From contig NC_068996.1 in NCBI RefSeq assembly GCF_001194135.2, forward strand, positions 40,186,784 to 40,240,166: DNA of 53,383 nt, given 5' to 3'. Shown here piece by piece: positions 1-53,383 of this stretch (positions within the stretch are counted from its first letter, which is position 1; every line of letters begins with the position of its first letter). A program made the position numbers and the translations under genes. Under the pieces are notes generated by a model. It was given only the letters and a program-made list of their open reading frames with translations, had not been told where the DNA came from and did no database searches. The stretch comes from Octopus bimaculoides (taxonomy: Eukaryota).

Positions 1-38
<38 letters not shown>

Positions 39-297
39 GTGTGTGAGTGTCCCACCACTGCTTGATAACTGCTGTAGGTGTGTTTACGTCCATGTAACTT
101 AGCAGATTGACAAAAAGAGACCGCAGGCTTTAAAAAAATAAGTACTGGCGTCAATTTGTTTGATTAAAATTCGTGAAGGCAGTGCCCCCAGCATGGCCGT
201 AGTCTGATGATTGAAACGAGCAAAAGACAAAAGATTAAAGACTATATAACTGTATTATGATTGAAGCAATATGAAATAAGTAGAAATGAAGTGAAAG

Positions 298-508
298 GCA
301 GCGAGCTGGCAGAAACGTTAGCACGCCGGGGAAAATGCTTAGTGGTATTTCGTCTTTACATTCTGAGTTCAAATTCTGCCGAGGTCGACTTTGCCTTTCA
401 TCCTTTCGGAGTCGATTAAATAAGTACCAGTTATGCACTGGAGTCGATGTAATCGACTTAATCCCTTTGTCTGTCCTTGTTTAGCCCCTTGTGGGCAATA
501 AAGAAATA
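298..508 (+). mobile_element. Full-length tRNA-derived SINE with Nin/Deu-like central domain, tail type C
   Basis: A box TGGCAGAAACGTTAG, B box GAGTTCAAATTC, central GAGGTCGACTTTGCCTTTCATCCTTTCGGAGTCGATTAAATAAGTACCAG. 16-bp TSD agaaatgaagtgaaag at 282-297 and 509-524. Confidence 0.8.
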
Positions 509-699
509 AGAAATGAAGTGAAAGCATATTAAGAGCACAGCTGGAATAGTTCTTGTTTAGCTCCAAATCAGTCCTGATTGAGCAAACCTATGATTAAAAG
601 GCAATCCAACCATGGCCCATACCATTCTAGTTTTTTTTTTGCCTTTTTTTGTTCTTGGTATACATAACTCATACCAGTGGCATATAAAAAAAAGCACCC

Positions 700-1062
700 T
701 TCAAATTTTGGGTCTTGTGGAGTCAGTGACAAGTGACCGAGACCTTTGGCGATATACTGTGCTTGAGAAGACCGGTCAAACCAAATGAGATCGTAGTCGT
801 AACTGGTATTACGTGACTGGCACCTGTGCCAGTGTCACATAAGTGAGAGCTGTGCCAATGGCACATAAAAGCACCCATGCTAGTGGCATGTAAAAACACC
901 TACTACACTCTTGGAGTGGTTGGTGTTAGGAAGGGCATCCAGCCTTAGAAACCTTCCCGAATCAGATTGGAACCTGGTGCAGCTCTCCAGCTTGCCAGTT
1001 TTCATTCAAACCATCCAACCCATGCCAGCATCAAAAACTGACGTTAAATGATGATGATGATC
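700..1062 (+). mobile_element. RTE-clade LINE 3' end with (TGA)n tail
   Basis: Encodes LGLVESVTSDRDLWRYTVLEKTGQTK*, followed by the same 3' UTR as 33366-33842. Confidence 0.7.
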
Positions 1063-1077
1063 AATATCATATCAGGA

Positions 1078-1235
1078 CTTACCCACCTAGGACAATTACC
1101 CCAGTAGGACAATTACCCCCTTGGTTAATTACCCCCTCTCCAATATATTAAGTTTTAAATCATCATCTGTTGTCTTTAGTGGTAATTGTCCTTGTGTGTG
1201 GGGTTATTGTCCATGGTGGGGAAATGTCCTAGACT
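1078..1235. mobile_element. Small unclassified MITE-like element
   Basis: Three ggacaattacccc-like motifs on the left, inverted copies (ggtaattgtcc, ggggaaatgtcctag) on the right. Confidence 0.45.
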
Positions 1236-1472
1236 CGATCAGTATATATTTAGGACTTGAACGTGTTTAAATGATAAAAGGTATGATAATAGATCAGATG
1301 TGTCCTTCTTTATTCAAAATAGTAGAGTGTAATCTCAGGGAGATTTTACTGTTACTTCTGTCTGAACAATCATTCAGAAGCTTGGTCAGTGTCTTGTCCT
1401 GAAAACCAGCAATACCTTCTTCCAGTGTTAGTGATGAAGATCTAAAACCAGAGTTATTTAGATGTCTATTAA

Positions 1473-1885
1473 CCCTTTAGCATTCAGTTTATTTATTAAC
1501 ATTGTTTTGAATTAATCCTGCATTATCTCATAGCTTTGAGATTTCAATGTTGTGATTATTTATTTCTAGAATAACATTGTAGGGTAGGTGTGAGAGGTTG
1601 GATCTGGTTGATTTGAACATGAATGGGTCGAATAATTTGTACTGGATATGGCTGGTTTTAACCCTTTAGCATTCAGATTATCTGTCAAATGAAAAGCTTA
1701 TTTATTCCCATTGTTTTTAATTAATCACGGCTCATCTCATAGCTTTGAGATTTCAATATTGTGATTGTTTATTTTTAGAATGACATTTTTGGGTAGGTGT
1801 GATAAGCTGGATCCTGTCAGTTTGTACATAAAAATGGATAGAATATTTGGGCCGGGTATAGCAAATTTAAATGCTAAAAAGAGGG
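1473..1885 (+). mobile_element. Two tandem piggyBac-type MITEs (family P1, ends CCCTTTAGCAT...ATGCTAAAGGG)
   Basis: TTAA|CCCTTTAGCATT at 1469-1473 and again at 1658-1662. Internal sequence is shared with 38908-39813. Confidence 0.7.
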
Positions 1886-2285
1886 TATATATATATATAT
1901 NNNNNNNNNNNNNNNNNNNNNNNNNNNNNNNNNNNNNNNNNNNNNNNNTAAATATAAATATACATATACAATGGGCATCTTTCACTTTCCGTCTACCAAA
2001 TCCACTCACATTGCTTTGGTTGACGAGGCTATAGTAGAAGACACTTGGCCAAAGTGTCATGCAGTGAGACTGAACCTGAAACCATGTGGTTGGGAAGCAA
2101 GCTTCTTACCACACAGCTATGCCTGCACCTTTATTTTTTTATAATGATATTGTAGGATAGGTGTGAGAGGTCAGGTCTGACCAGTTTCAACATAAAAAAG
2201 AAACAGGTAGAATACTTGGGCCAGGAACGGCTGGTTTAAATTCTAAAGGGTTGAATCGACTTTTATTTATTTGTTTTTGTTTCAG

Positions 2286-2424
2286 GAACAAAACTACCAT
2301 GGGATCAGAAGTACTTAATTGAATCCTTATCTGATTCAACAATCTACATGGCTTATTACACAGTAGCTTATTTCCTGCAAGGAGGAACATGGGATGGAAC
2401 AGCTGCAGGCCCGGCCAATATCAA
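2286..2424 (+). CDS. LARS1: Cytoplasmic leucyl-tRNA synthetase, internal exon (1st in window; phase 1 to 2)
   Basis: ttcag|GA acceptor and AA|gtaagc donor. Translates (G)[45 protein letters not shown](K), matching the eukaryotic cytosolic Leu[19 protein letters not shown] motif. Missed by the ORF track. Confidence 0.97.
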
Positions 2425-3126
2425 GTAAGCAATTTCTGTAATTATTTACATTTTTTTTGTGTGTATCTTTTATTTTGTATTATTTACTCAGAGGAATACG
2501 GTAAGCTGGTGGAATCATTAGCAAGCCAAACAAAATTGCTTAGCAGCATTTCTTCTAGTTTTGCATTCTTTGTTCTAATCTCGATCAACTTTTTGTGTTG
2601 GTACATCTGTGGCACTGCTTCTAAGTTATGTGTTATACGTGCAGCTTCTCTTTTTTTTTCTTTTTTGCCCTTCTTTTTTTTTTTGTTATAAACAATACAT
2701 GAGCATGTTATTAAGAATGAACCTACACACATCAAGATGTAGCTAAATAATATATTGATTACCAACTTCCAGCCTTTTGTTAAGTTGATCAAGCTATCTG
2801 AGAAACGTGCTAAAATCTTTGTTCTAATGTCATCGAGGTGGATTTTGCATGTCATCTTTTTGTGGGGGTTTTGATAAAATAAGTACTAGTTGAGTACTGG
2901 AGCTGATGTAATCGACTAGCCTCCGCTCCCAAAATTTCAGGCCTTGTGTCTTTAGTAGAAAGAATTGTTATTCTTTTTTTTGAGAGTGATGAGCTGGCAG
3001 AATTGTTAGCACATCAGATAAAATGCTTAATGGCATTTCTTCCTGTTGTGAGTTCAAATTCTGCCGATGTCGATTTTGCATTTCATCTTTTCCTGTGTTT
3101 GTGAGAGAGAAAGAGAAAGAAAGCAA

Positions 3127-3174
<48 letters not shown>

Positions 3175-3550
3175 ATATACTCTTAGCAGAGAGTCAAAGA
3201 CACAAAAATAAGTACCAGTTTAGCACTGGGATTGATGTAATCAACTAGTCCCCTCCCTCAAAATTTCAGACCTTGTGCCTATAGCAAAAAGGATTATTCA
3301 CACAGTAGGGCAGTAGGGCGGTGCCTATGACCTTTTGTAAGACATGTTAAAGAAAAAGAGGAAGTTGTTCTCATACTGGAAACCTGGTCGAAATGTTTGC
3401 AAACAATGTGAATTCCAATAAAAGCAACGCCTACAAATGCCCACTGATTGTGTTAAAGTGAGTTATGAATTAAGTCTGCTACAAAACATTAAAGGATCAC
3501 TTTTTCTGATTTATATTTGTTATATGGATCTTTTGCATAGAATATATTTA

Positions 3551-3969
3551 GGCACAGGTGTGGCTGTGTGGTAAGTAGCTTGCTTACCAAACACATGGTT
3601 CTGGGTTCAATCCCATTGTGTGGTATCTTGGGCAAGTGTCTTCTACTATAGCCTCAGGCCGACCAAAGCCTTGTGAGTGGATTTGGTAGACAGAAACTGA
3701 AAGAAGCCCGTCGTATATATGCATATATATATGTATGTGTGTGTGTGTATATGTTTGTGTGTCTGTGTTTGTCCCCCCAACATCGCTTGACAACCGATGC
3801 TGGTGTGTTTACGTCCCCGTAACTTAGCGATTCGGCAAAGAGACCGATAGAATAAGTACTAGGCTTACAATGAATAAGTCCTGGGGTCGATTTGCTCGAC
3901 TAAAGGTGGTGCTCCAGCATGGCCACAGTCAAATGACTGAAACAAGTAAAAGAGTAAAGAGTAAAGAGT
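3551..3969 (+). mobile_element. tRNA-derived SINE family A (CORE-like ccttgggcaagtgtctt, internal TA/TG microsatellite, GAGTAAA tail)
   Basis: Near-complete copy of the most abundant repeat in the window (more than 15 copies on both strands). Confidence 0.85.
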
Positions 3970-4165
3970 TGTTAGTTAATTATAATCTGTTAATGAGAAA
4001 ATACCATATGAAATTATCCATATGATATTTTATCTCCTTAATTGAGATGTTTAAGTTCATTTACATAACAAAATTATCATGACATTATACATGAGATTTT
4101 TAATTTTTTTTTGCATCAAATAATACACATGTATTTCTTAAAAACCTTATGAACTCATTTTCTAG

Positions 4166-4378
4166 GCCAGAACAGCTGACTCCTGAAGTTTGGGATTATA
4201 TTTTCTTCAAAAATAGTCCATTTCCCAAGACAGATATTCCTAAAGCTACTCTTGATAAACTGAAAAATGAATTTGAATATTGGTATCCTGTAGATTTGCG
4301 TGTCTCTGGAAAAGATCTGGTGCCCAACCACCTTACCTATTATTTATACAATCATTGTGCTATCTGGAAAGATGATAG
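4166..4378 (+). CDS. LARS1: LeuRS exon 2 in window (phase 2 to 2)
   Basis: tctag|G...AG|gtaggt. [14 protein letters not shown]...[36 protein letters not shown] contains the conserved [15 protein letters not shown] motif. Confidence 0.98.
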
Positions 4379-5060
4379 GTAGGTTAAAGTTATGTTTGTT
4401 TTTTTCTTGTGTTTTTAGATACTATCTTTTTATCTTTTTTTTCTTTGTTTTATTTTATGTGTAATTAAAGTTTAATCGTTATCTATGATACATTTTGATG
4501 ACTTATTTCTTTCCTGAGGTGGAAAAAGCATCCTGTATAAGATATTGGTTTACTAGCTCACAGTTAATAAGCTGAATAAATATAAGTATTGTAGGTATTT
4601 TATGTCTTGGCATCTTGGCAGGACGGTCCATAATGTGTACCTCAGTTCACCTGGCTGTCAAGAAGGACAACCAGAAAATTTTGGGAAAGTTATTTGCAAA
4701 AGATTAGGATTTGATCTCTGGCATGAATTGCTTCTTGTCTTCTTAACATTTATCATCACCATCATCATCATCGTTATAGTCATTTAATGTCCATCTTTCA
4801 AGTTGGTGTGCGTTGGATAGTTTGATAGTGGTTGGCAAGCTGGAGAGTCTCACCATGCTCCCCTGTCTGCTTTGGCATGATTTCTATGGCTGGATGCCCT
4901 TCCTAACATGCCAACCACTTAAACAGAATGTACTGGGTGTCTTTTATGTGGCATCAACACTGGTGCTTTTTATGTGTGCCGTCTTTTTTGGTAGATTTGC
5001 AGATTTGAGGATAAACTGTATAGAATATCAATTAATAAAATTACTATTTAAACAGTACTT

Positions 5061-5435
5061 TGTAGTAAAGATTGTTTGCCAACATAACATGGCAGTCCTG
5101 GTTTAGGATGAATGTTACTATAATTTAGCCCCAGGAGACACTATCTCCAGTTGGCTACACAACACGATGTGTCCTTATATTTTCGAACAAGGGAATCTGG
5201 CACCCCCACTCAGCTGAAAACAATATCTGTGTAGACCGTGCTGTTTTTACATATCTGTCTACACAGATATTGTTTTGAGCTGAGTGGGGGTGCCAGATTC
5301 CCTTGTTTGAAAATATAAGGACACTGATCGTGTCGTATAGCCAGATGGAGACGATGTCTCCTGGGGCTAAATTACAGCAACATTCCTCCTAAACCAGGAG
5401 TGCCATGTTATGTTGGTAAACAAATCTTTACTACA
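5061..5435. repeat. ~375-bp fold-back element (about 175-bp inverted arms, 20-nt loop)
   Basis: 5061-5236 is the near reverse complement of 5257-5435. A related fragment lies at about 21487-21530. Confidence 0.9.
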
Positions 5436-5944
5436 TATCAATTAATATAATTCATTACAGGCAACAAATTAGAATTCCAGAATTGTTATGAAAGCCTAAT
5501 GTGCTAACATTCATATGCTTCATTTGAAAATTGAAAGGGATTAAATATGACCCTGTCAAAAACCTCTGCAATTTGTGAATGTATAAAAATTTAGCATATT
5601 TTGGCTTATTGGTTTTTTTCCTCCATTGTTTATTACCGCAGCTATTCGACATTGTCATAATAATTGCTTAATCTCTTCGTTACCATATTTCAGTTGAAAC
5701 ATATACTTTCTTTGTCGCAATTAAATGTGAAAATAATGAAGAATTTAGTAAAATATCTTTGGTTGGATCATGAACTAACATATTTTGATGGAAAGTTTTT
5801 GCTTAGATTACTTTAAAACAAGAGGTTTGTCTGATAAAGTTAGGAGCTGTCTCAGGCAGGGCGGTATCAAAGGAGTTAATGTATATACATTATTGACAGG
5901 CAAGATGTTGCAGTGTTTGTCTGAAAAAAAAAATCTCTTATAGA

Positions 5945-6550
5945 CAGGTGTAGGCATAGCTGTGTAGAAAGAAGCTTGCTTCCCAATTACATGGTTTTGG
6001 GTTCAGTCTCACTGTGTGGCCCCTTGGGCAAGTGTCTTCTACTGTAGCCTCAGGCTGACCAAAGCTTTGTGAATGGATTTGATGGGCAGAAACTGAATGA
6101 AGCCTGTCATATGCATGCATAGCACAAGTGTGGCTGTGTTATAAGAAGCTTGCTTCCCAACCACATGGTCTAGGTTCAGTCCCATTCTGTGGCACCTTGG
6201 ACAAGTGTCTTTGGGCTGACCAAAGCCTTCTGAGTAGATTTGGTAGACAGAAAGTGAAAGAAGAACGTGTATGTATGTGTGTGTGTGTGCATGTGTGTGG
6301 GTGTGTGCGTGCGTGTATGTGTGCGTGCGTGTGTCTTTGCGTTTGTTTGTCCCCCCACAACTGCTTGACAACCAGTGTTAGTGTGGATATGTTCCCATAA
6401 CTTAGCCATTTGGCAAAAGAGATTGATAGAATAAGTAACAAACCTAAAAAAATAAAGCACTTGGGTCAGTTCATTTGATTAAAAACCTTTCAAAGCATTG
6501 CCCCAGCATGGTCGCTGTCTAATGACTGAAACAAGTAAAAGATAAAAGAT
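5945..6550 (+). mobile_element. SINE family A with duplicated 5' half (second head at about 6121)
   Basis: Two consecutive ...gtggctgtgt..aagaagcttgcttccc heads followed by a single 3' half. Confidence 0.75.
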
Positions 6551-7029
6551 GCCATGTTAAAAAGCACAATATATATATTGGTGTTTTTAACATTGCATGT
6601 CTGTACAAGGTTTTTATCTTGGACAGAAAGCGCATCTTGCCTGTCAATGGTGTCTATACTTTAAGTATGGTATATAGATGGTTATTTTGATCTAATACTG
6701 CTGGTGCCACATAAAAAGTATCCAGTTTCATTTCTTACATCCAACAGATCCTCTTCTCACAGACTGGAATAAATTGGGAAAGGGTAGGATCAATGAAGCC
6801 CAATGACTGATGTTGTACATGAAGAGAAATAATTATACTGGTACAGGCAAGTGATTGGCATTGGGTGACGCTGATTAGAACACTGCATTTAAGTTGATGA
6901 TAAGAGATAGAGCTAGTAAGGGGAGAGAAAAAGGAAAGCACAGTGAAGAATATTTAGAGTAGATTAGAGAGATTCAGTTACATGTCTGTGTGTGTGTGTT
7001 TGGGGGTGAAACTGACATATTCAGTTCAC

Positions 7030-7420
7030 CATTATCATCATCATCATCATCATCATCGTCATTGTTTAACATCTGTTTTCCCTATTAGCGTGGTTTGGGT
7101 AATTTGGTAGGAGCTGGTAAGGCTGGGAGCTATAATAAGGCTCCTTTGTCTGTTCCGGCTTGGTTTCTACAACTGGATGCCCTTCCTAATGCCAACTACT
7201 TTATAGAGTGTGTTGGGTGCTTTTTACATGGCACTATAACCAGTGCTATTTATGTGGCACCATAACCAGTGCTTTTTACATGGCACTATAACTGCTTTTT
7301 AGGTGGCACTGGCACCATAACGAGTGCTTTTTATGTGACAGTATCACCAGTACTTTTTACATGGCTCTATAACCAGTGCTTTTAATGTGTTACCATCACT
7401 GAAGGGTCACCAAGTACCTT
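7030..7420 (-). mobile_element. RTE 3' UTR fragment with expanded ~26-bp tandem unit
   Basis: (CAT)n tail on the + strand, then about 6 copies of ccagtgctttttacatggcactataa. Confidence 0.65.
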
Positions 7421-7561
7421 GAAAGATAAAAAACAAAAGGCAAAACCTCTCAGTTGGGCAGTGGGTGTAGTATTGAGGTGGGGTGGCTTTGTGCTAAGGT
7501 ACAGAGAGGTGTCTTGTAAAGTAGATACATGTATACTTCAGTTGGACAAGAATGGAGAGTG

Positions 7562-7598
<37 letters not shown>

Positions 7599-7795
7599 GG
7601 TGAAGATGTATCAGGTCATGACCTCAAGGGACATTTTGAGTGGTGAGAATAAGTGGGGTGATGCTATAGATCTGGACTGGGTGAGTGGATGTTCATAAAA
7701 TAATTTTTTAGCCAATGTTGATGTTTTCACTGCAGTATTAAAAGGATAATTTTTCTGCAACCAGAGATAACTTTATTGTCAAATTGTATTTTCAG

Positions 7796-7853
7796 TTCAA
7801 AATGGCCCCAAAGTATTCGAGCAAATGGACATTTGCTTTTGAATTCAGAGAAA
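7796..7853 (+). CDS. LARS1: LeuRS exon 3 in window (phase 2 to 0)
   Basis: ttcag|T...AAA|gtaagt. SKWPQSIRANGHLLLNSEK ends in the first K of KMSKS. Confidence 0.97.
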
Positions 7854-8554
7854 GTAAGTAGGGTTTATTTTTTTATTTTTTGGTTCTTCTTTTCTTTTTA
7901 TGTATTGGCAAATTAAAATTTGTTATTGCTCAACTTTCGTTTTGGGTAAAAAAAATTTGTTTATTTTTCTTACAGTCTTCTATTATCCTTTTGCATTTTT
8001 GCTTCTCTCTGTGCACTTTATTACCATTTTTACTGGATTACACTTTAGAACTGACTAATTCAGGTAGAAAGGATGGAATGGTCTACATATAACTATGCAT
8101 AAGTCTCAGATTGGTGAAAACCTAATTATTCATAGATGTTAACTTATAAATAAGTATAATAACCATTGAAAACTAGTTTTTCTGATAAACATAATTGGTC
8201 TTGAGTACATCAGTAGGAGTACATCAGTAACAGTGTCATATTGTCTCTTTTTAATATTTCCTATCCATTTAAGACAGCCAGTTGACATTATCGTTAGTGC
8301 ACCAGACAAGATGCTCAGTGGCGTTTTGTTCGTCTACATTCCAAGTTCAAATTTTGCTGAGGTCAACTTTACCTTTCGCCCTTTTGGGGTTAATAAAATA
8401 AGTAACAGTTGGGGTTGATAAAATAAGTAACACTGGGGTCGATGTAATTGACTTATCCCCTTTCCAAAATTGCAGGCCTTGTGCCAAAATTTGAAACCAA
8501 TATTCCATTTTTCTAAGTTCGCATTGTTAAGGTTGTTATAATAATAATAATAAT

Positions 8555-8879
8555 GATGTTGAGAGGAATTCTTTGGGGTTTGAATAATTCATCTTAGGAA
8601 ACATGGGTGTTTCATTCAACATCCTTAAACAACCCTTATTCAGGGACCTTTTGAGTAGAATGAGCTACTCAACCTGAAGAAAATTTTAACTGGACTCCAT
8701 CTGCAAGGTCATGTGCTGTTTATCTTGATATGAAACCACCATGTCGCACACATATGGTTGTGATGCATGTGCCTGGTGTACCCTTATCAGGCGGGTAGTC
8801 ATGATGGGTATACAGGGCTTCATATATTTATACCCCAGTGTCACTTTGATGGCATGCACTGCTCTCTCATTCACTAGTA

Positions 8880-8905
<26 letters not shown>
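8555..8905 (+). mobile_element. Unclassified retroposon 3' end with (AAT)n tail (family D)
   Basis: Homologous to the reverse-strand copy at about 41170-41750 and a partial copy at about 9770-9905. Ends gcactgctctctca..(aat)n. Confidence 0.6.
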
Positions 8906-8909
<4 letters not shown>

Positions 8910-8912
<3 letters not shown>

Positions 8913-9362
8913 CCTTTCTACTAAAGGCACAGGGCCTGAAGTTTGGTGGGAGTGGACTAATCGATTACATTGACCCCAGTGTTTCACTAATACTTAATTT
9001 ATCAACCCCGAAAGGATGAAAAGCAAAGTCGGAATTTGAACTAAGAGCATAGCATCGGGCAAAATACTGCTAAGCATTTCTTCCAGCGTGCTAACAATTC
9101 TGCCAGTTCACAACCTTGATGATGATGATGATGATAATAATAATGATAATAATAATTCTTTCTACTAAAGGCACAAAACCTGAAATTTTAGTGGAGGCGA
9201 CTGGACTAATTGATTACATTGACCCCAGTGTTTCACTGGTACTTATTTCATTGACCCCAAAAGGAGGAGGGGCAAAAGTGACCTCTGCAGCATTTCAACT
9301 CAGACCCTAAATTTGGATGAAATGCTGCCAAGCATGCTAACAATTCTGCTAGCTTGCCACCT
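8910..9362 (-). mobile_element. Two tandem Nin-domain SINEs
   Basis: Reverse complement of the A box, B box and Nin core, each copy ending in an (ATT)n tail. Confidence 0.7.
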
Positions 9363-11124
9363 TAATAGCAACAACAACAACAACAACAACCATTTTTACA
9401 AAGGGAAGTTCGTGGTAGAATTTGGTGGTTGACATCATCGGAAAATGCTTAGCAGTATTTTGTTAGATCTCTTAACATTCTGAATCCAATTCCTGCCAGT
9501 GTGCTCATTGGCCTTCATCTTATTAAGGTTGATAAAAAAATAGAACCAGCCTAATACAAAGTTGATTTAAACAACTGTCCCTTTTCTTCAGCATTTGTGG
9601 CAATAACCCCCGTGTTGGAAATAATCAACATTGGTAATTTGTTATGTGAGTTTGGATATAGTTATACGAAGCACTGGTTTGGCTGTGTGTACTTGACTGG
9701 TATTTTATTCTCTTGAGTCCTTTTGCATCAAAGATGCAGAGATCGACTTGCCCTACCTTGTCCACCACCAACTCTTGCAGGTAGGGCCCCAGTTAGAATT
9801 TTTTTTAGGTCAAGTAGCCTATTCTGCTCAAAAGGTCCCTGGATAAGGGTTGTTTAAGGATGTTGAACAAAACACCCATGTTTCCAGAGGGGAATTATTC
9901 AAATGACCCCAGCTCGTCTGTACCCCCTTGGGCCTGAACAGCTACCTCAGGTACCAGCACCCTTTGCACCCATTAAGATGAAGAGGATCAATCAATGGCT
10001 AAAGAGCTACTACTCAAATACAAGTTAACTTCAACAGTTTGATGGAGCTCTTTCTGTTTCCAACTTCTGTGCAAGGCCTTTAATGTTTCTTATGCTGGCC
10101 ATATATCTATCAAGTCACAATATGAATGAAAGGCAAATTCGACCTCATTGGGACTTGAAGAAACACAGCTAAGCATTTTGTCCAACGTTCTAATGATTCT
10201 ACCAGCTTCTGTCATTAGGATATTAAAAAATAATTAAATATACTAGCATAAACATGCTATCATGGTGATAGCATGTTTAGCATTGATATTGAGATTTGTG
10301 TATTCTTCTGTTATATGTTTCAACCCTAAGGCTGTGACTATTCTGAGGCACCAAGCATGAAGATGTTTACTTCATATGTATGTGTGATTATTTGTGTGTT
10401 ATATATTAAATATATATGTCATCATCATCGTTTGACATCTGTCTTCCATGCATGCATGCATGGGTAGGATGGTTGACAGGAGCCGGCCAGGTAGAAAATC
10501 TATCCAAGGCTACTGTGTCTGCTTTGGCAGGAATTTTATGGCTGGATGCCCTTCCTAACACCAACCACTCGGCAGAATGGACTTAGTGCTTTTTACGTGG
10601 CACTAGCACAGGTGAAGTTAGTTTTGGTAAGAATTTTACAGGTGGATGCCTTTCCTGATGCCAACCATGTTGCAGTGTGAGCTGGATGCTTTTAACGTGG
10701 TACCAGCATTGGCAGGGTCACCAAGTATCTCACAAGACAAGGAATTATGAGAGGGGCAGGACATTTGTGTCAGAGGAACTTAAAGTCAGTGATACAAAGA
10801 CAGAGAGAGACAGAAGCAGGTATCATGCCACTAGAGATGGGGTGTTAAAGGAGGTGATCCAGTATCAAATGATGAGAGGTTAGAGTATAACAGAAATAGG
10901 TGTCATTCAACCCATGCCAGCATGGAAAAAGGGACATTAAATGATGATGATTATGGCGACAACAATGACAACGCGCACTCAAATAACACAAACCTCCACC
11001 AAGCAACACCAACACCCTCTCAAAGATTAGCCAGAGATGATTTTTAAAATTTGAATATCTGAAATACACTCGACTGCTCTCACAAACGAGAATACTAAAA
11101 ATGAACCAGACCGCTCTCAAAAAT

Positions 11125-11305
11125 TAATTAAAAAAACAGGAAAAATAATCCAGAATCCTTGTCCGGTACCAGATCGATCCCAAAATCTAATCATTTCGTG
11201 CCAGTCACGAGGCCAAACATCCCTGAAAGTTTCATCTGTATCCATCCAGCAGTTCTTGAGACATCTTGTCCACAGACAAACAAACAAACGTGCAAGTGCA
11301 TGTTT
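11125..11305 (+). mobile_element. Helentron/DINE-1-like non-autonomous element fragment
   Basis: The segment ...cccaaaatctaatca...cctgaaagtttcatctgtatccatccagcagttcttgagacatcttgtccacagacaaacaaacaaac resembles the 3' region of such elements. Recognised by eye only. Confidence 0.45.
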
Positions 11306-11371
11306 GCACACATTTTCTGAGATCTTTGAGAAAAGAACTTTAATAGCAATTTTTTTTTCTTTCTCCTTTAG

Positions 11372-11435
11372 ATGTCCAAGTCGTCAGGAAATTTCCTTAC
11401 TCTTTCTGAAGCTCTTGAAAAGTATTCTGCTGATG
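11372..11435 (+). CDS. LARS1: LeuRS exon 4 in window (KMSKS exon; phase 0 to 1)
   Basis: ctttag|ATG...G|gtatgt. MSKSSGNFLTLSEALEKYSAD(G) completes the class I KMSKS signature. Confidence 0.97.
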
Positions 11436-11535
11436 GTATGTTTATTTCATTTTCTTATCTATCTCAGTCAAGGAGACCAGCAAGAGAAATCAGATCAAAT
11501 TTGTGTAAAACCCTTGTGTTAATATTTTCTTCCCC

Positions 11536-11877
11536 TTATTTCTTTATTGCCCACAAGGGACTAAACATAGAAGGGACAAACAAGGACAGACAAAGGGGTT
11601 AAATTGGTTACATCGACCCCCAGTGGGGGGACAAACACAGACACAAAGTTTAACACACATAGATACACACACGCACACATGGAAGGTGGACGTTAAACAA
11701 TGATGATGATGATATATATATTCTTTCAGTTTCTGTCTATCAAATCCACTCACAAGGCTTTGGTTGGCCCAAGGCTATAGTAGAAGACACTTGCCCAAGG
11801 TGCCACGGAGTGGGACTGAATCTAGAGCCATGTGGTTGGGAAGAAAGCTTCTTACCACACAGCCACACCTGCACCTA
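11536..11877 (-). mobile_element. Chimeric SINE: family A 5' half joined to a Nin-SINE type C tail
   Basis: On the - strand the family A head and body run to tttgtcccccca, then continue as ctgggggtcgatgtaacc...gtgggcaataaagaaataag. Confidence 0.65.
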
Positions 11878-11887
11878 AAATAGAGAT

Positions 11888-12001
11888 GCTTACAAGACCA
11901 AGTTTTCTCAAGTGGTCAGCCTTCTTAGTACTAACTAGGTTCAATGTTGCTTAACTTCAGTGATGAGACGAGAACTAGTGCTTTCAGTGTGATATGGGCC
12001 G
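11888..12001 (-). pseudogene. 5S rRNA pseudogene
   Basis: The reverse complement cggcccatatcacactgaaagcactagttctcgtctcatcactgaagttaagcaacattgaacctagttagtactaagaaggctgaccacttgagaaaacttggtcttgtaagc aligns colinearly with metazoan 5S rRNA. It lacks about 5 nt at the 5' end and has many substitutions, several at CpG. Confidence 0.85.
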
Positions 12002-12603
12002 ATATATATATATAAATAAATGTATGTATGTATGTAAATAATGTGTGTTTGTTTCTATCTGCACTGGCTTAAACAAAAATCATGATGTTGAAGTAGTGTT
12101 GACGTTGCACTTCTGTCAATAAATCATCTACTCACATTGTACTGTTAAAGCTATATGAAACAGAAGATTTGAAAACAGGCAACGGTTAGTGTCAGGAAAG
12201 GCTTCTGGCTATAAAACAACATGTCAATAACATACCTAACTATCTAATCCACATTTTCATGGAGGAACGGACGTAAAAACAAGCAAATGAACAAGCGATC
12301 ACGAGTAATTCTAATTTTGAGATTTCCGAGTTGTCTCCCCTCCTTTATCCTTGCATTAAGGTTCTACTCTCTCTCTCTCTCACTCTAGCGGGTTTCTTGA
12401 CTGACAGAACACTTTTTGCTTTACTACATTAACGCTTTACCTTACTGACCCCGTTTTGCACCATATTTTCTTTTGTGCGTTTTTTTTTTTCATTTTATTA
12501 TTTTTTTATATTTAAAGATTATCTAACCTTACATATCTTTCTAGTTCACTATGTATATTACCATTCTGCAAACATCATGATCCACCAGGACTTTTGACTA
12601 GTA

Positions 12604-13074
12604 CAATGGTTCTCAACCTGAGTCCATATGGTCCCTGAGGGTCCATATAAGATTTTGGTGGGATCCACACAACAAAATAGTAAATTGGGGATCTACAATA
12701 ATATTTTAAGGGGCCCTGAAAATTTTTTGATTTTAGATGTATGTATTGCAAGAAACGGATAGGTTTCTTTCTTATAGGAATTTTGAAAAGAGTTTCTTGT
12801 AAAGTCAGTTTTTAAACAGTGAGTAGCTTTCGGGGTCCTCCAGAATAAAATGGTAATCAAAGGGGTCCACAGATAAAAAAAAAAAAAAATGAATCCCTGC
12901 TTTAGATGCATGTATTACAAGAAACAGCTTGGATTCTTTCTCTAACATTTTACTTAGTTCAGCCTACACAAGGGAATGCGTGAAAAACAAAATAGGAATT
13001 TTGAAAGGAGTTTTTCTAAAACAAGTTTTTAAACATCAAGGGGCCTATAGATTAAAAATGGTTGAGAACCCCTG
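12604..13074. mobile_element. hAT (Charlie-like) MITE
   Basis: TIRs CAATGGTTCTCAACC...GGTTGAGAACCCCTG, degenerate 8-bp TSD gactagta/aactagtt, and an internal direct duplication. Confidence 0.75.
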
Positions 13075-13214
13075 AACTAGTTTGATTACTGAAATGTTCA
13101 GATATTCTTCATGAGGACACTACTTGAACTGGACTATACTATCGCATTGATTTAAAGGATGGCTATCACTGGTGTCTCCTATGTTATCTGTCATCAGTCG
13201 TTGCAACTATGGGT

Positions 13215-13690
13215 GTTCATGGCTTTGGTATGACTTGATCAGCTTTCTCCATACTGGTCAGTTTTTCGCTTGAGTTTGCTATTTATTATGATAAATTCCT
13301 TTCCATTTCACGTTCCTTTTTGTAGTATCTTCGAATCTCAGTCTAGGTCTTCCTTGGCTTCTTTTCCCCCTTTCATAGTTGACAGTAAAGGACTTGTCTG
13401 GGGAGTCTGTTTTTGTCCATCCTGTGTACGTGGCCCAACCAATGTAAATTTATACACGTATATATACACATTTAAACATATACACATATATTAATATCTG
13501 CAGTCAGACATCGTGACTTTGACCGTTGATGGCTTGATTAAGCTTTCACCATACTGGTCAGTTTTTCACTTGAGTTTGCCATTTATTATAATCAATTCCT
13601 TTCTGCTTCACATACCTTTTTGCTGATTCTTTGAATACCAATCTAAGTCTTCCATAGTTCTGTTACAAGTATTCAGGTTAGATCTCCATT
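13215..13690 (-). mobile_element. Two diverged RTE-clade ORF 3'-end fragments in tandem
   Basis: The - strand gives WLGHVHRMDKNRLP../RQVLYCQL*KGKRSQGRPRLRFEDTTKRNVK, and a second copy YGRLRLVFKESAKRYVKQKGIDYNKWQ. Confidence 0.75.
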
Positions 13691-14124
13691 TTGAAGATAA
13701 CTTTCTCCATTCCTCCAACCCATTTTGGAGGCACACCGTAAAGAAAAAAATAAAGCCAACAAATATCATGTATTTTCTTTTTGGCAAAGCAGTAAAAAAA
13801 AAAATGGGTTCAGTGGGATTATTTGAAGAAAAGTGGAAATAGTTACATTGATGCGTTTAAGAGGTTTAGCACACATATACATACACACATGTATGTGTGT
13901 GTGTGTGCGTGGGTGTGTTTGTTCCCTATCACCACATGACATCCAGTGTTTGTTTGTCTACATCCCCATAACTTGGTGGTTTGGCAAAACGGACTGATAG
14001 AATAAGAACCAAACATTAAAAAAATAACTATTTGAGTTGATTTGTTTGACTAAAGCAGACCATGGAAGCACCCCAGCATGGCTGCAGTAAAAGAGTAAGA
14101 GGCAAAAAAAAAATAACCGTGTTT

Positions 14125-14476
14125 ACCGAATCATCCGACCCATGCTAACTGTAAAATTACATGTGTGTATGTATGTGTGTGTGTGTGTATATATATATAG
14201 CCTAACTGGCACTTGTACCGGTGGCATGTGAACAAAACATTGGACTGACTTCTGTGCAGGTGGCACATAAAAAATACCATTTGAGCTTGCCCATTGCCAG
14301 TACCGCTAGACTGACCCTCGTGCTGGTGGCACATAAAAAGCACCCACTACACTCTTGGAGTGGTTGGCATTAGGAAGGGCATCCAGCTGTAGAAATCAGA
14401 TTGGAGTCTGGTGTAGTTATCTGGTTCGTCCAACCCATGCAAGCATGGAAAGCGGACGTTAAATGATGATGATGAT
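14125..14476 (+). mobile_element. RTE 3' UTR fragment with (TGA)n tail
   Basis: cacccactacactcttggagtggttggcattaggaagggcatccagctgtagaa...gcggacgttaaatgatgatgat. Confidence 0.7.
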
Positions 14477-14566
14477 ATATATATATATCGTAAATATGAG
14501 GGTAATAAATTACATTCGATTTTTTCCCTCCATCTTCCTTTTCTTTTGGACCTTCCTCCGTCTCCT

Positions 14567-14601
14567 GTTTCTGACAAAGAGCTTTGCTTGAAACATAAAA
14601 A
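14567..14601 (+). ncRNA. Degenerate minimal type I hammerhead ribozyme motif, probably in a Penelope-like pLTR remnant (about 14490-14690)
   Basis: GTTT CTGACAA AGAGC-TTT-GCTT GAAA CA TA AAAC: stem I gttt/aaac, stem II, and the core. Three CpG-type changes separate it from the canonical motif. Confidence 0.6.
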
Positions 14602-14739
14602 CTACCTTTCTTTCTTTCCCTGAGCGTCTGCTAATACTTTGCATGTACCACGTCCTCACGTTTTTTTCTTGTGTTTGTTCTTCATTTTTTTTGGATTTAC
14701 TATACATATATATATATATATATAAATATTCTTTTATTC

Positions 14740-15092
14740 TTTTACTTGTTTCAATCATCTGGCTGCAACCATGCTGGAGCACCGCCTTCAAGGGTTTTAG
14801 TCGAACAAATTGACCCCAGAACTTATTTCTTGAATCTAGTTCTTATTCTGTCGCTCTCTTTTGCCAAACCGCTAAATTATGGGTGACGTAAATACATCAA
14901 TACCTGTTGTCAAATGGTGATGAGGGCACAAACAGACATACACATACATGCACAGATATATGTATGATGGGCTTCTTTCAGTTTCCTTCTACCAAATCCA
15001 TAGAAGACACTTGCCCAAGATGCCATACAGTAGTACTGAACCTAGAATTGAACCATGTGGTTGGGAAGCAAGTTTCTTACCACACAGCCACC
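14740..15092 (-). mobile_element. SINE family A (internally deleted)
   Basis: Reverse complement of the 3551-3969 family. Confidence 0.75.
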
Positions 15093-15326
15093 TATACATG
15101 TATATTTTAAACAAGTTTTGTTGTGTAAGGCCAGAACAATGCAAAAAAAGTACAAAGTAAACTACAAAAAGAAAAAAAAACTGTTTCAATTTTACCTTGT
15201 ATTTCTGTATTTTGGGGTTATGACCTCTTCTTCAGGACATTTGATATATGTGTATGTATGTATGTATGTGTATGTGTTTACAGATATTAATACCATTTGA
15301 TTTTATTTCTTCTCATTTATTTTTAG

Positions 15327-15507
15327 GTATGAGAATGGCTTTGGCTGATTCTGGTGATTTCATTGAAGACGCCAATTTTGTTGAGAAAATTGCCGATAGT
15401 GGTTTGTTGAGGCTCCATTCCTACTTAGAATGGGTCAAAGAAATGGTTCCTCTCCTAAACAGCATGAGAAATGGTCCTTATAATTTTAATGATAAAGTTT
15501 TCATAAA
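15327..15507 (+). CDS. LARS1: LeuRS exon 5 in window (phase 1 to 2)
   Basis: ttttag|GT...AA|gtaaga. [59 protein letters not shown]. Confidence 0.97.
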
Positions 15508-16396
15508 GTAAGATTTAATTTATTCTTACCACTCATTATTAGTTTAGGCATTTAAGTTCTTGTTTATTTTATTTCTGGTGGTGTAGCCATAATGCTGCCN
15601 NNNNNNNNNCTTGTCCACCTATCCCCCATCTCAACCCCTCACCTCCATCACCCCTCTCCATCTCCACCCCACCCCTCTCCATCTCCACCACTCTCCATCT
15701 CCTCCACCACTCCTCTCCCTTCCCCACCACCCTCCTCCTCCTCATCATCATGGGGTGAAGTGGTGAGAAAAAGATCTCCAGACTTTGGGCCACATAGAGA
15801 GGATGACTTCTGGTAGTTTGCAGTGCTTGAGATGACATGTCAAGCTAAGTAAAAACGTGGTTGTCCTTGCAAACAAATATATACCCTACATCACTTTTCA
15901 GCTGAGCGATCCTAATCTTGTGGGCCCATGGGTGCTGGTGCAATGCAAAAAGAATGTGTGCCAGTGCCAATAAAACATCCATTCAAGTGCTGCGTAAAAG
16001 CACACAGTACACCCTGTAATGTGGTTAGTGTTATGAAGGGCATCCAGCTGTTTTTTTGAAGCCAGATGCTCTTCCTGATGCCAATCCTCACCTGTTTCCA
16101 TTGTGAGGTAAATGCTAATTCAGGAAAGGGCCTGTCTTAATTGGGGTGTGTTTTATATGCCTGTGCACCTTTATAAGCAAACCTATATAAGTGAGTCTTA
16201 TAAAGATAAGTTCCAAATTTGGGTTACTCACAAGCACTGGTTCAAGAAAGAGGCCTGTCTAACATGTGGTGTGTCTTGTAAATTTGTGTGCCTTTATAAG
16301 TCATCAAATACAGTAAATTTTCAAAAGTTTGACAATGAAGAACCTTTTATTCTTTTAAATTATAAAAAAATGAATTTTTGTTTTTCTTTTCTTTAG

Positions 16397-16487
16397 TGAA
16401 ATGAATAAGAAACTCCAAGAAACAGAGAGCAGCTTTGAAAAGATGTTATATAAAGAAGCATTGAAAACAGGATTTTATGAATATCAG
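16397..16487 (+). CDS. LARS1: LeuRS exon 6 in window (phase 2 to 0)
   Basis: ctttag|T...CAG|gtttaa. (N)EMNKKLQETESSFEKMLYKEALKTGFYEYQ carries the conserved KEALKTGF motif. Not in the ORF track. Confidence 0.95.
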
Positions 16488-16619
16488 GTTTAATTAAAAG
16501 TTTCAGTTTTAATTTTAATACTCTATGTATTGTTTTGAAATCCATTATTCCAAACTAGAATATGTAGGTTGTTTTTTTTTCTTCTGTAAATTAAAACATT
16601 TGTGTATCTTTTAGTACAT

Positions 16620-16830
16620 ATGTGGCTGTTGCCAGTACCTCCTGATTGGCCTTCGTGCTGGTGGCACGTAAAAGCACCCACTACACTCTCTGAGTTAGGA
16701 AGGGCATCCAGCTGTAGAAACTCTGCCAAATCAGATTGGAGCCTGGTGTAGCCATTTGGTTTCACCAGTCCTCAGTCAAATCGTCCAACCCATGCCTGCT
16801 TGAAAAGCAGACGTTTAACGATGACGCCAC
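16620..16830 (+). mobile_element. RTE 3' UTR fragment
   Basis: Same 3' UTR as 14340-14476 and 27662-27900. Confidence 0.7.
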
Positions 16831-17109
16831 CATCGATACTGTACAGCTGGAGATGCTTATTGCAATTAACAACTTGAGTATGAAATAGAATTTAACTCTA
16901 TTCTCATCCAGACTGACTGACCCAGCCATTATTATGCTATCTCTTCTGTCTCTTGAACCACTACAATGGCTTCTTAGATTCCATAGTCAAGCAATTTAAT
17001 TTCTCGGATGTTGTTTATAAAAACTAAACCAAAAAAAAAAAAAAATGGAAATGACGGTCCACTGCCTTAGTGTAGTAGTAATATCATAAACTATTACAAG
17101 AGCTGTAGA

Positions 17110-17285
17110 GATATCATGGAAAGGAGCAGATTTGAAAGTGCCAAACTAATGGACCTTGATAGTATTTCAGAGATTTTTTAGCAAAGTTAGTTCTGGATTA
17201 GAGAGAACTTGAATAAGAAGCATCTTGGTTTAGTGTCAGATCATGGAATCACAGACATCATATTTCTAATGAGGCAAATTCAAAC
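17110..17285 (+). mobile_element. Decayed RTE reverse-transcriptase fragment
   Basis: KHLGLVSDHGITDIIFLMRQIQ resembles the RTE QFGF.PGRGTTDAIF.LRQ.QE motif. In-frame stops are present. Confidence 0.5.
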
Positions 17286-17329
17286 ATTTTTTTGATTTAA
17301 TAACAAATCGTTCTACTTTACATTTACTG

Positions 17330-17672
17330 GAGCACCGCCTTTTATAGTCGAGCAAATCAACCCCAGGGCTTATTCTTTGTAAGCCTAGTACTTATTCTAT
17401 CGGTCTCTTTTGCCGAACCACCAAGTTACGGGGACGCAAACACACCAGCATCGATTTTCAAGCGATGCTGGGGGGACAAACAGACACCCACACATACATA
17501 CATATATATATATGGCTTCTTCCAATTTCTGTCTTCCAAATTCACTCATAAGGCTTTGGTCGGCCCGAGGCTATAGTAGAAGACACTTACTCAAGGTGCC
17601 ACGCAGTGGGACTGAACCCAGGACCATGTGGTTGGTAAGCAAGCTACTTACCACACAGCCACTCCTGCGCCT
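17330..17672 (-). mobile_element. SINE family A
   Basis: Reverse complement of the family A consensus. Confidence 0.8.
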
Positions 17673-19417
17673 ATTTGTTGATGTGGAGTAAACCTTCGAC
17701 ATTCCTAACCCAGAAACTTGTCCAAAGACATAGAACGTTGACATGTCACATACTGAACTATCAGTAAGGCTTTGAAATCCTAGAGCCATCTGGGAAATGC
17801 CTTGTTAATATACATATTGGTTTCAAATTTTGGCACAAGGTCAACAGTTGTGGGGGGAAAAAGTGAAAATCAATTACATCAACCCCAGAACTCAACTGTT
17901 ATTTATTTTATCAACTCTGAAAGGATGAAAGACAAAGGTGACCTTGGCAGTATTTGAACTCTGAACATAAAGATAGATGAAGTGTTGCAAAGCATTTTAC
18001 CAGGAGTGCTAATGATTTTGTCAGCCTGCCGCCTTAAACTGTTAATGTGTATTATATTGTATGGTACAATCTTAATCGATCACTACTGCGTGAAATGATT
18101 GTATCCTCTCATTAGCTCTGACAAAGACTAGTAAGAGCAACAATTCAATTAAAATGGATTGACAATAATCCTCATCATCATTTAACATCTGCTTTCCATG
18201 GGTTAGACAGTTAGACTGGGACTAGTAAGCTGGAGAGCTGTACTAAGTTCCAGTCTGTTTTCGGTTGGTTTCTATCACTGGATGTCCTTCCTAATGCCAA
18301 CCACTCCAAGAATGTAAGGCTTGCATTTTATGTGCCACCGGCATGGGTGCTTTTGTGTGTCAGTTACGTGTCACTGGCATCAGCCATAACTATTATTTCA
18401 CTTGGCTTGACAAGGCTTCTCAAGCACTGTTTATTGGCAAAGGCCTTGGCCACTTGTCATCGTCTCCAGTTGATGTTCATGGCATAAAAATATTTTGTTT
18501 CTCACAGGTGGAAGTTACATGAGTTGTAAGATAGACTAAAAGAGATGCTTAGGACATTTGGTTTGAGAGGTTTGGGAAATCAATTTGAGAGAATATCATT
18601 AAGACTCCTAAATGAGATGAAACCTGATATTTTCCTTGTTTCAATGTGAGTTCAAGGCTTGCAATAGTGTGAAACTCCACTGAAGTGTGGACTCTACCAG
18701 CAGGTGTTAAACTGGGTGATAGATTAAACTTATTATTCGAGTGTTGTATAGTGAAACTGTACACTCCTCCCAGTAAAAAGTGGTAGTAGCCAGCCATTAT
18801 AAATAGGCCAGTAGCCAGTCAACAGGAAGAAGGTGAGAAGGTCAAGAGTATGTGTAGACTGTGTTGATAGTCGTGTCTGTGCTGATATAGTAATTCTACT
18901 GTGATACTGAGTGGGTGTTATAACAATCCAAGCTTTTGAGGATAATAACACTGTATGACTGGGGGTCATACAGTGCCAGATAACTTTGAAAGATAACAAC
19001 CATCATCAAAAAACAGATACAACAGTGGCAAAAGACCACTTTACAAAATCAAGATAAAAAAAATAAAAAAATTAGTCTTCCTAATGGATTCCACATAGTT
19101 TCCGTCTGCCAAATTTCACTGAGAAAAGATTGGGCCAGTCTGAAGGTTGAGTAGAGGAGAATCTTGTTTAAAATGCTGTACTGAAAGCATGTAGTTGTGA
19201 AGTTGATCTCTCAACCATGTAGCCATGCCAGATTTAAGATTTATGTGAAATGCTATATTGTTGATCAATCCAAACCATAGCAACATGATAAAAAGGGCCA
19301 TTATAGTGTTGGCGGCGGTGGCGGCAGCAGTAGTGATGATGATTATGATGTTGATGATTTTATGCCTCTATACAAGGTGTTTAGGTGTCCAATAATTACC
19401 TTTATAATTTGAAATAT

Positions 19418-19455
<38 letters not shown>

Positions 19456-19577
19456 AAAAAGCAAGGATAACTCTGCAGGTTGCGTGCGACCAATGGAATC
19501 CATGTGGAAGTGTTCTGATGTTTCTAATAAAACTATTTGTTTGCTTATATTTTCCAATAAACTCTGCTGAATTTTAG

Positions 19578-19971
19578 TCTTTACTCTTTTACTTGTTTCA
19601 GTCATTTGACTGCGGCCATGCTGGAGCAGTGCCTTTAGTCGAGCAAATTGACCGCAGGACTTATTCTTTGTAAGCCTAGTACTTATTCTATCGGTCTCTT
19701 TTGCCAAACCGCGAAGTGACGGGGGACATAAACGCACCAGCATCGGTTGTCAAGCGATGCTGGGGGGGGGGGGAACAAACATATACACGCACACATACAT
19801 ATATATACATACATATATGCGATGGGCCTCTTTCAATTTCCGTCTACCAAATCCACTCACAAGGCTTTGGTCGGCCCAAGTCTATAGTAGAAGACACTTG
19901 CCCAAGGTGCCCTGAACCCGGAACCATGTGGTTGGGAAGCAGGGTACTTACCACACAGCCACTCCTGTGCC
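19578..19971 (-). mobile_element. SINE family A, near full length
   Basis: Reverse complement of family A, including the GAGTAAA tail. Confidence 0.85.
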
Positions 19972-20101
19972 TTATTTTTTTTTTCTTTTTTGTTTTCTGA
20001 ATATTTTTTTCAAATTGTAATGGTAATTTATGGTAATTATGAACATTTTGTTTTCATTAATGCTTTTGTAATTAATTATATGTTTGTTGTTGTCATTGTA
20101 G

Positions 20102-20242
20102 GCATTAAGAGACAACTACCGTGAAATGGCAATGGATGGTATACATCAAAGTCTTGTAAAACGGTTCATCGAAACTCAAACTTTAATCTTATCTCCAATT
20201 TGCCCTCATCTTTGTGACCACATTTGGCAAATTCTGGGTCAT
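20102..20242 (+). CDS. LARS1: LeuRS exon 7 in window (phase 0 to 0), anticodon-binding domain
   Basis: tgtag|GCA...CAT|gtgagt. [47 protein letters not shown]. Confidence 0.96.
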
Positions 20243-20424
20243 GTGAGTATTAATAATTCTTCATGTGTTTATGTAAAAGTGTGTGTGAACAATAATTGGA
20301 ATTATCAAGTAATAATAATAAGAAAAATCCTTTCTATTAAAGGCACAAGGCCTGAAATTTTGGGGAAGGGACAAGTTGATTACATCAACCCCAGTATTTC
20401 ACTGCCATATTCTCAATCACAGCC

Positions 20425-20660
20425 ATGATGGCAGTAGTCAGTCTCCAACAGAGTTCCATATTTGCTAGCTTGTTGATGCCAATCTTCTCTGCTTTTTGCT
20501 GGTTAGGGTCTCTCCGAGGCAGAGTAATCCTGAGTCTGATTTGATTCCTCATGAGGTAGTGGTCAGTTGAGCATTCTGCAACCCAGTCTTCTGGGTAATG
20601 ATGTTGTCCAGTAGATGATAATGGCCAGACTGTGGATGTTTCCATGTGAAATAGTTCTTG
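20425..20660 (-). mobile_element. RTE-clade APE endonuclease fragment
   Basis: The - strand gives TWKHPQSGHYHLLDNIITQK../AECSTDHYLMRNQIRL...KIGINKL, matching RTE TW.HPRS..WHLIDY and ECWTDH motifs. Confidence 0.75.
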
Positions 20661-20864
20661 TATGTGTGTGTGTATATGGTAGATACTTAAATATGTTGCA
20701 ATTTTTGGACAGTAAGGCAACGACTACTAGTTTTGAATCTATACAAGGGTTTGGACTCTCTTAAGGCTTTGAGGTCAGTTCATGATATGAACTTTCAAAA
20801 TCAACTGGAAGTTGTTGCTTTCAAATCCAGAATTGTTATATTTTTATGTACCTATAACAAATTT

Positions 20865-21112
20865 GTGGAGGTGCGTGGCTTAGTGGTTAAGGTATCAGCA
20901 TCATGATTGTAAGATTGTGGTTTCGATTCCTGGACCGGGCGGCGCGTTGTGTTCTTGGGCAAAACACTTCATTTCACGTTGCTCCAGTCCACTCAGCTGG
21001 CAAAAATGAGTGACGCTGTGATAGACTGGCGTCCCGTCCAGCTGGGGAACACATACGCCATTGAAACCAGGAAACCTGGCTAGGCTTTAAAAGGGCGCAT
21101 TTATTTATCTTT
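20865..21112 (+). mobile_element. CORE-like tRNA SINE family B, tail A
   Basis: A box TGGCTTAGTGGT, B box GGTTTCGATTCC, CORE-like ttgtgttcttgggcaaaacactt. 12-bp TSD tataacaaattt at 20853-20864 and 21119-21130. Confidence 0.85.
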
Positions 21113-21283
21113 TTTTATTATAACAAATTTACCTCTATACTCCTGTGTAAAGGAGTACTCAAAATCACTAAATACGTTTCCTTCTCTTTTTTACAGGATT
21201 TTATATTTTTAAGAAACCATTGTTTGGAACTAATTTCATTATTATTATTATTATTATTATTATTTATTTTTCTTCATTCTCAG

Positions 21284-21421
21284 ACTACAAGTATCATGAA
21301 TGCTAGCTGGCCAACTTCAGATGTTGTCGATGAGTCTCTGTCCCTCTCTGCAGAATATCTAATTGAAGCTGTTCACAGTTTCCGTCTGAGGAAGAAAGGA
21401 ATATTGCTAAACAAATATACA
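21284..21421 (+). CDS. LARS1: LeuRS exon 8 in window (phase 0 to 0)
   Basis: ctcag|ACT...ACA|gtaagt. TTSIMNASWPTSDVVDESLSLSAEYLIEAVHSFRLRKKGILLNKYT contains the SIMNASWP motif. Confidence 0.95.
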
Positions 21422-21967
21422 GTAAGTTCACATCTTTGTTATTTCCTAAAGCTATTAATTCCTGGGGTTAAATAATAGTAACAGTCGTCCTAACCAGGAC
21501 TGCCACATTATTTATGTTGGCAAATAATCTTCACTCTAGAGTACTGTTACTGAATGTCTCTCATTCAGAGATTTAGAAATAGTAATTTCTGCATAAATGT
21601 TTGTTGGATTTCATGAAATCCAATGAACATTTATGCAGATATAACAGTTTAAAGGATAAACCTATTATAATGGATAATACTAAGTGGACTTTTCCTTTTT
21701 CTCTCTCTCTTTTTTTTTTTCTCTCTCTTTTTCTTTGTGATGTAATCTTGCGACTGAAAATGTTTGTGGCTGATGATAGCTTTAAACCATCCTTTATATC
21801 AACAATATATACTGATGTAATGACAGATTGTGTATAAAGCTTGAAACATGTGTACCACGCTATCCTTTGTGTTCTGTTTTCAATTTACGTTTAATATATT
21901 CTTTCACCTCTGCCACTATCTGGCATATAAAGGTGCTTACACTTATCAAGTATTACCTCTCTCTCTC

Positions 21968-21998
<31 letters not shown>

Positions 21999-22829
21999 AT
22001 ATAATATATACACGACGAGCTTCTTTCAGTTTCTGTCTACCAAATCCATTCACAAGGCTTTGGTCAGCCCAAGGCTATAGTAGAAGAAACTTTCCCAAGG
22101 TGCCATGTGGTTGGTAAGCAAGCTACTTACCACACAACCACTCATATTTTTTTTTAAGCCAAAGCATTGCAAATCATTGTGAAAATAATACAGACCCTTT
22201 AAGCCAAGTGAAATCGTAGTCGTTGCTGATGCAGGTGTCACCTAACTGGCAGCCATGCTGGTGGCATGTAAAAAGCGCCTGTTTTACTCTTGGAGTGGTT
22301 GGCATTAGGAAGAGCATCCAGCCATAGAAACTACATCAAATCAGACTGGAACTTGGTGTAACTCTCTAACTTATCAGTTTTAGTCAAACCATCTAACTCA
22401 TGCCAGCATGGAAAGCAGATGCTAAGTGATGATGATGACGATGATCAATGGATAGTACTATTACCTGGTATTTCAATATTTCAGGCATGGGACCCCTTCT
22501 TCAGGAAATTTTTGGATAAAAATTGTTATTCACCGATTTTTCAGTCCTTTAGCATTTAAACTGACCATATCTGGCCCAAATATTGCTCCCACACTACAGG
22601 ACAGCGAAATCAGTGAATAACAAGGGGACCTACCAAACTGTTCCTACCATACTTATTTTAATAAATTTAACCTAGTACATGCAATAGAAACATGATTAAA
22701 TTAAAATAGCCATCTATGTATCATACTCAATGTAAATTTACCATTGATAAGCTGATTACTGCAGTATTCATCCAGAGATAACATCTCTTATAGACATGGT
22801 GTGTTTTTAAACACATTATATATTAGAGA

Positions 22830-23148
22830 GTGAAGGCACATGGCTTAGTGGTTTGGGTATTTGGCTCAAGATCATAAGGTCATGTGTTCAATACCAGGCA
22901 GTGCATTGTGTCCTTGAGCAAGATGCTTTATTTCATGTTGCTCCAATCCACTCAGCTAGCAAAAATGAGTAGTACCTGTATTTCAAAAGGGCCAGCCTTG
23001 TCACATTCTATGCCATGCTGAATCTCCCTGAGAAGCATATTAAGGGTACACATGTTTGTGGAATGCACGTTAATTTCACAAGGAGGCTGTTTGGTCAACC
23101 AGATCAACTGGAATTCTTGTCGTTGTAACCAATGAAGTTCTAGTTATT
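22830..23148 (+). mobile_element. CORE-like SINE family B, tail B
   Basis: Same head as 20865 up to aaaaatgagt, then a different 3' region shared with 39990-40200 (-) and 49286-49535 (+). Confidence 0.75.
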
Positions 23149-23160
23149 GTTGTTATATGT

Positions 23161-23830
23161 GAAAGTCCATGGCTCAGTGGCTAGAGTGTTTAGCTCACAA
23201 TCATGAAGTAATGAGTTCAGTTCCTGGACTGGGCTGCATGTTGTGTTCTTGAGCAAGACACTTTATTTCACGTTATTCCAGTTCACTCAGCTGTAGAAAT
23301 GAGATGTGATGTCACTGGTGCCAAGCTGTATCAGCCTTTACCTTTTTCTTGGATAACATCGGAGACGTGGAAAGGAGAATCTGGTATGCATGGGTGACTG
23401 CTGGTCTTCCATAAACAACCTTGTCTGGATTTGTGCCTCGGAGGGGAACTTTCTAGTTGCAATCCCATGGTCAGTCATGACCGAAGGGGGTCTTTACCCA
23501 TTACTCTATGTGTATATAATGGCATGGAGAGGGGAGGCTGGTATGCATGGGCGACTGCTGGTATGCCTAGATGGCTGTTGGTCTTCCATAAACAACCTTG
23601 CCCAGACTTGTGCCTTGGAGGGGAACTTTCTAGGTGCAATCCCATGGTTATTCATGACCAAAGGAGGTCTTTACCCTATGTACATATAATGACATGGAGA
23701 GGGGAGGCTTGTGTGTATGGGCAACTGCTGGTCTTCCATAAACGAACTTGCCCAGACTTGTGCCTCAGAGGGGAACTTTCTAGGTGCAACCCCATGGTCC
23801 ATTCATGACCAGAGGTGAGGGTCTTTACCC
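23161..23830 (+). mobile_element. CORE-like SINE family B, tail C, with a triplicated ~135-bp 3' segment
   Basis: Family B head, then three copies at about 23369-23499, 23521-23676 and 23691-23830. Confidence 0.75.
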
Positions 23831-23924
23831 TTTTACCTTATTCTTATATATTGAAGGGATATGAAAATCATCCCAGCAGTGGTTAGAGAGAATGCTAGAT
23901 GCATTTCAGCCCCTACATTATATA

Positions 23925-24150
23925 CAGTTGTGGCTAAAAGTTTGGAACATTTTTATAAAATTAAAATTGTTATGTCTTGGTACAATACGATTCAAATATA
24001 TATTCAGGTATTTAATATAAAAAATTCTAATTTTCAGACCTGTGTTGCAAACTTTCGGCCTATTAATATATTGTAAATTAAATATAACTTGGCATTTAAT
24101 TTAAAAATTCTAATGTTCAGAACTATATTCCAAACTTTTGGTCACGACTG
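23925..24150. mobile_element. Tc1/mariner-type MITE
   Basis: TA|CAGTTGTGGCTAAAAGTTTGGAA...TTCCAAACTTTTGGTCACGACTG inverted termini. Confidence 0.7.
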
Positions 24151-24263
24151 TGTACGGTACATAGATGGCTACGATAAATTTTAATTTTTATTCGATGAAA
24201 TTCTAATTATGTTCATGTAAATTTTAAAAAATTCTAAATTTTAAATGTACATTTGTATTTTAG

Positions 24264-24359
24264 AAAGACATGGTAATCAATGCTGGAAATATATATATTG
24301 CTAAGAACTATGCAATGTGGCAAAATACGGTGCTGCAGACTTTGAAGCAGCTCTATGAG
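24264..24359 (+). CDS. LARS1: LeuRS exon 9 in window (phase 0 to 0)
   Basis: tttag|AAA...GAG|gtctgt. KDMVINAGNIYIAKNYAMWQNTVLQTLKQLYE corresponds to the IYVAKNYPPWQ region. Not in the ORF track. Confidence 0.92.
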
Positions 24360-24409
24360 GTCTGTAAAAATTTCCTTTATTTCTTTTTTCATTTTAATTC
24401 TGTAAAGTG

Positions 24410-24780
24410 CAGGTATGACTGAGTAATTAAGAAGCTTGCTTCCCAATTTTGTAGTCTTGGGTTCAATCCCACTGCATGGCATCTTGGACTGGTGTCTTCT
24501 TACTATAGCACCAGGCTGACCAAAGATTTGGGAGCGGGTTTGGTAGATGAAAATTGGGGAAGCTCATTGTGTGTGTGTGTGTGTGTTTGTCCCCCTACCA
24601 TCACTTGACAACTGATGTTGGTGTGTTTATGTCCCTGTAACATAGCGGTTTGGCAAAAGAGGCCAATAGAATAAGTACTACGCTTACAATGAATAAGTCC
24701 TGGGGTCGATTTGTTAGACTAAAGGTGGTGCTCCAGTATGGCTGCAGTCAAATGACTTAAACAAATAAAAGAAAAGAAAG
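24410..24780 (+). mobile_element. SINE family A (diverged)
   Basis: Head, CORE-like segment and 3' half colinear with 3551-3969. Confidence 0.75.
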
Positions 24781-24944
24781 TAAAATTTATATATATATAT
24801 ATAAATTTTAATTCAAAACTTATGAAAACAAAACGTTTGTACTACAGAGCCAGAGGTAGTTTTAGCTCGGTTGGTATCAAAAGGGTTAAATGATGACGAG
24901 AAGGTGAAGTTTAATTTCTGTCTGTACCTAAAACTATGAAGATA

Positions 24945-25600
24945 TGAGGTGCATTCTAGAAGTTTTGAAACTTTTTCAGCAAAGTTATTTATTAATTTCA
25001 AAGAATTACAAAAGTCTAATATCCTTCAAAGTAGGATCGTCTGACTTCAATGCACTTGTTGTAGTGCTCTAGCCACTTCGTGAAGGCCTCATGGAAGTCT
25101 TCTAAAGTGTAAGTGTCCACAACCCTTATCACAGCCTCCTTCAACTTGAAAACTACTGTCCCTGAGCTTCTTTAGATTGTGGAACAAACAAGAGTCACAG
25201 GGAGCAAAAATCTGGACTGTAGGGAGGGTGGGGGATAGTTCTGATGCTCATCTTTGTTCAAAGTTGTTGGTTACCAGGATGTTTGACACCAAGCACCCTG
25301 GGAACAAACTTTGCACAAATTTAGCTCATGTTCAGATCTTCATGAATAATTCTGTGTACAGTTACCACACCAACTCCAAAGTGTATGCTTATTGCCTTTA
25401 TAGACACACGACGGTCTTCATCCAGAAAATTGCATATTTTCTCAACCAGCTCTGATGTTCTGCTGACTCTCTCCCTCCCATATCTCTCATCATCTTCCAC
25501 CTCCTCTCTACCATCCTTGAACCCCCTGTGCCAGTGAAAAAAAGTTAATCCATAAGGAGATTGCTGTATTTCATAGGTTTCTGTAGCATTTGTGCCCAGT
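24945..25600 (-). mobile_element. Internally deleted, decayed mariner transposon
   Basis: - strand pieces: GTNATETYE, FKDGREEVEDDERYGR, KICAKFVPRVL, HPPYSPD/APCD (third catalytic D motif), EDFHEAFTKWLEHYNKCIEVRRSYFEGY*. TA|TGAGGTGCATTC terminus at 24943-24945. Confidence 0.85.
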
Positions 25601-25610
25601 TTAACTCACT

Positions 25611-26170
25611 TTCAAATACCTTGGTGCGTGGACACAAAGTACTGAAAAACATGTTGTAGCAAGGAAAGCTCTTTCCTAGAGTGTATGCCATAAATTGATA
25701 AAGGTATGGAGTTCAAAGTTAGCCAGGAAATTGGAAGTGAGGTTGTTTCTGGCAACAGTGGAGTCTGTTCTTCTATATGAGGCTGAAACATGGATGCTCA
25801 CTAAAGCATTGAAGAAGCAGTTGGATGGTTGTTATACAAGGACGCTTGGAATGGCACTGAATGTCTCCTGGACGAGTCATGCAACAAATGCTGACTTATA
25901 CCAGGGACTACCAAAAGTAACATTGAAGATACAGCATAGAAGGATGAGGCTAGCTGGACACTGCATCAGACACACAGATGAAATTGCTAACAAGCTCTGG
26001 CAATCAACAGAAGGAAGACGGCCTATATCGACAACTTGCTGGAGGATACTGGTATGGAAGGGGTACAGGAGCTGAGGACCATTATGGAAGATCGAGATGA
26101 ATGGGGTAAACGTGTAGAAACAGTCTTGGGGTGTCCTGAGGGATGATCTAGATAGAGATAGATAGAGATG
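25611..26170 (+). mobile_element. 5'-truncated RTE/RTE-X LINE (post-RT C-terminal region)
   Basis: FKYLGAW...LFLATVESVLLYEAETWMLTKALKKQLDGCYTRTLGMALNVSW...RRMRLAGHCIRH...EDRDEW. Contains a stop and a frameshift, and ends in a GATA-type tail. Confidence 0.85.
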
Positions 26171-27285
26171 GATTAACTCATAACATTATTGCATAGCAAG
26201 CTTCCAATTGTCCTGACTGTATTCTGCAATATAGACAGTTGTGACAGTCAGTATTTAGTAGAGTGTGCTCAAAGTGTTATTATAGCTGTCTCCCTCAGTT
26301 TGGAATAACATGTTGGCAGGTCAGCTTATTTGATGTGTAGTAATGAAACACTAAAATTAAAATAATCTAGGATAGTTATCACTGCCTCTCCTAAGAAAGT
26401 TCCAAAACTTCTGAAATGCACTTTGTAACTTATGGACCAAAATGGTCTCAGAAGGCCTCTTCCTGCAGAATCAACGTATAAAAATAAATAAATAAAAACT
26501 GGCCTAAGCTTTAGTAGTATAATCGGTCAGGTTTTTGGTTCTTTTGACAAGGGCACGTAACTCTACACATCAGTTTGCTTGTTAACACCTTTTTTTCACT
26601 TGAGTATTTTGCAGAAAAATCGTTTTTTATTATAAAATGTATTAATTCCAACAGTTGACAAATATGTAAATATTTTTGCCCTTATTTTTTTTTTTCTCTT
26701 TTAAAAAAATGGAGCCAATGGTCTGTGAACTGAGCCTGTAACCTGGTTTCAATTTTCACTTGCAATTGAGCTATTTTATTACATTAGTGTCACTTGGAAA
26801 AAAACATAGATGTTGTGAAAAGCACAATTGTTTAATTTAAGGTATGTAGGAAATGGTCTTTTGTCATAAATAGGTCACAGATGATAGATTGTAAAGAGAC
26901 ATTTGCTAAAATGGTAGGATCAAACAAATAGTTGAGGCTGTCTCTGGTATCTTGGGCAACATTATTTAATATACTTTTCTGTTTCTTTTTTAAGATAATA
27001 GTGTGTTATTTAAGGTAGATTTAGCTGCTATTTCTAGCAGTTTCAGCAGTCACATAGAAGCTCCTTTCTTGGCAGTAGTTTGTAGTGTTGACAGAGAGAG
27101 AGAGAGAGAGAGGTTAGGGCTCTGTGAATTTAGAATAAAAAAAAATTATGAATTTTTAAAATCTTGAATGAATTTTCTGTTACCAGTGGCTTTTTGTGAA
27201 GTAAAATATGATATTGTTATATTTATGGATGGTCATATTTTTGCCAATTAACCACATGCACTTTATATTTGGTCTTCCCTTCAGC

Positions 27286-27327
<42 letters not shown>

Positions 27328-27335
27328 TTAGTATC

Positions 27336-27385
27336 CGTTGTTTGAAATCTTTCGTCATACATCCTGTGACCTCTTCAGCAACACT
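27336..27385 (-). ncRNA. Degenerate hammerhead-like motif (possible Penelope remnant)
   Basis: The - strand gives gtgttg CTGAAGA G gtca-caggatgta-tgac GAAA gatttcaaacaac: intact core and stem II, imperfect stems I and III. Confidence 0.4.
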
Positions 27386-27661
27386 CCATCTCATGTGTTT
27401 CCTCCTGTTCTGTCAAGTGTACGTGGGTTGGAGAGTTGTGGAAGAGGTCATTGATGTGTGATGACAGATTTCAGACAAAGGACACTAAAATGCCAGCATG
27501 GACAACGGATGTTAAATGATGATGATGATGAATAAAGCTGAAGTGAAGATCAAGTTTATAGTGCATGTGTTTGATTGGCAAAACGACCATCCCCAAATAT
27601 AACAATATTTGTTTCAACAAATGATTTCACATCAGGAATCTTGCAAAACAAATGTATAAAC

Positions 27662-27900
27662 ATCATCATCATTATCATCATCATCATCATCATTTAACGT
27701 CCGCTTTCCATGCTGGCATGGGTTGGACAATTTGACTGAGGACTGGTGAGCCAGATGGCTACACCAGGCTCCAATCTGATCTGTCAGAGTTTCTACAGCT
27801 GGATGCCCTTCCTAACACCAACCACTCTGAGAGTGCAGTGGGAGCTTTTTACATGCCACCGGCACAGGAGCCAATCAGGCGGGCCTGGCATTGACAACCT
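27662..27900 (-). mobile_element. RTE 3' UTR fragment with (TGA)n tail
   Basis: Reverse complement of the shared RTE 3' UTR. Confidence 0.75.
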
Positions 27901-28099
27901 TAAAAGACAAAACAAATGATAGTCATTTTAAAAATTGGTTGACTCAAGAAGACATTTACTAAGACTTCAAAATCCCAATTTTACATTGCCATCTTATAAT
28001 TTTTTGTTTTGTTTTACTAATTCCATCACCCCCACTTCTTTGTGCCACTGAAAGTTTTGACGTTGGTTCCCATACGATAATTTGTTCTTTGTTTTGCAG

Positions 28100-28210
28100 G
28101 ACAATAATAACCAGTTTCCTGAAAATAAAATAGTTGCTCAAGAAGTGGGTAAAAACAAGGAATTGAAGCCATTTTCAAAGAAAGTGATGCCTTTTGTGCA
28201 AGTTATTAAG
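28100..28210 (+). CDS. LARS1: LeuRS exon 10 in window (phase 0 to 0)
   Basis: ttgcag|GAC...AAG|gtattt. DNNNQFPENKIVAQEVGKNKELKPFSKKVMPFVQVIK contains the KKVMPFV motif. Confidence 0.95.
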
Positions 28211-28540
28211 GTATTTGGTTCTAATTCTGTACAAATTTTGAAATTTTGCTATTTCCTCTCTTTGGAATGCCTTTCCTGTCATTTTGTCTTTTCAAACTTT
28301 CTTTCCTATTTTTTAAAAATTTGCTTGTTTTGTTGTACTTTTTTTAATTCTTTTTTGTTTATCTAATCTTTTTACCGTTTCTTCTCTCTCTCTCTTTATT
28401 TTATTTTATTTATTATTTTTTTTTGGAATATTTTAATTTTGGATTTCATCCTCTAACTGGAAACACTGCTGGAATTGACTTTGCCTTTCTAGGAATGGTC
28501 ATTGGGAGAATGGTTAATTAGGTTAACATTAATAATGTAC

Positions 28541-28765
28541 TAAGGCGGCAAGCTGGTGGAAACATTAGCACGCCGGGTGAAATGCTTAGCGGTATTTCGT
28601 CTGTCTTTATGTTCTGAGTTCAAATTCTGCTGAGGTCGACTTTGCATTTCATCCTTTCGGAGTCGATAAATTAAGTACCAGTTGCATACTGGGGGTCAAT
28701 CTGATCAACTTCCCCACCCACCCCAAAAATTTCAGGCCTTGTGCATAGAATAGAAAAGAACATTA
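28541..28765 (+). mobile_element. Nin-domain SINE, full length
   Basis: A and B boxes plus Nin core. Flanked by acattaataatgtac direct repeats at about 28526-28540 and 28760-28774. Confidence 0.8.
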
Positions 28766-29231
28766 ATAATGTACCAGCTAGGATGAGTATGTTTAACTCT
28801 TTAGCATTCAAATTACTCTCAAATGTAATGCTTATTTATTCACATTGTTTTGAATTAATGATGTATTATCTCATAGCTTTGAGGTTTCAATAATAGGAGG
28901 GTTTAATTTTTGGAATAACATTGTAGGATAGGTGTGAGAAGAAAAATCTGGCCAGTTTTAACATAAAACAAGTAGAATATTTATGGCCAGATATGGCCAG
29001 TTTGAATGCCAAAGAATTAAACGGAGAGATTTTAAAATTTAGAATTTAAAATTGGTGGAACATCAAGCAAAAGGATTTACAGTGTTTTGTTTTGTCCTTC
29101 TGTGTTCTGAGCTGACTTTCTGTTCATGTTCAACTTTGCTATTATCTCTCTCTCTCTCTTCTCTGGGTTTGACAAAATATTTACTTAGCATTTACTTGAG
29201 TTGTTTCAATTATATATTTCCTTCCTTTTAA

Positions 29232-29848
29232 CCCTTTCATTACCGTATATGTTTTGATATGCTCTGTGTTTCTTTCTGTTATTTTCAATCATCATCATCA
29301 TCATCATCTAATGTCCGCTTTCCATGCTAGCATGGGTTGGACGATTTGACTGAGGACTGGTGAAACCAGATGGCTACACCAAGCTCCAATCTGATTTGGC
29401 AGAGTTTCTACAGCTGGATGCCCTTCCTAACGCCTAACAAAGAATTTAATGAAATAACTTAGTTATCATTAAGCTGGTGTTAGAAACATAAATTATGACT
29501 AAGGTTTGGTGGAAGATTTTAATTCAGAACTTATGAAAACAAGACATTTGTACTCAGAGTGAGAAGTGGTTTAAACTGGGTTTGTATCTAAAGGGTTAAG
29601 AATTGTTTCTCTATTACATATTTTAACCCTTTTGTTACCATATTTCTGTTGAGATGCTTTGTGTTTCTTTCAATTAATTTTAAATATAACAGAGAATTTA
29701 GTAAAATAACTTAGTTATCATTAAGCTAGTGTTAGGAACATAAATTGTGACTCAGCTTTGGTGGAAGATTTTTATTCAGAACTTATGAAAACAAGACATT
29801 TGTACTACAGAGCCAGAGCCAGTTTCAGCCGGGTTGGTACTGAATGGG
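29232..29848 (+). mobile_element. Two adjacent piggyBac-type MITEs (family P2); the first is interrupted by an RTE 3' fragment (about 29288-29435, -)
   Basis: TTAA|CCCTTT...AAAGGG|TTAA at 29232-29595 and TTAA|CCCTTT...AATGGG|TTAA at 29627-29848. Confidence 0.8.
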
Positions 29849-30282
29849 TTAAATATGCATCTTTTCAATAAAATCCTTCTTATATTAGTTTAATGTTTGT
29901 ATCATCAAACCAGGGTGGTCTCAGGTGGGTTGGTATCAAAGAGGTTAAGGTTGCAGGCTGGCCAAATCACTAGCAAGCTAGATAAAATGCTTAGTGAGCC
30001 TTATGTTCTGAGTTCAAATTATACCCAGTCTACTTTCGCTTTCATGCTTTCGGAGTTGATAAAAGTATCAACTAACACCTCTCCTTCAAAATTTTGAGGC
30101 CTTGTGCCTATAGTAGGAAGAATTATAGGCTTTGCTGAGCTTGACCTTTGGAGGTTGATAAATTAATTACCTGATAAACATTGGGGCTGATGTAAACGAC
30201 CAGCTTCCTTTCGCTCAAAATTTCAGGCCATGTGCCAATAGTATAAAGAAAGAATTATAAAAAATGAATTACATTGTTTTAT

Positions 30283-30795
30283 TCTGTTGTGTCTGGGGAG
30301 AGTCATTCTCTTTTAGTGCCTTATTATTTAACATACTCACTGGTAAAATTCCCACTCATTTACTTATTTATTTTTCTAAAATTTTAGAAAAATAAAAAAA
30401 TAAATAAATAGGCGTAGGAGTGGCTGTGTGGTAAGTAGCTTGCTTACCAACCACATGGTTCCGGGTTCAGTCCCACTGCGTGGCACCTTGGCCAAGTGTC
30501 TTCTAGTCGGGCCGACCAAAGCCTTGTGAGTGGATTTGGTAGATGGAAACTGACAGAAGCCCATCAAATNNNNNNNNNNNNNNNNNNNNNNNNNNNNNNN
30601 NNNNNNNNNNNNNNNNNNNNNNNNNNNNNNNNNNNNNNNNNNNGACTAATGGCAGTGCTTCAGCATGGCCACAGTCAAATGACTGAAACAAGTAAAAGAG
30701 AAAAGTAAATAAATTAATGAGTGGAAATTTTACCAGTGAGTGTGTTAAATTATAAGGCACTAAAAGAGAATGACTCTACCCTGACAACAAAATAT
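30283..30795. repeat. Inverted repeat (about 95-bp arms) enclosing a family A SINE (30410-30700, +) and a gap
   Basis: 30295-30375 is the near reverse complement of 30703-30782. Confidence 0.8.
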
Positions 30796-30887
30796 GCTTC
30801 AACACATGAACTCACATAAAGAATCTTGCAAACCAAATCTAAAAACGAAATACATTGTTTTATTTTTGTTGTTTTCTCTTCTCACAG

Positions 30888-30992
30888 AAAAACTTTGAGC
30901 AACACGGGTTGAAAGCTCTCAATTTGACACTGCCATTTGACGAGAAACTGGTTCTGGAAATAAATGCATCCTACATTTTGAATACACTTCAG
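30888..30992 (+). CDS. LARS1: LeuRS exon 11 in window (phase 0 to 0)
   Basis: cacag|AAA...CAG|gtaagt. KNFEQHGLKALNLTLPFDEKLVLEINASYILNTLQ corresponds to L..FDE..VL..N..YL.NSL. Confidence 0.94.
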
Positions 30993-31017
30993 GTAAGTTG
31001 TTTTTCGNNNNNNNNNN

Positions 31018-31103
31018 ATTTGACACTGCCATTTGACGAGAAACTGGTTCTGGAAATAAATGCATCCTACATTTTGAATACACTTCAGGTAAGTTGTTTT
31101 TCG
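31018..31103 (+). repeat. Exact duplicate of 30922-31007 across a 10-N gap (probable assembly overlap)
   Basis: Identical 86 nt containing the 3' part of exon 11 and its donor, but no acceptor. Confidence 0.85.
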
Positions 31104-31128
31104 TGCCAAACATGCTACCTTTAAAAGA

Positions 31129-31181
<53 letters not shown>

Positions 31182-31479
31182 TTCAAACAATTATAAAGAA
31201 TGTGGAGACTGGTACATCATCAAATATTTCTTTTAATTTTAGATTTGGTTATACAGCATAATTATAAACCAACTGTAAAATTGAAAGAAAGATTTGATGA
31301 TGTACCAGACAGGATTTTAAATGACCCAAAACAATGTATATAAAAGCATTGTAATCTCCTATGTTCCAATAAATAGCAGATTCTACCAACATGGTCTCTT
31401 TCTCAGTTTCTGTGATTGCTCAGCATTGCTATATTTAAGGGGGAGCATTTCATTCTTTGAGTATCTGCTTTTTCTTTTA

Positions 31480-31865
31480 TCTCTCATTTCAGTCATTAAT
31501 CTGTGGCCATGCTGGGGCACCACCTTGAAGAGGTTTAGTCAAGCAAATTGACCCTAGCACTTATTTTTATCTAAGCCTGGTACTTATTCTATCAGTTTCA
31601 TTTTGTCATACCACTAAGTTATGGGGGATGTAAACAACCGAAAACTGATTGTCAAGCAACGATGGGGGGACAAACACACACACACACACACAAACACACA
31701 TACGACAGGCTTCTTTCAGTTTCTCTTTACCAAGTTCACTCACTAGGCTTTGGTGGGTCCACATAGAAAAAGACATATTTACTCAAGGTGCCATGCGGTG
31801 GGGTTGAACTCCCAACCATGTGGCTGAGCCACAGATTCCTTACCACAGATCCAAGGCCTGCACCT
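31480..31865 (-). mobile_element. SINE family A (diverged)
   Basis: Reverse complement of family A. Confidence 0.7.
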
Positions 31866-31914
31866 ACATGCAAAGTAAATCCGTTAATGTTTTTCTTTCT
31901 TTCCTTTTAACCAG

Positions 31915-32013
31915 CTTAAAGAACTAAAGATTCGTTTTGCCCACGATTCAAATGATAAAAAGATAATCGAAACCTGCTGTCCTGGTAAACCAATCATTTC
32001 ACTCTACACGAGG
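31915..32013 (+). CDS. LARS1: LeuRS exon 12 in window (phase 0 to 0); last exon identifiable
   Basis: accag|CTT...AGG|gtaagt. LKELKIRFAHDSNDKKIIETCCPGKPIISLYTR contains the conserved CCPGKP motif. There is no stop codon, so at least one further exon is expected. Confidence 0.94.
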
Positions 32014-32459
32014 GTAAGTCTACTTCTTTTATTTGTAAATACAATGAAGAAATTTTGTTGGGTGTCACCAAGTCAGTTGATTGTTCATTGTCATCATCAT
32101 CATCATCATCATTATCATTGTCATCGTCATTGTCTGCTTTCCATGCTGGCATGGGTTGAATGATATGACAGGAGCTTGCCAGCTCTAGAGCTGCCCCAGG
32201 CTCCAATTGTCTGTTCTGGCATGGTTTTTATGGTTGGATGCCCTTCCTAATGCCAACCATGTTACAGTCTGTGCTGGGTGCTTCTTACATACCACTGGTA
32301 TGAATGCAATTTATGTGGCACCTGCATGAGTACAGTTTTTCACATGACACTGGCATCTGCAAGACAAAGATTTTTCAGGCTGGGAGAGGGAATTGGGGGT
32401 ATGGCTATAAAGGACATACCCATATGTATATATGGATGGATGGCAGCAATTTTACTTAC

Positions 32460-32872
32460 CTTACTCTTTTACTTGTTTCAGTCATTTGACTGTGGCCATG
32501 CTGGAGCACCGCCTTTAGTCGAGCAAATTGACCCCAGGACTTATTCTTTGTAAGCCTAGTACTTATTCTATCAGACTCTTTTACTGAACCACTAAGTTAT
32601 GGGGATGTAAACACACCAGCATCGGTTGTCAAGCGATGTTGGGGGGACAAACACAGACACACAAACATATACGCAAACACACACACATACATATATATAC
32701 ATATATATGATGGGCTTCTTTCAGTTTCCGTCTACCAAATCCACTCACAAGGCTTTGGTCGGTCCGAGGCTATATTAAAAGACACTTGCCCAAGGTGCCA
32801 CGCAGTGGAACTGAACCCGGAACCATGTGGTTCATAAGCAAGCTACTTACCACACAGCCACTCCTGCGCCTT
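32460..32872 (-). mobile_element. SINE family A, near full length
   Basis: Reverse complement of family A with an intact head and tail. Confidence 0.85.
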
Positions 32873-33365
32873 AGTGGATTGAAAAGAAAAACCCTTGAAA
32901 TTTCAATATACAAGATTGTAATATTTTTTTCATCATTGCACATGTGTGTGTGTGTGGGTGTTGAGCAATGCAATAATACATGAAATATAGTAGTAGTAGT
33001 AGTAGTAGTAGTGTACATGCTAATTTCATTTGTAATCATAGCATAACTATTTAGCATTTAAACTGGCCATATCTGGTCAAAATATTCTCCATTTTATGGT
33101 TACACCAACCAGATCTGGCCTCTCACGTCTGTCTTACAATGTCATTCTAAAAATAATCACATCATTGAAATCTCAAAGCTTTGAGATAACTCATGATTAA
33201 TTCAAATCAATGTGAATAAATAAGCATTACATTTAAGAGAGTATTTGAATGCTAGAGAGTTAAAAAAAAAATTTCTTTTGCATTATTTTTACTAAAAGTT
33301 ACATAGTTTATCAAGAATCAAATGTTAATAATCAAATGTATTTAGTATCTTAAATATCACACACA

Positions 33366-33842
33366 AAGTGCAAGTGAGACCACTGCGCTGGTATGGTCAT
33401 GTGTTGCGTATGGATGAGGACAGCTGTGTAAAAAGGTGGTGATCTCTAAACTTGGAGGGAACCTGTAGAAGAGGTAGACCCAGGAAAACATGAGATGAGG
33501 TGGTGAAGCGTGATCTTTGAGCGTTGGTCCTCATAGAAGCAATGACAAGTGACCGAGACCTTTGGTGATATGTTGTGCTTGAGAAAACCTATCAAACCAA
33601 GTAAAACCATAGTCGTAGCTGATGCCAGTGTCACGTACAGGCACCTGTGCTGGTGACATGCAAAAAGCCCCCATTACACTCTTAGAGTGGTTGGTATTGG
33701 GAAGGGCATCCAGCTGTAGAAATCATGCCAAAATCAGATTTGAACCTTGTGCAGCTCTCCAGCTTAACAGGTTTCAGTCAAACTGTCTAACCCATGCCAG
33801 CATGGAAAGCAGATGCTAAATGATGATGATGATGATGATGAC
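33366..33842 (+). mobile_element. RTE-clade LINE 3' end (ORF tail, 3' UTR and (TGA)n)
   Basis: VQVRPLRWYGHVLRMDEDSCVKRW*SLNLEGTCRRGRPRKT*DEVVKRDL...MTSDRDLW links the abundant 3' UTR fragments to an RTE ORF. Confidence 0.85.
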
Positions 33843-34462
33843 TGAAAAAATTTCCATGTGATTCAATCTCTGATGTAGGTGAAAAAAAAAAAAAAAAGGC
33901 AAAAATGTAGTCTTTTTCTTGCTTGGTTTATATTGTAATGACAATTATTTTTTACCTTTGTCAGTTATGTATACTAAAAGCTTTGCTCCATGTGTATGTA
34001 TGTGTGTGTGTATGTGCATGTGTTTATAAAGACAACGGTTGTTTCTTTCATGTTACTTGTTCTTATTTATTTTGATTATACCATTTATTGTTCATATTCA
34101 TTTGATGCAACTCACGTTAAAACCAATTTTCATGGTAACATACACACTGAAGGAGAACTGGAAAGGAGAGTATTATGTCAAAGATTTAACAATATCACAT
34201 TGAATTTGTTATGTTTTCTATAGTTTCTGATATGTGTGATGAAGAAGTTTATTTCCCAACCGTATAGCTCTGGGTTCAGTCCCTGTAGTGATTTTGCTGG
34301 ATTTGAACCTGTTAGGTGGAGCGTTGTATCACTCTCATAACAGGTGAATATGTTCATTTATTTGATATCAAGTGGACTCTTCCTTTGTTAAGTGTTTTAG
34401 CTTGTGCTAGATGTATGTATAAATTACTTGTTTTAAAAAGCATTAATTTTTCTTCTAGTATA

Positions 34463-35178
34463 CTGCGACCCACAAGGAAGTGGCGCCATTTCTTTATCGC
34501 TTCAACAATAGCATATGCTTCTTTTTCAACAGCCAAATGATGCTTTTCGGAAAAAGTTGAACGTACACAAGAAAAGAGCAACTGGTTGGCCATCCTGGTT
34601 CAATGTAGTGGTGATAGCCACATTGGATGCGTCTATTTCGACTGAAAAAGGCAAATTATCGTCAATTTGCATCTTTAATAAATAAATAAATAAATGCTCC
34701 CTTTTAAAGCCTAGCCAGGCTCATGGGCTCGGTTTCCCGGTTTCAATGGCGTATGTATTCCCCAACTGGATGGAACACCAGTCTATCGCAGCGTAACTCA
34801 TTTTTGCCAGCTGAGTGGACTGGAGCAACATGAAATGAAGTGTTTTGCTCAAGAACACAACGCGTTGCCCGATCCAGGAATCGAAACCATAATCTTACGA
34901 TCATGATGCTGACACCCTAACCACTAAGCCATGTGCCTCCACAATTTGCATCTTTACAGCATTTAAAATCATGGATTTCAGGACTTTGATGGCATCAACC
35001 TCCTCTTTAGACAGTGGAAAAATAGAAGTGTTTGTTAGTGGATGTATTCAGTGTGAAAAGCACGGAACCCATTTCGAATAGTATGCAAATAATCCCAAAA
35101 TACGTGAGAGAGATACTTTTTATTTTGTGGTAAAGGGATATCTTTCAGGGCAGAAAAGTGCGATGGGTCAGGTCGCAT
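34463..35178 (-). mobile_element. Ty3/Gypsy pol fragment (RT connection and RNase H), interrupted by a SINE
   Basis: MRPDPSHFSALKDIPLP../LGLFAYYSKWVPCFS..AVKMQIDDNLPFSVEIDASNVAITTTLNQDGQPVALF../EKEAYAIVEAIKKWRHFLVGR. Confidence 0.88.
34678..34941 (-). mobile_element. CORE-like SINE family B, tail A, inserted in the Gypsy fragment
   Basis: Perfect 15-bp TSD caatttgcatcttta at 34663-34677 and 34942-34956. Confidence 0.9.
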
Positions 35179-35555
35179 GGCACCTTGGGCAAGTGTCTTC
35201 TGTTTTAGCACCCAGGCTGACACCAAAGCCTTGTGAGTGGATTTAGTAGATGGGAAACTGAAACAAACCCATCATGTAAATTTGTATGTGTGTGTGTGTA
35301 CCTTTGTCTAGACATTACATGAAGATTATAACTGAGCATTGTCACATAGTCAAGATTGGGTACTACTATAGTATATCTACCAACCATACATTTCCTACTA
35401 TAGTATGGCATCTACTATTAATTTTCTACTATAGTATATCTACCAGCTGTTGGTAGTATGAAATATGTTAAAAATCATTAAACATTTATTCTACAAAAGA
35501 AAAAAAGCATAATAAACAGTTTGTAGTGTAAAACTTATAAAAAATCATTAACACC

Positions 35556-35771
35556 TTACTCTTTTACTTGTTTCAGTCACTTGACTGTAGCCATGCTGGA
35601 GCACTGCCTTTAGTCGAGCAAATCGACCCCAGGACTTATTCTTTGTAAGCCTAGTCCTTATTCTATCAGTGTCTTTTGCCGAACCGCTAAGTTACGGGGA
35701 CGTAAACACACCAGCATCGGTTGTCAAGCGATGTTGGGAGGACAAACAGACACACAAACATATACACACAC

Positions 35772-35829
<58 letters not shown>

Positions 35830-35990
35830 GACGGGCTTCTTTCAGTTTCCGTCTACCAAATCCACTCACAAAGCTTTGGTTGGCTCGAGGCTGTAGTAGA
35901 AGACACTTGCCCAAGGTGTCACACAGTTGGACTGAACCCGAAACCATGTGGTTGGTAAGCCAGCTACTTGCCACACAGCCACTCCTACAC
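35556..35990 (-). mobile_element. SINE family A, near full length
   Basis: Reverse complement of family A with a long (TA)n core. Confidence 0.85.
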
Positions 35991-36034
35991 CTTATTACAC
36001 ACACACAAAAAAAAAAGCCCATCAAATATTGATT

Positions 36035-36413
36035 TTACTGTTTGTAAACTGATCTGATATCATTTAAAAAAGCAGTTAACAAGTCATCGTTTTTCCTGAA
36101 CATTTTCCAACAGTAATGATCCAAATGTGATTGAAAATGATGAGTAGTTGTGCCTCTTTCTTCCTAGAGTATTTCAATCTTGGCATCAAGCCACAATCGC
36201 TCAATAGCTTGTATATGAGCTCCTGATGTTGGGTCCACATAATTCACTTGATGATCGATGGTTTTGTGCTGACAGCTGATATTCCTTATGCTACGATAGG
36301 CCGGCTACACATCTGAATGGATCACTGAGTCAAGCTTACATTCAATGTTCTGTGATAGGAATCAAAGTAACCCTATGTCTTCATGAACATAAAAGTACCG
36401 ACAACTAAATGGG
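36035..36413 (-). mobile_element. Merlin (IS1016/IS1595-like) DDE transposase remnant
   Basis: RVTLIPI../SVIHSDV*PAYRSIRNISCQHKTIDHQVNYVDPTSGAHIQAIERLWLDAKIEIL*EERGTTTHHFQSHLDHYCWKMFRKNDDLLTAFLNDIRSVYKQ*. Confidence 0.85.
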
Positions 36414-37657
36414 CTAGAATTAATTGGTGAAGGCCATAAGTGGGTTGTTTGTAGAGTGCATTGTCATTTACAATAGGTTGCAAATAACAAGGTAGATATC
36501 ATACTTACAGTAGCACCCAAAATTGTTTGTTCCCAGTCTTCCATGAAAAGCATGTCTGGCCATGGGGGAAGTATTGCCTTGCTTGGAAATAGAGGTGAGG
36601 GTTAGTGACAGGAAGGGCATCCAGCTGTAGAAAAACTGCCTCTACAAATTCAGTCTAGCCCATGTGAACATGGAAAAGTAAACATTAGATGATGATGATG
36701 ACGATGATAGAAACGCAAGGTTGATCTTTGGTGATTTTGAACTCAGAACATACAGGCCCACTCATATATACTGCAAGCATTTTGTCTGATGCTCACAGCA
36801 TTCTGCTAATTCACTTGCTCATAATATGGTTCAGTAGCTCTTTGTTATAAATTGAAAGGTAACCAATGGAATCACCAGGGGTATATATTCTGGGTTGGGC
36901 TAGGTGTGCGCTGCACACCCATCGAAAATGGCAAATTCATTATGAATATCAACCTTGCTCGTTAATTTAATCACAAATCTTAATGGAAAACTTTTGTTTA
37001 ACCCCTGCTTGAAATTTGGTGGCACCCAATACAACAACCACCATGCATCACTGGAAATCACTGGTTGACCCCCCCCCCCTAAAAAAAAAAACTGAACATT
37101 TCCAGTATATTCAACTCAGTGCTATCTTTCATCATTTATGTTTCTTAATAAATAGATCAATTTGATATAAAAGGAGGGTTAAAGTTCTTGGTTGACCACA
37201 AATTGCCAGCTCAGAATTTCTTAACTGTTTTCTAAAAAAATTTTTTTTATTTTGAGTATTTTTTTCTTTTTTTTTTTTTTCTTATAAATTCTATTTGGAT
37301 ATCTTTCAGTTACTTTGTTAATAACAGAAGTGTTGGAAAGGCATGAATTCTTCTTGTGTTCCAGAATTAGGTTCTTCGTTGTTGCTGTCATCATCATCAT
37401 CATCANNNNNNNNNNNNNNNNNNNNNNNNNNNNNNNNNNNNNNNNNNNNNNNNNNNNNNNNNNNNNNNNNNNNNNNNNNNNNNNNNNNNNNNNNNNNNNN
37501 NNNNNNNNNNNNNNNNNNNNNNNNNNNNNNNNNNNNNNNNNNNNNNNNNNNNNNNNNNNNNNNNNNNNNNNNNNNNNNNNNNNNNNNNNNNNNNNNNNNN
37601 NNNNNNNNNNNNNNNNNNNNNNNNNNNNNNNNNNNNNNNNNNNNNNNATTATTTTTT

Positions 37658-37714
<57 letters not shown>

Positions 37715-38345
37715 TATATGTGTGTATATATATATATAATTTATTAGAATAAACAAACCATGTAAACAAAACTAGAATTCTCTAAATAGTTTTGTGTATT
37801 AAAAGCTTAAAGTTCTCTTTTATACTGATTTTCTCTCTTTTGGAAGTTGTGGTGAGTTTGTAAAGGAGCAAATGTGGTCTGTGAATTCACAACCAGCTTT
37901 CTTTTCTTTTTTTTTTTTTTCTTATAAATTCTATTTGGATATCTTTCAGTTACTTTGTTAATAACAGAAGTGTTGGAAAGGCATGAATTCTTCTTGTGTT
38001 CCAGAATTAGGTTCTTCGTTGTTGCTGTCATCATCATCATCATCATCATTGTTATCATCATCATTGTTGTCATCATCGCTGTTATCATCGTCATCATCAT
38101 CATAATCACCATTGTTGTTATCATTATCATCTTTTTAATGACCTCTCTTGCCTGCAATTTGTTGAGGCAGATTTTTTTATTTGTGGATACCCTTCCTGTC
38201 ACCCTCACCTGTTTCCAAGCAAGGTAATATTTTCCCCCATGGCCAGACATGTTTCTTTAAGAAGACTGGAAATGAACGACACTGCTTGTATGACAATGAC
38301 ACTCATTTACAACTATCACATGATATCAAGGCAGGGAAACAGTAA

Positions 38346-38382
<37 letters not shown>

Positions 38383-38395
38383 GCTCTCGCTCTCG

Positions 38396-38439
<44 letters not shown>

Positions 38440-38664
38440 AATGCATACATATATCTGTGATGGGCTTCTTTCAGTTTCTGTTACCCAAACCAACTCATAA
38501 AGCTTTGGTTGACATGGGCTACAGTAGAAGATACTTGGCTAAGGTACCATGCAGTGGGATTGAACCCGGAACTATATGATTGAAAAGCAAATTTATCACC
38601 GCATAGTCAAGCCTGTAGAAGCATTGTTTTTATTTTACCATCTTGTAGGAAGCTTTGCAGTGAG

Positions 38665-38698
<34 letters not shown>

Positions 38699-38907
38699 CA
38701 GTAAGTTTTCATAACACTCAGATGAACTCAAAACATCTCAGGACATGAGTGTAAGACCAAAGAGAAGATTTGTGGAGACATTCTACTGTTCCACTTCTGT
38801 CATTCAATGCAAGGTGGACTTTGATAGCCATGGCTATTGTGCTGAACACCAAACCATATCAAATGCTTTTTTTCTATATAGTTTTTGTGAAGATTTCTAC
38901 ACCTTAA

Positions 38908-39813
38908 CCCTTTAGTATTCAGGCTGCTCTGTCAAATGTAATGCTTATTTATTCACATTGTTTTGAATGAATCAGGCATTATCTCATAGCTTTGAGATTT
39001 TGATGGTGTGACGTTTTATTTATAGAGTGACATTGTAGGGTAGGCGTGAGAAGAGGCCAGATCTGGCTGGTTTGAATATCAAATAGGTAAAACATTTGGG
39101 CTGGATTTGGCTGGTTTAAATGCTAAAGAGATATACTTATGTGTGTAATCCCTTAGCATCCAGATTATTCTGTCGAATGTAATGCTTATTTATTCCCATT
39201 GATTTGAATTAGCCAAGCATTACTTTGTAGCTTTGAGATTTCAATGATGTGATTGTTTAGTTTTAGAATGACATTGAAGCGAAGGTATGAAGGCCTGGGT
39301 CTGGCCAGTTTGAACATAAAACAGGCAGAATATATTTGGACTGGGTTTGGCTGGTGTAAGCCTTTAAGCATTCAGATTATTCTATTAAAAATAAAGCTTA
39401 TTTATTCACATTGTTTTGCATTAACCATGCATTATCTCGTAGCTTTGAGATTTTGACAATGTGATTATTTATAGGGTAACATCATAGAGTAGGTGTGAGA
39501 GGCCAGATCTGGCTGGTTTGAATATCAAATAGGTTTAACATTTGGGCTGGATATGGCTGGTTTAAATGCTAAAGAGAATATTTGTGTGTATAATCCCTTA
39601 TCATTCAGATTACTTGGTCAAATGTAATGCTTGTTTATTGACCTTGCTTTGAATTAATCATGCATGATCTCATAGCTTTGGGGTTTCGATGATACAACTG
39701 TTTATTTTTAGAATGACATTGTAGGGTAGGTGTGAGAAGTTGGATCTGGTCAGTTTAAGCATAAATCAGGTTGAATATTTTTGTTGGATATGGCAGACTT
39801 AAATGCTAAAAAG
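38908..39813 (+). mobile_element. Array of four piggyBac-type P1 MITEs
   Basis: Four ~220-bp units, with TTAA at both outer ends (38904-38907 and 39814-39817). Confidence 0.8.
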
Positions 39814-39989
39814 TTAACTGAGGATGAAGACAATTTGATTAATTTTATGTTATTGGTTATAGACACAAAACATTAAACTGGGGGCCTGTTAAAAGTAAGG
39901 TGTGTGTGTGTTGAGGGTGGTGGTGGTCAGAGATTTCTGGTGTGGCATATCAGGTGTTGTGTCTCTCAGTTGCACTCATTTGGAAAAGT

Positions 39990-40376
39990 GGAAAAGAAGA
40001 AAATTGTAGAAATTGTTGTTGGCACTTCATCGCTTATGACAACAAGGGTTCCAGTTGATCCGATCAACAGAACAGCCTGCTCGTGAAATTAACATGCAAG
40101 TGGCTGAGCACTCCACAGACACGTGTACCCTTAATGTAGTTCTCGGGGATATTCAGCATGACACAGTGTGACAAGGCTGACCCTTTGAATTACAGGCACA
40201 ACAGAAACAGGAAGTAAGAGTGAGAGAAAGTTGTGGTGAAAGAGTACAGCAGGGTTCGCCACCATCCCCTGTCGGAGCCTCGTCGAGCTTTTAGGTGTTT
40301 TCGCTCAATAAACACTCACAACGCCCGGTCTGGGAATCGAAACCGTGATCCTATGACCGTGAGTCCGCTGCCCTAN
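39990..40376 (-). mobile_element. CORE-like SINE family B, tail B variant with an internal insert
   Basis: Reverse complement of the B head (gggaatcgaaacc B box) and tail B. Confidence 0.65.
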
Positions 40377-40804
40377 NNNNNNNNNNNNNNNNNNNNNNNN
40401 NNNNNNNNNNNNNNNNNNNNNNNNNNNNNNNNNNNNNNNNNNNNNNNNNNNNNNNNNNNNNNNNNNNNNNNNNNNNNNNNNNNNNNNNNNNNNNNNNNNN
40501 NNNNNNNNNNNNNNNNNNNNNNNNNNNNNNNNNNNNNNNNNNNNNNNNNNNNNNNNNNNNNNNNNNNNNNNNNNNNNNNNNNNNNNNNNNGCATTTGTAC
40601 AACTGCTGTCCTGCGACTAAAATCGGTAAAACGAATAAGAGAATGAATGTAAGATGTAAGAATTATTATTCTTTCTTTCTTTCTGTCCGTCTTTCTTTCT
40701 TTCTTTTTTTCTTTTTTTTCTTTGTAAGGGCGGTAAGTGGTATAAACAATAATTAGAGTCCTCCAGTATAGTATGACTGCTACTAATTATTTCATTATTC
40801 TTTA

Positions 40805-42544
40805 AGGCAGTGAGCTGGGAAAACTGTTAGCATGCTTGACACCATTTCGTCTGCCGTTACATTCTGAGTTCAAATTCTGCTGAAGTCGACTTTGCCTTTC
40901 ATCCTTTCAAGGATGTTGCTAACTGGGGGCGATGTAGTCTACTTAGTCCTTTCCCCCAGATCTGCTGGTCTTCCACCAAAATTTCAAACCAAGGCAGTGA
41001 GCTGGCAGAATCATTAGCACACTGGACGAAATGCTTAGTGGTATTTTGCCAGTCTCTATGTTCTGAGTTCAAATTTCACCATAGTCCACTTTGCCTTTCA
41101 TCCTTTTGGGGTCAATAAATTAAGTACCAGTGAAACTTATACCTTGTATCTTTAGTAGAAAGGATTATTATTATTATTGAGTGAGAGAGCAGTGCATGCC
41201 ATCAAAGTGACCTTGGGGTACAAATATACGAAGCCCAGTATACCCACCATGACTACCAGTCTGATAAGGGTACACCAGGTACATGCATCACAATAGGTGC
41301 GTGACATGATCTCATATCAAGATAAACAGCGCATGACTTCACAGGTGGAGCTCAGTTAGAATTTTCTTCGGGTCGAGTAGCCCATCCCACTCAAAAGGTC
41401 CCTGAATAAGGTTTGTTTAAGGATGTTCAGCAAAACACCCATATTTCCAAAGGTGAATTATTCAAACACCAAAGAATTTCTCTCAACACATGGCTATGAT
41501 GCTCCCCCACTACTTCTGCTCATGATCAGAGATGCACATATCGTCAGCCACCAAGGGACATGCTCAACTGGTTAAGGTCAAACAACTGACAAACAAATCT
41601 GTGGTATTAAGCATAATATTTGCTGTAGCCCATCTTTTATACCAAGACAAAACAATGTACATGATAACACTTCCAGTTAGTTAAGATCAGAAGCCATGAG
41701 AGCCATTGCCTGATACTGCATCCGGGTATTGCCATGAGAGCCACTGCCTGGAGACATCGCACAGTATACAATATCGTGAGGTTGTTGATTGAAGATATTG
41801 TGTCTACCGGGGGGTTTATTCTGTTTGTCAAGTCACAACAAGGACGTCAGACAGACAGTACTGGAACTGCAATATGCATGCAGTTCCAAGTAATGCCAAT
41901 TTTTGCAATACACCTAGATTGTAGGGTATTCCTAAAGTCTTCAGATGTTTTTTCAGATTGGGTGGTTATCATTATTATTACTATTATTATTATTGAACTG
42001 GCAAAAGTGTTAGCATGCTGTGAGCAAAATGCTTAGCGGCTGCATTCAGAGTTCTAATTCTGAGGTCAATTTTGTCTTTCATCCTTTCAGATGGTACTTT
42101 ATGCAATATGCATGCAGTTCCAAAGGGTGATGAGTTAGTAAATTCATTAGCATGTTGGGCAAAATGCTTAGCAGCATTTTGTCAGTCTTTATATTCTGTG
42201 TTCAAATTCTTCCAAGGTTGACTTAGCCTTTCATCCTTTTATGGTCGATAAAATGAGTACCAGTTCAGCATTGTGGTTGATGTAATCGACTTGGCCACAG
42301 CTCCAAAACTGTGCACATTGTGCCAAAATTTGAAACCATTATTACCATCATTATTGTTAGCTGACAGAATCATTAGAACGCCGGGCAAAATACTTAGTGG
42401 CTTAAGTTCAAATTCCAGCAAAGGTTGACTTAGCCTTTCATCCTTTTGGGGTTGATAAATTAAGTACCAGTTATGCATTAGGGTCGATATAATCAACTAT
42501 CCCACTCCTTCAAAATCCCAAGCCTTGTGCCTATAGTAGAAAGG

Positions 42545-42578
<34 letters not shown>

Positions 42579-42803
42579 GGGTGAGCTTTCAGATCGTTAG
42601 CATGCTGAGTAAGATGTTTAATGGCATTTCATCTATCTTTACGTTCTGAGTTTAAGTTCCACCGTCAATTTTACCTTTCGTCCTTTCAGGGTCGATAAAT
42701 TAAGTTCCAATGAAACACTGGGGTCGTTGTACTCAACTGTCCCCCTCCCACCAAATCTCAGGCTTTGTGCCTTTAGTAGAAAGGATTATAATTATTATTA
42801 TTG

Positions 42804-42849
<46 letters not shown>

Positions 42850-43225
42850 GGTGGAGACAAAAAGCTTAGTGGCATTTCATGTCTTTAGATTTTGAGCTCA
42901 AATTCTGCCGAGGTCGATTTTTCCTTTCCATCCTTTCAGGGTTGATAAAATAAGTACCAGTGATGTACTGGTGTCGATGTTATCGACTAGTCCCCCACCC
43001 CACTCCANNNNNNNNNNTGGCATTTCATGTCTTTAGATTTTGAGCTCAAATTCTGCCGAGGTCGATTTTTCCTTTCCATCCTTTCAGGGTTGATAAAATA
43101 AGTACCAGTGATGTACTGGTGTCGATGTTATCGACTAGTCCCCCACCCCACTCCACCACACCTCACCCCACCCACTACACCCCACCTCACCCCCTCAAAA
43201 ACTGCTGGCCTTGTGCCAAAATTTG
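40805..43225 (+). mobile_element. Head-to-tail cluster of at least 7 Nin-domain SINE copies separated by (ATT)n, with a family D element (about 41170-41750, -)
   Basis: Heads at about 40805, 40991, 41990, 42125, 42355, 42578 and 42848. 42870-43007 is duplicated at 43018-43155 across a 10-N gap. Confidence 0.75.
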
Positions 43226-43411
43226 AAACCTTTTATTTCATCACTCTTCTTATGAGATCGGACACAGAAATGTGCCACGTCACCCAAATGGTTGCAGTCA
43301 GTTGGTTTAACGCAGCACTTCGTTATAAATTTAATAAAACAAGTGTATGCATCTCATCATTTTTACTCTCTTGCAATGAGCTGTATTATGATCTTGGAGG
43401 GGGTTAGTAGT

Positions 43412-43469
<58 letters not shown>

Positions 43470-44253
43470 AGCTGTCGGTAAACTCATGCCAAAGTATATG
43501 AGTTCATTCCTTGTTTGTTTGAGCCATTTTTACCTCCTGATGCTAATATATTCTTGTGGGTGGGTAGGTGGGTGGTGAGGAAAGGAAAGATGCGAGAACG
43601 ACACAACTTCCACATTTTTTTTTCCCCCCTTTTGCTATAAATATAAATATGTGTCCTTTTATCTGTGTTAAGACGACAACAACAAAACATGCACGCTCAC
43701 ACACACAGACACACACACACACACACACACACAGCCGAAAATAAAAATCGATAATATCTAAGCATTCAGGTGCGTTCGGGTGCTGTAGATTGTCGACAAC
43801 ATTGCTGTAATGTTTTAATTTTCCGTACGAAGAAATTTATTATTTGAATATGATTTTAGGTGGAATTCTTTGGTTAGAAAATGAAAGAAAACAAAAAGGA
43901 CTGACAACACAGGCTTTTTTTCTTCTTCTTTCATAATCCCTCTTAATTGCAAAAGTCAATACAGCTTATTAAAGCAGGCATTTGAAATTTAAGTGACAGA
44001 AATTTACACAATGTGTGAAATAAATAAGTCTAGAGAATATGAGAGAAACCTTTTTGACATTATTATTATTATTATTATTATTTGGATGGCATGCTGGCAG
44101 ACTCATTATAGCAGCAGTGAAAATGTCCAGTGGTATTTTATATGACTCGTTATGAATTCAAATTTTATTGGGGTCAACTTTGCTTTTCATCCTGCCGGGG
44201 TGGGGCTGATAATATAAAATAAGGTGATCTAAATGGCTATTATTTTCTTCTGT

Positions 44254-44288
<35 letters not shown>

Positions 44289-44353
44289 GCTAGCCCTGTG
44301 CCAAAATTTGAGACCACCACCATATCATCATCATCATCATCATCATTATTATT

Positions 44354-44926
44354 GGGTCTATTTCAAACACCTGCTGTTGCGTATGGGACGGATCCGACTA
44401 TCAGCTGAATCCATTGTGAAGATTGCCCCGCCATCCTCTTTTGGCCAGGAGGGGCAGGCAATTTTTATTTGTCTAGTGGTTGTAGCAAAAGAGGTAGTAT
44501 GGTGGACCCATTTGAAAGGGCTAAAGACAGCCACTTTCCTCTTTGGCCAAGCCCTCATCAACTTTTTCGAGTTTCATTTGAAAGGAAGTTGAGGGTGGAG
44601 AGGGAAGTGTTGCCTTGTAGCAAGTTTGTTGAATGGTGGGTGAATGTTGGAAGAATGGCCAGTGAAAAAGGACCAATTCTGAGCGTGCACCTGTAAACAA
44701 AAAAAGGGCTCTTGCCCTGTTGTTCAGGCACCCATGACTTTTGTGGGTTTTTCCACAAGGTCCTTAAAGCACCTCCCCTATTGGGAGTTTTAAATTATTT
44801 AATTTTAAATTGTTTATATTGTTTACACATTGTAAAACCCATTGTACCGTCCTGTTTTATCTTTTATGTTATTGTATGTCATTTAATGTAATTTTATGTG
44901 AGCCCTCGTGGCCAATAAAAGAATGA
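44354..44926 (+). mobile_element. 5'-truncated L1-clade (Tx1-like) LINE: ORF2 C-terminus, 3' UTR, AATAAA and (ATT)n tail
   Basis: FICLVVVAKEVVWWTHLKGLKTATFLFGQALINFFEFHL / RKLRVEREVLPCSKFVEWWVNVGRMASEKGPILSVHL* (one frameshift; stop at 44694-44696). This fits the Tx1-type AK..IW..R...E......F...W terminus. AATAAA at 44914. Confidence 0.65.
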
Positions 44927-44967
<41 letters not shown>

Positions 44968-44983
44968 TATTATTATTATTATT

Positions 44984-45200
44984 AAAGTGACGAGCTGGCC
45001 GAATCATTAGCATGCCAGGCGAAATGTTTAGCAGTATTTTATTTGTCGCTACGTTCTGAGTTCAAATTCCACCGAGGTCAGCTTTGCCTTTCATCCTTTC
45101 GGGGGTCAATAAATTAAGTACCAGTTGTGTACTGGGGTCGATCTAATCGACTGCCCCCCCTCCCACCAAATTTCAGGCCTTGTGCCTATAGTAGAAAGGA
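44984..45200 (+). mobile_element. Nin-domain SINE, well preserved, long (ATT)n tail
   Basis: Intact A and B boxes, Nin core, and ...gtgcctatagtagaaagg(att)n. Confidence 0.85.
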
Positions 45201-45218
45201 TTATTATTATCATCATCA

Positions 45219-45267
<49 letters not shown>

Positions 45268-46219
45268 CATTATTATTATTATTATTATTACATTTTCCCA
45301 TTCCTATCGCTTCTTCCTTCCATTGGATGGGTGTCCATGACATTTTGACCAGCAGACAAGCAGGGCTTGCTGTCCTAGGCTTCGTATTAGTCACCGTCTT
45401 AGAATTCTTTCGTTTTGGAACATTTCTTCTGTCCAAATTTTCTTCTTTTTTTTTTCCTTCTTCTCCTCCCTCTTCTTCTTCTTCTTCCCGTTTCTTTTTC
45501 TTTAATTTTTCTTTTCTCGCTGCTTTACTACATCACGTTTTCTACGCCCCCTCCCACTCACACACTGGACCGTTATTTCGTGTAGTGTATGCACATAATG
45601 AGTATGTCTCTGTGTTTGTGTGCATTCATGCTTATTTCTTTTTGCCTCTTATTTATCAGTGTCGCTGGAGTTTTCTCCCCTCCTCCCTCCATTTGCTACC
45701 CATTACTCTTCCTCTTCTCGTGCCTCCTCCTCCTCCTTCGCTTACCTATAGAATGACTCATTGATTTGGTTATTAAATGCTTCATTCTACCTTTCTTTTC
45801 TTTCTTTCTTTTTTTTTTTTTTTTTTTTTTNNNNNNNNNNNNNNNNNNNNNNNNNNNNNNNNNNNNNNNNNNNNNNNNNNNNNNNNNNNNNNNNNNNNNN
45901 NNNNNNNNNNNNNNNNNNNNNNNNNNNNNNNNNNNNNNNNNNNNNNNNNNNNNNNNNNNNNNNNNNNNNNNNNNNNNNNNNNNNNNNNNNNNNNNNNNNN
46001 NNNNNNNNNNNNNNNNNNNNNNNNNNNNNNNNNNNNNNNNNNNNNNNNNNNNNNNNNNNNNNNNNNNNNNNNNNNNNNNNNNNNNNNNNNNNNNNNTCTT
46101 TTCTTAGTCAGCTTGCTACAATTCTTGGTAGATTGTTAAATTGCTTGTCTATATACCTATTGACATTATTCATCTGTCTTTTTCTAAAACATTCATAAAT
46201 TCAGCAAACATAAATCCAT

Positions 46220-46263
<44 letters not shown>

Positions 46264-46963
46264 GTATGTGTATGTATATAACTTGTGTATATGTATGTTA
46301 GCATATGCATAGGTGTGTAAACTATGAATGTATGTTTGTGTATAAATAGACATTCGGAATCGTTAATTATCTCCATTTGCATATTTTTGCATAATATACA
46401 TGCATCTGTGCATAATATACATGCATCTGTGCATGCAGAAATATGTGTATATATGTATACAGTGTATAATTTGTGTGTGTATGTGTGTGTGTGTGTGTGT
46501 GTAAAATGTCTACATATTTTTCAGACATTTTACAAACCACAACAAAATGGATATTCTTGTAACGAGAATAAATTAATTGACCGATTAAGAGAGAAGAATG
46601 TTAAGAAATCGCATAAGTGAAATGTAAGATAGGTGAAAGTAATAAGTAATTAATTGGTATTTCTTTCTTTCTTTTACTTGTTTCAGTCATTGGACTGCAG
46701 CCATGCTGGAGCATTGCTTTAAAGGGTTTTAATCAAAGAAATCGACCCCACAATATTTAATTTTTTTAAAGCCTGGTAATTGTTGTATTGGCCTCTTTTG
46801 CCAAACTACTAAATTATGTGGGTGTAAACAGACCAACACTGGTTGTCAAGCAGTGGTGTCGAATACAGACATATGTACTCACACAACACACACGCACACA
46901 CACACACACAAGAACCACACATGCACACATACCACACACACACAACGAGCTTCTTTCAGTTTC

Positions 46964-47197
46964 TTATTTCTTTATTGCCCACAAGGGGCTAAACATTGAG
47001 GGGACAAACAAGGACAGACAAAGGGTTTAAGTCGATTACATCGACTCCAGTGCGTACCTGGTACTTAATTTATCGACCCCGAAAGGATGAAAGGCAAAGT
47101 CGATCTCGGCAGAATTTGAACTCAGAACGTAAAGGCAGACAAAATACTGCTAAGCATTTTGCCCGGCATGCTAACATTTCTGCCAGCTCGCTGCTTT
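46964..47197 (-). mobile_element. Nin-domain SINE (tail C) inserted into a family A SINE
   Basis: 16-bp TSD agcttct(t/g)tcagtttc at 46948-46963 and 47198-47213. Confidence 0.85.
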
Positions 47198-47479
47198 AGC
47201 TTCTGTCAGTTTCTGCTTACCAAATCCATTCACAGGGCTTTGGCTGGTCCAGTTGTCCCACTGTATGCACAGGGTGCTATACAGTTGAACTGAACCCAGA
47301 ACCATGTGGTTGGGAAGCAACTACAAGAAGGAAAAACAAAGGCCATGTAATTATAAGACCTAGGGAGAGAAAACAAAGTCTAAACATTAGGAACAGTAAA
47401 ATCCTAATTTAATAAAGCTTGGAGGATAGAAAAGGAGTTGGAATTCTTGCAACTATGACAAAACCATTTTGTATACATT

Positions 47480-47800
47480 TGTCTCTTTGACATAATAAAC
47501 AAAGGTAAAAATCTAAAATTGATGTGAAAATGGAGATGAAAGAATTTATGAATTTTCAGTATGGTTGGAATTTCATTTTGGTAAGCCATGATATTCAAGT
47601 AGCTGCCTTTAGAGAAGAACACTCTTGTGTAGATATTGGTATGATGAAGCCTCCTGTTTTTTCAGTATGGAACAGCCAGGCTTCCAGGCATTTTGGTAAG
47701 GAGACTAGACTGTCTAGAATTCTTTGCTGAAGTAGCTAAAGTTCCTAGACTGGGTTTCCATAGAGTGGATGCATACTTTAACAATGTGTTTGATATGCTT
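47480..47800 (-). mobile_element. Possible decayed CR1/L2-like LINE 3' fragment
   Basis: LLKYASTLWKP resembles LEYAS.VW.P. The rest is poorly conserved. Confidence 0.3.
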
Positions 47801-48164
47801 TTGTTGTGTTATCGCAGATTATTTCCGATCAAGCAGCTAAAACATTGTGGGCTTAGTGGTTGGGGTGTTGAAGCCATGACTGTGGTTTCAATTTCTGGAC
47901 TTCATTTCACATTGCCCCAAGTCAACTCAGCTGGCAAAAATGAGTAATCATGTGATGGACTAGTGTCCCATCCAGGGAGGAATATATACGCCAGAGAAAC
48001 CAGGAAATTATCCTTATGCTCCTTACGGAGTGATGTGGATCAACCAAGCTGTCTTATAGCATACAGGTAGTCAGTCAAACGGTGAGGTATGAATTAAGGA
48101 TCTTTATCCCCAGTTATATATCATGTTTCTGCCTAGCTGATGACCAACAAGAAAGATTTTATGT

Positions 48165-48645
48165 CAGTGGTTCTCAACTAGGGTCCGTATGACCCTTGTG
48201 GGGGAACCATGCAAGATTTTCTTGAAGAATTTATCTAATTTAAACCAGTTATACACAATACACAAAATATTTTAACAGTTCTTTTAATACAATTCCTAAT
48301 AATATTTAATTATTAAAAATATATGATTTTTTAACCGTTTAGTATTTAAACTGTCCATATCCTGCCAAAATATTCCACCAGTTTTATTTTTAAACCAACC
48401 AGATTCTACCTTTCACATTGACCCTTTAATGCCACTATTATAGAAATAAACAATCACATCATCAAAATCTCAAAGCTATAAGATAATGCAGGATTAATTC
48501 AAAACAATGTGTATAAACAAGCATCACATTCGACAGAATAATCTGGATGCTAAAGGGATATCCATCGAATGGCTATGAGGGTCCACCTGTATAAAATAGA
48601 AATCAAAGAGGTCCATAGGTAAAAAAAAGGATTGCTGACCCCTAC
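48165..48645. mobile_element. hAT-type MITE (as 12604-13074) interrupted by a P1 MITE (about 48343-48558, -)
   Basis: CAGTGGTTCTCAAC left end and a degenerate right end ggattgctgacccct. Confidence 0.55.
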
Positions 48646-48764
48646 TGTATGTGGCCACTCAGCTTGCAAAAAAATTGAAGCCAGGTTTGTTTCAAATACT
48701 ACCCTACTATTTTAAAAACCATGAAATAGACAGAGTGAGGAAAGATTAAAAAAAGACAGGTATC

Positions 48765-49080
48765 ATCATCATCATCATCATCATTTAACGTCCGTTTTCC
48801 ATGTTAGCATGGGTTGGATGATTTCACTGGGGACTGGCATACCAGATGGCTACACCAGACTCCAATCTGATCTGGCAGGGTTTCTACAACTGGATGCCCT
48901 TCTTAATGCCAACCACTCCGAGAGTGTAGTGGGTGCTTTTTACGTGCCACCAGCATGAGGGCTAGTCAGGCGGTACTGGCAACGGCCATGCTCAAATGGT
49001 GTTTTTTACACGCCACCTGCACAGGAGTCAGTCCAATGTTTTGTTCACATGCCACCGGCACAAGTGCCAGTAAGGCGAAG
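48765..49080 (-). mobile_element. RTE 3' UTR fragment with (TGA)n tail
   Basis: Reverse complement of the shared RTE 3' UTR. Confidence 0.75.
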
Positions 49081-49285
49081 CTGGAAATGATCGTATGGCA
49101 GTGTAATTAAAAAAGTTCCATTCAGAATCACATGGCTTCTGACTTAATTGTACCATGTGATACTCCTGTTTCTCTGCCTCTGTCACATTTTAACATCTCA
49201 TCACTCCACATAAGCCATCTTCCTCTATACTACACTTACCTCGGTTGAGTGATCTTATTGTATGAGTCACTTAGTTACTTAACTA

Positions 49286-49535
49286 GTGAAGGCACGTAGC
49301 TTAGTGGTTAGGGTATTTGGCTCATGGTCATATGGTCATGAGTTCAATTCCTGGTGACGCATTGTGTCCTTGAGCAAGACACTTTATTTCACATTGCTGC
49401 AGTTCGCTCAGCTGGCAAAAACGAGTTGTACCTATATTTCAAAGGGCCAGTCTTGTCACACTATGTGTCATGCTGAATCTCCCTGAGAACTATGTTAAAG
49501 GGTACACATATCTGTGGAATACTCGGCCACTTGCA
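49286..49535 (+). mobile_element. CORE-like SINE family B, tail B
   Basis: Colinear with 22830-23060. Confidence 0.75.
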
Positions 49536-50861
49536 TAAAGTCATTGGTGCTGTTGCAACATAGAAAGCAAAGCAGTACACTCTGTAAAGTGGTTGGCATT
49601 GGGAAGGACATCCAGTCATTGGAACCGTGCCAAAGACATTGGAGCACAGTGCAGTCCTTAAACCTGTCGGTTCCTGTCAAACCATCCAACCCATATCAAC
49701 ATGGAAAATGGGTGTTAATACCTTTTAACATTCAAACTGGCCATATCCAGCCAAAATAAATATTCTACTTGTTTTATGTTTGAAGTAGCCAGACCTGGCA
49801 TCTCACACCTATCTTACAATGTCATTCTGAAATAAACAATCAATCATCAAAATCTTGAAGCTATGAGATGATGCATGATTAATTCAAAACAGTGTGAATA
49901 AATAGGTTTTACATTTGATAGAATAATCTGATTGCTAAAGGATGAAAGAACAATGATGATGATGATGATGATGACTGCTTAGGCAGTAGTGATATTGTTA
50001 TGTGTTCCCCTTAATCCTTTTGATACTGACCTTGCCTGAGACAGCCTCTGGTTCTATGATACAGGTTTCTTGTTTTACAGTGATCCAAATTAAGATTGTT
50101 CTTCAAAACATCACGTTAATTTAGGTTCTACAACCCACCTTAATAATGAGAAAGTTATTTCACTAAATATATCATTATTTTTTAAAAATCAACTGGAAAA
50201 GACGGCAGAATTATAATAACAAAAATGGTCTAGCAGTTCCTTGTTCAAGTTGGTGAAGGTGTGGAATAAAATACCTTACTTGAAAACAAATATGAATTAG
50301 CATCAGTAATGGCACCGGCCATATCATACTTTCTTATTGTCCAACCCGCGCAAGAATGAAAAAAGCAGACATAACAACATTGGTTATATTGGTGGTAGTG
50401 GTTGCAGTTTGAATGCTATGATATTTTTTTCTTCACACCAGAATGTAGATTTAGTGAATTTGGGGTAGATCCTCCAGTTCCTTTGTATGATGGTACTAAC
50501 TATAATTTCTTCATGTGTATGCCTTCTCTGAGTGATTAAACTTCAATGATTTAGTTTTCTTTAGATAGTCTAGGTTTTCATGCTTTATTAGGCACAATAT
50601 TTTAGATCTACTTAGAGATTCTCATATCAATATTTCAGTAAGTAAAGTTACACTGGAAAGATTTGATAGGACCAAAACATGTCTAGAGTTGTCTCCCATA
50701 TATGCTGAAATTATTTAAAATAATATAAGTGAAAGTCTTTTCGTCACCATACAAATATATCTAATTAAAATTCATTGTTGTTTACATTTGTTGTTAAAGG
50801 ACATGCATATGTGGACCACACACAGGTTAGACTGGAATGTAAAATTGTTTCAAATCTTTAA

Positions 50862-51249
50862 GGAGTGGCTGTGTGGTAAGTAGCTTGCTCACCAACCACA
50901 TGGTTCCAGGTTCAGTCCCACTGCTTGGCACCTTGGGCAAGTGTCTTCTACTATAGCTTCGGGCCGACCAAAGCCTTGTGAGTGGATTTGGTAGACGGAA
51001 ACTGAAAGAAGCCCGTCGTATATATGTTTGTGTATATGTTTGTGTGTCTATGTTTGTCCTCCCAGCATCGCTTGACAACCGATGGTGGTGTGTATATGTC
51101 CCTGTAACTTAGCTGTTTGGCAAAAGAGACCGATAGAATAAGTACAAGGCTTCCAAAGAATAAGTCCTGGGGTCGATTTGCTTGACTAAAGGCAGTGCTC
51201 CAGCATGGCCGCAGTCAAATGATTGAAACAAGTAAAAGAGTAAAGAGTA
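50862..51249 (+). mobile_element. SINE family A, near full length
   Basis: Colinear with 3551-3969. Confidence 0.85.
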
Positions 51250-52063
51250 ACCATGGATGTGAACTTCGTCTGTAGGAAGCCTGCATTTGGCTCAATATCA
51301 ATATCAACCCAACCACTGGAATATGCTTCTATGGAACAAACTTTCTTTATAAAGTTTAAATGCGCAAGTGTCTGATATCNNNNNNNNNNNNNNNNNNNNN
51401 NNNNNNNNNNNNNNNNNNNNNNNNNNNNNNNNNNNNNNNNNNNNNNNNNNNNNNNNNNNNNNNNNNNNNNNNNNNNNNNNNNNNNNNNNNNNNNNNNNNN
51501 NNNNNNNNNNNNNNNNNNNNNNNNNNNNNNNNNNNNNNNNNNNNNNNNNNNNNNNNNNNNNNNNNNNNNNNNNNNNNNNNNNNNNNNNNNNNNNNNNNNN
51601 NNNNNNNNNNNNNNNNNNNNNNNNNNNNNNNNNNNNNNNNNNNNNNNNNNNNNNNNNNNNNNNNNNNNNNNNNNNNNNNNNNNNNNNNNNNNNNNNNNNN
51701 NNNNNNNNNNNNNNNNNNNNNNNNNNNNNNNNNNNNNNNNNNNNNNNNNNNNNNNNNNNNNNNNNNNNNNNNNNNNNNNNNNNNNNNNNNNNNNNNNNNN
51801 NNNNNNNNNNNNNNNNNNNNNNNNNNNNNNNNNNNNNNNNNNNNNNNNNNNNNNNNNNNNNNNNNNNNNNNNNNNNNNNNNNNNNNNNNNNNNNNNNNNN
51901 NNNNNNNNNNNNNNNNNNNNNNNNNNNNNNNNNNNNNNNNNNNNNNNNNNNNNNNNNNNNNNNNNNNNNNNNNNNNNNNNNNNNNNNNNNNNNNNNNNNN
52001 NNNNNNNNNNNNNNNNNNNNNNNNNNNNNNNNNNNNNNNNNNNNNNNNNNNNNNNNNNNNNNN

Positions 52064-52563
52064 ATATATATATATATACATATATATGACAGGCTTCTTT
52101 CAGTTTCCGTCTACCAAATCCACTCACAAAGCTTTGGTTGGCCCGAGGCTACAGTAGAAGACACTTGGCTGTGTGGTAAGTAGCTTGCTTACAAACCACA
52201 TGGTTCCGGGTTCAGTCCCACTGCGTGGCACCTTGGGCAAGTGTCTTCTGCTGTAGCCTCGGAGGTGACCAAGGCCTTGTGAGTGGATTTGGTAGATGGA
52301 AACTGAAAGAAGCCCGTCGTATATATGTATATATATATATATGTATAAGTATGTGTGTGTATATGTTTGTCCCCCCAACATTGCTTAACAACCGATGCTA
52401 GTGTGTTTACGTCCCCATAACTTAACGGTTTGGCTAAAGAGACCGATAGAATAAGTACTAGGCTGACAAAGAATAAGTCCTGGGGTCGATTTGCTCGACT
52501 AAAGGCAGTGCACCAGCATGGCCACAGTCAAATGACTGAAACAAGTAAAAGAGTAAAAAAGAG
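52064..52563. mobile_element. Inverted pair of family A SINE segments (partial - copy 52064-52166 followed by a + copy 52167-52563)
   Basis: ...gtagaagacactt | ggctgtgtggtaag...aagtgtcttctgctgtagcc forms an inverted repeat. Confidence 0.75.
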
Positions 52564-53133
52564 TAATATAAAAATAATATATATGGGTGCAAGAATGTCT
52601 GTGTGGTAAGAAGTTTTCTTCCTAATCACATGATCTTGGGTTCAGTCTCATTGTGTGGCACCTTGAGAAAATGCCTTCTACTATTGTCCTGGGTCAACCA
52701 AAGTCTTCTAAGTGGATTTGGTTGAAGGAAACTGAAAGAAGCCTGTTGGGTATGTGTGTGTATTTGTCATCCTTTGACAATAGGTGTCGGTTTGTTTATG
52801 TCCCCTTAACATAGCAGTTTGGCAATAAATGCTGATACAATAAGTACCAAGCTTAGGAAAAAAAATATTTACTCAGGTTGATTTGTTTGACTAAAACCCT
52901 TGTAAAATGGTGCCCCAGCATGGCCGCAGCCGAATATCTGCATAAAGCAAAAAAAAAAAAATTCCAGAAGATATTCACAATAGAATAGAAAAACGAGAGA
53001 GTATTAAAAATGGATTACCAAATATAATTCTAACGAAATATATATAAAAAGAACAAATTATATATCATTGGAATGTTAAAGGGTCATCTGAATCACTCTG
53101 TACATGTGTACATATATATACACATACATTTGT

Positions 53134-53166
<33 letters not shown>

Positions 53167-53383
53167 CGCATACATTTATACACATGTTGATATTATTTAT
53201 GAATGCATTTTAATTCTTAGAAATTGTTGTATATCGTGCCAATTCAACAGTCATCTGAAATACCATTGCAGCACACACCAACTATTCATTTTCTCTCTCT
53301 CTCTCTCTCTCTCATTTGCCATTTGCAATAATCGCACCACCACCACCACCACCACCACCACCTATCAGACCACTGCAGTTTTT

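What the first reader, a model, noticed from the sequence alone, without database searches (positions are those of the whole stretch)
44354..44935. Apparent SINE/LINE partner pair: Nin-domain SINE tails match the 3' UTR of a Tx1-like LINE
Seen: the LINE ends cccattgtaccgtcctgtttt...tatgtgagccctcgtggccaataaaagaatgaa(tta)n. Tail-C SINEs (463-510 +, 11536-11603 -, 46964-47025 -) end ccctttgtctgtccttgtttgtcccctc.atgtttagccccttgtgggcaataaagaaataag. The (ATT)-tailed SINEs end ggccttgtgcctatagtagaaaggattatt, about 23 of 31 positions matching the LINE end in my hand alignment. Established: SINEs that use 'stringent' LINE machinery carry the partner's 3' end, and Tx1 is an L1-clade group that is often target-specific. 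Inference: this abundant SINE is mobilised by this Tx1-like LINE, and tail subtypes may track different Tx1 subfamilies. I do not know of this pairing being described in cephalopods but cannot search for it.
Basis: partly seen in the sequence, partly recalled or inferred. Interest (0 to 1): 0.75.

Follow-up and report, generated by a model that had tools for sequence, protein, structure and literature searches.

The report
Octopus SINE shares LINE 3' tail
A short, non-coding jumping element that is very common in octopus genomes carries at its end a copy of the last ~65 bases of an L1-type autonomous element found in the same window, the classic sign that the long element copies the short one; it is a well-supported new example of a known relationship, not a new kind of biology.

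Summary
Window 44353-44984 is a 5'-truncated LINE: the last ~113 ORF2 codons (one frameshift), a 231-nt 3' UTR and a (TTA)n tail.

**Tail C, well supported.** Relatives of this LINE from Octopus sinensis, Argonauta hians and unnamed samples share its 3' end. That end matches the tail-C SINE module over about 65-70 nt (64-77% identity; 0 of 1000 shuffles reach the score). The A. hians SINEs carry the A. hians version of the tail.

**Tails A and B, weaker.** The commoner tails match only in the last ~25 nt (A: 3-23 of 5000 shuffles; B: 18-195 of 5000). All tails and LINE ends share a 4-bp hairpin with a CUUGU loop. Its stem covaries: 89% of cells pair, against 27-49% in slid controls.

**Classification.** A near full-length A. 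hians relative has an APE endonuclease, a reverse transcriptase and a zf-RVT domain, and is closest to human L1 ORF2p. L1-superfamily membership is supported. The Tx1 subgroup could not be tested.

**Other points.** SINE copies have 15-16 bp target-site duplications, and elements pile up head-to-tail at (ATT)n tails. I found no paper describing this pairing. Verdict: a new member of a known kind, of moderate interest.

The parts
44353..44696 (+). 5'-truncated LINE: last ~113 codons of ORF2 downstream of the zinc knuckle. Frame +1 runs 44353-44583, there is one frameshift, then frame +3 runs to the stop at 44694-44696.
   Evidence: tblastn with P0018 gives E=6e-38, 69% and 59% identity. P0018 and its longer relatives carry Pfam zf-RVT, with or without RVT_1.
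44697..44927 (+). LINE 3' UTR. Its last ~70 nt form the module shared with the SINE tails.
   Evidence: Reads and alignments. Shuffle tests.
44902..44912 (+). LINE 3' hairpin, GCC-CTCGT-GGC. This decayed copy keeps 3 bp; relatives have 4 bp with a CTTGT loop.
44928..44984 (+). (TTA)n microsatellite tail of the LINE. The next SINE starts directly after it.
   Evidence: Relatives L002, L004, L007 and L009 also end in (ATT)n or (ATC)n.
295..510 (+). Full-length SINE with tail C. The tail module is ~460-510 and the hairpin GCCC-CTTGT-GGGC lies at 486-498. This copy lacks 14 nt of the module. It is flanked by a ~14-bp target-site duplication, AAATGAAGTGAAAG.
46963..47197 (-). Full-length SINE with a complete tail C (~46963-47030), flanked by a 16-bp target-site duplication (15 of 16 identical).
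11535..11625 (-). 5'-truncated SINE copy with tail C.
44985..45290 (+). SINE with tail A (...CAGGCCTTGTGCCTATAGTAGAAAGGA followed by (TTA)n), inserted directly after the LINE's (TTA)n tail.
   Evidence: Hairpin AGGC-CTTGT-GCCT.
44093..44352 (+). SINE with tail B (...CCCTGTGCCAAAATTTGAGACC) ending in (ATC)n(ATT)n. The LINE's truncated 5' end abuts this microsatellite.
42359..42848 (+). Two adjacent tail-A SINEs (42359-42578 and 42583-42848), each ending in (ATT)n. They are part of the head-to-tail array at 40805-45290.
8276..8498 (+). SINE with tail B (...GGCCTTGTGCCAAAATTTGAAACCA). Other tail-B copies lie at 17819-18025 (-), 42132-42340 (+), 43018-43230 (+) and 40805-40991 (+).
28542..28759 (+). 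Tail-A SINE in unique sequence with a perfect 15-bp target-site duplication, ACATTAATAATGTAC.

Best explanation
Window 44353-44984 is a dead, 5'-truncated copy of an L1-superfamily LINE, probably the L1-Tx1 type reported in octopus genomes. The abundant SINE with a Deu/Nin-like central domain is a non-autonomous passenger of this LINE family.

Its tail-C subfamily carries a ~65-nt copy of the LINE's 3' UTR end. I infer that the LINE's ORF2 protein recognises SINE transcripts through this module. The module consists of a small hairpin (4-bp stem, CUUGU loop), then an A-rich stretch AAUAAA(A)GAAAU, then in most cases an (AUU)n repeat. The protein would then copy the SINE into the genome by target-primed reverse transcription.

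What is shown:
- the shared tail;
- its conservation in two octopod lineages;
- covariation in the hairpin stem;
- the 15-16 bp target-site duplications;
- the LINE's domain make-up.

What is inferred:
- that the hairpin is the recognition element;
- that mobilisation happens in trans;
- that tails A and B are served by sister LINE subfamilies not sampled here.
For: 1. LINE identity. The window fragment matches the ORF2 C-terminus of P0018 at E=6e-38. A near full-length relative in Argonauta hians (L004) has an ORF1 with a CCHC knuckle and an ORF2 with Exo_endo_phos (5e-11), RVT_1 (2e-18) and zf-RVT (6e-8). The best solved-structure match is human L1 ORF2p, at 5e-22 over the RT and 8e-13 over the endonuclease-to-RT N-terminal half, against 1e-13 for R2.

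2. Shared tail. The 68-nt tail-C module aligns end-to-end with four LINE 3' ends: 53 of 69 columns (A. hians), 54 of 75 (L002), 50 of 70 (O. sinensis) and 49 of 76 (window copy). Local scores give z of 4-13, and 0-3 of 1000 dinucleotide shuffles reach them.

3. Species matching. A. hians SINEs end ...GGCCCTTGTGGCTAATAGAGAAATC. They share GGCTAAT with the A. hians and O. sinensis LINE ends, where the other LINE copies read GGCCAAT and the window SINE reads GGGCAAT. A second, unrelated short tRNA-type SINE in A. hians carries the same tail.

4. Hairpin. Across 27 tails, 88.9% of cells pair, against 67.5% ± 3.3 in shuffles (0 of 500) and 27-49% when the partner columns are slid. Three of the four pairs change on both sides. 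The stems are AGGC/GCCU, UGGC/GCCA, GCCC/GGGC, GGCC/GGCC and GACC/GGUC. The hairpin is in the minimum-energy fold of all six tails folded.

5. Retroposition signatures. Target-site duplications of 15-16 bp flank the SINE copies.

6. Shared insertion context. Eight of 16 5'-intact SINE copies, and the LINE itself, sit directly after (ATY)n or another element's tail. The same pattern occurs in A. hians.
Against: - Only one LINE copy of this family is in the window, and it is the most diverged from the SINE tail (64%).
- Tails A and B make up about 18 of roughly 22 classifiable copies in the window. They match the LINE only over ~25 nt. Free local alignment is not significant for B and is marginal for A.
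- No LINE ending in tail A or B was found.
- The hairpin has only 4 bp, and folding energies are not better than shuffles (z -0.6 to -2.2).
- I derived the structure from these same sequences, which favours it in the controls.
- Part of the shared stretch (AATAAA) could be kept by function rather than by descent.
- Concurrent activity of the SINE and the LINE was not measured.
- Tx1 placement is untested.
Confidence: 0.75

Rival explanations
1. The resemblance is chance or convergence. Both ends are AT-rich and both contain a polyadenylation-like AATAAA, so they are not homologous.
For: Within the window alone, blastn gives only E=0.03-1.7 for the tail-C copies among about 120 weak hits. Tail B does not exceed shuffles in local alignment.
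Against: - Tail C aligns over 65-70 nt, well beyond the AATAAA, with four independent LINE copies. None of 1000 shuffles reaches the score for L002, L003 or L004, and 0-2 of 1000 for the window copy.
- The match is end-anchored in every case.
- A. hians SINEs and LINEs share lineage-specific variants.
Confidence: 0.03
2. Only the minor tail-C subfamily uses this LINE. The abundant tail-A and tail-B subfamilies are mobilised by a different LINE, either a distant L1/Tx1 lineage or another clade. The short hairpin-like motif they share is then inherited from a common SINE ancestor and is not a recognition signal.
For: - Tails A and B share no similarity with the LINE upstream of the hairpin.
- No matching LINE turned up in about 120 kb of octopod sequence or in two metagenome scans.
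- Other LINE clades are present in the window (RTE-like fragment at 25695-26170) and are active in octopus (PMC13282606).
Against: - End-anchored alignment of the last ~25 nt is above chance for A (3-23 of 5000) and weakly for B (18-195 of 5000).
- The stem changes on both sides between tails A, B, C and the LINEs while the loop stays CUUGU. That fits selection on the hairpin rather than simple inheritance.
- Tail A and the LINE both end in (ATT)n and share the same insertion context.
Confidence: 0.2
3. The direction is the reverse: the LINE family picked up its 3' end from a SINE, by template switching or by insertion of a SINE into its 3' UTR. The shared tail then records a capture event, not dependence.
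For: Elements of this group insert right at each other's tails, so chimaeras are plausible. Sequence alone cannot give the direction.
Against: - The module is contiguous with the 3' UTR in LINE copies from at least three sources, including divergent subfamilies at 65-70% protein identity.
- Two unrelated SINE heads in A. hians carry the module. A LINE-derived module reused by several SINEs explains that most simply.
- Even if the direction were reversed, a shared functional tail still implies shared machinery.
Confidence: 0.05

Closest known systems
UnaSINE1 / UnaL2 of the eel (stringent-type SINE/LINE pair; Kajikawa and Okada 2002, cited in PMC4758252 and PMC4494074; details from my own knowledge)
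   Same: The SINE carries the LINE's 3' end. That end holds a conserved stem-loop followed by a short terminal repeat. The inferred recognition of the 3' end by the LINE reverse transcriptase is the same.
   Different: UnaL2 belongs to the L2 clade, while this LINE is L1-superfamily. The hairpin here is much shorter (4 bp, CUUGU loop), and its role is inferred from covariation only, not from assays.
Vhc_1 SINEs and CR1-1_CGi / CR1-14_CGi in the Pacific oyster (PMC4758252)
   Same: A mollusc SINE with a deeply conserved central domain, assigned a partner by homology of the SINE tail to LINE 3' UTRs.
   Different: The partner there is CR1 clade. Here the host is a cephalopod, the central domain is Deu/Nin-like and the partner is L1-type.
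SINEU / Tx1-Mar in crocodilians (PMC4494074)
   Same: A SINE assigned to a Tx1-group LINE, with shared insertion-site preference used as evidence of partnership.
   Different: SINEU has a poly(A) tail and no LINE-derived 3' module, so that link rests on target preference and shared 5' parts. Here the link is a shared 3' module, and the Tx1 placement of the LINE is unproven.
Kibi and Koshi, microsatellite-specific Tx1 elements of teleosts (Kojima and Fujiwara 2004, as summarised in PMC4494074)
   Same: L1/Tx1-type LINEs found inside microsatellites. The window LINE lies between (ATC/ATT)n and (TTA)n.
   Different: Strict target specificity is not shown here. Half of the SINE copies sit in unique sequence with ordinary target-site duplications. 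The preference may simply be for A/T-rich tails, as with Alu insertions into older A-tails.
Alu / L1 in primates (relaxed type; my own knowledge)
   Same: An L1-superfamily LINE mobilising an abundant SINE, with long target-site duplications and insertions into tails of older copies.
   Different: Alu shares only a poly(A) tail with L1. Here about 65 nt of specific 3' UTR sequence is shared, which points to sequence- or structure-specific recognition.

Membership tests
SINE/LINE partner pair with a common 3' tail | The SINE 3' end is homologous to the 3' end of the LINE. | tested here: met
   Tail C against four LINE ends gives 64-77% identity over 69-76 columns, with 0-2 of 1000 shuffles reaching the score. 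Tails A and B match only in the last ~25 nt.
SINE/LINE partner pair with a common 3' tail | Both elements occur in the same genome and lineage. | tested here: met
   Both are in the window and in the A. hians loci L004 and L012, with lineage-matched tail variants.
SINE/LINE partner pair with a common 3' tail | The periods of activity overlap. | not tested
   This needs genome-wide copy-to-consensus divergences. Only one LINE copy and about 25 SINE copies were available.
SINE/LINE partner pair with a common 3' tail | SINE copies are flanked by target-site duplications, as expected of target-primed reverse transcription. | tested here: met
   Duplications of 16 bp (15 of 16 identical), 15 bp (perfect) and ~14 bp flank copies 47197-46963, 28542-28759 and 295-510.
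SINE/LINE partner pair with a common 3' tail | The SINE head derives from a Pol III-transcribed small RNA (tRNA). | tested here: inconclusive
   ARAGORN finds no tRNA in the window, and Rfam gives no tRNA match in 40700-47300. Box-B-like GAGTTCAAATTC is visible by eye. Octopus SINEs are classed tRNA-Deu and tRNA-Core in PMC8967140.
SINE/LINE partner pair with a common 3' tail | The LINE mobilises the SINE in trans, and this depends on the tail. | not testable with these tools
   Needs a retrotransposition assay.
L1 superfamily of LINEs | N-terminal APE-type endonuclease, then reverse transcriptase, then a C-terminal Cys/His domain in ORF2. | tested here: met
   The relative L004 has Exo_endo_phos 5e-11, RVT_1 2e-18 and zf-RVT 6e-8. 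The window copy keeps only the part downstream of the knuckle.
L1 superfamily of LINEs | The RT is closer to L1 than to other clades. | tested here: inconclusive
   Among solved structures, human L1 ORF2p is best (5e-22, against 1e-13 for R2) and aligns over both the endonuclease-to-RT half and the RT-thumb half. However, the PDB holds few LINE clades: no RTE, CR1 or Tx1.
Tx1 group within L1 | Placement with Tx1 references in an RT phylogeny. | not testable with these tools
   No Repbase, Dfam or RTclass1 references were on hand. None of the 120 homologues listed carries a name that classifies it. L1-Tx1 is the only L1-type class listed for octopus in PMC13282606 and PMC8967140, which is consistent but is not a test.
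Tx1 group within L1 | Target-sequence preference. | tested here: inconclusive
   The LINE and 8 of 16 intact SINE copies follow (ATY)n or another tail, where about 2% is expected (binomial 3e-10). The other 8 copies are in unique sequence, and one LINE copy is too few.
Nin / Deu-domain SINE superfamily | The central domain is homologous to the Nin/Deu consensus. | not testable with these tools
   No SINEBase, Repbase or Dfam sequences were available. PMC5804259 and PMC8967140 support the presence of such SINEs in molluscs and octopus but print no consensus that I could align.
Stem-loop-dependent (stringent) 3' end recognition | A conserved hairpin in the shared tail. | tested here: met
   A 4-bp stem with a CUUGU loop: 88.9% of cells paired, 3 of 4 pairs with changes on both sides, 0 of 500 shuffles reaching the covariation score, and slid controls at 27-49%. 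The hairpin is present in all six minimum-energy folds.
Stem-loop-dependent (stringent) 3' end recognition | The hairpin is required for retrotransposition. | not testable with these tools
   Needs mutational assays.

The most novel reading that the evidence does not exclude
An L1/Tx1-type LINE family, from a group usually regarded as relaxed and poly(A)-dependent, uses sequence- or structure-specific recognition of a tiny CUUGU hairpin plus an (AUU)n tail. It prefers to insert at the tails of earlier copies. Through a set of sister subfamilies it has driven the expansion of the tail-A, tail-B and tail-C SINEs, which form a large part of octopod genomes. The partnership would be at least as old as the split between Argonauta and Octopus.
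Probability: 0.4. Interest if true: 0.6.

Novelty: new member of a known kind. Interest (0 to 1): 0.5.

Why it matters
SINEs make up about 11.6% of the Octopus vulgaris genome (PMC13282606) and about 40% of the octopus repeat content (PMC8967140). Their expansion is specific to octopuses. Yet they are filed as 'tRNA-Deu' or 'unclassified', with no autonomous partner named.

Naming the partner, and a compact candidate recognition element, would help in three ways:
- it would explain what powered that expansion;
- it would let annotators classify hundreds of unclassified SINE families by their tail;
- it would give a simple experimental system (hairpin and tail swaps) for 3'-end recognition by an L1-type reverse transcriptase.

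The principle is textbook, so the gain is in annotation and mechanism, not concept.

Tried and rejected
- **Wrong frame at first.** I read 44409-44693 as the ORF2 frame because it is open for 95 codons. Pfam gave nothing and the word-indexed protein search gave nothing. The exhaustive search did hit, partly on out-of-frame ORFs called on decayed LINE copies. P0018 revealed the true frames.
- **Naming the clade from database names.** None of the 120 listed homologues of the A. hians RT carries a clade name.
- **ORF1.** No Pfam family and no solved-structure match.
- **P0035 / L008.** This is a GC-rich, unrelated organism and was discarded.
- **Looking for a LINE ending in tail A or B.** None was found in L001-L012. 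Exact-pattern scans of the metagenome collection for tail A and for the LINE end both returned zero. The second scan should have found L002, so that collection does not hold those contigs.
- **tRNA origin of the SINE head.** ARAGORN and Rfam found nothing. The weak miRNA hits at 46195-46492 are simple repeats, far below the gathering scores.
- **Absence of T4 runs in the SINE as a Pol III signature.** Some copies do have TTTT, so I dropped this argument.
- **Folding energy as evidence for the hairpin.** It is not better than shuffles, so the case rests on covariation.

Full report
**What the window is**

The window is AT-rich (about 37% G+C), has N gaps, and is packed with short interspersed repeats. 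The closest protein relatives of its LINE fragment come from Octopus sinensis and Argonauta hians.

**Checking the observation**

- The quoted LINE end is at 44838-44927, followed by (TTA)n at 44928-44984.
- A blastn map with one full SINE copy finds 26 pieces of this SINE in the window.
- Their 3' ends fall into three types:
  - A, the commonest: ...CAGGCCTTGTGCCTATAGTAGAAAGGA followed by (TTA)n;
  - B: ...GGCCTTGTGCCAAAATTTGAAACCA;
  - C: ...GTCCCCTCAATGTTTAGCCCCTTGTGGGCAATAAAGAAATAAG.

**Is 44353-44984 a LINE?**

My first reading frame was wrong. Pfam and the indexed protein search found nothing. The exhaustive representative search returned P0018, a 360-residue ORF2 C-terminus with a zf-RVT domain.

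tblastn then showed the true reading:
- frame +1 at 44353-44583, 69% identity;
- one frameshift;
- frame +3 to the stop at 44694-44696, 59% identity;
- joint E=6e-38.

The fragment is thus the last ~113 codons of ORF2, a 231-nt 3' UTR and a (TTA)n tail. It is truncated at its 5' end exactly where the (ATC)n(ATT)n tail of the upstream SINE stops.

**What kind of LINE?**

Relatives of P0018 include proteins with RVT_1 plus zf-RVT, and proteins from A. hians and O. sinensis. The A. hians locus L004 holds a near full-length element:
- ORF1 of 639 residues with a CCHC knuckle;
- ORF2 in two pieces, carrying Exo_endo_phos (5e-11), RVT_1 (2e-18) and zf-RVT (6e-8).

Among solved structures, human L1 ORF2p is the best match for both halves (5e-22 and 8e-13), ahead of R2 proteins at 1e-13. 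This supports the L1 superfamily.

I could not test the Tx1 subgroup. No reference set was on hand, and no homologue carried a clade name. The literature lists L1-Tx1 as the only L1-type class in octopus, with 13 recently active families in O. vulgaris (PMC13282606; also PMC8967140). That is consistent but is not a test.

**The shared tail**

LINE 3' ends from L002, L003 (O. sinensis), L004 (A. hians), L007 and L009 all end ...GSCCYTTGTGGCYAATAAA(A)GAAAT, mostly followed by (ATT)n or (ATC)n.

The 68-nt tail-C module aligns end-to-end with them:

| LINE copy | Identical columns |
|---|---|
| A. hians (L004) | 53 of 69 |
| L002 | 54 of 75 |
| O. sinensis (L003) | 50 of 70 |
| Window copy | 49 of 76 |

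Homology begins at TAAACCC, right after the SINE's central domain. Local alignment scores exceed dinucleotide shuffles:
- z 8.4-13 for tail C against L002, L003 and L004, with 0 of 1000 shuffles reaching the score (z 4.7-4.9 and 2-3 of 1000 for L007);
- z 4.3-7.7 for the window LINE copy, with 0-2 of 1000.

Within the window alone the signal is faint (blastn E=0.03-1.7).

**Independent replication in Argonauta**

A. hians SINEs with the same central domain end ...TGTTCGGCCCTTGTGGCTAATAGAGAAATCTAT. They match the A. hians LINE end in 47 of 64 columns. They share GGCTAAT with the A. hians and O. sinensis LINE ends, where the other LINE copies read GGCCAAT and the window SINE reads GGGCAAT.

A second, shorter SINE with an unrelated tRNA-like head sits in three tandem copies at L004 4903-5365 and carries the same tail. 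One tail module on two different heads, tracking the LINE of the same lineage, is what a mobilisation module should look like.

**Tails A and B**

- Free local alignment to LINE ends is marginal for A (z 0.7-4.4) and not significant for B (z -0.3 to 2.7).
- With both ends anchored, the last ~25 nt match above chance: 3-23 of 5000 shuffles for A and 18-195 of 5000 for B.
- No LINE ending in tail A or B was found in any fetched locus, and two exact-pattern metagenome scans returned nothing.

The idea that tail types track LINE subfamilies therefore stays open.

**A covarying hairpin**

All tails and LINE ends can form a 4-bp stem around the loop CTTGT, about 15-20 nt before the terminal repeat. 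The stems differ:

| Element | Stem |
|---|---|
| Tail A | AGGC/GCCT |
| Tail B | TGGC/GCCA |
| Tail C | GCCC/GGGC |
| LINE L002 | GGCC/GGCC |
| A. hians LINE fragment | GACC/GGTC |

On an ungapped alignment of 27 tails:
- 88.9% of cells pair, against 67.5% ± 3.3 in shuffles (0 of 500);
- slid controls give 27-49%;
- three of the four pairs change on both sides.

Of the 24 CTTGT sites with a full 4-bp stem in about 100 kb, 20 are SINE or LINE tails. The hairpin appears in the minimum-energy fold of all six tails tested, though folding energies are not better than shuffles. A divergent A. hians LINE subfamily (L012) keeps the stem AGCC/GGCT but has a 4-nt loop, AGGT.

Two caveats apply. The stem is short, and I derived the structure from these same sequences.

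**Retroposition signatures and insertion context**

SINE copies in unique sequence have target-site duplications of 14-16 bp.

Eight of the 16 5'-intact SINE copies are directly preceded by (ATY)n or by another SINE's tail. Such tracts cover only 1-2% of the window (binomial about 3e-10).

The stretch 40805-45290 is a head-to-tail array on one strand that includes the LINE. A. hians shows the same pattern: SINE, LINE 3' fragment, three SINEs, then the full-length LINE. This could be a real target preference, as in microsatellite-specific Tx1 elements (PMC4494074). It could also be a general liking for A/T-rich tails.

**Most likely mechanism**

The SINE is transcribed from its own head. Its LINE-derived 3' module (hairpin, A-rich stretch and, in most subtypes, an (AUU)n repeat) is bound by the LINE's ORF2 protein. 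The endonuclease nicks A/T-rich DNA, often an older tail. The RNA's 3' repeat pairs with the nicked strand, and reverse transcription follows.

- Shown: the shared module, the covariation, the duplications and the domain make-up.
- Inferred: binding, action in trans, and the role of the hairpin.

**Comparison with what is known**

The mechanism resembles the stringent SINE/LINE pairs (UnaSINE1/UnaL2; oyster Vhc_1/CR1, PMC4758252), but the partner here is L1-type. SINEU/Tx1-Mar (PMC4494074) is the nearest Tx1 case, and it lacks a shared 3' module.

Searches of the held literature found no description of this octopus pairing. Octopus SINEs are reported as tRNA-Deu, tRNA-Core or unclassified (PMC8967140, PMC13282606). 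Repbase, Dfam and SINEBase could not be consulted.

**Verdict**

This is a sound, well-replicated instance of a known relationship: a new member of a known kind. It has useful detail (the hairpin, the (ATT)n context, conservation across octopods) and two open points (Tx1 placement, and the partners of tails A and B).

Noticed in passing
window 40805-45290; L004 4540-5365: SINEs and the LINE lie head-to-tail on one strand, each starting at the (ATT)n or tail of the previous element. Eight of 16 5'-intact SINE copies are directly preceded by such a tract, against about 2% expected. The same arrangement occurs in Argonauta hians.
   Followed up: partly
window 41179-41965 and about 8557-8950 (inverted): An unidentified ~790-bp repeat begins directly after the (ATT)n tail of a tail-A SINE in both places. 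At 41179-41965 it is also followed by (ATT)n. It has no CTTGT hairpin at its end. It may be another element that uses or targets (ATT)n.
   Followed up: no
window 3527-3985, 5923-6574, 24429-24804, 30387-30731, 50832-51271, 52132-52584: A second, even more abundant SINE family with a different head and an unrelated tail (...CCAGCATGGCCGCAGTCAAATGACTGAAACAAGTAAAAGA, then GTAAA-like repeats). Its partner LINE is not the one studied here.
   Followed up: no
window 25695-26170 (+): Fragment of a different LINE. The RT C-terminal motifs are of the RTE/CR1 kind (...LYEAETW..., ...RLAGHCIRH...), and it ends in (GATAGA)n-like repeats. Its 3' end resembles none of the SINE tails.
   Followed up: partly
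window 42859-43008 and 43018-43142: The same SINE stretch is repeated exactly on both sides of a 10-N gap. This is most likely an assembly artefact, not two insertions.
   Followed up: no
L004 4903-5365: Three tandem copies of a short (~150 nt) SINE with a tRNA-like head (...GCTCAATTGGTAGAGCG...GGTTCAATCCC...). It carries the same LINE-type tail as the Deu/Nin-like SINE of A. hians.
   Followed up: partly
L012 about 12270-12300: A divergent A. hians LINE subfamily (65% ORF2 identity) ends ...TCAGCCAGGTGGCTAAGAAAGAAAT. The 4-bp stem is kept (AGCC/GGCT), but the loop is AGGT instead of CTTGT.
   Followed up: no
L011 about 1330-1462: The 3' UTR of a related LINE holds a tandem array of a ~19-nt unit (TATATTGTCCCTTGTTT). 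The unit resembles the GTCCTTGTTTGTCC stretch of the SINE tail-C module.
   Followed up: no
proteins P0003, P0012, P0016 and others: Several database 'proteins' are out-of-frame ORFs called on decayed LINE copies. A wrong-frame query therefore still finds significant hits, which is a trap when classifying such fragments.
   Followed up: yes
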